A stretch of DNA of 64,000 nucleotides, from the NCBI GenBank assembly GCA_019912545.1, contig JAIOIK010000198.1, forward strand, positions 6,679 through 70,678. Reading direction: 5' to 3'. This DNA is from Ignavibacteria bacterium (GTDB lineage: Bacteria; Bacteroidota; Ignavibacteria; Tepidaquicellales; OLB5). The translations under genes were made by a program, and so were the position numbers. A model generated the notes under the pieces. The model had not been told where the DNA came from. It did not search any database and was given only the letters and a program-made list of their open reading frames with translations. This document shows positions 1 to 64,000 of the stretch, piece after piece (position 1 is the first letter of the stretch; every line of letters begins with the position of its first letter).

Positions 1-508
1 TGATCTGGTTAGGGTCAAGTCCGCTTGTCGGCTCATCAAGAATAAGCACATCCGGATTATTTATCATCGCCTGGGCAAGTCCAACGCGTTGTTTAAATCC
101 CTTTGATAAAGTGCCGATATCTTTTTTCCGCATCGTTTCAAGCCCGCAAACTTTGATCATCTCTTCGCGCTTTTTCCTGATATCGGATTTCGGAATTCCA
201 TCCAGGGCCGCGATGTAATCCAGGTAATCCACAACGTTCATATCATAGTAGAGCGGGTTTAGCTCAGGCAAATAACCAAGCTTTTTCCTCACGTCGAGTG
301 ATTTTTCTTCAACATCAAAGCCATCAACTGAAACTGTTCCTGATGTTGGCGGCAGATAAGTTGTTATTATCTTCATAGTTGTTGATTTTCCTGCACCATT
401 GGGTCCAAGAAATCCAAGGATCTCACCTTTTTTTGCCTCAAAAGAAATATTATCTACAGCCAGATTATTGCCGTAGTATTTCGTTAAGTTGTTTACTTTT
501 ATAGACAT
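1..508 (-). CDS. ABC transporter ATP-binding protein (N-terminal part; C-terminus lies left of the window)
   Basis: Not in the ORF track because it runs off the window edge. The reverse complement from ATG (506-508) reads MSIKVNNLTKYYGNNLAVDNISFEAKKGEILGFLGPNGAGKSTTMKII... It has Walker A GPNGAGKST, a signature-like LSKGFKQRVGLAQA and Walker B VLILDEPTSGLD. Confidence 0.9.
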   Translation of the reverse strand, partial: MSIKVNNLTKYYGNNLAVDNISFEAKKGEILGFLGPNGAGKSTTMKIITTYLPPTSGTVSVDGFDVEEKSLDVRKKLGYLPELNPLYYDMNVVDYLDYIAALDGIPKSDIRKKREEMIKVCGLETMRKKDIGTLSKGFKQRVGLAQAMINNPDVLILDEPTSGLDPNQI

Positions 509-755
509 AATTATATATTTGAACTTTAATTCACATTAAAAACAGCGAAAATCTGTTTTTTTGTTGCCGGTTTCTGCAAAAATATCGCAAAAACCAATAG
601 TGGTGTTTTGGATAATCACAATTATAGAAATTTTATTGCTCTTAAAAAAGGGATAAGTTTGGTATAAAAGCACAAATCCGATTCATAAGTTTTGTATGAC
701 GGTCGTTAATTCCGGTACATTTAATTAAGATTATAAACTCGCTATTTTTGGTAAA

Positions 756-1562
756 ATGGAAAACACCGAAAATTCAATTGAGCACATTTGCCAGAACTGC
801 GGCAGCGATATTAACGGCAAATATTGCTCTAATTGCGGGCAAAAAAAGGCATCACTTCATGACAGGTCGATCAAGTCGCTCCTTGAGCATTTCTTTGAAG
901 AGTTATTCACATGGGATTCCCGTTTCTTCCGCTCGATAAAATATTTATTTACACGTCCGGGATTCCTGACGCATGAATATGTTTCTTCACGCTACCAAAG
1001 TTATATTTCTCCGGTCAAGATGTTTCTTTTCACAAGCTTTGTGCTGTTTCTTATTATGATAAAAAGCGACCCGGATCAGTACAAGGCTTTGGTAACGGAA
1101 TCCGACGCAGATGATTTTATGAGAGAGTTCATTCTTGAACAGCAATCCAAAAGCACTGATTCACAGGAACTTTTTATTGAAAATTATAACGACCAGTTCA
1201 ATGATAATATCACATTATATATTTTTGTAATAATGTTCCTTTTTTCTGTATTGCTGAAGATAGTTTACCTGCCAAAACATTATTACTATGCAGAGCATAT
1301 TGTATTCACTTTGCACTTTTTTACTTTTGTGCTTTGGTGTTTCCTTGCAGGAGTGGCATTTCAGGATCTCGGAGACTTTTCAATATTCTTCTTCATGTTT
1401 TTCGTGCCGGCTGTTTACCTGCTCTTTGCAATCAAGCGTGTCTATCACAGGACTCTGTGGAAAGCTGTGCTTGTAACAGTTTTTATGACACTATCTTACT
1501 GGGTACTTGTTACAATATGGATGATAGGGACGGTATTGGTTAGCGCCATAAGAGCTGCATAA
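756..1562 (+). CDS. zinc-ribbon membrane protein, DUF3667-like
   Basis: N-terminal double CxxC (CQNCGSDINGKYCSNCGQK), then HDRSIKSLLEHFFEELF..TRPGFLTHEY and several hydrophobic helices. This architecture is as I recall for DUF3667 proteins. Confidence 0.7.
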   Translation: MENTENSIEHICQNCGSDINGKYCSNCGQKKASLHDRSIKSLLEHFFEELFTWDSRFFRSIKYLFTRPGFLTHEYVSSRYQSYISPVKMFLFTSFVLFLIMIKSDPDQYKALVTESDADDFMREFILEQQSKSTDSQELFIENYNDQFNDNITLYIFVIMFLFSVLLKIVYLPKHYYYAEHIVFTLHFFTFVLWCFLAGVAFQDLGDFSIFFFMFFVPAVYLLFAIKRVYHRTLWKAVLVTVFMTLSYWVLVTIWMIGTVLVSAIRAA

Positions 1563-1588
1563 AAAAAGGCAGACTTTTTTGGTCTGCC
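1561..1588. terminator. hairpin between convergent genes; the U-run is only on the minus-strand transcript
   Basis: aaaaaaa-GGCAGAC-ttttttg-GTCTGCC: a 7-bp stem (1568-1574 / 1582-1588). The A7 tract on its left becomes a U-run for the minus-strand gene 1650-2948. Confidence 0.55.
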
Positions 1589-1649
1589 GTATTAAATTTC
1601 TATTGTATTGTATGTTTCATTTTGTAAAGCAACGTGATAAGTCAATTAG

Positions 1650-2948
1650 TTACTTTATCAAGACCATCTTCTTTATATCAGAATAATTACCTGCATCAAT
1701 TCTGTAGTAATAAATGCCGGAACTTAATTTTTCTGCATTAAAGTTTATCACATAATGTCCCGATTGCTTAAATTCATTTACCGGCGAAGCAACTTCTCTT
1801 CCCAGTACATCAAACACTGCAATCTTTACAAAAGTATTCATTGGAATTGAATATTCAATACTGGTAACAGGATTGAATGGATTTGGATAATTCTGTGAAA
1901 GTGAAAACTCTGCAGGTAAGTTATTATTGCCATTTACACCGGTGAGAATCCCGAGTGTATCTGAGAGTTTTATCACATTACCATTGGAAGACACTGCATA
2001 GCCGTAAACAACATTAGCCAAATGAACAAAATCAAAATGTGTAAGATTGGTAACACCCGGAGTGGGCGTTATGACCCATGTAATACCGTTATCTGTGCTT
2101 CTTCTTATCCCGCCGTTTGAACCAAGAATGTATACTACGGGAGTGGCCGGAACCCAAACAAAGTAACAGGTGCCTGTTACACCGCTTCCTATATCAACAC
2201 TATTCCATGTTGAGCCTCCATCTGTAGTTCTGGAGATCATAGGAAGTGAAGTTGATGTAGCCGCTACGCCGTATAGTTTATTAGTATGGAAAGCAATTGC
2301 TGATGTATAGTTCCCGCTGACACTTATCTGCTGAGTATTCCAGTTTGCTGAATTGTTTGTAGTAAGTCTTATTCTTGCCGCTCCGTTATTGAGACCAAAT
2401 CCATAAAAATCATTATCAACTATCATCAATGAATTTTGTGCATTTGATACCCCGGTAACACCGGCATTTAATTCTATCCAGTTATTGCCGGCATTCTGCG
2501 AGCGGTATATTTTTTCTGCAATAGCCAAACCAAATATATAACCGCTCAATTTTGTAAATGCTAACCCTGTAAAATGCCCTCCGTTACCACTGGTTGTTAA
2601 AACTACACTCCAGTTCAAACCTGCATTAGTTGTCTTATACAAATTAGCGTTTCCATTGACGTATCCTTCTCCTGCAAATGCAGTGTTATCATTAAGCGAT
2701 GAAATGCAATATATTTCATTACCGATACCGCTCACAGGCACACTTAGCCAGTTTTCTCCCCCATTGGTAGTTCTGAAGATCTTTGGAGAATTTAAGCTCC
2801 CATCTCCGATCCATGCTGAGTTCACACCTGAAACGCTGATACTCGGCTTAGTACCGGGGTTTGTTACATTCCCTGCGGATACCCAATTTTGAGAAATTAC
2901 ACTTGTGCAAAAAGTTAATAAATAAGCAAAAAATAGAAATTGTTTCAT
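1650..2948 (-). CDS. T9SS-secreted BNR/Asp-box repeat beta-propeller protein
   Basis: Repeated Asp-box-like motifs TTNGGENW, TTNAGLNW, SQNAGNNW, TTDGGSTW, STDNGITW. The C-terminal sorting domain is LSQNYPNPFNPVTSIEY..KKMVLIK. I prefer the ATG at 2946-2948, which gives signal peptide MKQFLFFAYLLTFCTSVISQ, over the track start at 2966. Confidence 0.8.
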   Translation of the reverse strand: MKQFLFFAYLLTFCTSVISQNWVSAGNVTNPGTKPSISVSGVNSAWIGDGSLNSPKIFRTTNGGENWLSVPVSGIGNEIYCISSLNDNTAFAGEGYVNGNANLYKTTNAGLNWSVVLTTSGNGGHFTGLAFTKLSGYIFGLAIAEKIYRSQNAGNNWIELNAGVTGVSNAQNSLMIVDNDFYGFGLNNGAARIRLTTNNSANWNTQQISVSGNYTSAIAFHTNKLYGVAATSTSLPMISRTTDGGSTWNSVDIGSGVTGTCYFVWVPATPVVYILGSNGGIRRSTDNGITWVITPTPGVTNLTHFDFVHLANVVYGYAVSSNGNVIKLSDTLGILTGVNGNNNLPAEFSLSQNYPNPFNPVTSIEYSIPMNTFVKIAVFDVLGREVASPVNEFKQSGHYVINFNAEKLSSGIYYYRIDAGNYSDIKKMVLIK

Positions 2949-3159
2949 AGCTATGCCCTCTTTCATAGCTAATTTAGTTAACCTAAATTAAGATAAATAT
3001 CGCTTATAAGTGGTATAATACTATATCATTGTATAGTTGTTTTTTTTGAAAATTAGATGTGGCAAACTTTCTATTATACAGTCATCTTCGCTCAACTGGA
3101 TTTAAAAAAATGCACTGTTTTATCAGTCCATCAGAAGCCGGATTTCAAAAGTAATTTCA

Positions 3160-4737
3160 TTACTTAATCAACATCATTCTTTTGGTTTGAGTAAACTCAG
3201 AAGTGACCAGTAAATACAAATAAACACCGCTGGAATAATTCAGAGCATTCCATTTGGCTGAATAAGTACCAGGCTGTAATTCACTGCTAAGAAGAATATC
3301 GATCAATTTCCCTGTAACATCAAAAATTTTTAATTCTGCAAAAGTTCTTCGCGGAATTTTGAACTCAATATTTGTAACAGGATTGAACGGATTTGGGTAA
3401 TTCTGTTTTAGTTCATACTTTCCCGGGATCTCATTTCCCAATTGTGTTACGCCTAAGGTATTGCAATAAATAACATACGGAAGATTTGGATTTGTGTTAC
3501 CTGAACAGGTTCTATCTGCAAGCTCGCAAATACCAGCTGCCTGGTAATTAATATCAGAAACAGTTTCCGGCATAAGTTTGGACCTGATACTTATATGAGT
3601 AAATTGTTCAAATGCATTATTATCTGGGCATGTTCCCTGGCTTTGTCCTGTTATATATTCAATATAAGCTCTATCCGGATTAAGCCTTACAAACCTTGGT
3701 GCTGCAGCTCTAAACTTTTCATACTGGTTAAAAACATGAGGATGATCTTTAGCAGATTGTACATGATCTGAATCACTGGCAGTTACCATGAACATAATAT
3801 TGGGCAGTTTAGCTTTTACGGAATCTATCCATCTATCACCTGTTCTTAATTGCCAGAAATCATCAGCTTCCGTTAATTGTGGTATATGTGAAGGCGGCGA
3901 GGAAGGGTAAACGCCTCTGTTTATAGCTTCTCTTATTAGTCTTGCCGATACAATTCCTCTTAAAACACCGTAATTAACCACCCAGTAACCATTTACAATA
4001 TAATCGGTACCGCGGTTAGGTACATTGTTATTGTTCATATCATAATAAAAACCGCCGTGAAATGGAGTACTTTGATTGTAAACTGTTACAGTATCACTGA
4101 ACTTTAATTTAGTGTAATCTATAACTCCGGTTGTATCATTGTATGCTGGATTTGTAAAAGGGTTACCGTTTGAATTGCCTCTTCTGCCAAGCTCAGCACC
4201 GGGCATTTCTTCACCAACCGGGGATTCCCAATTCGCTATCCATGATAAATTCAATTCCTGTCCAAAATATCCTGCAGCAGCTATGGTAATATTTCCTCCA
4301 TTAGAAGAGCCTAAGATGCCAACATTTGTATATAATGAAATTTTGGGATATGTGATCTGGTTAAGATACCTTCCTGAATTATCCTGTATCTGTCCAGCAG
4401 CAAATTTAATAATATCTTTTAAAGCAGTTAAGCAATTTATGCCCCTGTTATCATAAGTACCCCCACTGCCTGTACCTCCCGGATAATTGAAAGTTATTAC
4501 AATAAATCCAAATCTCGTGAATCTGGATGATGTATCAACATTATCAATAACGTTTCCACCCTGCAGATAGATAACAACCGGTGCCCCGGAAGTAAACCTA
4601 GTTGTATCAGGTATAAACAACCTGGTCATAAGTCCGGTTGAGCCGGCAGATGATGAAGGAACCTGAGTATCAACATATGAACAATAAGATAAACTGCTGA
4701 TAAATATGAACAAGATAGCTATTACTGAATTTTTCAC
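3160..4737 (-). CDS. T9SS-secreted alpha/beta-hydrolase-like protein
   Basis: VVIYLQGG.. and GILGSSNGGNITIAAAG (GxSxG-like nucleophile elbow). C-terminal KQNYPNPFNPVTNIEFKIP..KRMMLIK. I moved the start to GTG (4735-4737), giving signal peptide MKNSVIAILFIFISSLSYC. The track start (TTG, 4767) overlaps a repeated intergenic motif. Confidence 0.7.
   Translation of the reverse strand: MKNSVIAILFIFISSLSYCSYVDTQVPSSSAGSTGLMTRLFIPDTTRFTSGAPVVIYLQGGNVIDNVDTSSRFTRFGFIVITFNYPGGTGSGGTYDNRGINCLTALKDIIKFAAGQIQDNSGRYLNQITYPKISLYTNVGILGSSNGGNITIAAAGYFGQELNLSWIANWESPVGEEMPGAELGRRGNSNGNPFTNPAYNDTTGVIDYTKLKFSDTVTVYNQSTPFHGGFYYDMNNNNVPNRGTDYIVNGYWVVNYGVLRGIVSARLIREAINRGVYPSSPPSHIPQLTEADDFWQLRTGDRWIDSVKAKLPNIMFMVTASDSDHVQSAKDHPHVFNQYEKFRAAAPRFVRLNPDRAYIEYITGQSQGTCPDNNAFEQFTHISIRSKLMPETVSDINYQAAGICELADRTCSGNTNPNLPYVIYCNTLGVTQLGNEIPGKYELKQNYPNPFNPVTNIEFKIPRRTFAELKIFDVTGKLIDILLSSELQPGTYSAKWNALNYSSGVYLYLLVTSEFTQTKRMMLIK
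3286..3393 (-). repeat. near-identical ~108-bp segment shared with 4937-5044 (T9SS CTD coding region)
   Basis: gctaagaagaatatcgatcaatttccctgtaacatcaaaaatttttaattctgcaaaagttcttcgcggaatttt.. occurs in both genes with about 2 mismatches. It encodes IPRRTFAELKIFDVTGKLIDILLS in both. Confidence 0.85.
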
Positions 4738-4810
4738 TTTTTCTCTTTTATTTAAACAGTCCGTCAAAGCCGGATTTCCTTCCTGATGCGTGCAGGCAAA
4801 AGTGAACTCA

Positions 4811-6064
4811 TCATTTTATCAAAACCATTTTTTTAGTTTCAGTGAATTCAGAAGTAACCAGTGAATAAAAATATATTCCGCTGGAATATTTTACTGCATT
4901 CCAATCAACAGAATATATCCCGGGCTGTAATTCCATGCTAAGAAGAATATCGATCAATTTCCCTGTAACATCAAAAATTTTTAATTCTGCAAAAGTTCTT
5001 CGCGGAATTTTGAGCTCAATATTTGTATCAGGATTGAACGGATTCGGATAATTTTGAGAAAGACCATATCCGTTTGGAACAGTTGTGCTGATTTGCTGAA
5101 CAGAAACAGGAATATCATCACACATTACCCAAAAAGGTTTTTTTTCGTATGTCGTATTCCAAATTGTATATATGTCAGTCAAGGATTTCCAGATAACCCG
5201 TCCTTGATTTATCATTGGTGCAATTGAATCAATAAATTGTGAAATTTTAGTAACCCGCGATGCATTAAGATCACCAACGCTGAATATCGAAAATGCAGGA
5301 TAGAAGCCTGTATCAGGCAGACCGCCTGAATTCAGCTGGTTCACAATGTTTCTGATGGTTTCTGTATTATAAGTTATATTTGAGGTATCCTCAATTTGAT
5401 TTTCGCAGCCATGACCAAGAACTACAAGATGTTTAGAACTGTCATGGTAATAATAGTTTGCCATGCTTTGCGGCTTCCATGCTCCCAGCGGGTATGGATC
5501 GTTTACATGCAGTGGTGTTCCGCTCCCCCATAATATATCAGGCTTCCAGAAATATGAAGTGTAAACTCTTCCGTAAATCCCGTTTTCAAGATTTTCCCAG
5601 TTGTTGCCGTTTATTACTGTATCATAAAGAAAGCCGCCAACAACTTTAGTAGGCGTAATTCCCAATTGCTGATGCAGATATGCAACATCGGCATAATTGT
5701 ATCCGTTTGCTTCATGTGAATGTGGGTCGCAAATTACTCCTTTATCTTCAACCATCCACCTTATCAAATTTTTGCCGTTCGTATTTGAAACAACACTGCC
5801 GGTATCAAACTGAATTACACCCAGCAAAAATTTCCAGTCAGATTGAAAACTCCATACTGCGCCTTTTGACTGCACAATATCTGCTATCTGAACAAGCAGA
5901 TCCCTTTTAGGTTTATAAAAATTATAAGTTGTCCATGGTGAATTGTCTTCATTATGCGATACTAAGGTCATGTAAACAGGCGGGTTTGACTGAGCAAGGA
6001 TATCGCCGGACAATGAAGAAGTTACAACAAATAGTATAAAAAATGTAATTTTAAAGAATTTCAT
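4811..6064 (-). CDS. T9SS-secreted protein of unknown function
   Basis: Signal peptide MKFFKITFFILFVVTSSLSG from ATG 6062-6064 (track start 6106 adds 14 aa). C-terminal SQNYPNPFNPDTNIELKIPRRTFAELKIFDVTGKLIDILLS..KKMVLIK. No catalytic motif assigned with confidence (DPHSHEANGY is noted only). Confidence 0.7.
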   Translation of the reverse strand: MKFFKITFFILFVVTSSLSGDILAQSNPPVYMTLVSHNEDNSPWTTYNFYKPKRDLLVQIADIVQSKGAVWSFQSDWKFLLGVIQFDTGSVVSNTNGKNLIRWMVEDKGVICDPHSHEANGYNYADVAYLHQQLGITPTKVVGGFLYDTVINGNNWENLENGIYGRVYTSYFWKPDILWGSGTPLHVNDPYPLGAWKPQSMANYYYHDSSKHLVVLGHGCENQIEDTSNITYNTETIRNIVNQLNSGGLPDTGFYPAFSIFSVGDLNASRVTKISQFIDSIAPMINQGRVIWKSLTDIYTIWNTTYEKKPFWVMCDDIPVSVQQISTTVPNGYGLSQNYPNPFNPDTNIELKIPRRTFAELKIFDVTGKLIDILLSMELQPGIYSVDWNAVKYSSGIYFYSLVTSEFTETKKMVLIK

Positions 6065-6134
6065 AATCTGCCTCCTATAGATTTTACTATCTATATGACA
6101 AGACATAATTGAAAAGGTTTAAAATTCTAAGGAT

Positions 6135-6159
6135 AAAAAAAGCGTTCGAAAATGAACGC
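6135..6159 (-). terminator. rho-independent terminator of gene 6185-7436
   Basis: On the minus strand: GCGTTC-attttc-GAACGC followed by TTTTTTT (plus-strand aaaaaaa at 6135-6141). Confidence 0.65.
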
Positions 6160-6184
6160 CTTTGCGTCATGATTACGGGCACTT

Positions 6185-7436
6185 CTACTTGACGAGTATC
6201 ATTTTCTTAGTTTGGCTGAAATCCTGTGTTTTAAGTTGATAGAAATAGACTCCACTTGGATGAGAAGATGCATTCCAGTCAACTTCATATGTACCAGGCT
6301 GTAATGATTGATTTACAAGTTCAGTAATCTCAATGCCCAATGAATTATATATAATCAATTTCGTGTCAAATGAATGCCTCCCACTTACCGAAGGGATTGA
6401 AAATCGAATTCTTGAAACAGGATTAAACGGATTTGGATAATTCTGCATTAAGCTGAACTCATGCGGAATTTCTGTTCCTAAATGATTGATAAAAGTAACA
6501 CCACCATTGGTTGTCTTTAATATCTTGCCGCTCCAAGTTGAAATGTAACCTGTATTTGCAGTTGTAAACCAAACATCTGTAAGGATTTCCGTAAGTGGAG
6601 AGACCTGCGTCTGCCAGTTTGCCCCGCCACTAGTGGTTCTGATTATTGCACCGTTATTACCGCAAGCAATAGCGGTATTTGGATCAGTAAAATAAATGCC
6701 AAAAAGTGATTCCCCGGTTCCGCTCGGGATCAAAGCCCAGTTAGCACCGGCATTAGTTGATTTGAACATTCTGCCTGCATCGCTAACAGCAATTCCGTCA
6801 TTATCGGTGGTAAAATGTATATCCCGGATTGTTTCAAATGAAATATAAGGTGCGCTTAGGCTTTGCCAGTTTGCTCCTCCGTTTGTAGTCTTAAGAATTA
6901 TTGAAGAACCGGATATATAACCGGTACTCTCATTTCTGAAATGCATGTTCGATAAAGCATTTGTCAAGCCGGCTGTTTGATTGAACCAGCTCGTTCCTGC
7001 ATCCGTAGTTTTCATGATCCTTCCGGATGAGCCGCAGACAAATCCGGTAAGCGAATTAACAAACTCCAAGCCCCATAGCTGATCGGTTATTCCGTTTGTA
7101 TTTAATGTTACCCAGTTCATCCCGCCATTTGTAGTCTTAATTATGATCCCGTTATTTCCGCTCATTAAAACTGTATCGGGGTGAATAATCCAAATAGCCA
7201 TGAAGCGCATCGAAGTAAATCCTGAGCTTTGATCGCTCCAGTTCAGCCCCCCCGTTTGTTGTTTTGTGAATATTGAAAGTTGAACTATTGTACAATGGAG
7301 CAGTAGTAAATCCAGTATTTGCATCCCAGAATTTTATTGTCTGTAATGACTGAGCCGGGCTGAATGTGTGAGAAATGAACCAACCTTGTGAATATGTAAT
7401 TATGGGTAGAAGTATTAACAGTATTATTTTCTTCAT
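6185..7436 (-). pseudogene. BNR/Asp-box beta-propeller T9SS cargo gene interrupted by a +1 frameshift in a G7 (plus-strand C7) run
   Basis: ORF 7152-7436 carries the signal peptide MKKIILLILLPIITYSQG and ends ..IHKTTNGG then out of frame (AELERSKL). ORF 6185-7324 continues in the other frame with ..GGLNWSDQSS.. and further Asp-boxes (TTNGGMNW, TTDAGTSW, TTNGGANW, STNAGANW, TTSGGANW) plus a T9SS CTD. The frames meet at C7 7247-7253. Deleting one base restores TTNGGLNW. Confidence 0.75.
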
Positions 7437-7516
7437 TTGGATAGAATTGATTACATAAAAATCATAATGAAAAACTTATGTATCAAGATAAAACCGAGTG
7501 GTTAGAATTTAAGCTA

Positions 7517-7746
7517 AGTACACGACACTATAAATGATGGATAAGAGATCTCAATTAGAATTTAATTCTGAAATTGTCTTAACATTATGAATAAAGCATA
7601 TAATCTTTGTTTTGTGGCGTCAGATATTCATCTGACGCACGTCTGCTTGTTGCAGAAAGGTCAGGTAGAAACCTGAAGTCACAAGGAAAAATACATATTA
7701 AGCATATGGTTTTCTTGTACTTATAGCGCTTTTAGTGTCGTGTACT
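7517..7746. repeat. 230-bp noncoding element bounded by a perfect 14-bp inverted repeat (MITE-like or structured-RNA candidate)
   Basis: AGTACACGACACTA (7517-7530) and its exact reverse complement TAGTGTCGTGTACT (7733-7746). Three adjacent internal hairpins lie at 7617-7638 (9-bp stem), 7642-7656 and 7661-7676, closed by TTGTG/CACAA. Confidence 0.4.
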
Positions 7747-7805
7747 GAGGAAATTAAGGTAGTGTGGTATTTTCAAACGGCCCAATTTGTTATCGCCGCC
7801 TGTAC

Positions 7806-7906
7806 GCCTGCCTGCTGAAGGCAGGGGCAGGCCTGCGAAAGCAGGTCACAAAGTGCTCTTTTAAATCTTGCCTGATCTTAGCAAGATTCCGCATCAAGTG
7901 CGGAAT
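7806..7906. repeat. cluster of short GC-rich hairpins (REP-like)
   Basis: CCTGC-tgaag-GCAGG (7811-7825), palindrome GCAGGCCTGC (7827-7836), CCTGC-gaaa-GCAGG (7832-7845), ATCTTGC..GCAAGAT (7865-7887), ATTCCGC-atcaagt-GCGGAAT (7886-7906). Confidence 0.5.
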
Positions 7907-8141
7907 GACATTAGAGCTCGAATATGATAGTACCCTTCTAATGAATTCAATCTTCTTTTCATAGAATTTTACTTGGTTATGACATTGAATTCTATCAATT
8001 TCACTCTAAATAGGCAATAAACAAATATTTAACAATATATTAATTATTTTAATAAATATAGCATAAAAAATTAACTTAATTAATTTGAATATTGATTTTA
8101 TTAATCATTATTATTATATTAGAGAGAACAAATAAACCAAA

Positions 8142-8510
8142 ATGGCATATAAATTACTTAGTGACTGTCCGGTATGCGGCGATAAACTCAAAGCCGTAAA
8201 ACTCACTTGCTCTTCATGCGGAACATCGTTAGAAAGTGAATTCTCGCTTTCTAAATTTGAACAGCTAACAACTGAACAGCTGCAGTTCATAGATGTATTC
8301 ATGAAGTGCCGGGGCAGCATCAAAGATGTTGAAAAAGAGCTTGGAGTTTCATACCCTACGGTTAGAGCGCGCCTTAACGAAACTGTAAAAGCCTTAGGAT
8401 ATACTGTAGCAGATGAAGAAAAAACCTCCGATGTTCGCAGTATTATTGATAGTATTGAAAGCGGTGAGCTAACACCTGAGGAAGCTTTAAAAAAATTAAA
8501 ATCAAAATAA
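8142..8510 (+). CDS. DUF2089-like zinc-ribbon/HTH protein
   Basis: CPVCGDKLKAVKLTCSSCG zinc ribbon, then LTTEQLQFIDVFMKCRGSIKDVEKELGVSYPTVRARLNE (HTH-like). This matches my recollection of the DUF2089 family. Confidence 0.75.
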   Translation: MAYKLLSDCPVCGDKLKAVKLTCSSCGTSLESEFSLSKFEQLTTEQLQFIDVFMKCRGSIKDVEKELGVSYPTVRARLNETVKALGYTVADEEKTSDVRSIIDSIESGELTPEEALKKLKSK

Positions 8511-8523
8511 AGGAATAACAATC

Positions 8524-8892
8524 ATGAATGAAGAAATAAAACGAATCCTGAAGCTGGTTGAAGAAGGAAAAATAAATTCTGGGCAGGCATCCGATCTAAT
8601 TAATGCGCTTAAGAGCGAAGGCAGCGCAGAAAAAGCGGCAACAGCACAGAAAACCGACAGGCATTTAAAAGTGAACATTACATCAAGCAAAGGGAAAAAT
8701 CTGAACATTAAACTGCCTGTTAAGTTTGTAAAAGGAATCATTAAAGCAACCGGGAAGCTGCCGGTTCACATTAACGGTGACCAGGAAATTAACATGCAGG
8801 TAATTTCTGAAGCTATTGAAAACGATGTAACCGGTAAAATTGTTGAAATGCATACAAACAACGGCGACTACCTTGAAGTTGTAATTGAATAA
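8524..8892 (+). CDS. small SHOCT-like/YvlB-LiaX-N-terminal-like protein, partner of the DUF2089 gene
   Basis: N-terminal EEIKRILKLVEEGKINSGQASDLINALK motif. It starts 13 nt after the DUF2089 gene on the same strand. Confidence 0.55.
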   Translation: MNEEIKRILKLVEEGKINSGQASDLINALKSEGSAEKAATAQKTDRHLKVNITSSKGKNLNIKLPVKFVKGIIKATGKLPVHINGDQEINMQVISEAIENDVTGKIVEMHTNNGDYLEVVIE

Positions 8893-8905
8893 GCTGACCA
8901 CTGCG

Positions 8906-10648
8906 TTATTTGATGAGCAGCATCTTTTTGGTGATCTTAATATTGCCGGATTGCAGTGTATAAAAATATACGCCTCCTGCAAAACCGTTTGCGTCCCATG
9001 CTGCCTCATATATGCCTGGGGTTAAATGCCCAATCAAAAGATCCCCAACCAATTTTCCCGTAACATCAAATATCCGAAGACTTGAACCATGCTTGCCTTC
9101 TACCCATGGTATAGAAAACCTGATCTTAGTAACCGGGTTAAACGGATTTGGAAAGTTCTGGCTTAATGAAAATTCAGATGGAATTTCGTTTCCCACATTG
9201 CTTATTCCTGTTTCATTCAGTACTGTGATATAGCAAGCCTTTACAAGAGTATCTGAACCGAATGCATTTGCTGCCACAAGTGTTACCTGGTATACACCCG
9301 GAGAACTGTATGAAATATTTACCGGGTTCTGCTGATTTGAAGTGGGAATATTCGAGCCGGGAAATTGCCACAACCATGATGTTGGAGCAAATGAAGACTG
9401 ATCTGTAAAATTGATTTGTTCACCCATAAGAATAACATTCTTACTTGCTTTAAAATCTGATACAGGTTTAATTGTATAATTTGTTTTATATGCTTTGATC
9501 TCTGTGCCACTGCCTGCAGTTATAAAGATTCCGTCTTTAGATAGCGATGGGCCGCTATAATAATTATATGGTGTGTTAATAGTCCATTTAACTGTTTGCA
9601 GATTTGGTGAGAACGCAACGTACCTGCCATTACCTGTTTCGGCTGTGCTGATGTATATAGTCGAATCACCGCCGGAGGCAAAGTATGAAAGCGGTGTCCT
9701 GGTTTGGGTTGAGTCCAGGAAATTTCCGTTTGCAGGATCAAGCCTGAATGTTGTACTGTTTGCAAACTGAGATGGATCGTTAATATTGGATGCATACAAA
9801 GTACCGTCCCTGCCTACACCTTTAACTACATATCCCGGGCTGCGGCTCCATTGCTGAACAAAAGCGCTTCCATTATCCCTGAAAGCATACAGCATACCGC
9901 CATCTCTGCAAATATAAATTGTACCATCCGGCCCGATGCAAAGATCATTCTCCTGGTCACCATCACCGGGCAGATCTGCAGAAGTATATTTTGTTGCCCC
10001 TGTATTCATGTCAATTGCGATAAGTTTTTTCGGAGTTACGATAGACCCTGTCCAATGATAATATGTATTTCCGTAAATGCAGTATCCGCCATCGGGTGAA
10101 ACAGGAATAATGTAATTATTCGTCCATTTGGCAATACCAGTGGTTTTGTCAATTCTCCTGCCTTTATCCACAGGGTCGCCGTTACATGCAAACAGCAGCC
10201 CGGTATTTCCGGGGAACATATCAGAGGCTATTGACCATTTGACCGAACCATCGGAAATGCTGAGAGCGTATAATATCCCGGTAAAATAGTCATGAGCGTA
10301 AACTGCATCCTCATTGAATCCAACAGCATACATCCTTGAAGATGCGTTGATCATCTTCTCCCATATTAAAGCGCCGGAGTTTAAATTTCTCAGCTCGATC
10401 TTTCCGGTGTATGGCGAAAGCACTACACGGGATGTTACAAACTTATCAACAAAGGTATACACCGAGTTTCCCCAGGCAGTGGTGTTTGTACTGTTAACAG
10501 TCCAGAAAGCCGAAACTGTATTATTTGGTCCGGTTATTTTGCTAATGCCGTTTCTTTGAACATTGCCGCCTGTTGTAAACCAGTTTTGAGAAAAAATGGT
10601 GGAAGATAATGTGATAAAGAAAAAGAAGTGCAGAAGAAGAGTTTTCAT
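8906..10648 (-). CDS. T9SS-secreted PQQ-like beta-propeller protein with PKD domain
   Basis: Signal peptide MKTLLLHFFFFITLSSTIFSQ. A repetitive propeller-like region follows. PKD-like segment INFTDQSSFAPTSWLWQFPGSNIPTSNQQNPVNISYSSPGVYQVTLVAANAFGSDT. CTD SQNFPNPFNPVTKIRFSIP..KKMLLIK. Confidence 0.8.
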   Translation of the reverse strand: MKTLLLHFFFFITLSSTIFSQNWFTTGGNVQRNGISKITGPNNTVSAFWTVNSTNTTAWGNSVYTFVDKFVTSRVVLSPYTGKIELRNLNSGALIWEKMINASSRMYAVGFNEDAVYAHDYFTGILYALSISDGSVKWSIASDMFPGNTGLLFACNGDPVDKGRRIDKTTGIAKWTNNYIIPVSPDGGYCIYGNTYYHWTGSIVTPKKLIAIDMNTGATKYTSADLPGDGDQENDLCIGPDGTIYICRDGGMLYAFRDNGSAFVQQWSRSPGYVVKGVGRDGTLYASNINDPSQFANSTTFRLDPANGNFLDSTQTRTPLSYFASGGDSTIYISTAETGNGRYVAFSPNLQTVKWTINTPYNYYSGPSLSKDGIFITAGSGTEIKAYKTNYTIKPVSDFKASKNVILMGEQINFTDQSSFAPTSWLWQFPGSNIPTSNQQNPVNISYSSPGVYQVTLVAANAFGSDTLVKACYITVLNETGISNVGNEIPSEFSLSQNFPNPFNPVTKIRFSIPWVEGKHGSSLRIFDVTGKLVGDLLIGHLTPGIYEAAWDANGFAGGVYFYTLQSGNIKITKKMLLIK

Positions 10649-10878
10649 GGTTTTTATTAATTAAATATACTCAATTATATATATGTTTTTGGATTAAATC
10701 TATTAACATATTAATGTACAAAAAGATGTATTGAAAAAACATTTATTAAGATTAAATTATCAATTAAACATAGCAGAAAACATACAAACATTTACAATTG
10801 AATGGTTGAAACTTTAATGCCGATTATGCATTTATAAATACCAAAGCCAAATAACTTTAAAAACTTAATGGAGGAATC

Positions 10879-11466
10879 ATGTTCAAAAAAACAACCTTTT
10901 TAGCTGTTTTATTAACAATTTTAGCCCTAAATGTATCTGCAAAAAGCCCGGGAGATAAATCTGATGATTTTACACTGGCAAACTGGGACGGAACAAAATA
11001 CAATTTGACCGAAGCTTTAGCCAGCTCTAAAAACGGAGTCATCGTTGTTTTCTGGTCAACCGAGTGTCCGTGGGTTCAGCCGTATAATGACAGGATTAAT
11101 GATTATGTCAAGGAAATGAGTGATAAAGGATTTACTGTTTGGGCTATTAATGCAAACAATACGGAATCACTTGAAGAAGTAACTGAGCATACAAAGAAGA
11201 ACGCTTACGCTTTTCCTATGCTTAAGGATGTAAACAATGTAGTTGCAGATATGCTTGGCGCTACAAGAACTCCCGAAGCATTTATGATCTCAAAAGAAAT
11301 GGTTATTCTTTACCATGGCAGGATCTCAGATAACAAAAATAAAGCTGAGCAGACAACCGTTGACCTGATGAATGCAGTGAACGATGTATCCGCAGGAGGC
11401 GAAGTTTCGGTCAAGGAAACCAAATCATTTGGCTGCGGTATCAAAAAAGTGGACCAGCAAAACTAA
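10879..11466 (+). CDS. secreted thioredoxin-fold (redoxin/TlpA-like) protein
   Basis: Signal peptide, VVFWSTECPWVQPY (single-Cys CPW motif), TRTPEAFMI..YHGRISDN, C-terminal FGCGIK. Confidence 0.7.
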   Translation: MFKKTTFLAVLLTILALNVSAKSPGDKSDDFTLANWDGTKYNLTEALASSKNGVIVVFWSTECPWVQPYNDRINDYVKEMSDKGFTVWAINANNTESLEEVTEHTKKNAYAFPMLKDVNNVVADMLGATRTPEAFMISKEMVILYHGRISDNKNKAEQTTVDLMNAVNDVSAGGEVSVKETKSFGCGIKKVDQQN

Positions 11467-11482
11467 ACAGGGATAATCAGGT

Positions 11483-11977
11483 ATGGCATATTTAAAAATA
11501 ACTGCAGCATCTTTGATCATTGCTTTTTTATTTATTTCTGAAGCAGTTTCGCAGGAAGTAAAACAGGTTAACAGTGTTGATGAACTGAAAACTGTACTTG
11601 AAGCTGGCAAAGGAAAAGTAATGCTGGTTAATTACTGGGCAACATGGTGCATTCCGTGTGTAAAGGAGTTCCCTGAGCTTGTGAAACTTTATTCTGCATA
11701 TAAGGAAAAGAATTTTGAACTTGTGTTCATTTCTCTTGACGACATAAGTGATAAAGATACAAAGCTCAAGCAGTTCCTATCAAAGCAAGGAGTGGATTTC
11801 ACTACTTATTTTGGGAATTTCCCGAAACCTGAAATATTAATGGACTATATGGATAAAAACTGGCAGGGAGAGATTCCGGCAACTTTTATTTTTGATAAAG
11901 AAGGGAAGCCTGTAAAGACAATACTGGGAGCACAAAGCTATGAGCAATTTGAAGCAGAGATATTGAAATTAATGTAA
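11483..11977 (+). CDS. TlpA-family thiol:disulfide oxidoreductase
   Basis: VNYWATWCIPCVKEFPEL (WCxxC active site) after a signal/anchor sequence; thioredoxin-fold length. Confidence 0.85.
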   Translation: MAYLKITAASLIIAFLFISEAVSQEVKQVNSVDELKTVLEAGKGKVMLVNYWATWCIPCVKEFPELVKLYSAYKEKNFELVFISLDDISDKDTKLKQFLSKQGVDFTTYFGNFPKPEILMDYMDKNWQGEIPATFIFDKEGKPVKTILGAQSYEQFEAEILKLM

Positions 11978-11982
11978 CGAAT

Positions 11983-12110
11983 AGAAGCTGTCTTAAAAGT
12001 AATATTTTTCGGTGGCACAGACATTCTTGTCTGTGAAAGTTAAACATAAATGAGGTTTTCGACAGACAGGAATGTCTTTCCCACTGGTTTTAAGACAGCC
12101 TCTTTTTTTA
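11983..12110 (+). repeat. composite palindromic element (two convergent REP units inside an outer stem) followed by a T-run; probable terminator of the tlpA-like gene
   Basis: Outer arms GCTGTCTTAAAA (11986-11997) / TTTTAAGACAGC (12088-12099). Inner units GTGGCACAGACATTCTTGTCTGTG (12012-12035) and GACAGACAGGAATGTCTTTCCCAC (12061-12084). Then ctcttttttt (12101-12110). Confidence 0.65.
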
Positions 12111-12146
12111 TGCCTCTGAGAATAATTTTCACCTGAGAAAACTATA

Positions 12147-12584
12147 CTACCCCGGCAGCTTCGCCATCTGGAACCAAAAATCCTCGATTATCTTAACTGC
12201 TTTTGTATATTCATCAAAATCAACCGGCTTAGTAACGTAACAATTAGCATTTAAATCGTATGATTTAGTCACATGCTCTTCTGAACTTGAACTGCTGAGC
12301 ATTATAACCGGTATTTTTCTTAATGCAGGGTCAGTTTTTATCTTTTCAAGCACTTCAAAACCATTCTTTTTGGGCAGATTAATATCCAACAGAATAATAT
12401 CTGGTTTAATTCTAGCAGAATACTGCGCCTTTGCATACAGAAAATTCAATGCATCTTCTCCGTCTGTTGCAACAGAAAAATTTTTTTCAATTTTGCTTTC
12501 ACTGAAAGCTTCTCTTATCAGGCGAACATCACCTTCATTATCCTCAACCAGGAGTATATGCAAACTTCTCGGAATGATATCCAT
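12147..12584 (-). CDS. single-domain response regulator (CheY/Rcp1-like receiver)
   Basis: ILLVEDNEGDVRLIREAF.., phospho-acceptor context DIILLDINLPKKNG, ..VIMLSSS.., no output domain. Confidence 0.9.
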   Translation of the reverse strand: MDIIPRSLHILLVEDNEGDVRLIREAFSESKIEKNFSVATDGEDALNFLYAKAQYSARIKPDIILLDINLPKKNGFEVLEKIKTDPALRKIPVIMLSSSSSEEHVTKSYDLNANCYVTKPVDFDEYTKAVKIIEDFWFQMAKLPG

Positions 12585-12715
12585 TTTTTATAGTTTAGTA
12601 AACTAAAATACTCAAATATTTTTCTAACAACAATGTACAAGCTTAAAGGGCTAAGCGGAGAACTGTGGCTAAGTATCTGATCTGCAGCTAAGTGAACCTA
12701 TTGCAGAAATTAAAC

Positions 12716-15700
12716 TTAATCCGGAATTGTAAAATTGAAAGTTGATCCCTCGCCGGGTGCTGACTCAACCCAAAGGTGGCCGCCAAGCTTTTCAATTATC
12801 CTCTTGCAGATAGCAAGCCCGATACCAGTACCCGGGTATTCAGAATTATTATGCAGGCGCTGGAATATAATAAATATCTTATCGCTGAATTCTTTATCGA
12901 TGCCAATTCCGTTATCTGATACTGTAAACAGCCATTCATCACCGGCATGCTTCGCAGAAATATTTACAACAGGTGCAGTATCATCTTTTTTGAATTTGAT
13001 GGCATTGCTGATGAGATTCTGGAAAAGCTGGTTCATTTGCAGCTGATTTGCCCTAACAGTAGGCAGTGTTTCTGCATTAACAACTGCTCCGTTATCCTCT
13101 ATTGATGCTCTAAGATTTGTTAATGTCTGCTCAAGAACTTTATTGCAGTCAACATCTTCAAGCGGGGCTTCTTTTGTATTTACTCTTGAATAAACCAACA
13201 GGTCATTAATTAGGACCTTCATTCTCATAACACCATCAACTGCATAATTGATAAATTCATCCGCTTCACCGCTTAATTTGCCCTTATATCTGCGCTGTAA
13301 AAGCTGAATATAACTGGCAACCATCCTGAGCGGTTCCTGTAGGTCATGGCTGGCAACATAAGCAAATTGTTCCAGTTCTTTATTTGATTGTGACAGCTTA
13401 TCTGCAAGCTGTTTAAGCTTTTCTTCGATCGTCTTGTGTTCTGTAATATTGATAAGAACTCCTGCCATATGAGAATCACCGTTATTGCGCACTTTTATCA
13501 TGTGGTCTTCAACCCAGATATATCTGCCATCTGCTTTTCTTACTCTGAAATCAAGATTCAAAACTCCGGGAGACCCGATTTTATGCCATTCTTTTGTTTT
13601 CTCATCTATGGCCTTCCAGTCGCCCGGATGTGTGATGGTCTTAAAGAAATCTCTGTCCTGGAACATAGAAGAAGAATACCCAAGCATTTCCAGTACATTA
13701 TCACTCATAAACTCCTTGCCGCCGCCGGTTTCATATAAAACTACATCCTGAAGATTTTTAAGCAGAGTTGCCAGGCGGAACTGTGTTTTGCTAAGTTCTT
13801 CCTGTGCCTGCTTAGCATCGGTTATATCTCTTTGAGAGCCCCAGAGCCTCACAAGATTATCATTTTCTACTATCCCTACAAGATTATTTACAAAGATCTT
13901 CTTATTGTTATGCTTATCTTTTTCAACAGACTCTATGTTATCGATCTTATACCCGTTCATAAAACTTTTTCTGAGGTATTCAATATTCTTCGGTTCAGCC
14001 TCCGGCATCAGCTCACCCAATCTTGCGCCAACAATATCAACAGCAGAATCATAACCGTACATTCCGGCAAATACATCATTGCATTCCGCAAGATAGCCGT
14101 ATTTGAATGCCAGCTTGATCTGTTCATCGACAGGAAGTTTAACCGGGATCGGTTCAAGGAACTCAAAACGCCAAATACCCTCAGTACTTTGCTTCACAAA
14201 GGCGCGGTATCTTTCCTCACTCTTTCTTAATGCTTTTTCGGTTTCTTTTCTTTCAGTAATATCACTGTAAATACCGTAAACACCTATCTGGTCTTCTTCA
14301 AGCACGATCGGATAAGCCAGGATCGATACTTCTACCATACTTCCGTCTTTTCGCTTTCGCTCGGTTTCTCTGTGTATAACCTCACCCCTGAGTACAAAAA
14401 GCGTCATCTGAGATGCTTGTTCTATTTGGCTTTCAGGAACAATTATTGAATTAAGCACTTTTCCTTTGATTTCTTCCACGCCAAACTGGAACATACGTTC
14501 AAAACCTTTGTTTGCATTCAGTATCCTGTCCTGGTTATCAAGTATAACGATACCTTCGGGTGAGTTCTCAAATAATTGCTGGAAATATGACTTTTGAATG
14601 AGGATTTCCTGTTCTGCTTTCTTTCGGCCGGTAATATCCCTGTAATTAAGCACTATAGCGCCAATAGAAGGATCTCCAAGCAGATTATGCGCAGTTGCTT
14701 CATGCCACATCCAGTGACCGTCACTATGGCGGAACCTGAACTGAACATTGTTGATGATCTCGCCCGGTGTTCTCTGAACATTATTGATCAGCTTTCTTGC
14801 CTCGGGAAGATCTTCTTCATTAATAAAGTCGAAAATATTTTTTCCGGCATATTCTTCGATACTGTATCCCAATATTTTTGTAATTGAAGGACTTGCATAA
14901 ACAATATTTCCATTTTCATCCACAAGTGAGATCAAATCAGTAATATTTTCAATTAATGCCCTGAAGCGCTTGTCCTTTTCCCGTAGTTCTTCTTCAGTCT
15001 TTTTCTGTTCTGTAACATCTATGCATATCTGGTTAATAGCATGCGCTTCTCCATCCATATCAAATTCCGCATACAGGTATGTATCAAGCCACACAGTCTT
15101 TTTAAACCTGTTGACTATTCTGTAATCGATATGCTGAGTACCTGAATAATGGACTTCTGCCCAGCGGCTGTAGAATCCGAAGACCTTATCCCTGTCATCC
15201 TTATGGATCATTTCGATCAGTTTATCTTCATTAAGAGTGTTGAATTCTTCTATGCTGTATCCTGATTGCCTCATGAATTCATCATTTACAAAATCATAAG
15301 TCTTGGATTTCAGAATTATCCTTGTTACTGCTACCGGGGCATTTGCGGCAAGGTTCTTATATCTTTGTTCGCTCTCAAGAATCTTCACCTGTGCGGTTTT
15401 CTGATCTGTAATATCTATACATATCTGGTTGATCGCCAGGAGTTTTCCTGCTTCATCAAAATCAGCAAACAAGAAAGTATCCACCCAGATCATTTCACCT
15501 GAGCGTTTATATGTTCTGTAATCAATGTGCTGTGTTCCCTTAAATCCTTCTTCCTGCCACTTCCTGTAAAATGCTGTAACCTTTTCTTTGTCTTCCGGAT
15601 AAGCCATCTGCTTAAGTGTTTCCTTATCCAGAGCATTGTACTCTTCCATATTATACCCGGTTTGACGTATAAATTCATCATTCACGTATTCATATTTCAT

Positions 15701-18076
15701 CGTATCGGCAGAAATTCTGGTTACTGCAATCGGCGCATTAGTTGCAAGGTTTTTATATTTCTTTTCACTTTCAAGAATTGCCAGCTCAGCTTTCTTGCGT
15801 TCTGTTATATCTATACATATCTCGTTCATCATTACTGCCCTGCCTGACTCATCGAAATCTGCATAGATGAAAGTATCCAGCCAGATCAGCTGACGTTTAA
15901 TATTCAGTATTCTGTAATCAAAGTGAAGTATATTCCTGAACCCGTCAAGTTTCCATTTTTCATAATTCGCCTGTACTTTACTTCTGTCTTCTGAATAAAT
16001 TATCCTCGTTTTTTCAGTTCTGGAAAGTTTGCTATATTCTTCCACAGAGCAGCCCATCTGGCGGGCAAACTCATCATTTGCATATTCAAAATTGTTGTTT
16101 ATCATTGAGAATCTTGCCACAGATACAGGAGCATTCTGCGCAAGGTTCCTGTACTTTCGTTCGCTATCCAGCAACGCCAGCTGGAACTCCTTATTGCGCG
16201 TAATATCACGGCAAATGATAAAGAGCTCTTTAGGGTTGCCCTGATCATCGTTTATCAGCCTGGTGCTTTCGTTAACCCAGATCACAGAACCGTCTTTTCT
16301 GACTTTTCTGAATTCAAGATTGGCGTTCCCAAGCTTTTCTGAAAAAATTTCAGAGATCCGTTTTTTTACAAGAGGCAGATCATCAGGATGAACAACACAC
16401 CATATTTCTTCACCTATCAGGTCATCTAACGTATATCCCAGGTACTCAGCCCCGAATCTGTTTACTGATTTGACTATTCCTTCTCCGGAAACCGAAAAGT
16501 ACATGTCCGGTGCACTATCATAAAGGTCCTGGTATCTTTTCTCACTTTTCTTAACAGCTGCTTCAGCTTTTCTTCGCTCTGTGATATCGCTTGCTATTCC
16601 GATGTGAGCTACAACTGTTCCCTTGTCATTCTTTAAAATTGACGTAGAAAGATATACCGGAAATTCGCGGCCGTCTTTTGACCTGTTAATAAGCTCTCCC
16701 TGCCATCCTCCTCTATCAGTACCTTCCAATATCTCCAGGTTTACATTCTCCGGATTTCTTGAACCGCGGATAACATTGATTGATTTTCCGAGTATATCTT
16801 CTTTTGTGTAACCATATATCTTTTCAAATGCATCATTTATGAAGATCACTTTCCCTTCGAGATCGGTTATGCTTACACATTCACTAATACCCTTTACAGC
16901 CTGGGCAAGCATGTTTATCTTTTCCTGCGCGATCTTTCTTTCGGAAGTATCCCTTACAAACAGCTGTACTACTTCTTCATCAAGAAGCCTGATAAGGCGC
17001 ATACTTATTTCAACTTCTACAAAAGACCCGTCCTTTCTCTTGTATTGAGTCTCGAACTGGTAATTGCCTTTTTCTTTCAGAGAAGAGTATATAACAAAAG
17101 TATTATCAATTATGTTTTCGTTTATAAGGTCAGAAAATTTCAGATGAAGAAGTTCATCTTTAGTATATCCAAGCAATTTTCCGGCCTGGTTGTTCACTGA
17201 AATGATCCTGCCGTTTAAAGACTGTACAAATATTGCATCTGTTGCAAAATCAAACAGGTTCCTGAACTTATTTTCACTTTCCTTAAGAGCATTCTCGGAG
17301 ATCTTTCTTTCCGTGATATCCTGTATGATAAGTACAGCGCCAGTCACTTTTCCTTTATCATCTCTTAGTGGAGAGGAACTGTGGTCTATAGTAATTTCCC
17401 TGCCGTTTTTTGCGATCAGAATGGTATGATTGCTTCTGCCAATCACAATATTCTCTTTTAAAACTCTTTCGATGGGGTTAATGACTGTTTCTTTAGTATC
17501 TTCATCCAATAGCACAAAAACATCATTAGCATTCTTTCCGGTTATTTCTGAGAGTTCCCAGCCCGTCAAAGCCTCTGCAACCGGGTTCATGAACCTTATC
17601 TGGCCCAGCTCATCAGTTACTATTACTGCATCACCCACACTGTTCAAAATAGTACCAAGCCACCTTTCGTTTTCCTTAAGGCGGGTTTCCATCTGGTGCT
17701 TGTAAAGTGCCATTTCAATACTGGACCTTAAGTATCTTTCCTCGAAAGGTTTTAAGATATAACCAAGAGGCTCAGTCATCTTGGCGCGTTTTAGTGTCTT
17801 ATCATCTTCGTAAGCAGTTAAGTAAACAATAGGGATATTATACTTCTTCCTTATCTCCATAGCCGTTTCGATGCCATCGATATCGCCTTTTAAGACAATA
17901 TCCATCAGCACAAGATCAGGGCGCAGTTCTTCAGCGCGCTGAATTGCTTCCCTTCCTGTGAATACAACATCCGGCACAGTATACCCTAGGCCTTCAAGAC
18001 AGTTCTTTATATCCTGGGCAATAATACCTTCGTCTTCAACTACCATTATACGCGGGGATCCGTTAAGCGTACTCAA
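12716..18076 (-). CDS. hybrid sensor histidine kinase: N-terminal receiver, about 12 PAS/PAC modules, HisKA, HATPase_c
   Basis: REC: IMVVEDEGIIAQDI..DLVLMDIVLKGDIDG. Many ..DITERK.. PAC ends. H-box FAYVASHDLQEPLRMV. N/G boxes NLISNAIKF, DNGIGID, GTGIGLAICKRI. Confidence 0.9.
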   Translation of the reverse strand: MSTLNGSPRIMVVEDEGIIAQDIKNCLEGLGYTVPDVVFTGREAIQRAEELRPDLVLMDIVLKGDIDGIETAMEIRKKYNIPIVYLTAYEDDKTLKRAKMTEPLGYILKPFEERYLRSSIEMALYKHQMETRLKENERWLGTILNSVGDAVIVTDELGQIRFMNPVAEALTGWELSEITGKNANDVFVLLDEDTKETVINPIERVLKENIVIGRSNHTILIAKNGREITIDHSSSPLRDDKGKVTGAVLIIQDITERKISENALKESENKFRNLFDFATDAIFVQSLNGRIISVNNQAGKLLGYTKDELLHLKFSDLINENIIDNTFVIYSSLKEKGNYQFETQYKRKDGSFVEVEISMRLIRLLDEEVVQLFVRDTSERKIAQEKINMLAQAVKGISECVSITDLEGKVIFINDAFEKIYGYTKEDILGKSINVIRGSRNPENVNLEILEGTDRGGWQGELINRSKDGREFPVYLSTSILKNDKGTVVAHIGIASDITERRKAEAAVKKSEKRYQDLYDSAPDMYFSVSGEGIVKSVNRFGAEYLGYTLDDLIGEEIWCVVHPDDLPLVKKRISEIFSEKLGNANLEFRKVRKDGSVIWVNESTRLINDDQGNPKELFIICRDITRNKEFQLALLDSERKYRNLAQNAPVSVARFSMINNNFEYANDEFARQMGCSVEEYSKLSRTEKTRIIYSEDRSKVQANYEKWKLDGFRNILHFDYRILNIKRQLIWLDTFIYADFDESGRAVMMNEICIDITERKKAELAILESEKKYKNLATNAPIAVTRISADTMKYEYVNDEFIRQTGYNMEEYNALDKETLKQMAYPEDKEKVTAFYRKWQEEGFKGTQHIDYRTYKRSGEMIWVDTFLFADFDEAGKLLAINQICIDITDQKTAQVKILESEQRYKNLAANAPVAVTRIILKSKTYDFVNDEFMRQSGYSIEEFNTLNEDKLIEMIHKDDRDKVFGFYSRWAEVHYSGTQHIDYRIVNRFKKTVWLDTYLYAEFDMDGEAHAINQICIDVTEQKKTEEELREKDKRFRALIENITDLISLVDENGNIVYASPSITKILGYSIEEYAGKNIFDFINEEDLPEARKLINNVQRTPGEIINNVQFRFRHSDGHWMWHEATAHNLLGDPSIGAIVLNYRDITGRKKAEQEILIQKSYFQQLFENSPEGIVILDNQDRILNANKGFERMFQFGVEEIKGKVLNSIIVPESQIEQASQMTLFVLRGEVIHRETERKRKDGSMVEVSILAYPIVLEEDQIGVYGIYSDITERKETEKALRKSEERYRAFVKQSTEGIWRFEFLEPIPVKLPVDEQIKLAFKYGYLAECNDVFAGMYGYDSAVDIVGARLGELMPEAEPKNIEYLRKSFMNGYKIDNIESVEKDKHNNKKIFVNNLVGIVENDNLVRLWGSQRDITDAKQAQEELSKTQFRLATLLKNLQDVVLYETGGGKEFMSDNVLEMLGYSSSMFQDRDFFKTITHPGDWKAIDEKTKEWHKIGSPGVLNLDFRVRKADGRYIWVEDHMIKVRNNGDSHMAGVLINITEHKTIEEKLKQLADKLSQSNKELEQFAYVASHDLQEPLRMVASYIQLLQRRYKGKLSGEADEFINYAVDGVMRMKVLINDLLVYSRVNTKEAPLEDVDCNKVLEQTLTNLRASIEDNGAVVNAETLPTVRANQLQMNQLFQNLISNAIKFKKDDTAPVVNISAKHAGDEWLFTVSDNGIGIDKEFSDKIFIIFQRLHNNSEYPGTGIGLAICKRIIEKLGGHLWVESAPGEGSTFNFTIPD
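15015..16205 (-). repeat. intragenic tandem triplication of a ~395-bp (~131-aa) PAS module
   Basis: Three consecutive units each run E(S/R)E(R/K/Q)(K/R)Y(R/K)NLA.NAP(V/I).V.R ... (I/L)D(Y/F)R... W(L/V)DT(F/Y)(I/L)(Y/F)A(D/E)FD..G....(M/I)N(E/Q)ICID(I/V)T(E/D)(R/Q)KK. The ICID codons recur at about 15812, 15415 and 15020. Confidence 0.7.
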
Positions 18077-18322
18077 CCTGGTCCCTCTTCTGCAGTATAT
18101 TGTTTTTCAACATTTCGTACCTAAATGTACCCCTTCTTCCGGGGTTTTAAATCTTGTTAGATTTTGATCATTCTGCTTTATATTCCCTATTTTGATGAAC
18201 CGTTTATGAAATCTTTGTATTTGGATTAATAAGTTAACATTTACACGGTATATCATCAATACCCCCAAAACGTTACTTGTTGGACCAATAATTTCCTCAC
18301 TTTTAAATGCTATTATTTCTAT

Positions 18323-18330
18323 TAAATTTG
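18323..18330 (+). promoter_or_regulatory. candidate Bacteroidota-type -7 promoter box (TAnnTTTG)
   Basis: TAAATTTG ends 8 nt before the ATG at 18339, which implies a very short leader. I saw no clear -33 TTG. Confidence 0.25.
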
Positions 18331-18338
18331 TAAATATA

Positions 18339-19451
18339 ATGAAGATTTTAAAGTCATGCGGTTCTGCATCTTGGGGCGGATTGGAAATATATTTTATCCG
18401 CACTGCAGTTGAATTATCAAAAATGGACCACGATGTTACCATATTATGCCGGGCAAACTCTTATATTTCGCAGGCTGCCAAGAATGCAGATATTCAATTC
18501 CTACCGATATTACGGAAGGGACCTGTCAGAATTCAATCAATTCTTAAACTAATCAGCCTGTTGAAATCAGAAATCTACGATGTAATTCATACACACTTGT
18601 CAAATGATCTATGGACAATAGTTCCGGCAGTAAAGCTCGCAGGAGCAGGTTCTGGATTAGTCCTCACAAAATGTATGGCAAGCGGCTTAAAAAAGAAAGA
18701 CATCTTCCATAAATTCCTTTATAACAGGGTTGATAAAATTACTGCGGTATCACGATTTATAAGTAAAAACGTATCTGAAACCTGCCCGGTTCCTGAAGAA
18801 AAAATAATTGTGATGCATGATTCAATTTCGCTGGAAGAATTTGATCCCGGAAGATATGATAAAGCTTCCGTTAGAAAAGAGTTGGGTTTTAGCGAAAACA
18901 ATATTATTGTGGGTATTATCGGCAGAATGACACCCGGCAAAGGGTATGAAATATTCTTTGAATCAGTAAAGATGATCACATCCCTTAAAGAAAAAATGAG
19001 CATTCGTTTCCTTGCAATCGGAGCCTCAAGCGCCGGCGAGAAAGAATATGGTAAAGAACTTCTCAACCTGTCAAATAGCTTGGGTGTAACGGATAAAATT
19101 ACTTTCACGGGTTTCCAAAATGATATCCCGAAATACCTTTTGGCAATGGATATTCTTGCTTTCCCTTCAAATGAGGAATCATTCGGCGGAACTGCACTTG
19201 AAGCTATGGCTATGAAAGTACCTGTTGTTGCATTTGATTCAGCCGGAGTGCCGGATATAATTGTAGATAACGAGACCGGATTTTTGGTGGAGCGAAACAA
19301 CATTGAAAGATTCACAGAAGCATTATTGAAACTAATACATGATCCTGAACTCAGAAGCAGGTTTGGTGCTGCGGGAAGAAAGCGGGCAAAAGAGCATTTT
19401 GAAATAAGTGCGAATATGAATACCTTTGTAGAACTATACAGATCACTGTAA
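18339..19451 (+). CDS. glycosyltransferase family 4 (GT-B)
   Basis: MKILKSCGSASWGGLE.. N-terminal domain. C-terminal EESFGGTALEAMAMKVPVVAFDSAGVPDIIVDNETGFLVE (E-x7-E region typical of GT4). Confidence 0.85.
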   Translation: MKILKSCGSASWGGLEIYFIRTAVELSKMDHDVTILCRANSYISQAAKNADIQFLPILRKGPVRIQSILKLISLLKSEIYDVIHTHLSNDLWTIVPAVKLAGAGSGLVLTKCMASGLKKKDIFHKFLYNRVDKITAVSRFISKNVSETCPVPEEKIIVMHDSISLEEFDPGRYDKASVRKELGFSENNIIVGIIGRMTPGKGYEIFFESVKMITSLKEKMSIRFLAIGASSAGEKEYGKELLNLSNSLGVTDKITFTGFQNDIPKYLLAMDILAFPSNEESFGGTALEAMAMKVPVVAFDSAGVPDIIVDNETGFLVERNNIERFTEALLKLIHDPELRSRFGAAGRKRAKEHFEISANMNTFVELYRSL

Positions 19452-19458
19452 TAAATTC

Positions 19459-19944
19459 ATGAGAAAAAGATTAAGTGCAGGCTTATTAATGTATCGGATA
19501 AAGGATGGGTTGCCCGAAGTTTTCCTTGCCCACCCCGGAGGCCCGTACTTCTTCAAGAAAGATAACGGACACTGGACAATTCCAAAAGGTGAACCGGATG
19601 AAGAGGAAAATGTAGATCTGCTGGTCACAGCGCTGCGTGAATTTAAAGAAGAAACAGGGATCATTCCTGCGGGTGATTTCGTTCCAATGGGTACTGTGCT
19701 TCAAAAAGGCGGCAAGGAAGTCCATTGCTGGATCTTTGAAGGCGATATTCCTAAGAACTATCAGCATGAATGTAATATTTATGAAGAAGAATGGCCTCCA
19801 AATTCAGGTGAGTATCGTGAATTCCCGGAAATTGACAAGGTAGAATTTTTTGGAATTGAAGAAGCAAAAATCAAAATTAAGGCTGCTCAGATCCCTTTAA
19901 TAGACAGGCTAATAGAATATTTACAAAGTGAACAAAAGATTTGA
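19459..19944 (+). CDS. NUDIX family hydrolase
   Basis: SAGLLMYR...FLAHPGGPYF..WTIPKGEPDEEENVDLLVTALREFKEETGI (Nudix box GX5EX7REUXEEXGU). Confidence 0.85.
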   Translation: MRKRLSAGLLMYRIKDGLPEVFLAHPGGPYFFKKDNGHWTIPKGEPDEEENVDLLVTALREFKEETGIIPAGDFVPMGTVLQKGGKEVHCWIFEGDIPKNYQHECNIYEEEWPPNSGEYREFPEIDKVEFFGIEEAKIKIKAAQIPLIDRLIEYLQSEQKI

Positions 19945-20109
19945 CCTCATTAATTGTGGCATAAATATCCTCAATTTGTTGTCAATGCGGATCGTATGAG
20001 AATTACTTTTCAGAGATTTGTGCTTTTTGCATTCTCTAAATTCTTAAAATGAGAAACAAAAATTCACTATTTCCATTATTTAGATAATCCGTTATATTGC
20101 CAATAGAAC

Positions 20110-20664
20110 ATGCCGGAAAAACCCGCAAAAGGAAAAATACTGATATCCGAACCGTTTTTGAATGACCCTAACTTCAAGAGAACGATTATTTTACTGACAG
20201 AGCATTCAGAAGAAGGCTCAGTTGGTTTTGTGCTCAATAAACCAACTGAATACAAGATCAATAAGGTTATTGAAGACTTTCCGGATTTTGACTCTGTTGT
20301 TTATTACGGCGGCCCAGTTCAGCTAAACACACTTCAGTTCATATATAGGGGCGAAAACCTTATTGAGAATTCAATTGAAATAATGCCCGGCCTGTTTTGG
20401 GGCGGGAGTTTTGATATACTGAAGACACTAATTGAAGCTAATGCAGTAAGTCCGAACGATTTTCGTTTTTTCATTGGATACTCAGGCTGGGATGATGGCC
20501 AGATTGAGGAAGAAATGAACATCAATTCGTGGATTGTAACTGAGACTTCAATAGATAATATCTTTTCCGAAGAACCTGATAAGCTTTGGCGGGAGATACT
20601 CAAATCCATGGGTAAAAAATTCGCCATCCTTGCAAGCTTCCCTGAAAACCCGAGCGTGAATTAA
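20110..20664 (+). CDS. YqgE/AlgH family protein (UPF0301)
   Basis: GKILISEPFLNDPNFKRTIILLTEHSEEGSVGFVLNKP..GGPV..GYSGW..GQIEEE, characteristic of the family. Confidence 0.85.
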   Translation: MPEKPAKGKILISEPFLNDPNFKRTIILLTEHSEEGSVGFVLNKPTEYKINKVIEDFPDFDSVVYYGGPVQLNTLQFIYRGENLIENSIEIMPGLFWGGSFDILKTLIEANAVSPNDFRFFIGYSGWDDGQIEEEMNINSWIVTETSIDNIFSEEPDKLWREILKSMGKKFAILASFPENPSVN

Positions 20665-20668
20665 TACT

Positions 20669-21814
20669 CTATTTATTGAAAGTTAGATCAATCTGAATAA
20701 TCTCCGGACGATTTCCGGTTCTTACCGGCGGACCCCATGTACCGACACCGCAAGAGACATAATAATGTGTATTTCCTTTTTTCAAGTAACCCATACTAAG
20801 TGTATAAACATTTTTTGTAATAAAATTAAACGGCCAAAGCTGTCCGTGATGCGTGTGACCGGAAAGCTGAAGATCAATGCCATCTTTTTCAGCCTGTGCA
20901 AGCTTTACCGGCTGATGATCCATTAATACAATTGGCAGTGATCTGTCTATTCCATCCATGATAATTCCCAGGGGCTTTCGGAGTATCCCTGCAAAGCTCT
21001 TGCTTGCAAGGTCTTCCCTGCCGACAATGTAAAAAGATTCATTGATCTTTACATAACTGTCGCGAAGTTCTGTAATTCCATGCGCGGCTAAATATTTGCA
21101 CGCAGGCTTTACTCCCCCAATGTATTCATGGTTGCCAGTCACAGCAAATACTCCGTACTTTGATCTTATCTTCTTAAGCACTTCTCCAAGATTCTGTCTA
21201 ATTACAGGCGCAATATCTTCATCAACCACATCACCCGGCAGCAAAATAATATCTGCATTGATAGAATTTATCATATCAACTATCTTTTCAAGGCGGCTGC
21301 GGCTTATAATTGTGCCAAGGTGAATATCAGAAGCAACTGCAATTTTAAGCATGGATAATTTTCCTGCTCTTTTATGTATAGAGAGGTTCAACTTCTTTAT
21401 CACAGGATTTCTGGCGTTGATATACCCCAAAAGCACTATTATTATTACTGCTGAAACAACACTATCAAAGATCAGCTGCTTGTAATATGCTGAATATACT
21501 GCAGGAATGAATCCTAAAAAGATATTGAAGAACCTTAACAGGTCTATCAGTACAACAAACAACAGGAAATACACCATAGCTGCCAGCCAGAAAGAACCTA
21601 TCCACACAAATATGTTTACAATAGTGCCGGGAAATTTTCGTTCAAGAAATCTGCCAATGATGTAAGAAAGTGATAGGAACAGGTATATTATTGTATATGA
21701 TAAAGCATCAGACTGCGGAAGTGCATTTAATCCGGTAATATAGATATAATAGTTTACTAAACCATATACACTTAAGACTATTGATAAGAATATTACGAAT
21801 GATGATTTTTTCAA
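20669..21814 (-). CDS. membrane-anchored metallophosphoesterase (YkuE/calcineurin-like)
   Basis: N-terminal TM helices, then ASDIHLG, PGDVVDE, TGNHE, SGHTHHGQ metallophosphoesterase motifs. Confidence 0.85.
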   Translation of the reverse strand: MKKSSFVIFLSIVLSVYGLVNYYIYITGLNALPQSDALSYTIIYLFLSLSYIIGRFLERKFPGTIVNIFVWIGSFWLAAMVYFLLFVVLIDLLRFFNIFLGFIPAVYSAYYKQLIFDSVVSAVIIIVLLGYINARNPVIKKLNLSIHKRAGKLSMLKIAVASDIHLGTIISRSRLEKIVDMINSINADIILLPGDVVDEDIAPVIRQNLGEVLKKIRSKYGVFAVTGNHEYIGGVKPACKYLAAHGITELRDSYVKINESFYIVGREDLASKSFAGILRKPLGIIMDGIDRSLPIVLMDHQPVKLAQAEKDGIDLQLSGHTHHGQLWPFNFITKNVYTLSMGYLKKGNTHYYVSCGVGTWGPPVRTGNRPEIIQIDLTFNK

Positions 21815-21838
21815 ATTGCTGAAATTCCCGGCATCAAA

Positions 21839-21934
21839 ATTCGTGCCACGAATATCTTATTCCTTAAATTTAATGGACTGCTTAACATATTAGTTTCTAC
21901 AAAATTTCTCAAGTTGCTTATTCGTGGCACGAAT
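21839..21934. repeat. inverted 15-bp repeat pair ATTCGTGCCACGAAT / ATTCGTGGCACGAAT
   Basis: Copies at 21839-21853 and 21920-21934 are exact reverse complements, about 66 nt apart, in the intergenic region. Confidence 0.6.
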
Positions 21935-21943
21935 CGGTATTTC

Positions 21944-21978
21944 CACTCATCGGATGACTCCAAGTCATCCGATGAGTG
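21944..21978 (-). terminator. perfect 15-bp stem hairpin immediately after the thioesterase stop codon
   Basis: CACTCATCGGATGAC-tccaa-GTCATCCGATGAGTG. The stop codon of 21980-22402 abuts it. No clear U-run, so terminator function is uncertain. Confidence 0.45.
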
Positions 21979-21979
21979 A

Positions 21980-22402
21980 TTATCCCGTGAGTGGTTTTAA
22001 TATCATATAATTTACCTGCGCTACTGCGACCATAGTTCCTTTGTTATCAAACATATTAACTGCAACAGGTGCGAGCGTTTTGCCATGTTTTATTACTTTC
22101 GCAATTGCTCTTACATCGCTTCTGCAGGCGGAAAGAAAACGTATGTTCATATCAGTTGTGGTTATTGCGGCTTCAGCTCCGGCAAGCGTTAACAATGCAA
22201 ATGCGGAAATAGAATCTGCAACTGTCATCAGAAGTCCTCCATGGAATGATTCATAAATCCCGTCGTATTTCTTATCATGTTTCACGATTGCCTCGCAAAT
22301 ACCGTTATCCATCTCTATGAATTCAAAACCAAGAGTATTGACAATTGGAATTTTTTGAATTCGCTCCAGTACGTCTTGCCTGATTATTTTTTGATTTAGC
22401 AT
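21980..22402 (-). CDS. PaaI-family (hotdog fold) thioesterase
   Basis: ..ESFHGGLLMTVADSISAFALL.. motif; a 140-aa size typical of PaaI/YbgC-like hotdog proteins. Confidence 0.8.
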   Translation of the reverse strand: MLNQKIIRQDVLERIQKIPIVNTLGFEFIEMDNGICEAIVKHDKKYDGIYESFHGGLLMTVADSISAFALLTLAGAEAAITTTDMNIRFLSACRSDVRAIAKVIKHGKTLAPVAVNMFDNKGTMVAVAQVNYMILKPLTG

Positions 22403-22503
22403 GATGTTAATTTTAATATTGATCGTACTTCATAAAAAAGGAGCGATAAGATCACTCCTAATTACCATAACAATGTTTCACAAGACTTCTATTATGCTAT
22501 TTG

Positions 22504-23415
22504 TTAAACCTTTTCAACTTCCTTTTTGCCCAAGATCCCGGTAGGCTTAAACAAAAGTATCAGGATCAGGATTCCAAACGCAATTGCATCGCGGTATGTA
22601 GGCGATATATAGCCTGTGACAAAAGTCTCAAGCAGACCTATTATCATTCCGCCAATTGCCGCACCGGGGATGTTGCCAATTCCGCCCAAAACTGCGGCAA
22701 CAAATGCCTTCAAGCCGGGCAGAATACCCATTAGCGGGTCAATACTCGGATAATTTAGCCCGTATAAAATACCTGCTGCACCTGCAAGCGAAGAACCGAC
22801 AATGAAAGTGAAGCTGATAACTCCGTTAATATTTATTCCCATTAGGCTAGCAGCAGTTGGGTTATAAGAAACAGCGCGCATGGCTGTACCGATCTTGGTT
22901 TTCATGACAATTAGCCTGAGTGAATACATCAATAATCCCGCAGTAACAAGAACCACCAAAGGATTAGAGCCTATCACTGCACCGGAAAGATTGATCACCG
23001 GTTTATTTTCAAGCAGGCTTGGAAATGATTTGGGGTCTGCCCCGAAAATAAGCTGACCGGAATACTCAAGGAACAAAGATACTCCGATAGCTGTAATAAG
23101 TATAGCAAGCTTGGGCGATTTCCTGAGAGGCTTATAAGCAAGTTTTTCAATTGTGAATCCAAGCAAACCTGTAATTGCCATTGAACCGATAAGGATAAGA
23201 AAAGCCAGCGCAAGAGAAGTCACTCCCCCGCTTGTTGCAAAAGAAAACAGTATGCCAAGATAGTAGCCTGAAAAAGCGCCTATCATAAACACATCACCGT
23301 GGGCAAAATTAATGAACCTTAATATGCCATATATCATTGTATAGCCAAGCGCGATCAGAGCATAAATGCTTCCGAGTGAGAGTCCGTTAAATACCTGTTG
23401 TATAAACTCAGTCAT
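22504..23415 (-). CDS. livH: branched-chain amino acid ABC transporter permease (LivH type)
   Basis: MTEFIQQVFNGLSLGSIYALIALGYTMIYGILRFINFAHGDVFMIGAF.. is the canonical LivH N-terminus; about 8 TM segments. Confidence 0.9.
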   Translation of the reverse strand: MTEFIQQVFNGLSLGSIYALIALGYTMIYGILRFINFAHGDVFMIGAFSGYYLGILFSFATSGGVTSLALAFLILIGSMAITGLLGFTIEKLAYKPLRKSPKLAILITAIGVSLFLEYSGQLIFGADPKSFPSLLENKPVINLSGAVIGSNPLVVLVTAGLLMYSLRLIVMKTKIGTAMRAVSYNPTAASLMGININGVISFTFIVGSSLAGAAGILYGLNYPSIDPLMGILPGLKAFVAAVLGGIGNIPGAAIGGMIIGLLETFVTGYISPTYRDAIAFGILILILLFKPTGILGKKEVEKV

Positions 23416-23418
23416 TAC

Positions 23419-23497
23419 AAATAGTGAAATTGTGAGATTGTGAAATAGTGAACTGCAAAAATAGTGAAATATTGAACTTGTGAAATAGTGAAGTATA
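23419..23497 (+). repeat. two tandem ~40-bp units rich in (A)AATAGTGAAAT / TGTGAAATAGTGAA
   Basis: aaatagtgaaattgtgagattgtgaaatagtgaactgca / aaatagtgaaatattgaacttgtgaaatagtgaagtata. An inverted copy GAAATAGTGAAATAGTGAG lies at 23924-23943 (read on the minus strand). Confidence 0.8.
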
Positions 23498-23513
23498 GAA
23501 ACAAAATAATAAT

Positions 23514-23870
23514 CTACTTATTGTTTTTTGCAGTTTTCCTGGAAACTGCCATTATTTTAGTAATTTCAATTGATTCTTTATACAGTGAACTAAGTTTGCT
23601 TTCAGAAACAATTCCGGACTCGATCAACAGCTCCATCCAGAAAGATGTTTCGTCTGCTTCTTCTACTACAATTGAAAGTTTTGAATTAAACTCAGCTTTA
23701 GATCTTACCCTGGTGGCTGCTCTGAAATTCGCACCAACCGAACAACCAGATCTCAAAAGCTGTTTGCCAATTACTCTCGCTTCATCGGTCTTCGGAAGTG
23801 AGCGAAATAGTTTTATGATTCTTAATGCAAATTGTTTTGTCCGCTCTCTGAATTCATCATTAAATCCCAT
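23514..23870 (-). CDS. four-helix-bundle protein (23S rRNA intervening-sequence protein family)
   Basis: FRERTKQFALRIIKLFRSLPKTDEARVIGKQLLRSGCSVGANFRAATRVRSKAEFNSKLSIVVEEADETSFWMELL matches the family hallmark (..GANY/F.EA....S..DF..KL.I...E..ET..WL.L). Confidence 0.85.
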   Translation of the reverse strand: MGFNDEFRERTKQFALRIIKLFRSLPKTDEARVIGKQLLRSGCSVGANFRAATRVRSKAEFNSKLSIVVEEADETSFWMELLIESGIVSESKLSSLYKESIEITKIMAVSRKTAKNNK

Positions 23871-23960
23871 AAGGGAATCCTTTCTATATTATGATTTTAA
23901 CAGAAATTCTGAATTATTCAATTCTCACTATTTCACTATTTCTTTATCCCGCTATTTATT

Positions 23961-25100
23961 TTATGGTTGTACTGTTTCTTTGTATTTAAACAATCCGCCT
24001 TTGATCTCGAGAATTACTGCGGGTTTTACCGCATTACGCTGTTCGTTTATAGATATCTTTCCTGTTACACCTGCGAAGTTAACTGTCTTTGCAAGCTCGT
24101 TCTTTATCTTCTCCGGTTCTGTTACACCTGCACGTTTTATGGCATCGAATAATATCATACCGGCGTCATAAGCTAAAAAGCTCATTGCATCGGGCATCAT
24201 ATTGTATTTCTCTTTATACTTCTTAATAAAATTCTGCACTGCCGGATCCGGATTTTCAGTTGATACATGTGTTGAGAAATAGCATCCTTCAAGCGCATCT
24301 TTTGCTTTGCCTTCAGTAAGCTTTTCAGATTCCCAGCCATCGCCGCCAAACAGCGGTACTGTGATACCTATCTCCCTTGCCTGTATTGCAATTAAGCCAA
24401 CATCAGTATAGTAACCCGGAATAAATATTGCTTCGGGATTCCTTGATTTTATCGCGGTTAACTGCGCTTTAAAATCTTTATCTCCTGCTGAGTATGATTG
24501 TATCTCAACGATCTCTCCGCCTGCGGCTTTGAATTCTTTTTCAAAGAAATCAGCAAGTCCGGTGCTGTAAGCATTTTTAACATCTTTTAGAATAGCAACT
24601 TTTTTTACTTTAAGCGAATTGATCGCAAACTTGGTAAGTACTGTTGCCTGGAATGGATCAATAAAGCAAACCCTGAAGATATAATCTCCAATTGCAGTTA
24701 CTTCCGGATTAGTTGATGCAGGTGTGATCATGGGGATCTTATTTTCCTGGCATTTTGGAGCTGCTGCTTTTGAGCGTGATGAAGCTACTTCGCCAATTAC
24801 AGCAACAACATTATCATTTTTAATAAGCCTTTGCACAACTGTTTGTGCTTCGGATGGTTTTCCCTGGTCATCATAGGTAATAAGTTTTACTTTCTTGCCA
24901 AGAAGGCCCCCTGAGCTGTTAATTTCTTCAACAGCAAGCTTAAGGCCGTTTGTTGATGAAATGCCAAAAGTGGCTTCAGAGCCTGTAAGCGACCCATATT
25001 CCCCGATGAGTATCTCATCGCCGCTGCCTTTATTGCACGCTGAAAATGTAAATACAATTGCCGCAATTGCAACAAAAGAACTCAAAAGTAATTTTTTCAT
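23961..25100 (-). CDS. ABC transporter substrate-binding lipoprotein, branched-chain amino acid (LivK/LivJ-like, type 1 PBP)
   Basis: Lipoprotein signal ..FTFSACNK. ILIGEYGSLTGSEATFG, GVVAVIGEVASS and FIPGYY are typical of Leu/Ile/Val-binding proteins. Confidence 0.88.
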   Translation of the reverse strand: MKKLLLSSFVAIAAIVFTFSACNKGSGDEILIGEYGSLTGSEATFGISSTNGLKLAVEEINSSGGLLGKKVKLITYDDQGKPSEAQTVVQRLIKNDNVVAVIGEVASSRSKAAAPKCQENKIPMITPASTNPEVTAIGDYIFRVCFIDPFQATVLTKFAINSLKVKKVAILKDVKNAYSTGLADFFEKEFKAAGGEIVEIQSYSAGDKDFKAQLTAIKSRNPEAIFIPGYYTDVGLIAIQAREIGITVPLFGGDGWESEKLTEGKAKDALEGCYFSTHVSTENPDPAVQNFIKKYKEKYNMMPDAMSFLAYDAGMILFDAIKRAGVTEPEKIKNELAKTVNFAGVTGKISINEQRNAVKPAVILEIKGGLFKYKETVQP

Positions 25101-25224
25101 GTTGTGTTAGGTTGATTTTTTACTGGATTTGTTACCAATAATACCGATTTTGTGCTATATAATCAATTAATTAAAAAAGCCTGATGAAGGTTTTAACTAC
25201 CAGCGCTTTTTGCGAAAGAAGCAA

Positions 25225-25752
25225 TCATAATTTTTTCAATAGTATTTCAAAAAAAAGCTTTTCTTTAGTATCACCAAAAGTATCGCCCCCAGCGCCGAAT
25301 TCTTCAAGCTCACCTGTTGCAGAATAACCGCGGCGGACATAATACTCGATTAGCTCTGTCCTTCTGCTTATTACTTTCATTCTGATCTCACTCAAACCAA
25401 AAACTTCTTTTGTGTATCGCTCGCATTCAGCAATTAACAATTTACCAATACCTTTGGCCTGAATATCAACATCAACTGAAAGCATTCCCAAATAAGAAAA
25501 CGTTCCCGCATTTTCGAGGTGAACGCAACCAATGATATTTCTATCAAAAACCGCTAATATGATCACATCATTTTTGCTCTCAATTATCTCAGAAATTTTC
25601 TCGTCGGTAATTCTTATACCGCTCAGGAATTCCGCTTCCGTAGTCCACCCCTTTTTGGAGTTTTCTCCGCGGTAAACCGAATTTACAAGCTGTGATATTC
25701 TTTCAGAATCAGTTTTTTCTGCAATCTTTAATTCTATTTCTTCTTTCTGCAT
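25225..25752 (-). CDS. GNAT family N-acetyltransferase
   Basis: ..MLSVDVDIQAKGIGKLLIAECE.. (acetyl-CoA binding Q/RxxGxG/A motif); 175 aa. Confidence 0.85.
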   Translation of the reverse strand: MQKEEIELKIAEKTDSERISQLVNSVYRGENSKKGWTTEAEFLSGIRITDEKISEIIESKNDVIILAVFDRNIIGCVHLENAGTFSYLGMLSVDVDIQAKGIGKLLIAECERYTKEVFGLSEIRMKVISRRTELIEYYVRRGYSATGELEEFGAGGDTFGDTKEKLFFEILLKKL

Positions 25753-25759
25753 ATTAGAA

Positions 25760-25786
25760 AAGCCGCAATTATTTCTAACGCGGCTT
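25760..25786 (-). terminator. hairpin downstream of the mltD-like gene
   Basis: AAGCCGC-aattatttctaac-GCGGCTT (7-bp stem) with T/A-rich flanks on both sides. Confidence 0.4.
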
Positions 25787-25823
25787 CTATTTTTTACATT
25801 TTGCTTATTTATTTTTATTCAAA

Positions 25824-28169
25824 TCACTTTTTCACAACCAGCTTCTGCCCTATTTCAATAGTATCGCCTTTTATCTTATTCCATTTCTTAAGGTCTGCTA
25901 TTGTTACATCATATTTATCGGCAATCTTTCCAAGGGTCTCGCCCTTTTTTACCGTGTGGTAGCTTGTCTTGGATTTCTTTTCCTTCTTTTTGGTGTCCTT
26001 CTTAGTAGTTTCTTTAGCGGGATATAGCTTCAGGATTTGTCCTTCCTGAATTACATCACTTTCAAGCGAATTCCAATCCTTGATATCTGCAACAGATACA
26101 CCGTTTGCATCGGCTATCTTCGTTAAGTTATCCCCTGCTTTCACAGTGTAGGTTTTTGCTTTTTTGCTTGAGGAGTTGACCTTCTTATCAGAATAAATTT
26201 TAAGTTTTTGACCTACAAGAATCTTATCACCTTCAAGGTCATTCCAGTCTTTTACATCTGCAACATCAACATCAAAATTATCCGCTATACCAGTTAAATT
26301 ATCGCCTTCTTTAACGGTATATGTCTGGTAGCTCTGCTTCTTTTTCTTAGTATCTGTCTTTTTATCTGATTTCTTTTCTTCTTTTTTTTCAACGGGTTCC
26401 TCAGATTTATCCACTTCTGAGTCGTTATCATTTCTGTGTTCTTTGTTTACAAGTACATTCTCATCTTTTTTCTCAGTGGTTTCATTGTTTTCAACCGGTG
26501 TTTCTGTTTTGGGTGTTTCCGTTACAGGAGTTTCTGTTTTTGTAGTATTTGTCTCTTCACTGTATTCTTCAACAACTTCAGTGAGGTTTTCCTGCTTCTT
26601 TTCTTCTTCTTTTACACCATAAAGCTCTTTGTATTTTTCCCTGGTAAGCCAAACAGAAAGCTTGTCACCTGTTTTAGGATAAGTGCCGTATCCTAAATTA
26701 TTCCACAACCTTAAGTCAGATGGGCGGACTGAATACTTGAGTGAAACATTATACAAATCCTCTTTATCTGCTATATTATGGAAAACCAGCTCACGGTTTG
26801 AGGTGCTGATTATATAGCGTGTATCTTCAACCTTGTAATCAATTACTTTAAAGTATGAAAACGTTTCTTCATGGTTCACAGAAGCCGTTCCTTCATTGCC
26901 TTCAAACACAGGTTTGAAACTGTATTTTTCTACATCACCTGCATTTTCGTAATTAGCGCTGAACTCTTTGAACTTACCTTTTGGTATTTTTATCAGATAC
27001 CCGTCTTCAAAAACCGGGGTTGATTCTGTTAACATTTGAGAGTTAAGATCACGGATAGTCTCCACATCAGAGTTGCAAAGTTCAGCTATTTTATCTATAG
27101 TTATGGCAGATTTGATCGAAACCCTGTCATATTCTATAGGTGTTCCCCATTCAACATCATTGAATCCATACTTAGGCGGATCCAGACAGATCAAAGCTAC
27201 AGCAATATACTGAGGAACGTAATTTCTTGTTTCCTTAGGCAGGTATTCCCTGAGTGTCCAGAAGTCTGTTGACCCAGATTTTTTGATAGCGCCGGTAATT
27301 CTTCCCGGGCCGGCATTATAAGATGCCATTGCGAGATACCAGTCACCAAATGACTTGTAAAGATCTTTCAAATGTCTTGCTGCGGCATCTGTAGCTTTTT
27401 CAGGGTCACGTTTATCATCAGTATATCCGTCATAATACAATCCGTAAGCTGAGCCGGTTGTTGGCATGAATTGCCATAACCCTATTGCTCCCGCCCATGA
27501 ACTTATCTTTGGGTCAAGCCCTGATTCGATCATAGAAAGGTATATCAGTTCTTCCGGTGCATTGTTTTCTTTTAATATTGCCCTCATAAGATTGGAATAT
27601 TTCCCAAGCCTGTAGAGCCATTTATCCATGTACTTTCTTCCTGTACCTGTAAAATAGTTTATATAATCCTGAACGGGACCATTTTCAACAAGCGGAATAT
27701 CGTTACACTTGGGGAGTTCATCAGGGTCAAAACTGTTAGAGAAAGATTTCTTTTCAACTATTTCGTATTTTATACCAAGTTTTGCCGCAAGTTTGAATAC
27801 TTTGTTATTATCTTTGAGGTCTTTGTGCGCAGTTATGTAATCCTGCACAATTCCGCTGGCAAGCTCTTTGTAATCTTTTTCCCAGCCGTAATGCTTTGCA
27901 AGATTTTTTGTATCTATCTTATTAAGGTCTTTTAAAGCTGCTTCAAATTCCTCACCGGAAGATTTTGGATCAGCCTGTTCATTAAACTGCAGAGCCTTTG
28001 TGTAATGTATGCGTGCGTTTTCCAGGGCAAGATAAACGCTTACTGAATCTTTTTTCTTTTTAACCTCTGCATCTTCTTCTTCATCAATATCTGAGCCTCC
28101 GCAGCCTGCTAAATACTGAAGTGAGATGAAGGCAAAAAGAATATATAGTAGGATAGAAATTCTTTTCAT
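25824..28169 (-). CDS. membrane-bound lytic murein transglycosylase (MltD-like) with three C-terminal LysM domains
   Basis: SLT catalytic region [35 protein letters not shown]. Three LysM repeats ([16 protein letters not shown].., [16 protein letters not shown].., [16 protein letters not shown]..). Low-complexity TETP/K-E-rich linker. Confidence 0.9.
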
Positions 28170-28487
28170 ATTACTGGTTTCTCCTTATAAAATTTGCTGA
28201 TAAACCAAATTCGATCATTAATATAAAATAAGCAATCTTTAAAATCAAGCTATTTATTAAATAAACCCCGCAATTAACATATAAATATAGCAGATATCAG
28301 TGAATTATACTCAAATTTTTATAACTTTGTTCCACGTGCGTATAATACTGTACAATAGAAATTTATTCCTGATATTCAGGGAAGGACAATCCAAAACAAG
28401 GTCATCTTAATGCAATACCCCCATAAGTGAATATTACTTATAACATTTTTAAGTTAAACTTGTTCCATAACCGGAATTCAAGCTGAA

Positions 28488-29171
28488 TTGAAAGCATATC
28501 ACATAAATTTAGGCAAAGCTGATTACAAAGAAGTTTGGGACCTTCAGAAGAAAATACATTTATTCAAACAGAAAAACTATATTGATGATGTAATTTTAAC
28601 AGTAGAGCATAATCATGTTTACACTCTTGGAAAGACCGGGGATAGAGATCACATTTTAATCAGTGATGATGAAATGAAATCCCGGGGGATTTCTTACTAC
28701 GAAATTGACCGCGGAGGCGATATTACGTATCATGGACCGGGACAACTGGTTGTTTATCCCATTTTTGACCTGAACAATCATTACAAAGATACACACCGTT
28801 TCCTGCGTGAGCTTGAAGAAGTAGTTATACAGACACTTGCTGAGTTTAATATTACAGCTCACCGCGAAGATGAATATACCGGTGTTTGGGTTGGGGAAGA
28901 AAAGATATGCGCTATTGGGATCAAAGTCTCAAAATGGATAACCATGCACGGACTTGCATTGAATGTTAACAGTGACCTTTCGTACTTTGAAAAGATAATA
29001 CCCTGCGGAATATTCCATAAAGGGGTAACGGGCATAAAGAATATCCTGGGAAGTGACCTCCCTATTGATACTGTTAACTCAAATATAATCAATAGCATAA
29101 AGAAAGTGTTCGGCTTTGGCAGTATAACGGAAGTTCCAAGAACAGAACTGGAGAAACTTATTAGAATATGA
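28488..29171 (+). CDS. lipB: lipoyl(octanoyl) transferase
   Basis: ..VYTLGK..RGGDITYHGPGQLVVYPI..KICAIGIKVSKWITMHGLALNV.. LipB motifs. TTG start as in the track. Confidence 0.9.
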   Translation: MKAYHINLGKADYKEVWDLQKKIHLFKQKNYIDDVILTVEHNHVYTLGKTGDRDHILISDDEMKSRGISYYEIDRGGDITYHGPGQLVVYPIFDLNNHYKDTHRFLRELEEVVIQTLAEFNITAHREDEYTGVWVGEEKICAIGIKVSKWITMHGLALNVNSDLSYFEKIIPCGIFHKGVTGIKNILGSDLPIDTVNSNIINSIKKVFGFGSITEVPRTELEKLIRI

Positions 29172-29475
29172 AATTACCCGAATTTAATCTTGACTTTTAC
29201 CTGCAAAAACCGCAATTTTGTGCGGTAATATGCATGAATTCATTTTACTATAGTTCAGGATCTGAGCTATTGGAGGAATAAAATGGACAGTGGTTTATTT
29301 TGTTCTAACAAGAATCAATCTTAATTTTTTTGCAGTAAAATGGAGCTCTCAAGTTAAAACACTCCGTTAGTACATCAACTATAAATAATACATATTCGAT
29401 TTATTTACCGGTTTAACCGGCAATAATTTTAATTTTTTTAAAGAAGATAAATTAATAACCATTGGAGAAAAACAA

Positions 29476-32193
29476 ATGAACAAACTTTCCAAACTGCTAT
29501 TGCTGATAGTTATGGCAGCAGGCTTAAGCTCAATTGGCTGGAATAATTTCAGCACAGGAACAAGCGCAAACAATATCACTGATTACTATTACTATCAGGG
29601 TCAAAGATACTATATAGTACATAAACCCGATATGATCTACATAAAACTAAAACAGGAAATGCCTAGGGCTGATTTTGTTAACATGATCAGTTCTTTTGGT
29701 GAAATTCCGGCTGATTTTTCATACGAAAAAAACGATGTGAGACAAATTGTGAAACTGAAAACAGTTTCTGATAATGCTGCAATAAATAGCATAATCAATC
29801 AGGTCAAGAACTATTCACAGGTTGAAATAGCTTCTCCGGTTTTTGGTATGAGAGAAGGAATGGGTAATAGTAATACACTAATTGGCTGCGAAAACTACAT
29901 AATGGTTCAGTTCAAACCTTCTTATAATATGCAGCAGATCCAGCAGTATCTGCAGAGTAAGAACATGACCGTTGTTAAGCAGCTTGAACTTACAGGCGGA
30001 TTGTCATTTATGGTAAGCATGAATGTGAATGATAATTTGTCTTCACTTGATTATGCAAATGAGGTTTATTCCAGCGGAATGGTAAATTATGCAGATCCGG
30101 GTTTGTTTTTCACAAACCTGCTTCAATTCGTTCCTAATGATGCTTTCTTCCCTATGCAGTGGTCCGCTATAAATACCGGAACGAATATTCCTGTTACAGG
30201 TACCGGAACAGCTGATTGCGATATGGGACTTGACAGTGCCTGGAATCAAACTACAGGTATTTCTCAGTGCAGGGTCTCAATTGTAGATTCAGGAATAGAT
30301 ACAACTCATCCCGATCTTTCAGCAAATGTAGTTAATGGTTACAATTTTAACTACTATGCAAACACTTATGGCGGTTATGATGATTATGGACATGGAGCAT
30401 CCTGTGCAGGTATCGTTGCTGCGCTTGGAAATAACTCCATTGGTATCTCAGGCGTTGCGCCAAATGCGAAGGTTTTTTCGGCTAAAATTTTCAATTCAGG
30501 CGGAAGCACTACTACTGCAGCTATTACAAACGCAATGATCGGTGTCAGAACATTCGGTAATTGCTGGATAAGCAGCAATTCATGGGGAGGCGGAAGCCCG
30601 ATTGCAGCAGCTGATAATGCAATTCTGGATGGCACAACTCTCGGCAGAAACGGTAAAGGTATTGTATGGAGTTTTGCAACCGGTAACGGAAACGGCGCGC
30701 TTAGCTGGCCTTCAACATTAACAACAGTCATTTCAGTTGGAGGCAACAGTCCTTGTAACCAGAGAAAATCAACTTCAAGCTGCGACCTTGAAAGCTGGTG
30801 GGGAGCGAACTATGGCACAGGCCTTGATATAGTTGCTCCTTGTGTAAAAATATATGCAACAGTACAGGGCGGCGGCTATACAAACAGTTTCAATGGTACT
30901 TCCAGCGCGACGCCAAATACATCTGGTGTATGTGCACTTGTGCTTTCAAAAGATTCAACACAAACATGGGATACTGTAAGAGCAAGGATTAACAGAACTG
31001 CTCTTAAAAAAGGATCATATACATATACTTCTGCCGGCCCGCTGCCACAGCTTGGCAATACATGGAATAATGAAATGGGTTACGGCATCATTAATGCAAA
31101 TCGGGTGCTTTTATCGGTTGGACCGCCTGCGTCAAACGATGTTGCAGCAGGTCCGTTCTTAAGTTTCCCGGGCAGCTTTACCGTAAGCACTGCATATAAT
31201 ATCAGGGCAAGAATGACTAATATTGGCACAAACCCGCAGACAAATGTTCCCTGCAGATTTCTTGTAAATGGCGTTATTACAGGTTCAACTGTTAATATCC
31301 CCAGTCTTCCTTCAGGAGCAAATGATTCAGTAACGTTTCCATGGACGCCAACAGTTGCAGGTTCTTATACATTAAAGATCTGCCATGGACTTGCTGTAGA
31401 TAATAACAGGAATAATGATACTGTAACTGCAGTTGTAACCGTATTACCTTCTGGTGTAGTTAACACTCAGACTACAATTTGCAGAAATGGTTTAAACAAA
31501 CCGATCCGCGATCTGCAGACAACGCGCGACACAATTAATGTAAACATTCCGAATGCATTTAATGTTATTGATGTTAATGTTAAGATAGATACAGTAAATC
31601 ATACTTACGATGGTGATCTTGAGTTTACCGTGAGCCATCTTGCAGGAAGCTCTATGATAATAGACCAGGTTGGCGGTACAAATGAAAACTTCAGGGGAAC
31701 CATACTGAACGATTCAGCCACAACGCCAATTGCAAACGGAGTTGCTCCATATACAGGTTCATTCATACCATCCAATCCACTGACTGTTTTTAACGGCCTG
31801 GCAGTAAATGGTTTATGGGTCTTAAGCATTTATGATGCAGCCAATATAGATACCGGTTCAGTAAAAGCCTGGTGTTTAACAATTACGTACCAGACAATTC
31901 TGGGCGGAATACAGTCAATTGAAATTCCGAATTATTTCTCACTCAGCCAGAATTATCCAAATCCGTTCAATCCGTCAACATCTATAAAATTCTCATTGCC
32001 AAAGGCAGAATTAGTGACCCTAAAGGTTTACGATGTGCTTGGCAAAGAAGTAGCTGTCCTGGTTAACGAAATGAAAGAGCCGGGATTCTATAATGTTGAT
32101 TTTAACGGATCTAACATGGCAAGCGGAATCTATTTCTACAGGATAGAAGCAGGTGAATTTACAGCAGTCAAGAAATTGATGCTGATAAAATAA
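29476..32193 (+). CDS. secreted S8 (subtilisin-family) peptidase with CARDB-like domain, proprotein-convertase P-domain and T9SS CTD (copy 1)
   Basis: Catalytic D (VSIVDSGIDTTHPDL), H (GHGASCAGIVAA), S (FNGTSSATPNTSG). CARDB-like NDVAAGPFLSFP..NRNNDTVTAVVTVL. P-domain ..HTYDGDLEFTVSH..NGLWVLSIYDAANIDTGSVKAWCLTITY. CTD SQNYPNPFNPSTSIKF..KKLMLIK. Confidence 0.9.
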   Translation: MNKLSKLLLLIVMAAGLSSIGWNNFSTGTSANNITDYYYYQGQRYYIVHKPDMIYIKLKQEMPRADFVNMISSFGEIPADFSYEKNDVRQIVKLKTVSDNAAINSIINQVKNYSQVEIASPVFGMREGMGNSNTLIGCENYIMVQFKPSYNMQQIQQYLQSKNMTVVKQLELTGGLSFMVSMNVNDNLSSLDYANEVYSSGMVNYADPGLFFTNLLQFVPNDAFFPMQWSAINTGTNIPVTGTGTADCDMGLDSAWNQTTGISQCRVSIVDSGIDTTHPDLSANVVNGYNFNYYANTYGGYDDYGHGASCAGIVAALGNNSIGISGVAPNAKVFSAKIFNSGGSTTTAAITNAMIGVRTFGNCWISSNSWGGGSPIAAADNAILDGTTLGRNGKGIVWSFATGNGNGALSWPSTLTTVISVGGNSPCNQRKSTSSCDLESWWGANYGTGLDIVAPCVKIYATVQGGGYTNSFNGTSSATPNTSGVCALVLSKDSTQTWDTVRARINRTALKKGSYTYTSAGPLPQLGNTWNNEMGYGIINANRVLLSVGPPASNDVAAGPFLSFPGSFTVSTAYNIRARMTNIGTNPQTNVPCRFLVNGVITGSTVNIPSLPSGANDSVTFPWTPTVAGSYTLKICHGLAVDNNRNNDTVTAVVTVLPSGVVNTQTTICRNGLNKPIRDLQTTRDTINVNIPNAFNVIDVNVKIDTVNHTYDGDLEFTVSHLAGSSMIIDQVGGTNENFRGTILNDSATTPIANGVAPYTGSFIPSNPLTVFNGLAVNGLWVLSIYDAANIDTGSVKAWCLTITYQTILGGIQSIEIPNYFSLSQNYPNPFNPSTSIKFSLPKAELVTLKVYDVLGKEVAVLVNEMKEPGFYNVDFNGSNMASGIYFYRIEAGEFTAVKKLMLIK

Positions 32194-32299
32194 CGAAGTT
32201 ATTTTAGAAGTCCGGCTTTTGACGGATTGGTTATATAGTAATTATTAATTAACTTTGTCAGTGACCGGCTATCCTTTAACAAGATAACCGGTCACTTTC
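31912..32299 (+). repeat. ~388-bp near-identical direct repeat, second copy at 34782-35169 (offset 2870 bp)
   Basis: Starts at cagtcaattgaaattccgaattatttctcactcagccagaattatccaaatccgttcaatcc, runs through the stop codon and ends at ..ccggtcactttc. Only scattered mismatches by eye. Confidence 0.9.
32261..32295 (+). terminator. hairpin after S8 copy 1 (duplicated at 35131-35165)
   Basis: GTGACCGG-19 nt loop-CCGGTCAC followed by tttca gtttt. An identical stem lies after copy 2. Confidence 0.45.
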
Positions 32300-32342
32300 A
32301 GTTTTATAAAGTTTTAAAATTTTTGAACTAACTTATAATCAT

Positions 32343-35063
32343 ATGAAAAACTTCTCAAAACTGCTTCTGTTGATCTTAATTACAGCAGGGTTTAGCTCAA
32401 TTGGCTGGAATAATTTCGGCACAGAGTTAAATATGAATACAATTACTGATTTTTATTACTATAAAGGTCAGCCGTTCAAATTGACTTTGAAGCCTGATAT
32501 GGTATTTATCAAGCTGAATAAGGAGCTTACCGAAAACGAATTCAAAACAATAATTTCACCTTTTGGCAATGTTTTATTGAATTCACCGGATTATATACCG
32601 GGCGATAAAAGATATTTTGTGAACCTCAGTTTTGCAAAAGAAGAGGCCGGCCTGCTTGAAGTTATTAGCCGCCTTAACTTGAACCCGGATATTCAATATG
32701 CATCACCGGTATTCTCACCCGATAATGGGAAGACCTTGATTGGAATGGAAGACGAGATCATTGTTCAGTTTAAACCAAGTACCGCAATAAACACAATTAA
32801 TTCATATTTTTCGAATAAGAATATGAGCATCGTCAAGGATATGGAATTATCAGGCGGCGCAAGCTACCTTGTCAGAATTCCGCAGAATGTATCTTCGATT
32901 GATGCAGCTAATGAACTTTATGCATCAGGTTTAACAAACTGGGCAGAACCGAATCTGATGTTTACTAACCTGTTTTGTTTTGATCCCAACGATCCGTTTT
33001 ACTCGCAGCAATGGGCTGAAAAGAATTTAGGTAATAATATTCCGGGCGGCATTACAGGTACTGCAGATTGTGATATGGATGTTGACAGCGCATGGAACTC
33101 TACACTCGGGAACGCAAATTGTAAAATTGCAGTGAGCGATACCGGTGTCGATACACTTCATGAAGATCTTGCGGGCAATATGGTTGTTGGTTCCGGTTAC
33201 GATTTCTGGAATAACGACCCATATGCATGGGATGATGGTAATCACGGGACAGCTTGCTCGGGCATAATTGCAGCAATTGGCAATAACAGTATTGGTGTTT
33301 CAGGTGTCGCTCCTAACTGTAAACTGATCCCGGTAAAATGGCTCAGCAATTCAGGCAATGGAAATTATGCCGGCGCAACTAGTGCAACAATATGGTCATA
33401 CCAGAAAGGCGCATGGGTTATCAGTAATTCATGGGGCTTTGTTGGCGGCGCAAGTTCTGCTTTGGATGCTGCAATACTTGATGCAGTCACTCTTGGGAGA
33501 AGCGGAAAAGGATCGATATTTGTTGTCGCATCAGGTAATGAAAACGGCGCGATGAGATTTCCTGCCAGTACAAATCCAAATGTTTTGGTTGTTGGAGGTA
33601 TCAGCCCGTGCAATCAGAGAAAATCCCCGTCCAGCTGTGATCTTGAGAATTTTTGGGGTGCAAGCTATGGAGCAAATCTTGACCTAGTAGCCCCATGTGT
33701 TAAGATCTATACTACGGATAGAACGGGCAGTGTTGGATACTCGACAGGAAATTACTTTGCTACATTTAACGGAACTTCAAGCGCAACACCCAATACTGCC
33801 GGTGTTTGTGCTTTAGCTTTCTCAATGGATAGCACAATGAGGTGGGATACTTTAAGATCAAGAATTGACAGGACTTGCGAAAAACGCGGGTCATACTCAT
33901 ACACTAGTCCCGGTCCAAGAAACCTTGGACAATGGAACAATGAAATGGGTTATGGATTGGTTAATGCAAGATTGTTGCTGGCAAGCCTTGCACCACCCCT
34001 TGCAAACGATGTTTCTACAGGTCCGTACTTAAGTTTCCCTGCAACATTTAAAGTGGGTACGGCTTATAATGTCCGTTCATTGGTCACTAACGCCGGTACT
34101 TCAGGACAGACAAATATTCCGATGAAATTTTTTATCAACGGCGTGCAGACAGGTTCAACAATTAACATTGCAAGCCTCTTGGCAGGTGCAAGTGACTCTG
34201 TTACTTACTCATGGACGCCATCAGTAATAGGCCCGCATACGCTTAAGATAGCGCACGGCCTTGCAGTAGATGGCAATAGAAATAATGATACGGTTACCGC
34301 AGTCATAGATGTACTACCTACCGGAATAGTGAACAGTGTAACTTCAATATGCAGAAATGGCCTTAACAAACCTATCTTAGACCTACAGACAACCCGCGAT
34401 ACAATTAATGTGAATATTCCGAATTCGTTTAATGTTATTGATGTTAATGTTAAGATAGATACTGTAGATCATAGCTATGATGGTGACCTGCAATTTACAG
34501 TAACTCATATTGCCGCAAGCTCTATGATAGTTAACCAGGTTGGAGGCAGCAATGACAATTTCCGCGGAACGATACTGAACGACTCTGCAGCTACTCCAAT
34601 AGCGAGCGGCGTTGCTCCGTTTACGGGGTCATTTATCCCGTCAAATCCATTGAGTGTATTCAATGGAACAGTTGTTAACGGTCCGTGGGTGCTAAATATA
34701 TTTGACGCAGCAAATCAAGATCAGGGATCGCTTAAAGCATGGTGTTTGATAATAACATACCAGACTATTCTTGGTGGAATTCAGTCAATTGAAATTCCGA
34801 ATTATTTCTCACTCAGCCAGAATTATCCAAATCCGTTCAATCCATCAAAAACTATAAAATTTTCATTGCCAAAGGCGGAGTTAGTGACCTTAAAGGTTTA
34901 CGATGTGCTTGGCAAAGAAGTAGCTGTTTTGGTTAACGAAATGAAAGAGCCGGGATTCTATAATGTTGATTTTAACGGATCTAACATGGCAAGCGGCATC
35001 TATTTCTACAGGATCGAAGCCGGTGAATTCTCGGCAGTCAAGAAATTGATGCTGATAAAATAA
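32343..35063 (+). CDS. secreted S8 peptidase with CARDB-like, P-domain and T9SS CTD (copy 2, paralog of copy 1)
   Basis: Collinear with copy 1 (VSDTGVDTLHEDL, NHGTACSGIIAA, FNGTSSATPNTAG). Same CARDB/P-domain/CTD order. The last ~280 bp plus ~105 bp of 3' flank are nearly identical to copy 1. Confidence 0.9.
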   Translation: MKNFSKLLLLILITAGFSSIGWNNFGTELNMNTITDFYYYKGQPFKLTLKPDMVFIKLNKELTENEFKTIISPFGNVLLNSPDYIPGDKRYFVNLSFAKEEAGLLEVISRLNLNPDIQYASPVFSPDNGKTLIGMEDEIIVQFKPSTAINTINSYFSNKNMSIVKDMELSGGASYLVRIPQNVSSIDAANELYASGLTNWAEPNLMFTNLFCFDPNDPFYSQQWAEKNLGNNIPGGITGTADCDMDVDSAWNSTLGNANCKIAVSDTGVDTLHEDLAGNMVVGSGYDFWNNDPYAWDDGNHGTACSGIIAAIGNNSIGVSGVAPNCKLIPVKWLSNSGNGNYAGATSATIWSYQKGAWVISNSWGFVGGASSALDAAILDAVTLGRSGKGSIFVVASGNENGAMRFPASTNPNVLVVGGISPCNQRKSPSSCDLENFWGASYGANLDLVAPCVKIYTTDRTGSVGYSTGNYFATFNGTSSATPNTAGVCALAFSMDSTMRWDTLRSRIDRTCEKRGSYSYTSPGPRNLGQWNNEMGYGLVNARLLLASLAPPLANDVSTGPYLSFPATFKVGTAYNVRSLVTNAGTSGQTNIPMKFFINGVQTGSTINIASLLAGASDSVTYSWTPSVIGPHTLKIAHGLAVDGNRNNDTVTAVIDVLPTGIVNSVTSICRNGLNKPILDLQTTRDTINVNIPNSFNVIDVNVKIDTVDHSYDGDLQFTVTHIAASSMIVNQVGGSNDNFRGTILNDSAATPIASGVAPFTGSFIPSNPLSVFNGTVVNGPWVLNIFDAANQDQGSLKAWCLIITYQTILGGIQSIEIPNYFSLSQNYPNPFNPSKTIKFSLPKAELVTLKVYDVLGKEVAVLVNEMKEPGFYNVDFNGSNMASGIYFYRIEAGEFSAVKKLMLIK

Positions 35064-35215
35064 CGAAGTTATTTTAGAAGTCCGGCTTTTGACGGATTGG
35101 TTATATAGTAATTATTAATTAACTTTGTCAGTGACCGGCTATCCTTCAACAAGATACCCGGTCACTTTCTGTTTCACTAAGTTTGAGATTCTCGAACTAA
35201 TCTATAATCAATCAT

Positions 35216-37726
35216 ATGAAAAACATTATATTATTTTTCTTTTTAATGGTCTATGGAGTTACATGTTTTGCAGATGCTCATATAACTTCGCGTCTGCAGC
35301 AGAAAATGAACTCCATGAATCCGGTGGAATTCACCCGGGCTCTGGTTGTAATGAAAGACCAGGCTAATATTGAAGCACTGGATGCAGAATTATACGCACG
35401 AAATGTTACTTTGGATCAAAGAGCTTACATTATCCTCACAACTTTAAAATCTAAAGCGCTTGCAACTCAGGGGCCGATCCTCTATTTTATTGAAACTGAA
35501 AGATCTTATGGAAAAGTTAAACAGTACATACCTTTTTGGGTAAGCAATATGGTATTTATTGAAACTACGACTGATGTTCTATTCAATATTTCCAAAAGAA
35601 ACGATGTAGAATTCCTGGATCTTGATGCAGTGCTCGAGATGGATAAACCTGTTAAAGATCCTATTGTATCAACGGGAAATACAGAGAGTGTAGAAAACGG
35701 GTTGAAAGCAATAAATGCCGATTCACTTTGGAGAATAGGCATTACCGGTGCAGGAAGAACTGTAATGAACATTGATGGCGGTGTTAACGGAACACATCCG
35801 GCACTTGGATATAAATGGTGGGGTAATAATGGCAGACAGTGGTACCACTCATGGTTTGATCCAATTGCTCCGGTAAGTACATCTCCTTTTGACTGCGCAG
35901 CAGGAGGCGTTTACCATGGCACTCACACAATGGGTATTATGTGCGGAAGGAGTCCCGGAACCGGCGACACAATTGGTGTTGCCCCTGATGCGTTTTGGAT
36001 AGCTGCCGGAGTAACAGATTGCCCCGGAGCATCATATCCTTCAATGAACATTGCTGCTTTTCAGTGGGCAATGGATCCTGATACAAACGTATCAACAAAT
36101 AATATGCCTGATGTAATAAACTGCTCGTGGCGCGATCCTTCGGCAACTGATGAATGCTCAACTTCAATTTACAGGACAGTTTTAACGAATGTAGAAGCTG
36201 CAGGAATAGCTGTTGTGTTTTCCGCAGGAAACTCGGGCCCCGGAACATCTACCGTAACTCCTCCGAAGAACATAAATATGGATACAGTTAATGTATTTTG
36301 TGTTGGCGCTGTTAACGGTAACACAGCAGGTTTTCCTATTGCAAGTTTTTCAAGCCGCGGTCCTTCACTTTGCGGAGGCACCGGATCACTTCTTATAAAA
36401 CCTGAAGTTACTGCGCCGGGTGTTAGCATAAGGTCCAGTTATTCGGGCTCAAGCTATGCTTTTCTTGACGGAACATCAATGGCTTCTCCTCATGTGGCCG
36501 GCGCTGTAGCATTGCTGAAACAGGCTGCTCCAACGCTCACCGGCAAGCAGATTAAAAGCCTGCTTTTTAATACATGTACAGATCTTGGTGCTGCAGGAGA
36601 AGATAATACTTACGGCAAAGGTATTATAAACGTTTGGAGGGCATATTTATCTATACTTCCTCCTCAGGCTAACGATATCTCGGCAGGTCCGTATTTAAGT
36701 TTTCCTTCGTCGTTTGTTGTTAACACGGCTTATAACATACGCTCGCGTTTTACAAACATAGGTACAAGTGCGCAATCAAATGTACCGGTAAAATTCTTTG
36801 TTAATGGTGTGCAGCAGGGCTCAACCGTAAATATTCCAAGCCTTCCTGTAAACGGAAATGATTCAGTTACATTTTCATGGACTCCCACTTCAACGGGTGT
36901 TTTTACATTAAAAATGGCTAGCGCTCTTGCAACCGATGGTAACAGAAATAATGATACAGTTACAACAGTTGTAAATGTATTGCCTGCAGGAATTGTGACA
37001 GCGCAAACTACGGTTTGCCGAAACGGGCTTAATAAGCCCATACTTGACATGCAGACTACTTACGATACAATAAATATAAATATTCCCAATACTTTCAACG
37101 TTGTTGATGTTAATGTGAAAATTGATACAGTACTTCATACTTATGATGGAGACCTTACATTCACGCTTTCGCATCTTGCTGCAAGCTCACTTCTGATAAA
37201 CAGGGTAGGCGGAACAAATGAGAACTTCATCGGAACAATACTGAATGATTCAGCAACTACGCCGATTGCAAGCGGAGTTGCTCCATATACAGGTTCTTTC
37301 ATTCCTTCAAGCCCGCTGTCATCTTTGAACGGTGTTCTCGTGAACGGTGATTGGGTGTTAAGTATTAATGATGCGGCAAACATAGATGTTGGAACACTCA
37401 AAGGCTGGTGTTTAACGGTTACCTATCAGACTGTGATCGGAATCCAGACAATAGAGATCCCAAGTTACTACTCTTTGGATCAAAATTATCCGAATCCTTT
37501 TAACCCTTCAACAACCATAAAATTCTCAGTTCCAAAAGCTGATGTGGTCAAACTGAAGATCTACGACGTGTTGGGAAGAGAAGTTGCGGTATTGGTAAAT
37601 GAATTAATTCAGCCAGGATTCCATACGGTTGATTTTAATGCTTCCAATCTTGCAAGCGGTATTTATTTCTACAAACTTGAAGCCGGTGACTACTCAGCCG
37701 TGAAGAAACTTGTGTTTGTAAAATAA
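35216..37726 (+). CDS. secreted S8 peptidase, chimeric paralog (copy 3: catalytic region like copy 4, CARDB/P-domain/CTD like copies 1-2)
   Basis: D (VMNIDGGVNGTHPAL), H (YHGTHTMGIM), S (LDGTSMASPHVAGAVALL). Then NDISAGPYLSFP..NRNNDTVTTVVNVL, ..HTYDGDLTFTLSH..WVLSINDAANIDVGTLKGWCLTVTY and DQNYPNPFNPSTTIKF..KKLVFVK. Confidence 0.9.
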   Translation: MKNIILFFFLMVYGVTCFADAHITSRLQQKMNSMNPVEFTRALVVMKDQANIEALDAELYARNVTLDQRAYIILTTLKSKALATQGPILYFIETERSYGKVKQYIPFWVSNMVFIETTTDVLFNISKRNDVEFLDLDAVLEMDKPVKDPIVSTGNTESVENGLKAINADSLWRIGITGAGRTVMNIDGGVNGTHPALGYKWWGNNGRQWYHSWFDPIAPVSTSPFDCAAGGVYHGTHTMGIMCGRSPGTGDTIGVAPDAFWIAAGVTDCPGASYPSMNIAAFQWAMDPDTNVSTNNMPDVINCSWRDPSATDECSTSIYRTVLTNVEAAGIAVVFSAGNSGPGTSTVTPPKNINMDTVNVFCVGAVNGNTAGFPIASFSSRGPSLCGGTGSLLIKPEVTAPGVSIRSSYSGSSYAFLDGTSMASPHVAGAVALLKQAAPTLTGKQIKSLLFNTCTDLGAAGEDNTYGKGIINVWRAYLSILPPQANDISAGPYLSFPSSFVVNTAYNIRSRFTNIGTSAQSNVPVKFFVNGVQQGSTVNIPSLPVNGNDSVTFSWTPTSTGVFTLKMASALATDGNRNNDTVTTVVNVLPAGIVTAQTTVCRNGLNKPILDMQTTYDTININIPNTFNVVDVNVKIDTVLHTYDGDLTFTLSHLAASSLLINRVGGTNENFIGTILNDSATTPIASGVAPYTGSFIPSSPLSSLNGVLVNGDWVLSINDAANIDVGTLKGWCLTVTYQTVIGIQTIEIPSYYSLDQNYPNPFNPSTTIKFSVPKADVVKLKIYDVLGREVAVLVNELIQPGFHTVDFNASNLASGIYFYKLEAGDYSAVKKLVFVK

Positions 37727-37749
37727 ACCTGATTAATTATATTCCATCA

Positions 37750-37783
37750 GAGGCTGTCCCAAAAAGGACGGCCTCTTTTTTTT
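37750..37783 (+). terminator. rho-independent terminator after S8 copy 3
   Basis: GAGGCTGTCC-caaaaa-GGACGGCCTC (10-bp stem with one G:U pair) followed by TTTTTTTT. Confidence 0.8.
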
Positions 37784-37903
37784 GTGCTATAATGTACTCT
37801 CTACATTATGTTTTTTCGATATTTAGGTTTGTAAGTGTTTTGCGTTGAATTTTCATACTTATCTGCTTAATTTTATGTACTTTCAAAAATAACCAGAGTA
37901 AAA

Positions 37904-40057
37904 ATGAAGAAAATGTATTTGCTTCTTTTGTTTTTGTTTATTACATCAACGGTATATTCGCAGTTTATGCAAGCCGGAATTTCTAACAGATTGTATACAC
38001 GGCTTCAAAACTCGACCTCGAATGATCAAATAAAAATATTGGTATTGCTTAAAGATAGAGTCGATATCGAGGCATTAGATATGCAGCTTTACCAGATGAA
38101 CGCTTCTGCGGAATTCAGGGCTAAGACAGTTATAACTGCTTTGATGGATAAAGCTGCTATGACGCAGCCGGCCTTGATTTCTTATCTTGAAGAGCAAAGA
38201 TTGTCAGGAAAGGTAAATGGCTACCGGCCTTTCTGGATAACTAATTTTATATCGGTTGAAGCAAGACCTGAAGTTATTTTACAGCTTGCCGGAAAGATGG
38301 AAGTTGATGTGCTGGATATAGATGCAGAACTTGATTATGATAAACCCGTAGCAATTGAACCTGCCGCAGGCGAAAGAGTGGCAAGTTCAGAAGTTGGCTT
38401 AAAAGTAATAAATGCCCATAAAATGTGGGAAATTGGAATTACCGGTACCGGAAGAGTAGTTATGAATGATGATACTGGAGTTGACGGAAATCACCCGGCA
38501 TTAAACTATAAGTGGAGGGGAAATACTTCTTCACCCTGGTATCACGCATGGCTTGATCCGGCAGGCGGAACAAACTTCCCAAGTGACTGTGATAACCATG
38601 GAACGCACACAATGGGTATAATGACAGGAAGAGCCGGGACTGATACAATTGGTGTCGCCCCGGGAGCAGAATGGATAGCAGCAAAAACCATTTGTTCCGG
38701 AAACGGAACCAGCAATCACATGGCTTCGTGGCAATGGGCATTGAATCCCGATAGTAATGTAAATACAATTACTGATATGCCAGACGGTATTGGAAACTCA
38801 TGGCATGATCCGACCGGTGTTCCATCACAGGGAGATTGTGCAAGTACAATATATTTAAATGCTTTGGCATCTATGGAAGCCGGCGGTGTAGCAATAGTAT
38901 TTTCTTGCGGTAATTCGGGACCTGGTGCTTCAACTATAACAAGGCCCAAAAATATTAACGTAAGCCTTGTTAACTCTTTCAGTGTTGGAAATATCAATGG
39001 AAATACCAGTTATCCTTATGCGATTAACAGCTCTTCTTCACGCGGACCGGGGTACTGTGGAAATACCGGAAAGTTCAGATTTAAACCGGAGGTTTCAGCG
39101 CCCGGAACGAGTGTCAGATCAAGTATCCGAAATGGGGCTTACTCAAGCTTAACAGGCACTTCAATGGCATGCCCGCATGTTGTTGGTTCGGTAACACTTT
39201 TAAGACAGGCTTTTCCAAATGCTACAGGTAAACAGTGTTTAGAAGCTTTATACTGGACAGCCCGCGATCTTGGAACTCCCGGAGAAGATAATTCATTTGG
39301 AATGGGATTTATTGATGTTTGGGCAGCATACCAGTATTTAGGCAAAAACATATGCCGCCAGCAAAATGTCATAATTCTTGATAACTCGACTAATTATGAT
39401 ACGCTAAACTTCAGCACAGGCGGGACAATTACTGATGTCAATTTTACAATGGGAGCTTTAACTCATTCAAAGACCGGAGATGTAGAATTCTCAATTAAAT
39501 CGCCTGCAGGAACTGAAGTAATTCTGGCAAGCCGCAGAGGAGGCACTGGAGATAACTTCATAAATACTGTATTTAATGATTCCGCTGCCAATCCTATCAG
39601 CAGTGGAACTCCGCCATTTGCAGGCTCTTTCAGGCCGGAGTCTCCGTTAAGCGTCTTTAACGGACAGAGTCAGATGGGCGACTGGATCTTCAGAGTAAAT
39701 GATAATGCAGCAAGTGATACAGGCAGAGTAATGAACTATTGCCTGACAATACGTTCTAATGCTCCGACCGGAATTGGAAATAATAATTCCCCAGTTTCAT
39801 ATGCGCTTGAACAGAATTATCCAAATCCGTTTAATCCTAACACAAGTATAAGATATTCAATACCAAAACAAAGCTTTGTGAGACTGGTAATTTATGATAT
39901 CTCAGGCAAGGAAGTGGCAGTGCTATCCAACGATGTAAAACAGGCCGGAAGCTATGAAGCAATATTCAATGCATCAGGCTTTGCAAGCGGTGTATATTTT
40001 TACAGCATTGAAGCGGATGGCTTTAAGGAAACAAAGAAGATGGTTCTGATAAAGTAA
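37904..40057 (+). CDS. secreted S8 peptidase with P-domain and T9SS CTD (copy 4, no CARDB module)
   Basis: VMNDDTGVDGNHPAL, NHGTHTMGIM, LTGTSMACPHVVGSVTLL. P-domain ..GDVEFSIKSPAGTEVIL..MGDWIFRVNDNAASDTGRVMNYCLTI. CTD EQNYPNPFNPNTSIRY..KKMVLIK. Confidence 0.9.
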   Translation: MKKMYLLLLFLFITSTVYSQFMQAGISNRLYTRLQNSTSNDQIKILVLLKDRVDIEALDMQLYQMNASAEFRAKTVITALMDKAAMTQPALISYLEEQRLSGKVNGYRPFWITNFISVEARPEVILQLAGKMEVDVLDIDAELDYDKPVAIEPAAGERVASSEVGLKVINAHKMWEIGITGTGRVVMNDDTGVDGNHPALNYKWRGNTSSPWYHAWLDPAGGTNFPSDCDNHGTHTMGIMTGRAGTDTIGVAPGAEWIAAKTICSGNGTSNHMASWQWALNPDSNVNTITDMPDGIGNSWHDPTGVPSQGDCASTIYLNALASMEAGGVAIVFSCGNSGPGASTITRPKNINVSLVNSFSVGNINGNTSYPYAINSSSSRGPGYCGNTGKFRFKPEVSAPGTSVRSSIRNGAYSSLTGTSMACPHVVGSVTLLRQAFPNATGKQCLEALYWTARDLGTPGEDNSFGMGFIDVWAAYQYLGKNICRQQNVIILDNSTNYDTLNFSTGGTITDVNFTMGALTHSKTGDVEFSIKSPAGTEVILASRRGGTGDNFINTVFNDSAANPISSGTPPFAGSFRPESPLSVFNGQSQMGDWIFRVNDNAASDTGRVMNYCLTIRSNAPTGIGNNNSPVSYALEQNYPNPFNPNTSIRYSIPKQSFVRLVIYDISGKEVAVLSNDVKQAGSYEAIFNASGFASGVYFYSIEADGFKETKKMVLIK

Positions 40058-40107
40058 AAAGGCAAAAAACGTCAAACGTGAAAGGCGAGACGTGAAATGT
40101 GAAGTTC

Positions 40108-40140
40108 AAAGCCTGTCAGATTATTGGCAGGCTTTTTTGT
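40108..40140 (+). terminator. rho-independent terminator after S8 copy 4
   Basis: AAAGCCTG..12 nt..CAGGCTTT followed by tttgtttt. Confidence 0.6.
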
Positions 40141-40152
40141 TTTAGGGTTTAA

Positions 40153-40176
40153 GTGTCAGGTCTAAGGACCTGACAC
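40153..40176. repeat. perfect 10-bp stem hairpin (REP-like) between convergent genes
   Basis: GTGTCAGGTC-taag-GACCTGACAC. A second hairpin, CAAGGGGG-catg-CCCTCTTG, lies at 40185-40204. Confidence 0.5.
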
Positions 40177-40219
40177 AACATACACAAGGGGGCATGCCCT
40201 CTTGTTCTGTTATATGCAG

Positions 40220-40927
40220 TTACTTCATTAATTTTTTAAGCAGGGTTACATCTTCAGGGATAGTTATCTTTACATTATCCCTCAAACCTTCAATCATTTT
40301 GATCTTGAAACCGGCAAATTCAATGGCCTGTGCCTCATCGGTAAAATCTGTTTTTTTTGCACTCCGGCATTTACTGTATGCTTTTGCCAGTTTTTCATAC
40401 CGGAACGCCTGCGGCGTCTGAACAATAAATAATTCACTGCGGTCAATAGTTTCTTTTACAAACCCGCTTTTATAAACTCTTTTAATTGTTTCCCTTACCC
40501 GGCAGCCCGGAATCACTTCACCATACTTCAAAGAATCCTCAATTATTCTTCTAACAAATGATTTGCTGATATTTGGCCTTGCGGCATCATGGATAATCAC
40601 AATGTCATTGTCTGTGCTTTCGATTTGACGGAATGCATTCCTTACAGACTCAAACCGTGTCTTGCCGCCTTCTACAACTGCTTTAAGTTTCGTTATCCTG
40701 TATTTTATTGCAAGAGTGTGGATCAGATCAAAATATGCAGGGTTTGATGACACAAGAATTTCGGTTATATAAGTGCACTTCTGGAATACTTCCAGAGAGT
40801 GGATTATTACAGGCTTACCGCATAGATTTATGAATTGTTTCGGCACTTTGACGGAACTTCCTTTGCCAAAACGCTCTCCGCTTCCGGCAGCAGTAATTAT
40901 ACAAAATATTTTTCGGTTTTTTCTCAC
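40220..40927 (-). CDS. ispD: 2-C-methyl-D-erythritol 4-phosphate cytidylyltransferase
   Basis: IITAAGSGERFG...PKQF, IVIIHDAARP, ..VQTPQAF.. IspD hallmarks; 235 aa. Confidence 0.9.
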   Translation of the reverse strand: MRKNRKIFCIITAAGSGERFGKGSSVKVPKQFINLCGKPVIIHSLEVFQKCTYITEILVSSNPAYFDLIHTLAIKYRITKLKAVVEGGKTRFESVRNAFRQIESTDNDIVIIHDAARPNISKSFVRRIIEDSLKYGEVIPGCRVRETIKRVYKSGFVKETIDRSELFIVQTPQAFRYEKLAKAYSKCRSAKKTDFTDEAQAIEFAGFKIKMIEGLRDNVKITIPEDVTLLKKLMK

Positions 40928-41004
40928 TTCAATTTCAAAAAAATACCCCGTTTATAGATAACGGGGTAAAAGATTCAGTTTAAATTAATCACAATTTCAT
41001 AAGC

Positions 41005-42039
41005 TCATATTACAAGCATTGCATCGCCGTAACTGAAGAAACGATATTTATCCTTAACTGCTTTCTTATAAACCTTCATCACCATATCTTTATCTGCAAA
41101 TGCGCAAACCAGCATGATCATTGTTGATTGCGGCTGATGGAAATTGGTAATGAACTTATCCACTACCTTCAGTGTTTGCGGGGGATAAACGAATTTATCT
41201 GTCCACCCTTTGCCTGAACGGATGAGCCTTCCGGCAGTTGTATTGGCTTCAAGAACTCTCGCAACTGATGTTCCACAGGCTATGATCTTCTTTTTATTCT
41301 CTACTGCCCTGTTAACAGCCTCGGCAGTATAATCCGGGATCTCGAAATATTCAGAGTCCATTCTGTGTTTGGTAAGGTCTTCTACTTCTACATGACGGAA
41401 CTTACCTAAACCCACATGAAGCGTAATGGGTAAAATATTTATTCCCTTTTTATCAACTTTCCTCAAAAGTTCTTTAGAAAAATGAAGTCCGGAAGCTGCT
41501 GCTGCAACAGAACCGATATTTTCAGCAAAAACTGACTGGTAGTTTTCCCTGTCTGCATCAGTTGGCTCGCGCTTAATATATTCAGGCAGCGGGGTTTTGC
41601 CAAGCTTATCTATATATTTCTGGAAGTCACCGCGGTAATTAAATCTTACAATCCTTCCTCTTGAAGTAGTATTATCAATTACTTCACAATACAGGTTTTT
41701 GGTAATAAATATTTTGTTGCCAATTCTGACTTTTCTTGCAGGATCAACAAGAACATCCCAAATGTTTTCGTCCTGGCTAAGCTGCCTTAAAAGGAATACT
41801 TCGATCTTTGCATTGGTCTTTTCTTTTGTACCGAATAGCTTTGCAGCAAATACCTTTGAGTCATTTAAGACGAGGCAATCGCCTTCATCCATATAATCTA
41901 TTATATCTTTAAATTTTTTGTTCTCAAGTTCCTTGGTTTTTCTGTTAACCACCATCATTTTGCATTCATCACGCGGTGATTTTGGGTGCTGGGCTATAAG
42001 TGTCTTGGGTATAGAAAATTTAAAATCAGTTGATTTCAT
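41005..42039 (-). CDS. queA: S-adenosylmethionine:tRNA ribosyltransferase-isomerase
   Basis: MKSTDFKFSIPKTLIAQHP..R..CKMMVV.., AAASGLHF, TLHVGLGKF, GTSVARVLE, TNFHQPQSTMIMLVCAF. Confidence 0.95.
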   Translation of the reverse strand: MKSTDFKFSIPKTLIAQHPKSPRDECKMMVVNRKTKELENKKFKDIIDYMDEGDCLVLNDSKVFAAKLFGTKEKTNAKIEVFLLRQLSQDENIWDVLVDPARKVRIGNKIFITKNLYCEVIDNTTSRGRIVRFNYRGDFQKYIDKLGKTPLPEYIKREPTDADRENYQSVFAENIGSVAAAASGLHFSKELLRKVDKKGINILPITLHVGLGKFRHVEVEDLTKHRMDSEYFEIPDYTAEAVNRAVENKKKIIACGTSVARVLEANTTAGRLIRSGKGWTDKFVYPPQTLKVVDKFITNFHQPQSTMIMLVCAFADKDMVMKVYKKAVKDKYRFFSYGDAMLVI

Positions 42040-42053
42040 TTATGTCCTTTAAT

Positions 42054-43352
<1,299 letters not shown>

Positions 43353-43612
43353 TTAAGTACAAATATAACATACAATTGCCGGCGAAACAATTCCGTTTTT
43401 ATTGCCTTTTGTTCGTAAGTAACGTAAATATCAATTACTTAGTATATAGGCTATTTTTATCAAGGTAAAGCTTTTTTATTGTTTAACGGAATAGTTATGC
43501 TAATCGTTGTAAATGGAAAAAGGTTCTCATTTTCTGACATAGAATTCAAAATATATCCCCAGGCAGTTAAAGAGTTCTTTTCATTTTTTTTGGAAAGTTA
43601 AAATTACTGACA

Positions 43613-44050
43613 CTATGATAAAAGTTCAAGCAGTCCTTCGGGATAAACTGTCACTTTTCCGGATTCACAATCCTCAACAGAAATCCAATGAGCCTTATAC
43701 CAAATATTTTCTTCATCAACATCAATTTCAGTCATTTCGTACAATTCTTTATTTATAAACTCTCCGTCATAAACCAAAACTAATTCGTGGCAAGATTTAC
43801 CGTTATAAGAAAAAACATTCTCCAGTGTTCCCAGGTACTTGACATTTATGATTTGCTGCCCCAATTCTTCCATGATCTCTCGTCTTAAGGCATCTTCGCT
43901 TCTTTCGCCAAACTCGATCCTGCCGCCAAGCGGGCGGTAAAATTCATTCTTCTTCACTGTGTCTGTTCCCAATGCAGCCAGAAATTTATTTTCATACCTG
44001 AAAACACAGATCACAAGCGGCCTAATTTCATTTGATCCCGGTTCAGTCAT
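43613..44050 (-). CDS. NUDIX hydrolase
   Basis: Nudix box GGRIEFGERSEDALRREIMEELGQ; 145 aa. Overlaps the upstream racemase gene by 8 nt. Confidence 0.85.
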   Translation of the reverse strand: MTEPGSNEIRPLVICVFRYENKFLAALGTDTVKKNEFYRPLGGRIEFGERSEDALRREIMEELGQQIINVKYLGTLENVFSYNGKSCHELVLVYDGEFINKELYEMTEIDVDEENIWYKAHWISVEDCESGKVTVYPEGLLELLS

Positions 44051-44741
44051 TAATGCCTAGAGCAAATTTGACAATAGCATCTGCATGAACTTCGGTTGTA
44101 TCAAACACCGGAATCGGTGAATCATTTTGTTTTATGAGAAGCGGTATTTCTGAGCAGCCGAGGATCACTACTTCAGCTCCTTGTGATTGAAGTCTCTTAA
44201 TAATTTCAATATATCTGCCTCTTGTTGATTCTTTGAATATATTAAGGCCAAGTTCTTCAAAAATAGTTCTGTGAATAAAATCCATTTCATCAACTTGAGG
44301 AATAATTGTTTCGATCCCCTTTTCCTTTAATTTATCTTTGAAGAAATCTTCTGTCATCGTGATTCTCGTTCCAAGCAGGGCAACCTTTGTAATACCTTTT
44401 GATGCAATCACTGAGGCAACGGCCTCGGCGATATGAATTAGAGGTATCCTGATGGAGTTCTCAATATCGGGCGCATACTTGTGAGGGGTATTAGCACATA
44501 ATGCCAGGCATCCTGCCCCTGCCGCTTCGATCTTTCGGGCGATATCACAAAACGCATCACTAAGCCATTTAGTATTATTTTCATCTACTTTTTTCTTGAA
44601 TTCTTCAAAATTGACTGAATGAAGAATGATCTTTGCTGAATTCAGCCTTCCAAGCTTTTCACCTATTTTCTGATTTAGTAGTCTGTAATAATCAGCTGTT
44701 GAAAGCCAGCTTGTACCGCCTATTAATCCTATTGTTTTCAT
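44043..44741 (-). CDS. aspartate/glutamate racemase family protein
   Basis: IGLIGGTSWLSTADYY, LCANTPHK and ILGCSEIPLL (the two catalytic-Cys regions of Asp racemase-type enzymes). Confidence 0.85.
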   Translation of the reverse strand: MKTIGLIGGTSWLSTADYYRLLNQKIGEKLGRLNSAKIILHSVNFEEFKKKVDENNTKWLSDAFCDIARKIEAAGAGCLALCANTPHKYAPDIENSIRIPLIHIAEAVASVIASKGITKVALLGTRITMTEDFFKDKLKEKGIETIIPQVDEMDFIHRTIFEELGLNIFKESTRGRYIEIIKRLQSQGAEVVILGCSEIPLLIKQNDSPIPVFDTTEVHADAIVKFALGIND

Positions 44742-44828
44742 TTTAATAATTTATGATATGGATTATTGAAGAACAAGGGGTTACCCCAAAGGAATTTTCA
44801 ACAACCCCATGTTCGTAAAAGTAATAAT

Positions 44829-45470
44829 CTATTTAACCAAACTGATAGTCAAACCATCTGAGATTGAAACCAGAAGCGATTCAACTCCTGCGTCTTCGGC
44901 AACTTTCTTGTTATATTTAAGGATTCCCTTTGTGCTTTCATCAGGGTTTTCATCCACCACCTTGCCGAATTTGAGAGTATTATCGCATGCAATAATGCCG
45001 CCTTTATTCATTAAGCCAATAACTTTATCAAAATAATTCGAGCTGTTTTCTTTATCAGCATCAATGAATACAAAATCAAATCTCTCGTTCTGAAGTTTAT
45101 CAAGCGTTTCCAGCGCGCTGCCTAACATAAGTTCAATTTTGTTTTCCAGTCCGGCTTTTCTATAGTTATTTTTGGATTCCTCTGCATGTTTTTCTCTGAT
45201 CTCAAGCGTTGTCACTTTTCCATCATCCGGCAGAGCCCTTGCCATCCAGATAGTGCTGTAACCCGCAAGTGCCCCGATCTCAAGTACCCGCTTTGCATTG
45301 ATCATTTTAATGAGCAGATACAGAAACTTCCCGTTATCCGGGGCTATCTGTATCAGCGGGATTTTTTTTGCCTCAGAATCAATAACAATTTGCTTTAAGA
45401 GATCATCTTCTTCAACAAAAGTATCAACAATGTAATCATAAAGCTTTTCGTTTAATGGAACGCCCTTCAT
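44829..45470 (-). CDS. class I SAM-dependent O-methyltransferase (caffeoyl-CoA OMT-like)
   Basis: ..RVLEIGALAGYSTIWMARAL..FDFVFIDADKENSSNYF.. I moved the start to ATG 45468-45470 (MKGVPLNEKLYDYIV). The track extension to 45530 reads through a REP palindrome. Confidence 0.85.
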   Translation of the reverse strand: MKGVPLNEKLYDYIVDTFVEEDDLLKQIVIDSEAKKIPLIQIAPDNGKFLYLLIKMINAKRVLEIGALAGYSTIWMARALPDDGKVTTLEIREKHAEESKNNYRKAGLENKIELMLGSALETLDKLQNERFDFVFIDADKENSSNYFDKVIGLMNKGGIIACDNTLKFGKVVDENPDESTKGILKYNKKVAEDAGVESLLVSISDGLTISLVK

Positions 45471-45493
45471 ATAAAATACAACTTTATTTATTA

Positions 45494-45558
45494 GTGGCAC
45501 AGACATTCTTGTCTGTGTGAAGATCATCAAAAATCATCCACAGGCAGGAATGCCTGTG
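45494..45558. repeat. pair of convergent REP units
   Basis: GTGGCACAGACATTCTTGTCTGTG (45494-45517, identical to 12012-12035) and CACAGGCAGGAATGCCTGTG (45539-45558). Confidence 0.8.
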
Positions 45559-45573
45559 TTACCAATCATAAAC

Positions 45574-46491
45574 CTAGAATCCGCCAGCTCCAAATATAAG
45601 CGGCATATTCTTTCCGTTCATTATGACCATTTTGGAGTTATTGCTTTTTCCAAGCTCAAGAGTTGCTTCAATGCCTTTTAACTGCAAAACCTGGTCAGTA
45701 ATGCTTTGCGATACTATCCTGTTATAATCACTTATTCCCTGAGCCTCTACTCTTTTACGTTCGGCTTCCTGCTTTTCTTTCTGCAGGACATATACCATCT
45801 GCTGAGCCCTTTGCTCGGAGGCGATCTTTTCGTCTATTGCAGCGCGGACTTTCTCCGGAAGCTCAACATTTCTAAGCAATACTCTTTCAAGAATTATTCC
45901 TCTGCCGTCAAAAGCTTTTTCCAGATTTTTTGTAACATTGTTGATAAAATCTTCGCGTTTTATGGAATATATATCAGTTGCGGGAAAACCAACAGATACA
46001 TCCCTTATCGCAGTCCTTACAGCCGGTCTGACAATTTTTTCTACATAATCAGTTCCTATAGTACGGTAAACCTGGGGAGCATCACCTTCGCTGAGTCGGT
46101 ACCAAACAGTAAGATCAAGTGTAAGAGTTAAACCATCGCTTGAAAGTGTTGAAATAGCGTCATCTCCCTGCTGCTGACCCTCATCCCGCACTGAGCTCAT
46201 AGTATAAGCTTGAGTCCTGATGTCCATTTTCTCTACACTTACAAGCGGGTTAATAAAATTCAAACCGCTTTTTAACACGCCGTCCTGAACGCTGCCAAAC
46301 AATACTTGTACTCCTGCTTCACCTGCGCCAACCTGCGCTACGCATGAAAATATCACGGCTATGAATATTCCGATATAAGCAATGTTACGTACAACGCCGA
46401 AAAGTTTTGAGGTTGCAGTGTTAGTTACATTCTTCTTTAATTGTGTAACAACTATTGCAACTATAGCTAAAAAAATTATTAAGGCAATCAT
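45574..46491 (-). CDS. SPFH/band 7 (prohibitin-like) membrane protein
   Basis: N-terminal TM helices, SPFH core (..LTLTLDLTVWYRL..VRPAVRTAIRDV..) and a coiled C-terminal EQRAQQM..KEKQEAERKRVEAQG. Confidence 0.85.
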   Translation of the reverse strand: MIALIIFLAIVAIVVTQLKKNVTNTATSKLFGVVRNIAYIGIFIAVIFSCVAQVGAGEAGVQVLFGSVQDGVLKSGLNFINPLVSVEKMDIRTQAYTMSSVRDEGQQQGDDAISTLSSDGLTLTLDLTVWYRLSEGDAPQVYRTIGTDYVEKIVRPAVRTAIRDVSVGFPATDIYSIKREDFINNVTKNLEKAFDGRGIILERVLLRNVELPEKVRAAIDEKIASEQRAQQMVYVLQKEKQEAERKRVEAQGISDYNRIVSQSITDQVLQLKGIEATLELGKSNNSKMVIMNGKNMPLIFGAGGF

Positions 46492-46608
46492 AGTGATCTC
46501 CTTTAGTTAAGTTCAATAAAAAATGGATTAATATACAATATTAACCCATTTAGATTTAATAATCTCTGCAATTATTATGTGTCATACGTATCTCATGCAC
46601 ACAGATCT

Positions 46609-47403
46609 TCACAAATTCGATTCATTCGCTTTTTGCAGCACTTCAATCATATCTCTATGAATGCCCTTACCATTTGTTGCCAGTATCGGTTTATCATAAA
46701 TACTGTATTTATTACCATTAAAATCCGTAATTTTCCCCCCTGCTTCCAGGATTATTAAATAGCCTGCTGCGATATCCCACGGGTTCAGGTTTACTTCCCA
46801 AAAACCTTCAAACCTGCCGCAGGCAACATAACAGGCATCAAGTGCTGCCGAGCCGAACCTTCTTATCGGCAAGCCTTGCTTAATGAAATTCACAAAATGG
46901 TCTATACAGCGGTTTGAATTCTCTTTTGCATCATAGGGAAATCCGGTAACCAACATGCTGTCTTTAAGCATTTCAATATCACTAACCTTTATTCTCTTAT
47001 CGTTAAGATAGGCCCCTTTTCCCTTTTCGGCAAAGAATTTTTCTCCGGTTTTTGCAGAATATACCATTCCCATTACAACTACGCCTTTTATTTCAAGAGC
47101 GATCGAGACGCAGAAAATCGGAAGCGAATGTGCATAGTTCACAGTTCCATCGATCGGGTCAACTATCCACACATATTCCGATTTTTTGTGCAGGTCTCCG
47201 CCTTCTTCACCCAGTACATTGTGATCAGGGAAAGAGTTGTGAATTATCTCAATTATCTTTGCCTCGCACCGTTTATCAACTTCGGTAACAAGATCGCTGT
47301 AATTCATTTTCCTAGCTATTTCAAAATCCTTTTCGAAATACTCAAGCTGTATTTTTGCCGCTTCCTCAGCGGCCTCATTCATTACTTTTTTATATTCTTC
47401 CAT
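46609..47403 (-). CDS. inositol monophosphatase family protein (SuhB-like)
   Basis: ..LGEEGG.., WIVDPIDGTVNYAH, ..WDIAAG.. motifs. Confidence 0.9.
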   Translation of the reverse strand: MEEYKKVMNEAAEEAAKIQLEYFEKDFEIARKMNYSDLVTEVDKRCEAKIIEIIHNSFPDHNVLGEEGGDLHKKSEYVWIVDPIDGTVNYAHSLPIFCVSIALEIKGVVVMGMVYSAKTGEKFFAEKGKGAYLNDKRIKVSDIEMLKDSMLVTGFPYDAKENSNRCIDHFVNFIKQGLPIRRFGSAALDACYVACGRFEGFWEVNLNPWDIAAGYLIILEAGGKITDFNGNKYSIYDKPILATNGKGIHRDMIEVLQKANESNL

Positions 47404-47488
47404 AAGTATGTTTGTGAAATCATTTCAAAAACTAAAAAAGCATTCCGCCTAGCAGCAGAATGCTTTTAATTTACTTCAAATTATTTTC

Positions 47489-49324
47489 TTACTGCTTAAC
47501 TTCTTCCTGTTTATCGGCATCCTGTATAACATCATCGATCTTGAAATCAACTTCGTCTTTCAGTTCTGCAGGTGTTTTAGTTCTTTCTACCACATCAGCA
47601 AGTGTGAATTTCTTCAGTCCGAATTTCTTCACATAATCATCAACTTCTTTCTCACCTTTGTCTTTCAGGTACTCCAGAACAGATAGAACTATCTTTTTGG
47701 ATTCTTTATCGAACTCAATCACCTTTGCATTAAGTTCTTCGCCAGCTTCATAAAGCTCAGCGAAGTTCTTTACCGGCGATACCGATAGCTGTGAAGCCGG
47801 AATGAATCCGTCAACAAGCGTTGGCAGTTCAACAATTATTCCTTTTTCAATAGCTTTCATCATCTTGCATTTGCATTCAGTGCCTGCTTTGTATTCATCT
47901 GCTAGCTTATCCCATGGATTTTCTGTAAGCTGTTTATGGCCAAGTGCAATTCTCTGGTTTTCTACGTCAATTCCAAGAATAGTTACGTCAATTTCCTGCC
48001 CAAGCTGTACAAAATCCTCAATGTTGAAGATCTTCTTAGTCCATGAAAGGTCTGAAATATGAATAAGTCCGTCAACACCTTCTTCAAGCTCAACAAAGAC
48101 GCCGAAGTTGGTAATATTGCAGACTTTTCCCTTATGCTGTGAATTGACCGGGAAACGCTCAAGCAGTGACTGCCATGGATTAGGTGTAAGCTGCTTTATT
48201 CCAAGAGAAAGCTTCTTTTCGTTCTTATCAAGGCTGAGTATTATTGCTTCAATAACCTGTCCCATGGTAACTACCTGGGTTGGATTGGTTATGTGCTGAG
48301 TCCATGACATTTCAGAAATATGAATCAATCCTTCAATTCCTTTTTCAATTTCTATGAATGCGCCGTAATCGGTAATTGATACAACCTTTCCGGAAACCTT
48401 ATCGCCGATCTTGAGCTTTTCTTCAATGTTTTCCCATGGATGCGGCTGCAACTGCTTTAAGCCAAGAGTAACGCGTTTCTTTTCTTTATCATATTCAAGT
48501 ACCTTAACTTCAATTGGAGCATCAAGATTAACGACATCCGAAGGATGATTGATCCTGCCCCATGAAAGGTCTGTAATATGGATAAGCCCGTCAACTCCGC
48601 CAAGATCAACAAATACGCCGAAATCGGTAATAGCTTTAACGGTTGCCTGCAGGATTTGTCCCTGTTCAAGAGTTGTAAGAAGCTTCTCTCTCTGCTCTGA
48701 CATTGATTCTTCAACAAGAACCTTATGCGATACTATAATGTTTTCGTTGGGGTGATTGATCTTCAGGATCTTGAAGTCCATCATTTTATTTACATATACA
48801 TCATAATCACGGATAGGCTTAGTATCGATCTGTGAGCCGGGAAGGAATGCATTAATTCCGCCTAGATCAACAACAAATCCGCCTTTGATCCTTCTTACAC
48901 ATTTACCCTGTATAATTGTATCGTTCTCTTTGGCAGAAGTGATCTTCTCCCAATTCCTTATTATATCCGCGCGCTTGCGTGAAAGCACCAGCTGTCCCTC
49001 GCGGTCTTCAATTTTCTCTACAAATATTTCAAGCTCGTCGCCAATCTTAATGTTATCCGGATCGGGAAATTCATCTATTGATACTCTTCCGTCTGATTTG
49101 AAACCAATATCAATTAAAACATCGTTGCCGCTGATAGCAACAACTTTACCTTTAGCTATCTCATTTTCTTTGATAACATTAAAGGTCTTTTCATAAAGCT
49201 CAATATACTTTTTGAATTCTTCTTCGCTGTAATCTTTGGCTACAAAATCTTTGGTCTTTATGACCGGTGGCTTAACTTCTTCAGTCGTTGCATTAGCATT
49301 TGCTGTCTCGTTTGGTGATGTCAT
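47489..49324 (-). CDS. rpsA: 30S ribosomal protein S1
   Basis: 611 aa with six S1 repeats (recurrent G.V..I..FG.FV.L..G..GL.HIS.. units). Confidence 0.95.
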   Translation of the reverse strand: MTSPNETANANATTEEVKPPVIKTKDFVAKDYSEEEFKKYIELYEKTFNVIKENEIAKGKVVAISGNDVLIDIGFKSDGRVSIDEFPDPDNIKIGDELEIFVEKIEDREGQLVLSRKRADIIRNWEKITSAKENDTIIQGKCVRRIKGGFVVDLGGINAFLPGSQIDTKPIRDYDVYVNKMMDFKILKINHPNENIIVSHKVLVEESMSEQREKLLTTLEQGQILQATVKAITDFGVFVDLGGVDGLIHITDLSWGRINHPSDVVNLDAPIEVKVLEYDKEKKRVTLGLKQLQPHPWENIEEKLKIGDKVSGKVVSITDYGAFIEIEKGIEGLIHISEMSWTQHITNPTQVVTMGQVIEAIILSLDKNEKKLSLGIKQLTPNPWQSLLERFPVNSQHKGKVCNITNFGVFVELEEGVDGLIHISDLSWTKKIFNIEDFVQLGQEIDVTILGIDVENQRIALGHKQLTENPWDKLADEYKAGTECKCKMMKAIEKGIIVELPTLVDGFIPASQLSVSPVKNFAELYEAGEELNAKVIEFDKESKKIVLSVLEYLKDKGEKEVDDYVKKFGLKKFTLADVVERTKTPAELKDEVDFKIDDVIQDADKQEEVKQ

Positions 49325-49598
49325 TCGTTAATAAAACTCCGTTATTAAATATTAAATTATTAGATTCCCCCTGCGCAATAACAAGCCGCCGGGAGCGTTA
49401 GTTAAAAATCCACTCCATTAAGTATAGAAAATTAGTGGAAAAGAATACAAATATGCTAAAAATTTGAGAGAATCACAATGGACTGTTTAGAGAACAACAC
49501 TTGAAATTAAGTCTTTGTTTATTAATATTTTGAATTGAGTAATTTTTTGTACAAAATTTGCATATTTTGGATAAGGTTAGACACTTATTGACTGATAA

Positions 49599-50684
49599 AT
49601 GCCGATAAAAATCAAAGCAAAAGACGTAGAAAGATGGGCTGAAGGTATGGCAAGTCAAAGCGAATTGCCAGACCTTATAAGACAATTGATAGAGGGTACA
49701 GTTGATAAAGACCAAATTGTTGATATTGAATTTCCAGCTTATGATTCTGTACAAACACCTGGACCTGACGGGAGACTCAATTGCAAAAAAGGAAACCGTT
49801 ATATACCTAAAGGACATTCGATATGGGAATTGAGTAATCAGAGCGGAAACTTAGCTAAACAAAATGGCAAAATAGACAAAGACTATAAAGAAAGAACAAA
49901 AAAGCCAATTAATTATGATATCAATAAGGCAACTTTTGTATTTGTAACTGGACATCGTTGCACTTCAAAACATAAATGGAAAGAAAAGATTGTCAAAGAA
50001 CAAAGGAACAACAAAAATAAAAAGAAGATCTGGAAAAGCATTAAACTTTATGATTCAATAGATCTAGAGCACTGGTTAGGATACGTAAGTTATGTTACAT
50101 CTATAAAAATAGCAAAACAATTTTTGCGAATTGTACCACAAGGTCTAGAAACACTTGATACATATGGAGAAATGTGGTGTTATAATAAGAATTTTAGATT
50201 GACACCTGAGCTTATACTGACAAACAGAAAAAATGAACTAGATAAATTAAGGAATTGGTTAAATGATACCCCAAATAAAATTAAGATTCTTACAAACAAT
50301 TGTAAAGAAGCCGTGGTATTCATATGGGCAGTAATAAAAACAATGCCACTGGATGAACAAAATAGTTACTTCAACAAGTGTCTTATAATCAATAATGAAA
50401 TTGATTTAAAAGATATTATACACAGCAATCAACAAAGTATTTTGATTTACACAGGTGAAGATAGTGTCGCAATTGATTATGCTACAAAAAAGCATCATAT
50501 TCTAATACCCAAACTGATAGACAATCAAAAGAATGACAATTTAGGCAATTTCATTAAACTTAAACCTATAGAAGAAAATTCTTTTGAGAAAGCCATGATT
50601 AATTTAGGATTAACTAAAAATAGAATTAAATTACTTTACAAAAAATGTCAAGGAGATTTAAGTAAATTGAAAGAAATTAATTAA
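49599..50684 (+). CDS. hypothetical protein (361 aa); short paralog of the N-terminal third of the downstream 1272-aa protein
   Basis: First ATG after in-frame TGA TAA; AT-rich coding. Collinear motif matches with the next gene: LP.LIR.LI, FPA.D, G.DG.L, YIP.G.S.WE, KATFVFVT, WK.I..YD..DLE.WL, RKNEL....WL, GL(T/S)....G.LS.L. No family recognised. Confidence 0.7.
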   Translation: MPIKIKAKDVERWAEGMASQSELPDLIRQLIEGTVDKDQIVDIEFPAYDSVQTPGPDGRLNCKKGNRYIPKGHSIWELSNQSGNLAKQNGKIDKDYKERTKKPINYDINKATFVFVTGHRCTSKHKWKEKIVKEQRNNKNKKKIWKSIKLYDSIDLEHWLGYVSYVTSIKIAKQFLRIVPQGLETLDTYGEMWCYNKNFRLTPELILTNRKNELDKLRNWLNDTPNKIKILTNNCKEAVVFIWAVIKTMPLDEQNSYFNKCLIINNEIDLKDIIHSNQQSILIYTGEDSVAIDYATKKHHILIPKLIDNQKNDNLGNFIKLKPIEENSFEKAMINLGLTKNRIKLLYKKCQGDLSKLKEIN

Positions 50685-50714
50685 GAAACTTTGAAATTCT
50701 AACATGCAAAAATT

Positions 50715-53700
50715 ATGAAATGGATTAATTCTTCTGATTTAAAATTTTGGGCTATTAAGCAAAATAGAAATTGCCAGCAATACTTGCCTTTACTTATTCG
50801 TTGGTTAATTACTGAAACCGGCAATAACTTTATTACCAAAAAAATTTTCCCCGCCGGGGATGCAATTCATACAGCCGGCTGGGATGGTATATTAGAAACT
50901 AATGCTTCAAGTGAATATATACCTCATGGTATGTCATTCTGGGAATTCGGTTGTGCTGAAAGGATAAAACACCAGGCAGAAAATAACTATACTAAGAGAA
51001 CTAGTGAGCTATTAAGCACTGTAGAAAGAAAGAAAGCTACATTCGTATTTGTAACACCTAGAATATGGAATTACAAACAAAAAGACAAATGGGAAAATGA
51101 AAAGAATTTAGAAAAAAGATGGAAGCAAATAATCGTTTATGATGGCAGAGATTTAGAAGAATGGTTAGAAAATGCACCTGTTACCTCTTCGAAATTTGCG
51201 AGAAAAATTTTAGGTAATTATCCGGATAAAGTACAACCCTTAGAAGACTTTTGGGAAGAATGGTCTATTTGTCAAAAGTATAAGATAAATGAAAACTTAG
51301 TACTTGCAGGTAGAAAAAATGAACTTGAGAATATTTCAAAATGGCTAAGTGGTCCTCCAAGTAGATATATCTTAAAAGCATTGACCAGAGAAGAAGCACT
51401 CGCATTTTTATGTGCTTGTATAATGCATAGTAATGAGAAAGCTAACTATCTATCTAAGAGCTTAATAATAAAAGATAATTACGAATTCACGGAATTAATC
51501 AAAGAGCATACAGGTAAGATATTAATAAACTACTTCGGTAATTTTGACGCTGTTGATCTAGCAATAAATAGAGGAAATCATGTCTTTATTCCGTTAGCCC
51601 CTGATGCAACAAGCATAGAAGCTAATAATAATCTTCAAACTTTAGGTCTAGAAGATTTAGTTACTGAATTAAAAAAAATGGGATTAAGTGATGCTGATGC
51701 AAGACATTTTTCAAAAGATTCTGGTAGAAGTCTATCTGTTTTAAGAAGATTGTTATTTGGTAAAATGAAACAGCCCGAATGGTCCAAAAGGCAAAATGTA
51801 CGAGATATTATTCCATTATTGTTTATACAAAGATGGGATGATTCACAAACAAGGTCTGACAAAAGAAAAATAAAATCTAAATTTGATGACAAGAAAGTAA
51901 TTAAAAAAATTTCAGGCTTAAAATACAAAAACTTTCTTGCAAAAATTACCGAATATAAGAATATAGAAGATCCTCCAATTTATCAAATAGGCTTTAAATG
52001 GCGACTAGTTTCACCTATAGATGCTTGGTATGCAATAGCACCATATGTTACATTTCAACATCTTGATATATTCAAAAAAATCGTTATTGATGTATTAGTT
52101 GAACCTGATCCTGAATTTGAATTAGATGAAAACGAGAGATATAGAGCTGAATTATTAGGAAAATACAGAAAATACTCAGAATGGATTAGGGAAGGTATTT
52201 TGCAAAGTCTTGTTTTAATTGCGATATATGGAGATAGAATATCAAGTTTACAAGGTAATCATCAAGAATGGGTTGACAATATAATTTTAGAGTTAATAGA
52301 TAATATTGATGATAAAAAGTGGTTTTCATTATCTAATATTCTACCTCAAATAGCTGAAGCTTCACCAGTTTCCTTTTTAAATAGTATCGAAAATTCATTG
52401 AGAACCAATGAAAAATCCATTATGATTTTATTTAGGGAGGGAACAGATGCTTTCTTTTCCAGGTGTAATCATGCTGGTTTACTTTGGGCACTAGAATCCC
52501 TTGCATGGAAGTCTGAATATATTATACAAGTTACAAGAATACTAGGGCAATTATGCAAATTAGCACCTGCCAGTAGGTGGGGAAATACTCCAATATCTAC
52601 TTTGCGAGGGATATTTCTTGCTTGGCTGCCTTATACAACAGCAAATTTGAGTGAAAGATTTTCTGCACTCGATGTTTTAATCAAAGAAAATGAAGATGTA
52701 GCTGTTAAATTGCTGTTAAATCTACTACCTAAACCACATGATATAGGTCACCCAACATATAAAGCCAGATGGAGATGGTTCTCTGAATTGAACGAGGCTA
52801 GAGTCACAATAAAAGAAATGCACGATACTTATTCAGGTGTATTGGATAGACTTCTAAAAATAGCTGGTAATAATGGATTATTGCTCGCTAAAATATTACC
52901 TAGTTTCGACGATTTGTCACTGCAGAAGGATAGAGATAAGTTGTTTATTCATTTAAAATCAATTTTAGGTCAAGTAACAAGTGGTAAAAAAGAGTTATGG
53001 AACAAACTTAGAGAGATGATTTCTCGACATAAAACATATAAAGATGCCGCTTGGATTTTACCGGCTATTGAAATAAAGAGACTTGAAGAACTTTATGAAG
53101 AATTTAGATTAGATGATACTATTCAGAATTACAAATGGTTATTTGATGACCATTATCCTAATCTTTTAGATGGGGATAGGAAAAATTATAAAGAATATGA
53201 AAAAAAGATTGAAGATGCCCGAATAGATGCAATTGGGAAAATAATAATGGCAGAAAATGAGGATAAAATAATTGAATTAGCAACCACTGTCAAGTTTCCT
53301 TACTTTTTGGGTTTATCTTTAGCAAAAACCAACTTCGTTAATTCTGAATTAGAAGCAAAAATTATTTCCAAATCAATTGATAATGAAAACTTAATTAACT
53401 TTTCAAGAGGCTATTATGATGGTATGAGAAAAAAACAAGTAAATTGGGTTTTTGAAAGAATGACATATTTCCAAAATAATGAATCGAAACAGGAAATTAT
53501 CGTAAACTTCCTTACCTCTTTAGATTTTGGTAGACCTACTTGGGATTTAGTAGAACAATTTTCAAAAGAAATCCAAAATTTATATTGGGCTAAATGTTAT
53601 GTTTGGTTTCATGAAATTCAGGGTAAAGATAAGAAGTTTGCAATAAGAAATTTGTTGCAAGTAAATAGGTTTATAACTTTAATTGATACCGTTAGTTATC

Positions 53701-54533
53701 ATAGTGAGAATATCCCATCTGAATTGATTGCGGATATTTTAGAAAAAGCCATAACAATTAAATCCAATGATGAAAATAAAAACAGAATTGATCCTCACAA
53801 TGTTGCTGAACTTTTTAAAGTTTTAGATAAAAATGGTTATAATAATACTCCAAATTTAGTAAAATTAGAATGGTTTTATATTGAAATTTTATCTGATGAT
53901 TTTTGGGGTAGACCACCGAAATTATTACATAATGATATGAGTTTAAACGCTAAGTCATTTGTGGATGTTATTAAAATGATTTTTAAACCAAAAGATGACG
54001 AAGAATTACAAAAAGAAGAAACAAAAGGTTTAACCGAAAATCAAATAATCAACAGATATCGTGCGGCCTATGATTTATTAAGTTCATTCAAAACAATCCC
54101 GGGGAAAGATAAAAATGGTAAAATAGATTATCAAACCTTGTTAAGTTGGGTCAAAAATGTCATAAAATTAAGCAAAAAATCAAAAAGAGAATATCATGGC
54201 AAATATTTCATTGGTGAACTTTTTGCAAAAGGAATAGAAAAAGATTCTTTACCACTTGAAGAAATATGTCGGGTAATAGAAGAACTTAACAGCCAAGAAT
54301 TAAAACAAGGTTTCCAAATTGCAAACAGCAATAGAAGGGGTTTAACAACAAGAAATCCTTTTGAAGGTGGTGTGCAAGAGAAAAGCTTATCTGAACATTA
54401 TTATCAGCTTGCTAAAGAAATCGAATTAAAATATCCATTCACCTCAAAAATGTATAAGGATATTGCAAAAACTTATGAACTTGACGCAAAAAGAGAAGAT
54501 GATAGAGCTACAGAAGAAGAGTTAGAATATTAG
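50715..54533 (+). CDS. hypothetical 1272-aa protein: N-terminal module shared with the upstream gene, then a ~925-aa predicted helical-repeat region with an acidic tail
   Basis: Long uninterrupted ORF 30 nt after the previous gene. No signal peptide or TM segment. I found no Walker A, HNH or other catalytic signature by eye. The C-terminal two thirds are rich in amphipathic-helix-like segments (ILQSLVLIAIYGD, ILPQIAEASPVSFLNSIENSL, HAGLLWALESLAWKSEY..) and end ..AKREDDRATEEELEY. Confidence 0.8.
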   Translation: MKWINSSDLKFWAIKQNRNCQQYLPLLIRWLITETGNNFITKKIFPAGDAIHTAGWDGILETNASSEYIPHGMSFWEFGCAERIKHQAENNYTKRTSELLSTVERKKATFVFVTPRIWNYKQKDKWENEKNLEKRWKQIIVYDGRDLEEWLENAPVTSSKFARKILGNYPDKVQPLEDFWEEWSICQKYKINENLVLAGRKNELENISKWLSGPPSRYILKALTREEALAFLCACIMHSNEKANYLSKSLIIKDNYEFTELIKEHTGKILINYFGNFDAVDLAINRGNHVFIPLAPDATSIEANNNLQTLGLEDLVTELKKMGLSDADARHFSKDSGRSLSVLRRLLFGKMKQPEWSKRQNVRDIIPLLFIQRWDDSQTRSDKRKIKSKFDDKKVIKKISGLKYKNFLAKITEYKNIEDPPIYQIGFKWRLVSPIDAWYAIAPYVTFQHLDIFKKIVIDVLVEPDPEFELDENERYRAELLGKYRKYSEWIREGILQSLVLIAIYGDRISSLQGNHQEWVDNIILELIDNIDDKKWFSLSNILPQIAEASPVSFLNSIENSLRTNEKSIMILFREGTDAFFSRCNHAGLLWALESLAWKSEYIIQVTRILGQLCKLAPASRWGNTPISTLRGIFLAWLPYTTANLSERFSALDVLIKENEDVAVKLLLNLLPKPHDIGHPTYKARWRWFSELNEARVTIKEMHDTYSGVLDRLLKIAGNNGLLLAKILPSFDDLSLQKDRDKLFIHLKSILGQVTSGKKELWNKLREMISRHKTYKDAAWILPAIEIKRLEELYEEFRLDDTIQNYKWLFDDHYPNLLDGDRKNYKEYEKKIEDARIDAIGKIIMAENEDKIIELATTVKFPYFLGLSLAKTNFVNSELEAKIISKSIDNENLINFSRGYYDGMRKKQVNWVFERMTYFQNNESKQEIIVNFLTSLDFGRPTWDLVEQFSKEIQNLYWAKCYVWFHEIQGKDKKFAIRNLLQVNRFITLIDTVSYHSENIPSELIADILEKAITIKSNDENKNRIDPHNVAELFKVLDKNGYNNTPNLVKLEWFYIEILSDDFWGRPPKLLHNDMSLNAKSFVDVIKMIFKPKDDEELQKEETKGLTENQIINRYRAAYDLLSSFKTIPGKDKNGKIDYQTLLSWVKNVIKLSKKSKREYHGKYFIGELFAKGIEKDSLPLEEICRVIEELNSQELKQGFQIANSNRRGLTTRNPFEGGVQEKSLSEHYYQLAKEIELKYPFTSKMYKDIAKTYELDAKREDDRATEEELEY

Positions 54534-56536
54534 TTTGTTTCAACCCAAATACCATCCTCTTTCATGAGTTCTATCAGCCTTTCAAGGGCATCGGCATATG
54601 GGATCCCCCTTTCGATAACATCTTTTCCCCTGTAAAGGCTCACCCAATTAGGTCCGCTGCCAACAAAACCGTAATCAGCATCAGCCATTTCACCCGGTCC
54701 GTTAACTATACAGCCCATGATCGCTATTTTAACTCCCTTTAAGTGGTCTGTGCGCTTCTTTATCATAGCAGTTGTGACCTGCAGGTCAAACTGCGTCCTG
54801 CCGCAAGAGGGGCATGAAATATACTCGGTCTTTGATATTCTTGTCCTTGTAGCCTGTAGTACACCAAAGCTAATGCGGTTAACAATTTCCAGGTTGGTTT
54901 CAGGAGATTCTATCCAGATTCCGTCACCCATTCCGTCAATAAATAATGAACCAACCTCAGTTGCACTAAAGAGAGTAAGGTCTTCATCATCAAGTAAATC
55001 ATAATTTCTTTTTAAAATTACGGGAGTCTCAAGTCCGAGTTCCAATAATTCTATTACTATCCTGCGCTCTTCTGCCGCTGCATGTCTATTGTTAGTATTC
55101 AGTATTATGACGCAGAATTTATCAGCGCTGATTGTATCAAGCAGTTCACCCGAAATATCATCAATTGTTAATGAAAGAAAATTTATCCGGAAAGATTTTC
55201 TTTCTGCATTTAAGTATTCTTCCGGAGTAAACAGCGGGAATGATTCTGACTTTTCTTTCAAGTCTTTCCAGTAAGCGTAATCATATATGATTTTCAGTGT
55301 TCCAGGCAGTTTGTATGGAATGGTATTCTTTCCAAGGTAAATAAAATCTGCTGCCATATCGCCAATGTTCCATTTATCAAGCTTAGGGTCGTAGCCATAT
55401 GAAATTCCGCTTAATGCTTCGGGTTTTTGAATTGCATTCACATCCGGAGAAAGTATAACTACGGGCACATGATGATTGCCTATTTTATCGGTCTCATAAG
55501 TTTTTCTGCGCAGGTAACTGAATGGATCATAAGGAATTTCGGATTGCGGATTTTCGATCTCTGATTGAACAGCTGCAACCGGATTATTATAATCAGAAAT
55601 CCGATTCCCGATATCCGCAATTTGTTTATGTCCGTTAATATCATTGTACTTTGCAACGATCCTTTTACACACGGGAATTTCGAACTCAGGGTCTTCGGTA
55701 AGTGATACCCTTATTGTATCGCCAAGCCCATCTTCAAGAAGAGTGCCAATACCAACTGCTGATTTTATCCTTCCGTCTTCGCCGTCACCGGCTTCGGTAA
55801 CGCCAAGGTGCAGCGGGTAATTCATGCCTTCTTCTTCCATCTTGCTGACAAGCAGTCTATACGCCTGTACCATAACCTGAGTATTGCTTGCCTTCATGGA
55901 TAGTATTAACTCGTGGTAATTCATGTCGCGGCAAATCCGAACAAACTCCAGCGCTGATTCAACCATGCCAAGCGGAGTATCACCAAAGCGGTTCATGATC
56001 CTGTCGGATAGTGATCCGTGGTTTGTGCCAATCCTCATAGCCGTGCCGTACTCTTTGCAGACCTTCACAAGCGGCGCAAATTCTTCGTAAATCCTATCAA
56101 GCTCTTCATTATACATCTCATCGGTAAAGCTGAATACTTTGAATCTCTTCTTATCTGCATAATTGCCCGGGTTAACCCGCACTTTTTCTACAATACGGGC
56201 AGCCAGTTCAGCAGCATCCGGTTTGAAGTGAATATCTGCAACAATAGGCGTATTATAGCCGCGTGCTCTAAGCTCCTGTTTAATATTCTCAAGATTCTTC
56301 GCCTCTTTCATAGCAGGTGCAGTAATTCTTACCAGCTCGCTTCCGGCTTCGATCATACGGATTGATTGTTCAACCGTGCCTTTTGTATCCATTGTATCGG
56401 TCGTAGTCATTGATTGCACACGGATGGGATTATCTCCCCCGATGCCAACATTGCCAACCATAACAACACGGGTCTTATATCTTGAGTATTTTGCTAAGGA
56501 GTTACAATATTTTTTGGTGATTGTTTGTGTTTCCAA
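54530..56536 (-). CDS. ispG: 4-hydroxy-3-methylbut-2-en-1-yl diphosphate synthase (long form with insert domain)
   Basis: ..VGNVGIGGDNPIRVQSMT.., ..VRVNPGN.., C-terminal [4Fe-4S] cysteines (ISCPSCGRT .. MGCIVNGPGE). TTG start as in the track. Confidence 0.95.
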   Translation of the reverse strand: METQTITKKYCNSLAKYSRYKTRVVMVGNVGIGGDNPIRVQSMTTTDTMDTKGTVEQSIRMIEAGSELVRITAPAMKEAKNLENIKQELRARGYNTPIVADIHFKPDAAELAARIVEKVRVNPGNYADKKRFKVFSFTDEMYNEELDRIYEEFAPLVKVCKEYGTAMRIGTNHGSLSDRIMNRFGDTPLGMVESALEFVRICRDMNYHELILSMKASNTQVMVQAYRLLVSKMEEEGMNYPLHLGVTEAGDGEDGRIKSAVGIGTLLEDGLGDTIRVSLTEDPEFEIPVCKRIVAKYNDINGHKQIADIGNRISDYNNPVAAVQSEIENPQSEIPYDPFSYLRRKTYETDKIGNHHVPVVILSPDVNAIQKPEALSGISYGYDPKLDKWNIGDMAADFIYLGKNTIPYKLPGTLKIIYDYAYWKDLKEKSESFPLFTPEEYLNAERKSFRINFLSLTIDDISGELLDTISADKFCVIILNTNNRHAAAEERRIVIELLELGLETPVILKRNYDLLDDEDLTLFSATEVGSLFIDGMGDGIWIESPETNLEIVNRISFGVLQATRTRISKTEYISCPSCGRTQFDLQVTTAMIKKRTDHLKGVKIAIMGCIVNGPGEMADADYGFVGSGPNWVSLYRGKDVIERGIPYADALERLIELMKEDGIWVETN

Positions 56537-56537
56537 T

Positions 56538-56714
56538 TTACTTTTTCAGCCATCCTCTGGATAATGTCACAACTTTTTCATGATCAATCAGATTATTTTC
56601 ATTCTCGCTTTCAATCCACGCCTCCTTTAGATCTTTTTTTTGCTCGTCCGAAAGGTCATCCCAAAAATCATCTGTCCTCACACTATAAATTTCATTTACT
56701 TCGGTCTTAATCAA
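56538..56714 (-). CDS. candidate 58-aa small protein (below the track cutoff), antitoxin/addiction-module-component-like C-terminus
   Basis: Minus-strand frame: (TTG)M-IKTEVNEIYSVRTDDFWDDLSDEQKKDLKEAWIESENENNLIDHEKVVTLSRGWLKK-TAA. The TTG overlaps the rhomboid stop (cat TTG A). The stop lies 2 nt before the ispG start. It fills an otherwise empty 174-nt gap in a same-strand gene string. Confidence 0.4.
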   Translation of the reverse strand: MIKTEVNEIYSVRTDDFWDDLSDEQKKDLKEAWIESENENNLIDHEKVVTLSRGWLKK

Positions 56715-57661
56715 TGGATTTTTTTACTTGCTTCAAAAAGTATTTTCTTTTCTTCCTCACTCAGGTTCTGGTATCCATCTTTACCAATTTTATCAAGTAT
56801 TTCATCAACTTTTTCCTGTGTTATTTCGCCATTGCCGTCTTTTGTGTAATAGTCAGCGTCAGTTACATCCTTTTCAGAGCCTGTGTTATATTTTTCGTAA
56901 TACTTATTCCGGTAAATATTAGTTGGCCGGTTTGATGTCATCTTTGGCTTCTTATCAAACCTGAAAAGATCACTCACATTATTCTTTGTTAAAAGCAGGT
57001 AAACAAATCCAATCAGTCCGCCGCCCAAGTGCGCCAGATGCGCAACACCGGAATCCCTGCCGACAGAAAACAGCTCAATGACCATATAGATTATCACGAA
57101 ATACTTGGCTTTTATAGGAAACAGGAAGTAAAGAAATATTTCCCTATTTGGGAAAAGCATACCGAATGCAACGAGTACTCCGTAAATAGAGCCTGATGCC
57201 CCGACTGTCGGAAGCTGCAATGTTGTAAAGAGCGGAGTGAGAAGTACAGTCGAAAGACCCGCGCCAACGCCGCACATAACATAGTATGCCAGGAATTTCT
57301 TTGAACCCCAGATATTTTCAAGCTCCATGCCAAACATCCACAAGGCGAGCATGTTGAGAAATAAGTGCCAGAATCCACCGTGCATAAATAAATATGTTAA
57401 CAACTGCCACGGGTAGAACGGAAAAACTGTACTTCCTATCGGATTTAATGCAAAATATTTTATGAAAAATGCCGAGAGTGGTACGCCGCTGACGCTAAAT
57501 CCTGCAAAGATGAAATGCTGAACTGTAAAAATGGCAACATTAGAAATCAGCAGGTATTTTATGACGGGAGGAAATAAAGAAAATCCCCCGAACATTGATG
57601 GCCGGTTGAATCTAAGCCGCTGGTTACTATACCTGTCTTTTTGTGTGTTAAATATTCCCAT
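56711..57661 (-). CDS. rhomboid family intramembrane serine protease
   Basis: ..LTYLFMHGGFWHLFLNM.., catalytic GASGSIYGV, ..AHLAHLGG..; six to seven TM helices; soluble charged C-terminal tail. Confidence 0.9.
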   Translation of the reverse strand: MGIFNTQKDRYSNQRLRFNRPSMFGGFSLFPPVIKYLLISNVAIFTVQHFIFAGFSVSGVPLSAFFIKYFALNPIGSTVFPFYPWQLLTYLFMHGGFWHLFLNMLALWMFGMELENIWGSKKFLAYYVMCGVGAGLSTVLLTPLFTTLQLPTVGASGSIYGVLVAFGMLFPNREIFLYFLFPIKAKYFVIIYMVIELFSVGRDSGVAHLAHLGGGLIGFVYLLLTKNNVSDLFRFDKKPKMTSNRPTNIYRNKYYEKYNTGSEKDVTDADYYTKDGNGEITQEKVDEILDKIGKDGYQNLSEEEKKILFEASKKIH

Positions 57662-57698
57662 TTATATTGTTTTTCCTAAAACCCAAAACTCAAAAAAC

Positions 57699-58430
57699 TC
57701 ACTTTTCCAGATGTTTAACTTCATCTTCAGCGCGTTTAAGGTCCTCGGGGAAGTCAATTTCCATACTTTTATACTCTGAAACATCAATGGCATACATGGC
57801 GTTCCCCATGTCATAAAGCTCCTGGAACGACGCCTCGTAGAATTCATTCACATTGTTCTCACGCATGATCTTGCGATCCAGCACGTCTCCCAGCTTACTG
57901 AAGAAATCAAGCGAAAACCTTTCAATTCCTATAGATTCGCCGAAACACTCTGCGGGGGCTAAATGTTTGCCAATATGCTCAATTTTGTTAGCACTATCAA
58001 TTATAACTTTAATCTCCTCTTCGCCCAGTTTATGCGCAGAATTCACAGCAAGTGAATTGGCATGTTCAGACTTCAAAAGCTTTGAAATTATGCGATAATC
58101 GAACAATATGTCACTATCAAGAAGCAATGAATCCCCTTTTACATAGTCTTTGGTCATCCAGAGCGAGTAGCTGTTATTGTTATTCTCATAATCGGCATTT
58201 GTAAGATACAATATATTGAGCTTTGGATAAGTTTCTGCAATGAAATCCTTTATCATATTCTCTCTGTAACCCGTAACTACAATGAATTCATTTATCCCGT
58301 TTTTGAGGATATTATTGATCGTCATTTCAAGCAGTGTTTTACTCCCTGCTTTTAATAGACATTTTGGTGTAGTATCGGTGAGCGGCCTAAGCCTTTTTGC
58401 GAGTCCCGCCGCGAGTATTATTGCCTGCAT
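57699..58430 (-). CDS. sugar-phosphate/phosphocholine nucleotidyltransferase family protein
   Basis: MQAIILAAGLAKRLRPLTDTTPKCLLK (G-x-G-x-R-L signature of NTP_transferase fold); 243 aa. Confidence 0.85.
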   Translation of the reverse strand: MQAIILAAGLAKRLRPLTDTTPKCLLKAGSKTLLEMTINNILKNGINEFIVVTGYRENMIKDFIAETYPKLNILYLTNADYENNNNSYSLWMTKDYVKGDSLLLDSDILFDYRIISKLLKSEHANSLAVNSAHKLGEEEIKVIIDSANKIEHIGKHLAPAECFGESIGIERFSLDFFSKLGDVLDRKIMRENNVNEFYEASFQELYDMGNAMYAIDVSEYKSMEIDFPEDLKRAEDEVKHLEK

Positions 58431-58445
58431 TAGATTGTTTGCCCA

Positions 58446-58469
58446 GTGGCACAGGCATTCCTGCCTGTG
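58446..58469. repeat. single REP unit
   Basis: GTGGCACAGGCATTCCTGCCTGTG. Its reverse complement CACAGGCAGGAATGCCTGTGCCAC matches 45539-45558. Confidence 0.8.
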
Positions 58470-58686
58470 ATTACATTAAACCACAAAAATAGCTAAACGG
58501 GAATTGATAAGCAGGGAAGAAAAACATATTCTTGTCTGATTACTTTGCCTTTGTAAAAACAACATAAACACTTCAGCCTAAATGCACGAAATTTATCATT
58601 CAATCATTCTCACCAATTTGAATTAATTATTAATATGATAATTAGTATTTTACTCCTATTGTAATTTAGAAACTTATATAACATTA

Positions 58687-59547
58687 ATGGAAGTGCTTAA
58701 AGTTTTAGCGTTAGTAGTTCAACTTGGTATGCCGCCAACCTTCCCGGAAGGAGATGCATCACTACAGCAGCTGCTGCCGGATAAAATTGAGGTCATCTGC
58801 AAAGATGAAGGCTCAACCTATACAAATAACATGCATGTGTTAAAGAATAACCCAAAATTCAAAAGGACTGAGCCATCTCTTTTTACACCTGAAAATATTA
58901 AAAACCTGTACATATTTTTAACTCAAATTGATTCCACCCATCTGTTTGTTGAAGATTGTGATTACAGCATGCTGAAATTCCTGCGCCTCAAGACAAAGGA
59001 CCAAAACCTGCAATACCGTATGGTAGATTCCAGTGACCATTTTGTAAATACTGAAAAGCTCAGACAGATTCAATGGCAGGAAGGAATCGGGTTCAAGATG
59101 TTTGATAATCTGACAGTATTTGAAACTACTTTAAACAATTACACAGAATACTGGGAGTGCGGCAACAAGCTTGATTACTCACCCAAGTATCCATATGCGA
59201 AACCGAAAGCCACTCTTTTACGAAAAAACTATACTGATGAGCAAAGTGAAGACCTGAAGTATATTCTTTCAAATCCGATTATGGTTTTTTCGATAATGCC
59301 TCTTAATGAAATGACTTATGAGCTTCCTTACAATCTTGAGGGCAAAGCTGTTGAAACAAAGCTTGAAACTTCAAAGGACGGCAGCATTGAAGGAACGGGA
59401 ATTGACCTTAATGGCGATAAGATACTTGATGCATTTTGGTACAATCAAGTTGAGGATAGCAAGATCGTTGAAGTTTTTACAAGACTCTACATAAATGTTG
59501 GCGGCAAATGGGGACTTATCTGGTACACATATTTCAGGGAGATGTAG
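58687..59547 (+). CDS. hypothetical protein (286 aa)
   Basis: Long ORF in a coding-dense region with no recognisable motif. Start codon uncertain. Confidence 0.5.
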   Translation: MEVLKVLALVVQLGMPPTFPEGDASLQQLLPDKIEVICKDEGSTYTNNMHVLKNNPKFKRTEPSLFTPENIKNLYIFLTQIDSTHLFVEDCDYSMLKFLRLKTKDQNLQYRMVDSSDHFVNTEKLRQIQWQEGIGFKMFDNLTVFETTLNNYTEYWECGNKLDYSPKYPYAKPKATLLRKNYTDEQSEDLKYILSNPIMVFSIMPLNEMTYELPYNLEGKAVETKLETSKDGSIEGTGIDLNGDKILDAFWYNQVEDSKIVEVFTRLYINVGGKWGLIWYTYFREM

Positions 59548-59559
59548 CCGATCGGTAAA

Positions 59560-60228
59560 ATGATAAAAGCAGTGATTTATGATATGGACGGGCTGATACT
59601 TGATAGCGAGCCCTTTTGGAAAGAAGCCGAGACAAAAGTTTTTGGCAGCGTTGGCGTTCCATTAACGCCTCAAATGTGCGAGACCACAGTCGGCAAGCGT
59701 CTAAAAGATGTAAGCCAGTATTGGCATGAAAAAAATCCTTGGAACCTGAGTGAAACTCCTCTTGAGAAAGTAAATTCAGATATTATAGATGAATTGATAG
59801 CACTTATCAGATCAAAAGGGACATTGAATAAAGGAGTCACTGGATCGTTTGAGTATTTTGGATCGAAAAATTTACCGTTGGCACTGGCGTCATCATCGGA
59901 TATGAAGATAATTGATGCTGTAATGGATAAATTCGGCATACGGGAAATATTCTCTGTCATACATACGGCTGAGTTTGAAGAATACGGCAAGCCGCATCCG
60001 GCTATTTATATTAATACAGCCAAAGCTATGAACGTAAAACCAAATGATTGCCTGGCAATAGAAGATTCATTTTACGGACTTATCTCGGCAATTGCGGCCG
60101 GGATGAAGACCATAGCTGTTCCCGAGCTAACTAATTTCTACAATCCGAAATTTGATATTGCATCATTAAAGCTCAGAAGTTTAAAAGACCTGAGTGATGA
60201 AGAATTCAGTAAACTTGATAAATTATAA
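59560..60228 (+). CDS. HAD-superfamily phosphatase (beta-phosphoglucomutase/hexitol phosphatase-like)
   Basis: Motif I VIYDMDGLILDSEP, motif II ..LALASSS.., motif III/IV ..GKPHP..CLAIEDSFYG. Confidence 0.9.
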   Translation: MIKAVIYDMDGLILDSEPFWKEAETKVFGSVGVPLTPQMCETTVGKRLKDVSQYWHEKNPWNLSETPLEKVNSDIIDELIALIRSKGTLNKGVTGSFEYFGSKNLPLALASSSDMKIIDAVMDKFGIREIFSVIHTAEFEEYGKPHPAIYINTAKAMNVKPNDCLAIEDSFYGLISAIAAGMKTIAVPELTNFYNPKFDIASLKLRSLKDLSDEEFSKLDKL

Positions 60229-60557
60229 TGCTAATAGTTGTCGCCGGTCCATACTCAGCCGCAACCGAAGAAGCAAGAGCCTCTAATCTTAAAGAAATGA
60301 ATAAGGCCGCTGCTGAAGTATACAGAAAAGGCCACATTCCCGTTATTGGCGTTAATGCTGCATTGTACGTAGCTGATGAACTTAAAGATAAGGTACGAAA
60401 CAAAGTTATAGCAGACATATCTTATTCAATTGTTGAGCGGTGTGATGCTATACTGCTGATTGGACACTCTCCCGGAGCAGATATTGAGCTGGAAATAATC
60501 AAAGCAAAAGGTCTTCCTGTTTATTATTCTATAAATGATATCCCTCAAATTTCATAA
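60228..60557 (+). CDS. small protein, nucleoside 2-deoxyribosyltransferase-like (DUF4406-like) by motif resemblance
   Basis: MLIVVAGPYSA..N...MNKAAAEVYRKGHIPVIGVN....CDAILLIGHSPGADIELEIIKAKGLPVY resembles the AGP..(N)..CDA(I/V)..L.GW..S.G...E pattern. Start overlaps the HAD stop (ATAATG). Confidence 0.45.
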   Translation: MLIVVAGPYSAATEEARASNLKEMNKAAAEVYRKGHIPVIGVNAALYVADELKDKVRNKVIADISYSIVERCDAILLIGHSPGADIELEIIKAKGLPVYYSINDIPQIS

Positions 60558-61282
60558 TGCCTCCAGTTCCATTTTACATATCTCTGTTGATATACATAAT
60601 TACGGCGATTATTTGCTGCTCTGCAATTGCTGCAATTAATTACGCAGCGGGTAAACTGAATTTCAGTGTCTCAAAGAAAAAATATTATATCATTGCAGCT
60701 CTTGTTCTGACGGTAGGTTGGCTGATCATCACTTCTTTTGCTGCGTTGGACGGAATGTTTCTGGATTTTACGTCAACTCCTCCGAAAATGCTTATGATAC
60801 TCGTTCCGGCAATACTTATCGTCATTTACATCAGCAGCTCAGAAAGCATTAATCTATTATTGACTGTTATTCCTACTGCCTGGCTTGTTTATATTCAGTC
60901 ATTCAGAGTTTTGATGGAGCTTTTCCTTTGGCTGATGTTCCTGCAAAATGTCATTCCGGTGCAAATGACATTTGAGGGCCTGAATTATGATATTCTTGTG
61001 GGTCTAAGCGCTCCGCTTGTTGGGTATTATGCATTAACTGTAAAAAAATGGCCAAGAATAGTTGCGGTCTTATGGAATTTTGCCGGGCTGCTGCTGGTAA
61101 CAAATATTACACTGATATCGATCCTATCCACTCCAAGCCCGATACGCCAGTTCCCCGGCGAGCCTGCAAACACAATGGTAGCTTACTTTCCGTTTATATG
61201 GATACCCGCAATAATTGTACCATTCGCATTCTTAATGCACGTACTATCCCTCAAGCAGCTCCTGCGGTATAAAGATATATGA
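60557..61282 (+). CDS. polytopic membrane protein of unknown function
   Basis: About 7 hydrophobic segments. Start overlaps the previous stop (TAATG). Confidence 0.6.
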   Translation: MPPVPFYISLLIYIITAIICCSAIAAINYAAGKLNFSVSKKKYYIIAALVLTVGWLIITSFAALDGMFLDFTSTPPKMLMILVPAILIVIYISSSESINLLLTVIPTAWLVYIQSFRVLMELFLWLMFLQNVIPVQMTFEGLNYDILVGLSAPLVGYYALTVKKWPRIVAVLWNFAGLLLVTNITLISILSTPSPIRQFPGEPANTMVAYFPFIWIPAIIVPFAFLMHVLSLKQLLRYKDI

Positions 61283-61833
61283 GCATTGAACTTCACTCCA
61301 ATAGGCTTGTACTAAAAGAACTTCGTGCCGGTGATGCAGAAATATTCAGTGATTTTCTTCTCAGGAATAAGGAATTCTTCAGGTTTTCCGGCCCAGTTTA
61401 TGAAAAAGAATATGACAGTTTGGAATATCACAGAAGAATGCTTGAGAGGTCACAGACTGAGTCGCTGGATGGCAGGCACTATAAATTTGGTGTATATAAA
61501 AATGAAGACAGGAGCAGAATTATAGGTTCAGTTGCACTATCAAATATTGCAATGGGCAATTTCCGCTCGTGCTTTTTAGGTTACAGGATCGACGAAAGAG
61601 AAAATTCAAAAGGATATGCAACCGAAGCTATAAAAAGAGTTATTGAATTTGCCTTTCTTAATCTTAAGCTCCATAGAATTGAAGCCAACATCATGCCCCG
61701 CAATAAGACTTCAATAAGAGTAGTTGAAAACCTTGGGTTTACTTTTGAAGGCGAATCAAAAAAATACCTGCAGATAAACGGAGTATGGGAAGATCATATG
61801 CACTTTGTATTGTTGAATAGAGATATTGAATGA
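61279..61833 (+). CDS. GNAT family N-acetyltransferase (RimJ/RimL-like)
   Basis: ..GYRIDERENSKGYATEAIKRVIEFAFLNLKLHRIEANIMPRNKTSIRVVENLGFTFEG..; 4-nt overlap with the upstream gene. Confidence 0.85.
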   Translation: MSIELHSNRLVLKELRAGDAEIFSDFLLRNKEFFRFSGPVYEKEYDSLEYHRRMLERSQTESLDGRHYKFGVYKNEDRSRIIGSVALSNIAMGNFRSCFLGYRIDERENSKGYATEAIKRVIEFAFLNLKLHRIEANIMPRNKTSIRVVENLGFTFEGESKKYLQINGVWEDHMHFVLLNRDIE

Positions 61834-61894
61834 TTAAAAATCCGATAATTTACCAGTAAATACAAGGTTGGGGAAATTTAACCAGCCTACTTGC

Positions 61895-63136
61895 TTAATT
61901 GGGGTTTTGAATTTTGAAGGGTTCAAGGGCGTCATCAATACTTTTTGCTTCGGGGAAAAACGAAACTATTTTCTGAAGTACTTCATCAAGAATTGCATCA
62001 GGGCATGATGCACCGCTTGTTAGTATGACCTCTGTGGGTTTTGAATTGTTTTTGATCAGCCAGTTCTCAGAAGTTTTTTCTTTGTATGAATGAATATCAA
62101 AATGGCTTATAGTATTTTCGGAAATGATTCTATCGGGACCGGAAATGAAATATGCCGGCAGCTTGGCTTCACATAACTCAACAATATGAGATGTATTAGA
62201 ACTATTGTAGCCCCCTACTATAATTGCAAGATCTGCATTACCTTTAAGAAGGCCAATTGTAGCCTGCTGATTATCATAAGTAGCATAGCATAGCGTATCG
62301 CTTGTATCTGCATAATGCTCCCTAATTTTTTTATTGCCGTATTTTTCTTCCATCGTATTTTTGATCAAGTCAGCAATAGCCTGGGTTTCAGTTGCAAGCA
62401 TTGTTGTCTGGTTCACAACTCCAACTTTATACAAGTCTTTATTAATATCAAACCCAACAGAGTATTTTCCTTCAAAGATCTCATAAAACTTTTCGCCGGG
62501 GATAATTCCAGTGATAATATCGCAAAGCACCCGTGTTTCTTCGATGTTTCTTACAATAATTGTGGGTGAATTCAGATTAGAGTGCGAAAATGTTGCTATA
62601 GTTTCTTCATGGTTAAATTTGCCGTGAACAATTATTGTGTAATTTTTCTTCCCCAAGATTTCTGCCCGGTTCCATACTTTTTCAACAAACGGGCAAGTTG
62701 TATCATACAAATACGGGTCGATATTGTGCTGTTTTAGAATCTCCTGAATTTCGATAGTAGTGCCGAAAGCAGGAACAATTACAACATCATCTTCCCTCAG
62801 ATCAGTCCATGGGATCAGTTGCTTGCCGTTATGCTCACGAATGAACCGGACTCCCCTGCTTCTCAGATCATCGTTAACATTCGGGTTGTGGATCATTTCG
62901 CTAAGCAGGAATACCCGCTTTCCTTCGTTCTCATCAAGAGATCTGTATGCTATCTCGATAGCATTTTCCACACCGTAACAAAATCCAAAGTGACGGGCGA
63001 TGAGGAATTTTACGGGTCCGAAATCAAGAACTGAAGGAGTGTAATCCTTTTTTCTCGGATCAGTAATCTTCCTCGCATTCTTTACAACAGAAATTACGGG
63101 ACTGCGGTAATATATTGGTATATCAAACTTCTTCAT
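61895..63136 (-). CDS. ispH: 4-hydroxy-3-methylbut-2-enyl diphosphate reductase (long form)
   Basis: ARHFGFCYGVENAI (Cys1), DTTCPFVEKVW (Cys2), HGKFNHEET, VVNQTT, DTLCYAT (Cys3), GGYNSSNTSHIVE. Confidence 0.93.
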   Translation of the reverse strand: MKKFDIPIYYRSPVISVVKNARKITDPRKKDYTPSVLDFGPVKFLIARHFGFCYGVENAIEIAYRSLDENEGKRVFLLSEMIHNPNVNDDLRSRGVRFIREHNGKQLIPWTDLREDDVVIVPAFGTTIEIQEILKQHNIDPYLYDTTCPFVEKVWNRAEILGKKNYTIIVHGKFNHEETIATFSHSNLNSPTIIVRNIEETRVLCDIITGIIPGEKFYEIFEGKYSVGFDINKDLYKVGVVNQTTMLATETQAIADLIKNTMEEKYGNKKIREHYADTSDTLCYATYDNQQATIGLLKGNADLAIIVGGYNSSNTSHIVELCEAKLPAYFISGPDRIISENTISHFDIHSYKEKTSENWLIKNNSKPTEVILTSGASCPDAILDEVLQKIVSFFPEAKSIDDALEPFKIQNPN

Positions 63137-63139
63137 TGA

Positions 63140-64000
63140 TTACTTCAGCATTGGCATATTAATTCCGAATTTCTCTTTATTTTCAATGGCTTGTTCATAT
63201 CCTGCATCTGCATGTCTGACAATTCCCATACCCGGATCATATGTTAACACTCTTTCCAATCTCTCTTCAGCTTCTTTGGTTCCATCAGCAACTACAACCA
63301 TTCCGGAGTGAATTGAAAGTCCGATACCAACTCCTCCGCCATGATGCAGAGAGACCCAGCTTGCGCCCCCTATTGCATTTAAAGCAAAATTCAGAATTGG
63401 CCAGTCTGCAATTGCGTCACTTCCGTCTTTCATTTTTTCTGTTTCGCGGTTGGGTGAGGCGACGCTTCCGCAATCAAGATGATCACGTCCTATCACAATT
63501 GGAGCTTTAACTTTTCCTTCTCGAACCAAGTCATTAAATATCTTTCCCATTTTAGCCCGCTCGCCATAACCAAGCCAGCATATTCTTGCGGGGAGTCCCT
63601 GGAAATGCACTTTTTCCTGTGCATGTTTTATCCACCTTGCAAGCGCTTTGTTTTCAGGGAAAGTTTTTAAAACATATTCATCAGTTACAAAGATATCGTT
63701 CGGATCACCCGAGAGTGCTGCCCAGCGGAACGGCCCTTTACCATCGCAGAATAACGGCCGGATATACTCGGGAACAAAGCCGGGTATTTCAAAAGCCGAC
63801 TTGAAACAATTATTGTATGCTTCACCGCGAATGTTGTTACCATAATCAAAAACAATCGCGCCGCGATTCATGAATTCAAGCATTGCCTTGCAATGAATTA
63901 CAACCGTTTTTCGGGAAAGCTCAATGTATTTTTCGGGATCTGACTTCCTGAGTTCAAACGCTTTCTCAAGCGGCATCCCCATAGGGACGTAACCATTTAA
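63140..64000 (-). CDS. hutU: urocanate hydratase (C-terminal part; N-terminus lies beyond the window end)
   Basis: ..[26 protein letters not shown].., [60 protein letters not shown]. The frame stays open to position 64000. Confidence 0.9.

Follow-up and report, generated by a model that had tools for sequence, protein, structure and literature searches.

Between about 49,500 and 54,530, the 64,000-nucleotide stretch analysed here (the window) contains a horizontally acquired accessory segment, as its deviant composition and its presence or absence in close relatives show. It carries two genes, here called A and B, and the larger gene B belongs to a very large, horizontally spreading and uncharacterised family. 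We give a probability of about 0.5 to the reading that A and B are an acquired cassette for a defence or conflict protein that joins an effector, an oligomerisation module and a repeat sensor, accompanied by a paralog. From the architecture and the genomic context we infer nuclease activity, ligand sensing, oligomerisation, an interaction between A and B, and a defence phenotype. The following features have been assigned, with coordinates in the window:

49325..49495, minus strand: conserved upstream or leader region of rpsA, outside the island, setting its left boundary
49500..49598, plus strand: left end of the insert, presumed to hold the promoter of gene A; AT-rich and without alignment to the empty site
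49599..50684, plus strand: gene A, a truncated B paralog of 361 aa
49599-50132, plus strand: endonuclease-like domain of A (residues 1-~178)
50133-50681, plus strand: P-loop-less AAA+-like domain of A with lid, stopping where the probable winged helix of B starts
50685..50714, plus strand: A-B spacer of 30 nt, operon-compatible
50715..54533, plus strand: gene B, 1272 aa
50715..51248, plus strand: B residues 1-178, predicted restriction-endonuclease-like α-β-β-β-α-β domain, putative effector (AF2 model)
51249..51764, plus strand: B residues 179-350, AAA+/NOD-like α/β domain with lid, presumed oligomerisation module (Foldseek)
51765..52034, plus strand: B residues 351-440, helix/β-hairpin domain, winged-helix-like (AF2 topology only)
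52035..54530, plus strand: B residues 441-1272, predicted all-α solenoid of ~830 aa (HEAT/ARM-like), putative ligand sensor (AF2)
54530..54533, no strand: right edge of the insert, where the convergent stop codons of B and ispG overlap by 4 nt

Locus and composition

The coordinates and lengths of the two plus-strand ORFs, 30 nt apart, are exactly those given in the original prediction, and from 40220 to 58430 (~18 kb) all other substantial ORFs lie on the minus strand, A and B being the sole plus-strand genes. The flanking minus-strand genes had been named as the housekeeping genes rpsA and ispG, and profile searches agree, with six S1 domains (E 2.5e-85) on one side and a GcpE match (E 7e-124) on the other.

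The island (49500-54530) has a G+C content of 30.5%, against 39.1% in the remaining window, and deviates from 195 other 5-kb segments in both G+C (z = -6.8) and tetranucleotide usage (z = 7.8). GC3 is 0.24 in A and 0.21 in B, and ranges from 0.28 to 0.44 in 26 other ORFs. The sliding-window check that had been proposed thus finds a foreign composition, and the AT-rich island stands, but the contrast with about 50% in ispG does not. This value is only a local peak in a gene with 42.4% as a whole, and the true contrast is about 30 versus 39%.

About 170 nt 5' of rpsA can be aligned among the window, an empty site in a relative (L091) and an island-bearing relative (L004), and similarity stops past ~49,495. 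The convergent junction of B and ispG recurs in L004 and L171. The tRNA scan of the window found no tRNA, no integrase is present among the flanking genes, the search for flanking direct repeats gave nothing meaningful (only A/B paralogous motifs and chance-level matches), and an Rfam search of 47-57 kb gave no match. As had been noticed before, the A+B insert therefore does not show the integrase, tRNA target and direct repeats of a classical integrase-mediated island.

Same site and same pair in relatives

The proposed comparison of the rpsA-ispG interval showed that some close relatives have the insert and others lack it. In L091 the two housekeeping genes are separated by only 241 bp, and other relatives carry alternative cargo between them, namely an M1 peptidase or, in L100, a BsaWI-like R-M system. 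The A+B pair is found at differing loci in L006, L174, L175 and L177, and at least seven pairs at five or more loci have been collected. A conserved core locus is ruled out by the empty site, the alternative cargo and the occurrence of the pair elsewhere. A relocation of the neighbouring gene within the window was also rejected, the M1 peptidase of the relatives' site being missing from all 64 kb. Native composition, conservation at this locus throughout the clade and a match to a housekeeping family had been named beforehand as observations that would speak against the island, and none of the three was found.

Predicted domain organisation of protein B

The absence of any recognisable signature, as claimed originally, holds at sequence level, where Pfam, NCBIfam and PADLOC searches were empty, but structure prediction shows four domains. 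The AlphaFold and Foldseek check suggested at the outset points to an endonuclease-like domain, a P-loop-less AAA+/NOD-like domain, a probable winged helix and an α-solenoid in B.

Conservation within the family is highest in the N-terminal domain (mean column identity 0.49), which AF2 models with pLDDT 94.8, the elements being H17-35, E40-44, E58-62, E72-78, H84-97 and E108-113. Across 66 sequences, W12, L31, D57, G58, P70, W76, E77, R95 and W126 are invariant. The candidate catalytic residues are the invariant D57 (50883-50885) and E77 (50943-50945) and the near-invariant K87 (50973-50975). In the motif GWDG...WE(F/x)G, G79 replaces the lysine of the canonical (D/E)xK, and K87, at least 90% conserved, lies in the next helix. 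In Foldseek queries with the whole module the nuclease matches were weak, with E 0.028 and prob 0.89 for a phage 'restriction endonuclease', prob 0.38 for an endonuclease I-like protein and prob 0.30 for MUS81. When 66 isolated N-domains were compared with Pfam at E <= 10, only scattered chance matches were obtained, and sequence and profile searches of the domain against PDB gave no match. No known PD-(D/E)xK member was matched significantly, by profile or by structure, in the Pfam, PDB and whole-module Foldseek searches. Judging from the topology, the two invariant acidic residues and the weak Foldseek matches (E ≥ 0.03), we regard the domain as a putative nuclease.

For residues 179-350, the best Foldseek matches are RFC subunits, RuvB, ClpB and Apaf-1 (E ~7e-3, prob 0.9-1.0, TM ~0.32, identity 10-12%). 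The position of the P-loop is occupied in the B family by a link of 3-4 residues between β1 and the next helix, V-Q-A-x-[ST]-[RK]-[ED]-E. Walker A, [AG]xxxxGK[ST], was found at this position in none of 217 full-length members, with nine sporadic matches elsewhere, and no conserved acidic residue of a Walker B follows the β3-equivalent strand. An active AAA+/STAND ATPase is ruled out by the missing P-loop in every one of these 217 members. The comparison of 66 middle regions with Pfam at E <= 10 gave chance matches only; NACHT, NB-ARC, AAA_16 and Avs models of Pfam and PADLOC did not match even at E <= 10, and Hsp104 was the sole match (E 0.03) in a PDB profile search. The likeness to AAA+ proteins (TM ~0.32) is at the fold level only, and the domain may be described as a predicted pseudo-ATPase.

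Residues 351-440 probably form a winged helix. Its predicted elements, in the numbering of the C-terminal fragment, are H22-31, E33-35, E38-40, E46-48, H52-60, H64-75, E82-85 and E88-91. The C-terminal AF2 model has pLDDT 92.6. The Foldseek matches of the solenoid to FANCI, karyopherins, CAND1 and SF3B1 (E 6e-5 to 1e-3, TM ~0.2) represent generic similarity. Within the solenoid, conservation is strong at residues ~570-630 (LLWALE...NRPINSLR) and in the last ~160 aa, and the greatest variability falls in residues ~690-1050. The strong conservation of these segments hints at a conserved partner, possibly a host factor.

The truncated paralog A

Protein A is paralogous to residues 1-~310 of B (33% identity, E 1e-38) and matches the first ~343 positions of the PHROG 18693 profile (E 8e-24). 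Together with the solenoid in the AF2 model, this bears out the description of a short protein paired with a giant paralog that has a helical-repeat C-terminus. The idea of sensor and effector partners needs to be modified, because A is not a distinct partner and copies the effector and pseudo-NOD module of B.

A retains the family-invariant residues G55, D57, G58, W76, E77, W126 and R200, and its gene is under purifying selection (dN/dS = 0.12-0.15). The A-types are monophyletic, diverge in step with their B partners, and are always located directly upstream of a B-type gene (L004, L171, L006, L174, L175). A is not decaying, because of this dN/dS, the retained residues and the co-divergence with B; a pseudogene or decaying duplicate is ruled out on these grounds, at least six co-diverging pairs being known. 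A also does not resemble the antitoxin of a type II TA system, since it is a paralog of the first 350 residues of B and has no DNA-binding antitoxin fold. Short forms of the A-type make up roughly 3-6 clusters among ~2,800 clusters of the family. The pair had been taken for a two-gene unit, and A+B does recur, but the evolutionary unit is the large gene alone and the pair is a rare lineage-specific variant.

Family size, distribution and genomic neighbourhoods

Residues 1-1270 of B match positions 1-1254 of the 1258 of PHROG 18693 (E 4.4e-154), a profile of unknown function. B falls in no curated family, in agreement with the early statement that no known family is recognisable. Neither A nor B matched Pfam or NCBIfam. 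PADLOC-DB v2.0.0 (2023; 5,027 models) gave no match for B and, for A, only GajB with E 0.0084 over 50 residues, which is noise. SIR2 was not found in A or B by Pfam or PADLOC, full-length B had no match among PDB sequences, and no description of the B family was found in the literature by accession, PHROG id or architecture.

More than 717 homologs of B have been found, full-length ones at 100% coverage, and the family comprises 2,828 clusters at 50% identity. The 591 matches in contigs of one genome per species cover most bacterial phyla and roughly 0.3% of species, a patchy distribution. Plasmids carry 24 copies, 11 of them on conjugative plasmids. Despite the PHROG membership, a search of 50,697 phage records gave one weak partial match only. 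The family also reaches CPR bacteria, Chlamydiae, rhizobial symbiosis plasmids and Shewanella conjugative plasmids.

Homologs of B are normally solitary. A family-wide conserved partner gene is ruled out, since each locus in 80 genomes had a single N-module gene and no downstream neighbour recurred. An N-terminal HTH of at least three types (XRE, HigA-like, MerR-like) is present in 26 of 64 full-length genomic homologs, through several independent fusions, and is absent from A and B of the window and from most homologs of Bacteroidota and Ignavibacteria. The copies on plasmids are named by PGAP as 'HTH transcriptional regulator' or 'HigA family addiction module antitoxin'.

One homolog is located directly downstream of hsdM-hsdS-hsdR-YgjP, and another within an element bearing a serine recombinase and TraG. 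AbiEi/AbiEii adjoin homologs in 8-10 of ~70 loci, a raw count in which AbiE-linked loci are partly non-independent. The neighbours within two genes on either side include SoFic, type I methyltransferase, IetA, DRT (defence-associated reverse transcriptase), GajB, AbiH, AbiL, RloB, SIR2, nSTAND3, integrases and Tn3. On plasmids, homologs adjoin a retron-like RT with SLATT and a Shedu fragment, HTH-ImmA/IrrE-PDDEXK, and twice RES-Xre TA, with SIR2 and Abi. TA modules (AbiE, RES-Xre, HipA, Fic, ParE) are often found beside homologs, as are partition genes. Many homologs are among ordinary metabolic genes, as at the locus of the window, and some chromosomal copies are far from plasmid functions. 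The proposal of a defence-type system gains from the defence, TA and mobile-element neighbourhoods of the homologs, while the function itself is inferred from context and architecture.

Comparison with known systems

The predicted layout of B resembles that of Avs/bNACHT STAND proteins (Avs1-5), in which one polypeptide leads from an effector through NOD, lid and winged helix to a long helical-repeat sensor. This tripartite order is present in B at the fold level only (AF2, Foldseek). A patchy and mobile distribution in defence islands is likewise shared, and Apaf-1 and AAA+/STAND folds are among the Foldseek matches. In contrast to these proteins, the B family is without Walker A and B, so that the NTP switch defining STAND proteins is unusable; B also matches no model of theirs, its effector has no Pfam relative, and a truncated partner gene is present in a subclade.

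DSR2 is likewise a large single-gene protein without ATPase activity, having an N-terminal enzymatic effector, a middle domain and a C-terminal α-solenoid. Passages of PMC11087589 and PMC11850899 describe the binding of the phage tail tube protein by this solenoid. By analogy, DSR2 may be the best model for a nucleotide-independent activation of B, whose effector, however, is endonuclease-like rather than SIR2, whose middle domain has an AAA+-like fold, and whose sequence is not similar.

The best structural matches to B residues ~190-350 are clamp-loader subunits. Several AAA+ folds of this kind, such as the P-loop-less δ/δ' and RFC5-type subunits, are kept for assembly and not for ATP hydrolysis. 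The likeness is at the fold level only, the context and partner domains of B being wholly unlike. With PD-(D/E)xK effectors (Mrr/Cap4-type, Avs/CBASS), the N-domain shares the predicted αβββαβ core, Asp at the start of β2, Glu in β3 and the N-terminal placement in a sensor-type protein; it differs in having Gly at the canonical Lys site with K87 on the following helix, no HMM match and weak structural matches. In plant NLR pairs, a full-length receptor lies beside a co-evolving, sensor-less paralog that keeps effector and NOD. The A+B pair is like these sensor/helper pairs in layout and co-divergence, by analogy only and not by homology.

Proposed function and alternatives

In the defence reading, the solenoid of B would bind an invader-derived ligand, the pseudo-NOD/winged-helix module would then change conformation or oligomerise without nucleotide hydrolysis, and the N-terminal nuclease-like domains would switch on against nucleic acid. 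A would probably co-assemble with B via the shared pseudo-NOD, as an auxiliary effector or regulator. If this is a defence system, ~2,800 clusters across nearly all bacterial phyla gain a function, and the A+B variant would be a natural system for studying a truncated paralog as regulator or amplifier of a full-length receptor. We hold only tentatively the bolder idea of an unrecognised and widespread class of immune receptors built like NLR/STAND proteins, with a NOD that does not bind nucleotides, ligand-driven oligomerisation, a new endonuclease-like effector and A as helper or guard in one subclade. If true, the effector-NOD-sensor immune design would work without the nucleotide switch held to be central to STAND/NLR signalling. 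Whatever the function, the family is large and 'dark' and can be tested directly, given structure predictions of high confidence, candidate catalytic residues (D57, E77, K87) and hosts that can be cultivated.

Given the independent N-terminal HTH fusions, the family might act in regulation or while bound to DNA instead of sensing invaders. B may then be part of a selfish module for addiction or maintenance, or a DNA-bound regulator of mobile elements, serving plasmid or island stabilisation, exclusion or transcription control with A as modulator, and would bind DNA via the HTH in many homologs and via the winged helix and endonuclease-like domain in all. The HTH types in 26 of 64 homologs, the PGAP names, the TA and partition-gene neighbours and the plasmid copies, including conjugative ones, all fit this explanation. 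We nevertheless think it rather unlikely, since the HTH is absent from A and B of the window and from most homologs of Bacteroidota and Ignavibacteria, chromosomal copies are far from plasmid functions, and a ~830-aa solenoid with a variable centre in an effector-NOD-sensor order is unusual for TA systems or regulators. HTH fusions also frequently serve defence genes as autoregulators.

Less probable still is cargo that serves a phage or mobile element, such as an anti-defence or DNA-processing factor, left here as a remnant and not acting in host defence. The full-length PHROG 18693 match, the homologs in integrative/conjugative elements and plasmids, and the foreign composition are in keeping with it. 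The phage records, however, gave a single weak partial match, no other phage or mobile-element genes surround the insert in the window, and pairs at chromosomal sites of several lineages are under purifying selection; moreover, prophages and plasmids typically carry defence genes as cargo. An ordinary, rare cellular pair of odd composition, for example a DNA-repair or chromatin scaffold with a decaying A, would suit the housekeeping flanks without mobility genes and the top Foldseek matches of the solenoid (FANCI, CAND1, karyopherins, condensin HEAT subunits), but is strongly disfavoured by the generic TM of ~0.2, the patchy spread over ~0.3% of species across most phyla, the variable site and loci, and the selection (dN/dS 0.12-0.15), invariant residues and co-divergence seen for A.

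Expression signals

No terminator-like site was found between A and B, and the spacers in other A+B pairs are likewise short (6-44 nt). A sigma-70 promoter scan, with a model ill-suited to this phylum, gave no more sites than shuffled sequence. Reading by eye, we noted a candidate Bacteroidota-style TTG...AAAATTTG motif at ~49535-49562, upstream of gene A.

Locus and Composition

The genes designated A and B lie between ispG and rpsA, and they and associated features of the window are as follows.

49599-50684, plus strand: gene A, 361 aa
50715-54533, plus strand: gene B, 1272 aa, 30 nt after A
49,500-54,530: AT-rich island holding A and B
49473-49817, minus strand: 114-aa ORF antisense to the start of A
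12716-18076, minus strand: largest ORF of the window, 1786 aa

ORF calls returned both genes at the positions and spacing first read, and all other substantial ORFs between 40.2 and 58.4 kb are on the minus strand, as had been claimed. The flanking genes were also correctly named, one encoding ribosomal protein S1 with six S1 domains (rpsA) and the other IspG/GcpE (ispG). Outside them are genes for inositol monophosphatase, an SPFH protein, an O-methyltransferase, a rhomboid protease and a nucleotidyl transferase, and this is a housekeeping neighbourhood. The ispG and B genes are convergent and their stop codons overlap. The 114-aa ORF gave no match in a family search and is probably spurious.

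The G+C content of the island is 30.5%, compared with 39.1% for the rest of the window (z = -6.8 against 195 other 5-kb windows), and its tetranucleotide usage, normalised for base composition, has a z of 7.8. GC3 is 0.24 in A and 0.21 in B, versus 0.28-0.44 in 26 other ORFs of the window. The island thus deviates in composition from the rest of the window. The G+C contrast of the original prediction stands, except that the figure of about 50% for ispG was a local peak, the whole gene having 42.4%. A tRNA scan of the window, inspection of the flanking genes and a repeat search revealed neither a tRNA nor an integrase at the island, nor any meaningful repeats on its flanks, as the first reading had noted.

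The ispG-rpsA Interval in Relatives

Eighty metagenomic loci were retrieved via the ispG gene, and the interval up to rpsA was inspected.

Contents of the ispG-rpsA interval in relatives (L-numbers denote loci)
L091 (ispG 78%, S1 93% identical): empty, genes 241 bp apart
L092, L095, L098, L099, L100, L103: M1 aminopeptidase, housekeeping strand
L100, additionally: BsaWI-like endonuclease and methyltransferase, opposite strand
L092, L097: genes of unknown kind
L004, L171: A+B pair, at the same site as in the window

Genes of unknown kind in this interval of the clade measure 472 aa and 246+174 aa, and the M1 peptidase is found nowhere in the whole window. On the other side of ispG, L171 has an MjaI-type restriction-modification (R-M) system and L004 a ParE-like toxin gene. 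In this clade the interval is a hotspot for cargo: its content varies, A+B are not a fixed part of it, and the insert was acquired. Empty and occupied sites share a stretch of about 170 nt on the upstream side of rpsA, which puts the left edge of the insert at about 49,495-49,500.

Relatives whose sequence further upstream differs throughout have this stretch (49325-49495, minus strand) in strongly conserved form, with the pattern GCATATTTGTAGTCTTTTCCAC...TAACGCTCC..GC.GCT...GGGGAAT. Rfam gave no hit at the gathering threshold; a leader of S1 or an element for its autoregulation is a possible reading of the stretch.

Size and Distribution of the B Family

The first reading recognised no family, and at the sequence level this holds for B, which had no match in Pfam, NCBIfam or PADLOC and no sequence relatives in PDB, profile searches included. 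PHROG 18693 (function unknown) aligns with B end to end (E 4e-154). Homologs, typically about 1,255-1,283 aa long, number more than 717 in a 90%-clustered database, and a short-form profile (see below for gene A) gave 2,828 clusters at 50% identity with E ≤ 1e-3 and 2,046 with E ≤ 1e-10. At least 591 confirmed matches are present in a one-genome-per-species collection, including members of Bacteroidota, Ignavibacteria, Pseudomonadota, Bacillota, Actinomycetota, Chloroflexota, Cyanobacteria, Planctomycetota, Verrucomicrobiota, Chlamydiae, Saccharibacteria and Gracilibacteria. Copies are carried by 24 plasmids, 11 of them conjugative, and 50,697 phage records gave one weak partial match. A literature search by accession, PHROG identifier and architecture found no description of the family, which is large, has well-predicted structures and lends itself to direct tests. 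Naturally tractable homologs include WP_012197948 (Shewanella baltica, pS19502), WP_004118204 (Rhizobium tropici) and WP_182411419 (Adhaeribacter).

An N-terminal HTH is fused in 26 of 64 homologs and is XRE-type (in Proteobacteria), HigA-like or MerR/excisionase-like, at least three HTH types having joined the family N-terminus independently. In many homologs (loci L030-L088 and plasmid hits H3-H21) the fusion occupies the first ~70-140 codons. All source annotations of homologs are "hypothetical" except where an HTH is fused; because of the fusions PGAP names these 1,350-aa proteins "HTH transcriptional regulator" or "HigA antitoxin". The fusions are compatible with autoregulation of the homologs, and also with an alternative in which the family would have a DNA-bound, addiction or regulatory role.

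Read with genetic code 11, the B gene of L015, L074, L075 and L028 contains internal stops or frameshifts. The first three copies look like pseudogenes, and the interruption in L028, a Gracilibacteria contig, is probably an artefact of the alternative genetic code of that lineage.

Predicted Architecture of B

AlphaFold2 models were obtained with alignments of 114-118 sequences (residues 1-360, pLDDT 94.8 and pTM 0.90; residues 341-1272, pLDDT 92.6), and the following regions are predicted.

Residues ~17-113: restriction-endonuclease-like core, α-β-β-β-α-β
Residues ~190-350: AAA+-like module
Residues ~351-440: small helix/β-hairpin domain of winged-helix-like look
Residues ~441-1272: all-α solenoid

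The endonuclease-like domain is the most conserved part of B. D57 (GWDG) at the start of β2 and E77 (WE.G) within β3 are both invariant, as are R95 and several Trp, and K87 in the helix after β3 is at least 90% conserved. B had no significant match to any nuclease family, and Foldseek matched this domain in particular only weakly (to MUS81, to an endonuclease I-like protein and, with prob 0.89 at E 0.028, to a phage "restriction endonuclease"), so the nuclease assignment is kept as putative.

The AAA+-like module matches RFC subunits, RuvB, ClpB and Apaf-1 (prob 0.9-1.0, E about 7e-3, TM about 0.32). The link from β1 to the helix at the P-loop position has 3-4 residues (V-Q-A-x-[ST]-[RK]-[ED]-E); [AG]xxxxGK[ST] occurs there in 0 of 217 full-length members, and no conserved Walker B acidic residue was found among family members. 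We call this domain, which is devoid of nucleotide-binding motifs and would not be expected to bind ATP or GTP, the pseudo-NOD. The solenoid matches only generic HEAT/ARM proteins (FANCI, karyopherins, CAND1, SF3B1; TM about 0.2). Within it residues 570-630 and the C-terminal 160 are conserved, and the variability of B is highest at residues 690-1050. Profile and structure searches gave no confident match to any housekeeping family, in keeping with the original prediction.

Gene A and the A+B Pairs

A is the counterpart of B residues 1 to ~350, comprising the endonuclease-like domain, the pseudo-AAA+ domain and the lid, and ends at the start of the probable winged helix of B. Only four close A-type proteins are present in a word-indexed database, and an exhaustive search adds a few short forms, i.e., proteins with these N-terminal domains (the N-module) only. 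Each of the short forms located immediately precedes a B-type gene.

Loci with A+B pairs (identities are to B of the window)
L004, L171: same site as window; B 81%
L006: methylmalonyl-CoA mutase/EamA site; B 51%
L174: purD site; B gene cut by contig end
L175: close to an N6 methyltransferase; B 54%
L177: AlaDH site; short form more divergent; B 43%

A homolog of 46% identity (L176) has no partner. The A-types are monophyletic and branch in the same pattern as their B partners, and A retains the family-wide invariant residues G55, D57, G58, W76, E77, W126 and R200. A is under purifying selection (dN/dS 0.12-0.15; B 0.135-0.154, ispG 0.05-0.10). A is thus maintained and co-evolves with its partner B, and is no decaying fragment. 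Between the window and L004, A is 58% and the equivalent part of B 76% identical; A evolves faster than the matching part of B.

Synonymous divergence is uneven across 49599-54533 in comparisons with L004 and L171. Against L004, A has a dS of about 2.0 (saturated, as is ispG at 1.6-2.3) and B one of 0.67, and within B the values fall from 1.36 through 0.98 to 0.55 from 5' to 3'. GC3 is alike in A and B. The unevenness suggests that the 3' two-thirds of B were exchanged between lineages after A and the flanks had diverged.

A second, more divergent class of short N-module proteins of ~350 aa (L177 and proteins P0127, P0129 and P0133) is ~31% identical to A and likewise to the N-module of B. In L177 the short form (4284-5339) precedes the B-type gene (5346-7757) by 6 nt. 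This class may have arisen by a separate duplication or in one and the same ancient event.

Comparison with Known Systems

The predicted order of parts in B matches Avs/NLR-like STAND defence proteins: a conserved N-domain of enzymatic look comes first, an oligomerisation-type α/β domain with its lid and winged helix follows, and long repeats that include a variable stretch come last. The difference is the absence of the P-loop, by which the B family falls outside STAND/AAA+ as defined. DSR2 lacks an ATPase and consists of an effector, a middle domain and an α-solenoid by which a phage protein is bound (PMC11087589, PMC11850899), a layout that B appears to share. With the nucleotide-binding motifs of B lost, DSR2 is the closer functional analogue. 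As modelled, B is best set among effector-NOD-sensor designs and not as an Avs member, because both the P-loop and a significant nuclease-family match are lacking.

In the mechanism we propose, a ligand bound by the solenoid would relieve autoinhibition, or promote assembly via the pseudo-NOD, and the resulting change would activate the N-terminal nuclease-like domains. A might enter the assembly by way of that pseudo-NOD surface and serve as an additional effector or a regulator. We infer every step here beyond the predicted fold.

Genomic Context of Homologs

Each of 80 genomic loci has only one N-module gene, the B-type gene being solitary outside the subclade of the window, and no recurrent downstream neighbour was found in the genomic loci examined. 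The core idea of a foreign island with an undescribed system stands, with the correction that the system is in essence a very widely distributed single-gene family, of which the paralog pair is a rare variant.

Neighbours were counted as raw tallies among 258 ORFs within ±2 genes of homologs. AbiEi/AbiEii were found upstream in 8 loci and downstream in 2, phage integrase in 6 ORFs, Fic/SoFic in 3, and resolvase, N6 methyltransferase, nSTAND3 and DUF3800 in 2 each. Single neighbours are BsobI, a YhcG PDDEXK nuclease, HipA, ResIII, Tn3 transposase, AbiH, AbiL, RloB, SIR2, IetA, a DRT reverse transcriptase (RT) and GajB-like helicases. One homolog is directly downstream of hsdM-hsdS-hsdR-YgjP, another within an element that also carries TraG and a serine recombinase, and another near a second type I R-M system and DUF6602. 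On annotated plasmids, one copy adjoins a retron-like RT with SLATT and a Shedu fragment, one lies between two RES-Xre TA pairs close to SIR2, Abi and AbiEii genes, and one follows HTH-ImmA/IrrE-PDDEXK genes. By these raw counts, genes of conflict and mobility abound around the homologs; other copies sit amid ordinary metabolic genes.

An abiEii-abiEi pair is located ~1-2 kb upstream of B homologs in 8-10 loci (L031, L042, L045, L046, L048, L053, L060, L062 and L066), and is transcribed divergently from B wherever both genes are resolved. Most of these B homologs have an XRE-type HTH, and their mutual identity is 47-83% (31-34% for L066). The pair and the B homolog may form a conserved three-gene cassette.

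Follow-up and report, generated by a model that had tools for sequence, protein, structure and literature searches.

A P-loop-less, Avs-like candidate immune sensor family and a short, putatively effector-bearing paralogue encoded beside one of its members

Thousands of sequence clusters carry a protein of about 1255 amino acids that is best explained, by analogy with known systems, as a candidate single-polypeptide antiviral sensor of Avs/NLR-like build. The family is referred to here as the P2 family, after a member encoded in a 64,000-nucleotide stretch of an Ignavibacteria bacterium contig (JAIOIK010000198.1; hereafter the window). From N- to C-terminus, P2 would comprise a restriction-endonuclease-fold effector domain, an AAA+/STAND NOD-like domain without a P-loop, and a C-terminal sensor of about 920 residues. 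Directly upstream lies the gene for a short relative, P1, and we give an even chance to the reading that P2 is a distant Avs8-like immune sensor lacking the P-loop, its functions now split between the sensor (P2) and P1, which retains the effector. More tentative is the general form of this proposal, that widespread NLR/Avs-like receptors dispense with nucleotide binding and that one lineage has split into a sensor with a degenerating effector and a short nuclease executor. Loss of the P-loop from the NOD-like module is the reason for proposing nucleotide-independent working; binding of a ligand to the C-terminal region would drive oligomerization through that module without ATP hydrolysis, and oligomerization would bring the N-domains together and switch on DNA cleavage. 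If an Avs8-like sensor working without ATP were confirmed, the definition of bacterial STAND/NLR-type immunity would be widened, a test case for nucleotide-independent oligomerization would be at hand, and a large family would be added to the defence-system catalogues that now mostly miss it (Pfam and NCBIfam are negative for the family, and PADLOC for the window P2).

The features of the locus, in window positions, are as follows.

47489-49324, minus strand: rpsA, upstream neighbour of P1 (ORF map)
49325..49598, plus strand: rpsA-P1 intergenic region, presumed promoter region of the P1-P2 operon (ORF map, sequence)
49599..50684, plus strand: P1, a 361-aa short paralogue with N-domain and NOD-like domain only
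49599..50192, plus strand: P1 N-domain, aa 1-198, restriction-endonuclease-like (alignment to P2 1-188; structure inferred from homology to the P2 model)
49767..49895, plus strand: P1 motif codons D57 (49767-49769), E77 (49827-49829), K91 (49869-49871), D95 (49881-49883) and R99 (49893-49895)
50193..50681, plus strand: P1 NOD-like (AAA+/STAND-like) domain and helical lid (motif scan, alignment)
50685..50714, plus strand: 30-nt gap from the TAA stop of P1 to the start of P2
50715..54533, plus strand: P2, 1272 aa, member of the phrog_18693 family (ORF map, profile match)
50715..51278, plus strand: P2 N-domain, aa 1-188 (AlphaFold2; Foldseek, weak PD-(D/E)xK matches on top)
50883..50999, plus strand: P2 motif codons, the acidic pair D57 (50883-50885) and E77 (50943-50945), and on the helix Q87 (50973-50975), N91 (50985-50987) and R95 (50997-50999)
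51279..51764, plus strand: P2 NOD-like domain, aa 189-350, alpha/beta core and three-helix lid (Foldseek, motif scan)
51765..54530, plus strand: P2 C-terminal region, aa 351-1272, no recognisable domain, presumed sensor

Since P1 and P2 lie on the same strand with a tight spacer, they probably form one operon; tight spacing recurs at loci L001, L043 and L044. A sigma-70-type promoter scan of 49325..49598 gave no more sites than shuffled sequence, and a terminator scan was likewise at background level. The P2 stop codon overlaps that of the convergent ispG. The two genes lie in a low-GC island (0.305, vs 0.391 in the remainder of the window) set between housekeeping genes, and no tRNA genes, Rfam matches or flanking repeats were found around it.

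The original prediction, which gave the coordinates of P1 and of the first 347 codons of P2 (50715-51755) exactly and whose quoted peptide strings are all present, described the upstream gene as a duplicated, C-terminally truncated copy of its neighbour, and this is borne out. BLASTP returns a single collinear alignment of P1 5-315 with P2 4-307 (33% identity, 51% positives, E=1e-38), and the 1258-position phrog_18693 profile matches P2 from end to end (E=4e-154) and P1 over positions 4-343 (E=8e-24). The likeness is thus far above chance level. Roughly the first 347 residues of P2 are matched by P1, which stops at the final helix of the lid bundle and carries an 8-residue Lys-rich insertion in its N-domain relative to P2. 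Collinearity over some 345 residues was correctly predicted, but the shared region is not the single module supposed: it consists of domain 1 (1-188) and a separate AAA+/STAND-like domain without Walker A (domain 2, 189-350). Pfam, NCBIfam and PADLOC searches with P1 and P2 gave nothing apart from a PADLOC match of P1 to GajB (E=0.008), which falls on the Lys-rich insertion and was treated as low-complexity noise. No HTH was found in P1.

Two AlphaFold2 models covering the N-terminal region (pLDDT 95.3 and 92.2) give domain 1 the alpha-beta-beta-beta-alpha-beta topology of the restriction-endonuclease core, in keeping with the element order that had been predicted for the first ~170 residues. 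By DSSP, the P2 elements are H17-35, E40-44, E58-62, E72-78, H84-97, E108-113, H120-132 and E138-142, which places D57 directly before strand 2 and E77 near the end of strand 3. Foldseek searches with domain 1 had PD-(D/E)xK enzymes as the top, though weak, matches in both libraries used, PDB and BFVD; they include MspJI, EcoT38I, BstEII, Mus81, Can2, Cap4 and a phage "restriction endonuclease". The best PDB match is MspJI (4f0p_C; E=0.017, probability 0.93, TMq 0.44) and the best BFVD match the phage enzyme (E=0.011, probability 0.99); TM values of the best matches are 0.43-0.44, none reaches E<=0.001, and RPB5, a non-catalytic domain of the same fold, is also among the weak matches. Sequence profiles from Pfam, NCBIfam and PDB assign the N-domain to no nuclease family: a Pfam scan of 34 N-domains at E<=10 yielded no recurrent family, and whole-family, N-domain and C-terminal profiles searched against PDB sequences gave chance-level matches alone (ribosomal protein L22, de novo TIM barrels). 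The proposed PD-(D/E)xK likeness shows among the top fold matches in two libraries (E 0.011-0.017, which is weak) and finds no counterpart among sequence profiles.

D49, D57 and E77 do occupy identical residue numbers in P1 and P2, as had been noted, and D57 and E77 are invariant, first in 124 homologous N-domains and then in 263 of 263 that are only about 30% identical overall; G58 and W126 are invariant as well. Position 49 is not: it is E in 125 sequences, D in 120 and K, S, N, R or A in 18, so that 93% are acidic. On this alignment the supposed invariant triad shrinks to two conserved residues and a third position that is acidic in most sequences. A third near-invariant group, absent from the original prediction, lies on the helix after strand 3: K87 (260/263), position 91 (D in 244, E in 12, together 256/263) and R95 (261/263). 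As judged from model secondary structure, 57 would lie opposite 77 in the hairpin, and the periodicity of 87/88/91/92/95 would place the near-invariant residues on one helix face. D57 belongs to a G-W-D-G motif and E77 to W-E-x-G, with G79 (G/S) at +2; the lysine of the canonical (D/E)-x-K is thus missing from core strand 3, as the prediction had remarked, and the conserved lysine is K87, ten residues past E77 on the following helix. Variants with a relocated lysine are known in the PD-(D/E)xK superfamily, and what the missing +2 lysine speaks against is the canonical motif, not the fold.

Two nuclease groups are instructive here. As in MspJI and Mrr-type enzymes, strand 2 of the P2-family core opens with an Asp and strand 3 carries an acidic or polar residue; MspJI, however, has D...QxK with its lysine on strand 3, in contrast to W-E-x-G and a lysine ten residues on, and the MspJI fold match is not significant alone. 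Chains of Mus81-Eme1 recur among the fold matches at low probability (0.16-0.38). The signature of the XPF/Mus81 (ERCC4) group, GDXnERKX3D, contains K-x3-D, which the spacing of K87-x3-D91 recalls, but E77 and K87 are ten residues apart rather than two, and the P2 family lacks a helix-hairpin-helix domain.

It may be asked whether the N-domain is a nuclease at all, or instead a restriction-endonuclease-like fold that binds DNA, nucleotide or protein, with any effector activity residing elsewhere. The lack of a lysine at +2, of a nuclease HMM match and of strong Foldseek matches, RPB5 being one of those obtained, would all suit a binding domain, as would a 920-residue C-terminal region that is itself uncharacterised. 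Yet an absolutely invariant Asp and Glu at both canonical metal-ligand positions, together with Lys, Asp and Arg nearly invariant along one helix face, look like the pattern of a catalytic site, and in Avs8A, the closest characterised relative, an N-terminal Mrr-type domain serves as the DNase. We consider a binding-only N-domain unlikely.

Domain 2 (~190-350) aligns over 190-240 columns to RFC subunits, ClpB, RuvB, Apaf-1 and CED-4 in Foldseek, with probabilities up to 0.99 and E only about 0.02. Neither 226 full-length members nor the P1s have a Walker A at the corresponding position; the loop that follows E217-221 measures just three or so residues (Q-A-x-S-R-E-E). NACHT, NB-ARC, AAA_16 and other Pfam and NCBIfam HMMs gave no match at E<=1. 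The domain has invariants of its own, R200 and E227 in P2 and R210 and E237 in P1. The idea of a cryptic Walker A in another part of the protein was rejected, the matches being sporadic and non-homologous; "AAxIYGKS" at ~469 in five members lies inside a conserved M-A-S-x-Y-G-K with no preceding hydrophobic strand. Domain 2 is best explained, from these models, as an AAA+/STAND-like module that has lost its P-loop.

The C-terminal ~920 residues presumably act as the sensor that recognises a phage component, by analogy with Avs proteins. A scan of 25 C-terminal regions at E<=10 gave no recurrent Pfam family, PDB was equally silent, and no TPR signature was detected. The sole PADLOC model matched by more than one family member is PD-lambda-4A (Avs8A), with weak matches in 13 of 46 (3/7 and 10/39), the best at E=4e-6 (4.2e-6). 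These are partial (~100-130 residues) and roughly collinear, with protein 528-751 against positions 557-688 of a 1283-position profile. The window P2 itself does not match this model; its C-terminal region holds the segment that in other members does so weakly.

Avs8A, a STAND protein with an Mrr nuclease, degrades DNA once it has bound the HK97 capsid protein (10.1101/2025.07.02.662641). Avs8/PD-lambda-4A (E. coli ECOR07 Avs8A, WP_000963924.1) and the P2 family are both large single polypeptides (1283 profile positions vs ~1255-1280 aa) that would share the order of N-terminal restriction-endonuclease-fold (Mrr-type) nuclease, STAND-type module and long C-terminal sensor; both occur in a defence context, and Avs8 has also been described as a two-gene operon, like P1-P2. 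In line with the likeness, the Walker motifs of one natural Avs8, KpAvs8, are degenerate (PMC13581612). There are also differences. The P2 family has no Walker A of any kind; the P2-family N-domain escapes Mrr and other nuclease HMMs; Avs8B is reported to be dispensable and without known homology, in contrast to P1, a shortened paralogue of the protein it is paired with; and the ligand of Avs8A is the HK97 capsid protein, that of P2 a presumed phage component. The effector-NOD-sensor logic is also that of Avs3 and Avs4, which have PD-(D/E)xK, Cap4- or Mrr-like effectors, although the P2 family lacks their PADLOC model match, P-loop and TPR signature. In Avs3 and Avs4, ligand-induced oligomerization is presumed to bring the nuclease domains together.

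The family takes in at least 717 homologues, and clustering at 50% identity gives 3619 clusters; almost all members have about 1255 aa, and they are spread over many phyla, with hosts that include Bacteroidota, Ignavibacteria, Firmicutes and Proteobacteria. Public records name its members hypothetical or misname them after an HTH extension, phrog_18693 has no assigned function, and no papers were found in the literature under five RefSeq accessions of the family or the PHROG id. Neighbours, as raw occurrences, include type I RM with HipA, SIR2-HerA, a DISARM-like set, MjaI RM, EcoRV RM, AbiL, AbiE, a retron, CBASS and Mokosh. Members reside chiefly in cellular genomes or on plasmids (25 plasmid records, of which 12 are conjugative), and theirs is not a typical phage gene, since the phage database held one weak relative.

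A role outside immunity, in plasmid maintenance or addiction, repair or transcription regulation, could be argued from the plasmid copies that bear the label "HTH transcriptional regulator" or "HigA family antitoxin" amid transposases, from one copy that shares an element with a serine recombinase and RecA, and from loci without defence neighbours. The annotations, however, merely reflect an N-terminal, HigA-antitoxin-like HTH extension in a minority of members, known defence systems recur at unrelated loci, and the remote similarity to Avs8A is specific; we regard a non-immune role as quite improbable, and continue with the antiviral sensor as the preferred reading.

P1-type genes were found at six loci, each directly upstream of a P2 gene of one clade, with gaps of 22-44 nt at the five loci with coordinates. 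None lay among 208 flanking ORFs of 19 loci of other family members, nor beside P0005. Both the P1 clade and the paired-P2 clade have 200/200 bootstrap support and congruent topologies; a sister relation of P1 to the paired P2s finds little support in neighbour joining (6/200 bootstraps, long branch). We propose that in the window clade the gene was duplicated once, that the upstream copy was cut back to its effector and NOD-like modules to give P1, and that the two would then have co-diversified.

The charged motif has fared differently in the two copies. K87 or R95 is lost in 4/4 paired P2s of the set vs 1/254 others, a contrast whose Fisher test ignores phylogeny and which involves at least three independent substitutions; the window P2 has K87Q and D91N and keeps R95. 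(The one unpaired member with K87N is P0177; its upstream 194-aa gene, considered as a P1-like partner, is unrelated to the N-domain.) All six P1s, on the other hand, keep D57, E77, K87 and R95 (the last two being numbered K91 and R99 in P1), and the D91 equivalent, D95 in the window P1, survives in five of six. At 25 conserved N-domain columns the paired P2s have 2-6 mismatches, against a family mean of 0.31; at 46 conserved C-terminal columns they have 0-2, the window P2 none. Since the duplication, then, the short copy has preserved the effector motif and the long copy has been losing it residue by residue, a pattern that we read as direct sequence evidence of a division of labour between sensor and executor. 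Because P1 keeps the charged motif while the paired-P2 N-domain erodes and its C-terminus stays intact, the pair most likely works as a hetero-oligomer, in which P2 would be sensor and scaffold and P1 the source of competent effector domains. The paired-P2 N-domain may still be active, since D57 and E77 are kept. Mus81-Eme1 and XPF-ERCC1 likewise pair competent with degenerate nuclease paralogues, and the residue pattern suggests a similar arrangement here. The proposed split also resembles sensor/executor NLR pairs; if correct, it would give bacteria an equivalent of the sensor/helper NLR pairs and provide a natural experiment on which receptor module can act in trans.

The reverse assignment, that P1 is a decoy, cap or antitoxin-like negative regulator seated on the oligomerization or effector surface of P2 and silencing it until infection, was part of the original prediction and fits less well. 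P1 does have the interaction-capable modules of P2 and no sensor, it evolves faster (59% identity between window and L001 over the homologous region, vs 77% for P2), the HTH on some family members suggests a need of tight control, and the second gene of Avs8 is dispensable for defence. But a pure inhibitor would need none of D57, E77, K87, D91 and R95, erosion has struck the P2 N-domain, opposite to what a decoy predicts, and more than 3600 solo clusters do without such a partner. Type II antitoxins are small, labile and unrelated to the toxin they neutralise, and most carry a DNA-binding domain; P1, at 361 aa, is paralogous to the first two domains of P2 itself. A regulatory P1 is accordingly doubtful to our minds, and the hetero-oligomer remains preferred.

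That P1 is only a functionless remnant of the tandem duplication, in decay, might be suspected from its rarity (six loci, five proteins among 5.8 billion) and from its excess of substitutions, relative to typical members, at columns conserved in the family. Such a remnant is extremely improbable and effectively refuted: all six orthologues have intact reading frames of 359-369 aa that stop where a domain does, their identity to the window P1 is 39-59%, they share 77 invariant columns and have P1-specific invariant residues, and the tree of the partner P2s has a matching shape.

Two genes on the same strand, P1 (upstream, short) and P2 (downstream, long), are set between rpsA and ispG:

47489-49324, minus strand: rpsA, flanking the pair on the P1 side
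49599-50684, plus strand: P1, 361 aa, the whole gene inside the interval of the original prediction
50715-54533, plus strand: P2, 1272 aa; that interval stops at P2 codon 347
54530-56536, minus strand: ispG, flanking the pair on the P2 side, its stop overlapping the P2 stop

The 5.2-kb insert has a GC content of 0.305, versus 0.391 elsewhere in the window, and the genes further out are housekeeping genes (a SuhB-like phosphatase, SPFH protein, rhomboid, nucleotidyl-transferase, HAD, GNAT, IspH and urocanase). No tRNA genes and no Rfam families at gathering threshold were found in the 64-kb window, nor were repeats bordering the insert when these were sought there. The P2 stop codon TAG (54531-54533) overlaps the convergent ispG 3' end by 4 nt, so that neither a terminator nor an attachment site would fit where the insert ends on the right. 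A terminator-like hairpin, TCCCCGGCGGGGA with a T-run, lies on the minus strand at 50848-50860, inside the P2 gene, where it spans the codons for FPAGD; it is the sole one in the insert and is probably a chance occurrence, since the count falls below the shuffle expectation. The same P1-P2 insert occurs between rpsA and ispG in a related genome (locus L001), where an MjaI-type restriction enzyme and an N6/N4 methylase follow past ispG (L001 5638-9790); these are absent from the window, which has the rhomboid and nucleotidyl-transferase genes in their place. In these Ignavibacteria, the region around ispG may form a variable defence hotspot. Proteins identical to P1 and P2 are recorded from an Ignavibacteria MAG, each named "hypothetical protein".

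The two proteins are paralogues. Residues 5-315 of P1 align collinearly with 4-307 of P2 (BLASTP, 33% identity, E=1e-38), bearing out the collinear N-terminal architecture that had been proposed, and the family profile phrog_18693 (1258 positions) is matched by P1 over 4-343 and by P2 end to end. Traces of the duplication persist in the DNA, at 49800-49831 versus 50916-50947 and at 49923-49948 versus 51030-51055. The original prediction also named an invariant acidic triad, D49, D57 and E77, at equal residue numbers in both proteins, and the observation holds except for the status of D49. Among 263 homologous N-domains, D57, G58, E77 and W126 are each conserved in all, and G55 and W76 each in 261, but position 49 is usually acidic rather than invariant (E in 125, D in 120, other residues in 18). 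The first reading missed a conserved K-A-x-x-D-Y-x-K-R helix in the same domain, in which K87 is found in 260 of the 263 and R95 in 261; position 91 is D in 244 and E in 12 more.

An AlphaFold2 model of P2 1-350, built from a 73-sequence alignment, has two domains (pLDDT 95.3, pTM 0.91). The elements of domain 1 (about 1-170) are predicted as H17-35, E40-44, E58-62, E72-78, H84-97, E108-113, H120-132 and E138-142, which is the alpha-beta-beta-beta-alpha-beta succession seen in the restriction-endonuclease fold. D57 is placed directly ahead of strand 2, and E77 lies where strand 3 ends; with the hairpin 58-62/72-78 in register 62:72, residue 57 would lie opposite 77, and from the periodicity K87, A88, D91, Y92 and R95 should share one face of the next helix. 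Modelled alone (pLDDT 92.2), domain 1 finds MspJI as its best PDB fold match (E=0.017, probability 0.93, TMq 0.44), followed by Mus81-Eme1, BstEII, EcoT38I (probability 0.72), Cap4, Can2 (probability 0.57), Card1, the BspD6I small subunit and an XisH-like protein. In BFVD a phage "restriction endonuclease" ranks first (E=0.011, probability 0.99, TMq 0.43), and T7-endonuclease-I-like, RPB5, Vsr and Cas4-like proteins come next. The two databases agree on the fold class, and neither gives a match at E<=0.001. The PD-(D/E)xK-like reading of the original prediction finds support in the topology and in weak fold matches, while no sequence profile in Pfam, NCBIfam or PDB recognises the domain. The domain would be a metal-dependent nuclease, and we lean towards its being catalytic.

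Domain 2 (about 190-350) resembles AAA+/STAND modules of RFC subunits, ClpB, RuvB, Apaf-1 and CED-4 in fold searches, over 190-240 columns, with probabilities up to 0.99 and E about 0.02. It opens with a G-R motif, of the kind that often precedes AAA+/STAND modules, in which R200 is invariant. The expected P-loop site reads Q-A-x-S-R-E-E, with E227 99% conserved, and a Walker A motif is absent from this position in 226 full-length members and in every P1. The remaining 920 residues of P2 have no match in Pfam or PDB. Outside the modelled region, at family positions ~460-475 (P2 numbering), a motif R-x-M-A-S-x-Y-G-K-x-R-x-Y-S is conserved. In five members (P0100, P0116, P0118, P0172 and P0216) it reads "AAxIYGKS" at 464-476, which formally fits Walker A, but this is probably not a P-loop because the hydrophobic strand is missing ahead of it.

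One PADLOC model recurs in the family: PD-Lambda-4_A is matched by 3 of 7 and then by 10 of 39 diverse full-length members (best E=4.2e-6), with the matches falling in roughly corresponding places (protein 528-751 versus profile 557-688 of 1283), and every other model by at most one member. PD-lambda-4A is Avs8A, a STAND protein that carries an Mrr-type nuclease at its N-terminus as well as a repeat sensor and that degrades DNA after binding major capsid proteins of the HK97 fold. Its operon also encodes Avs8B, a dispensable partner whose nature is unknown (10.1101/2025.07.02.662641; PMC13581612). The legend to Extended Data Fig. 11 of PMC13581612 describes degenerate Walker motifs in KpAvs8. 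Because the window's P2 does not match PD-Lambda-4_A, the family, compared here through PADLOC profiles, is ranked as a distant Avs8-like relative and not as a member.

The P2 family is large and widespread. More than 717 homologues occur in a 5.8-billion-sequence set, and the 120 listed are nearly all of 1240-1290 aa, with almost none carrying a precomputed Pfam domain. The N-domain profile gathers 3619 clusters at 50% identity, of which 2088 reach E<=1e-30. Each of the best 150 is either a full-length protein or a fragment cut off at a contig end, so the N-domain is essentially restricted to the P2 architecture. Hosts include Ignavibacteria, many Bacteroidota, Cloacimonadota, Desulfobacterota, Armatimonadota, Firmicutes (Moorella, Brevibacillus, Ureibacillus) and Alpha-, Beta- and Gammaproteobacteria, and 25 plasmid records carry a copy, 12 of them conjugative. 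Proteobacterial copies bear a ~100-aa N-terminal extension 48-53% identical to HigA antitoxins and are therefore annotated as "HTH regulator" or "HigA antitoxin"; the remaining public names are all "hypothetical protein", and a literature search found no papers mentioning five RefSeq accessions of the family or the PHROG id. In the plasmid copies at L049 (152-~450) and L050 (5713-~6000) this domain is 48-53% identical to stand-alone HigA antitoxins, and other members have ArsR-type or XRE-type HTH extensions. Fusion of a HigA-like module to an Avs-like protein may reflect autoregulation, or capture from a toxin-antitoxin locus. A 724-aa partial member, P0265 (cluster of P0044), is filed under a Nanoarchaeota MAG; the rest of its 90% cluster comes from bacterial or unassigned metagenomes, and the archaeal label is likely a binning artefact, or possibly a transfer to archaea.

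Family loci lie beside type I RM and HipA (L006), SIR2-HerA with a type III-like restriction subunit (L010), a DISARM-like set of helicase, MZB and PLD (L047), the MjaI RM past ispG in L001, and RT-SLATT with a Shedu fragment on a Rhizobium plasmid (L050); L008 is an element with a serine recombinase, and L009, L044 and L045 have no defence neighbours. A further 19 loci from GTDB genomes were scanned for ORFs up to 6 kb away, and there we recognised EcoRV with a D12 methylase, type I, II and III methylases, AbiL, AbiE, a type III-A retron, CBASS (cyclase, 4TM effector, CapP), Mokosh MkoC and several PADLOC candidate systems. Judged from these neighbour lists, the neighbourhoods bear the usual signature of a defence gene, and an immune or conflict role for the family is likely. 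P0177, the sole unpaired member with K87N, is encoded directly downstream of the DISARM-like genes (L047 1-5931: Helicase_C, MZB, PLDc_2); a gene nearby (L047 12597-13727) weakly matches DUF4062, recently renamed NIR NADase in a 2026 preprint.

P1 is rare. The 5.8-billion-sequence collection holds five P1-type proteins, and one more was found by context. In all six loci (the window, L001, the P0123/P0002 contig, L005, L043 and L044) P1 lies directly upstream of P2, with a gap of 22-44 nt in the five with coordinates. No P1-type gene stands beside any of the 19 main-family loci, nor beside P0005, which is one of the nearest unpaired relatives of the window's P2 (46% identity). Neighbour joining on the shared region groups the P1s in one clade and the paired P2s in another, each in 200/200 bootstraps, with matching internal branching orders; a long branch leads to the P1 clade, and where it attaches is not settled by this tree. 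W160 shows at least 95% conservation in unpaired members but is lost throughout the P1s and the paired P2s, where K, T or R takes its place (K160 in the window's P2, 51192-51194). At position 56, W has given way to P, L or A in each P1 and in three of the paired P2s (L043, L044, L005); the window's P1 has P56. Either both chains share these changes as a character derived at the duplication, or the changes mark a co-adapted P1-P2 contact. The most economical history has a single duplication at the clade base, a truncation precisely where the lid bundle ends, and then co-diversification.

The two chains have complementary residue patterns. Among the 263 sequences, all R95 exceptions and two of the three K87 exceptions are paired P2s: the window's P2 and P0002 have K87Q and D91N, P0003 has R95D, P0004 has R95N and D91G, and the partial P2 of L005 has D91N. 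K87 or R95 is lost in 4/4 paired versus 1/254 unpaired members (Fisher p=3e-8, kinship ignored), in at least three independent events. Over columns at least 95% conserved among 65 unpaired members, paired P2s have 2, 2, 4 and 6 mismatches in the 25 of the N-domain (unpaired mean 0.31, maximum 2) and 0, 0, 0 and 2 in the 46 of the C-terminal region (unpaired mean 0.97). All six P1s keep D57, E77, K87 (K91 in P1 numbering) and R95 (R99), and five of six keep D91; their deviations fall at aromatic or structural positions (W56P, A88I/V, P115G, W160K/R, W180G). By this pattern of mismatches and residues, constraint is relaxed specifically on the effector-motif helix of paired P2s, and not on the presumed sensor, with P1 maintaining the motif. 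That P1 is the active partner of the pair can be put forward only tentatively; that it acts as an inhibitor we consider unlikely. In a mechanism with P1 as active partner, the C-terminal region would sense a phage component, the NOD-like module would mediate ligand-induced oligomerisation without ATP, and in the window's lineage P1 would co-assemble with P2, supplying competent nuclease domains.

The fuller picture is of a variant of the antiviral STAND/NLR-like sensors, a known kind: very widespread and unannotated, Avs8-like in architecture but with no P-loop, and in rare cases divided into two co-evolving chains. This picture is drawn from sequence and predicted structure only and merits experimental follow-up.

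P1 has a further set of residues of its own. C121, H125, C194 and C350 (codons 49959-49961, 49971-49973, 50178-50180 and 50646-50648) are invariant in the six P1 orthologues, and the P2 family has W118, D124, S184 and D335 at the aligned positions. The set could be a P1-specific zinc site, or a disulfide staple joining the N-domain, linker and C-terminal lid.
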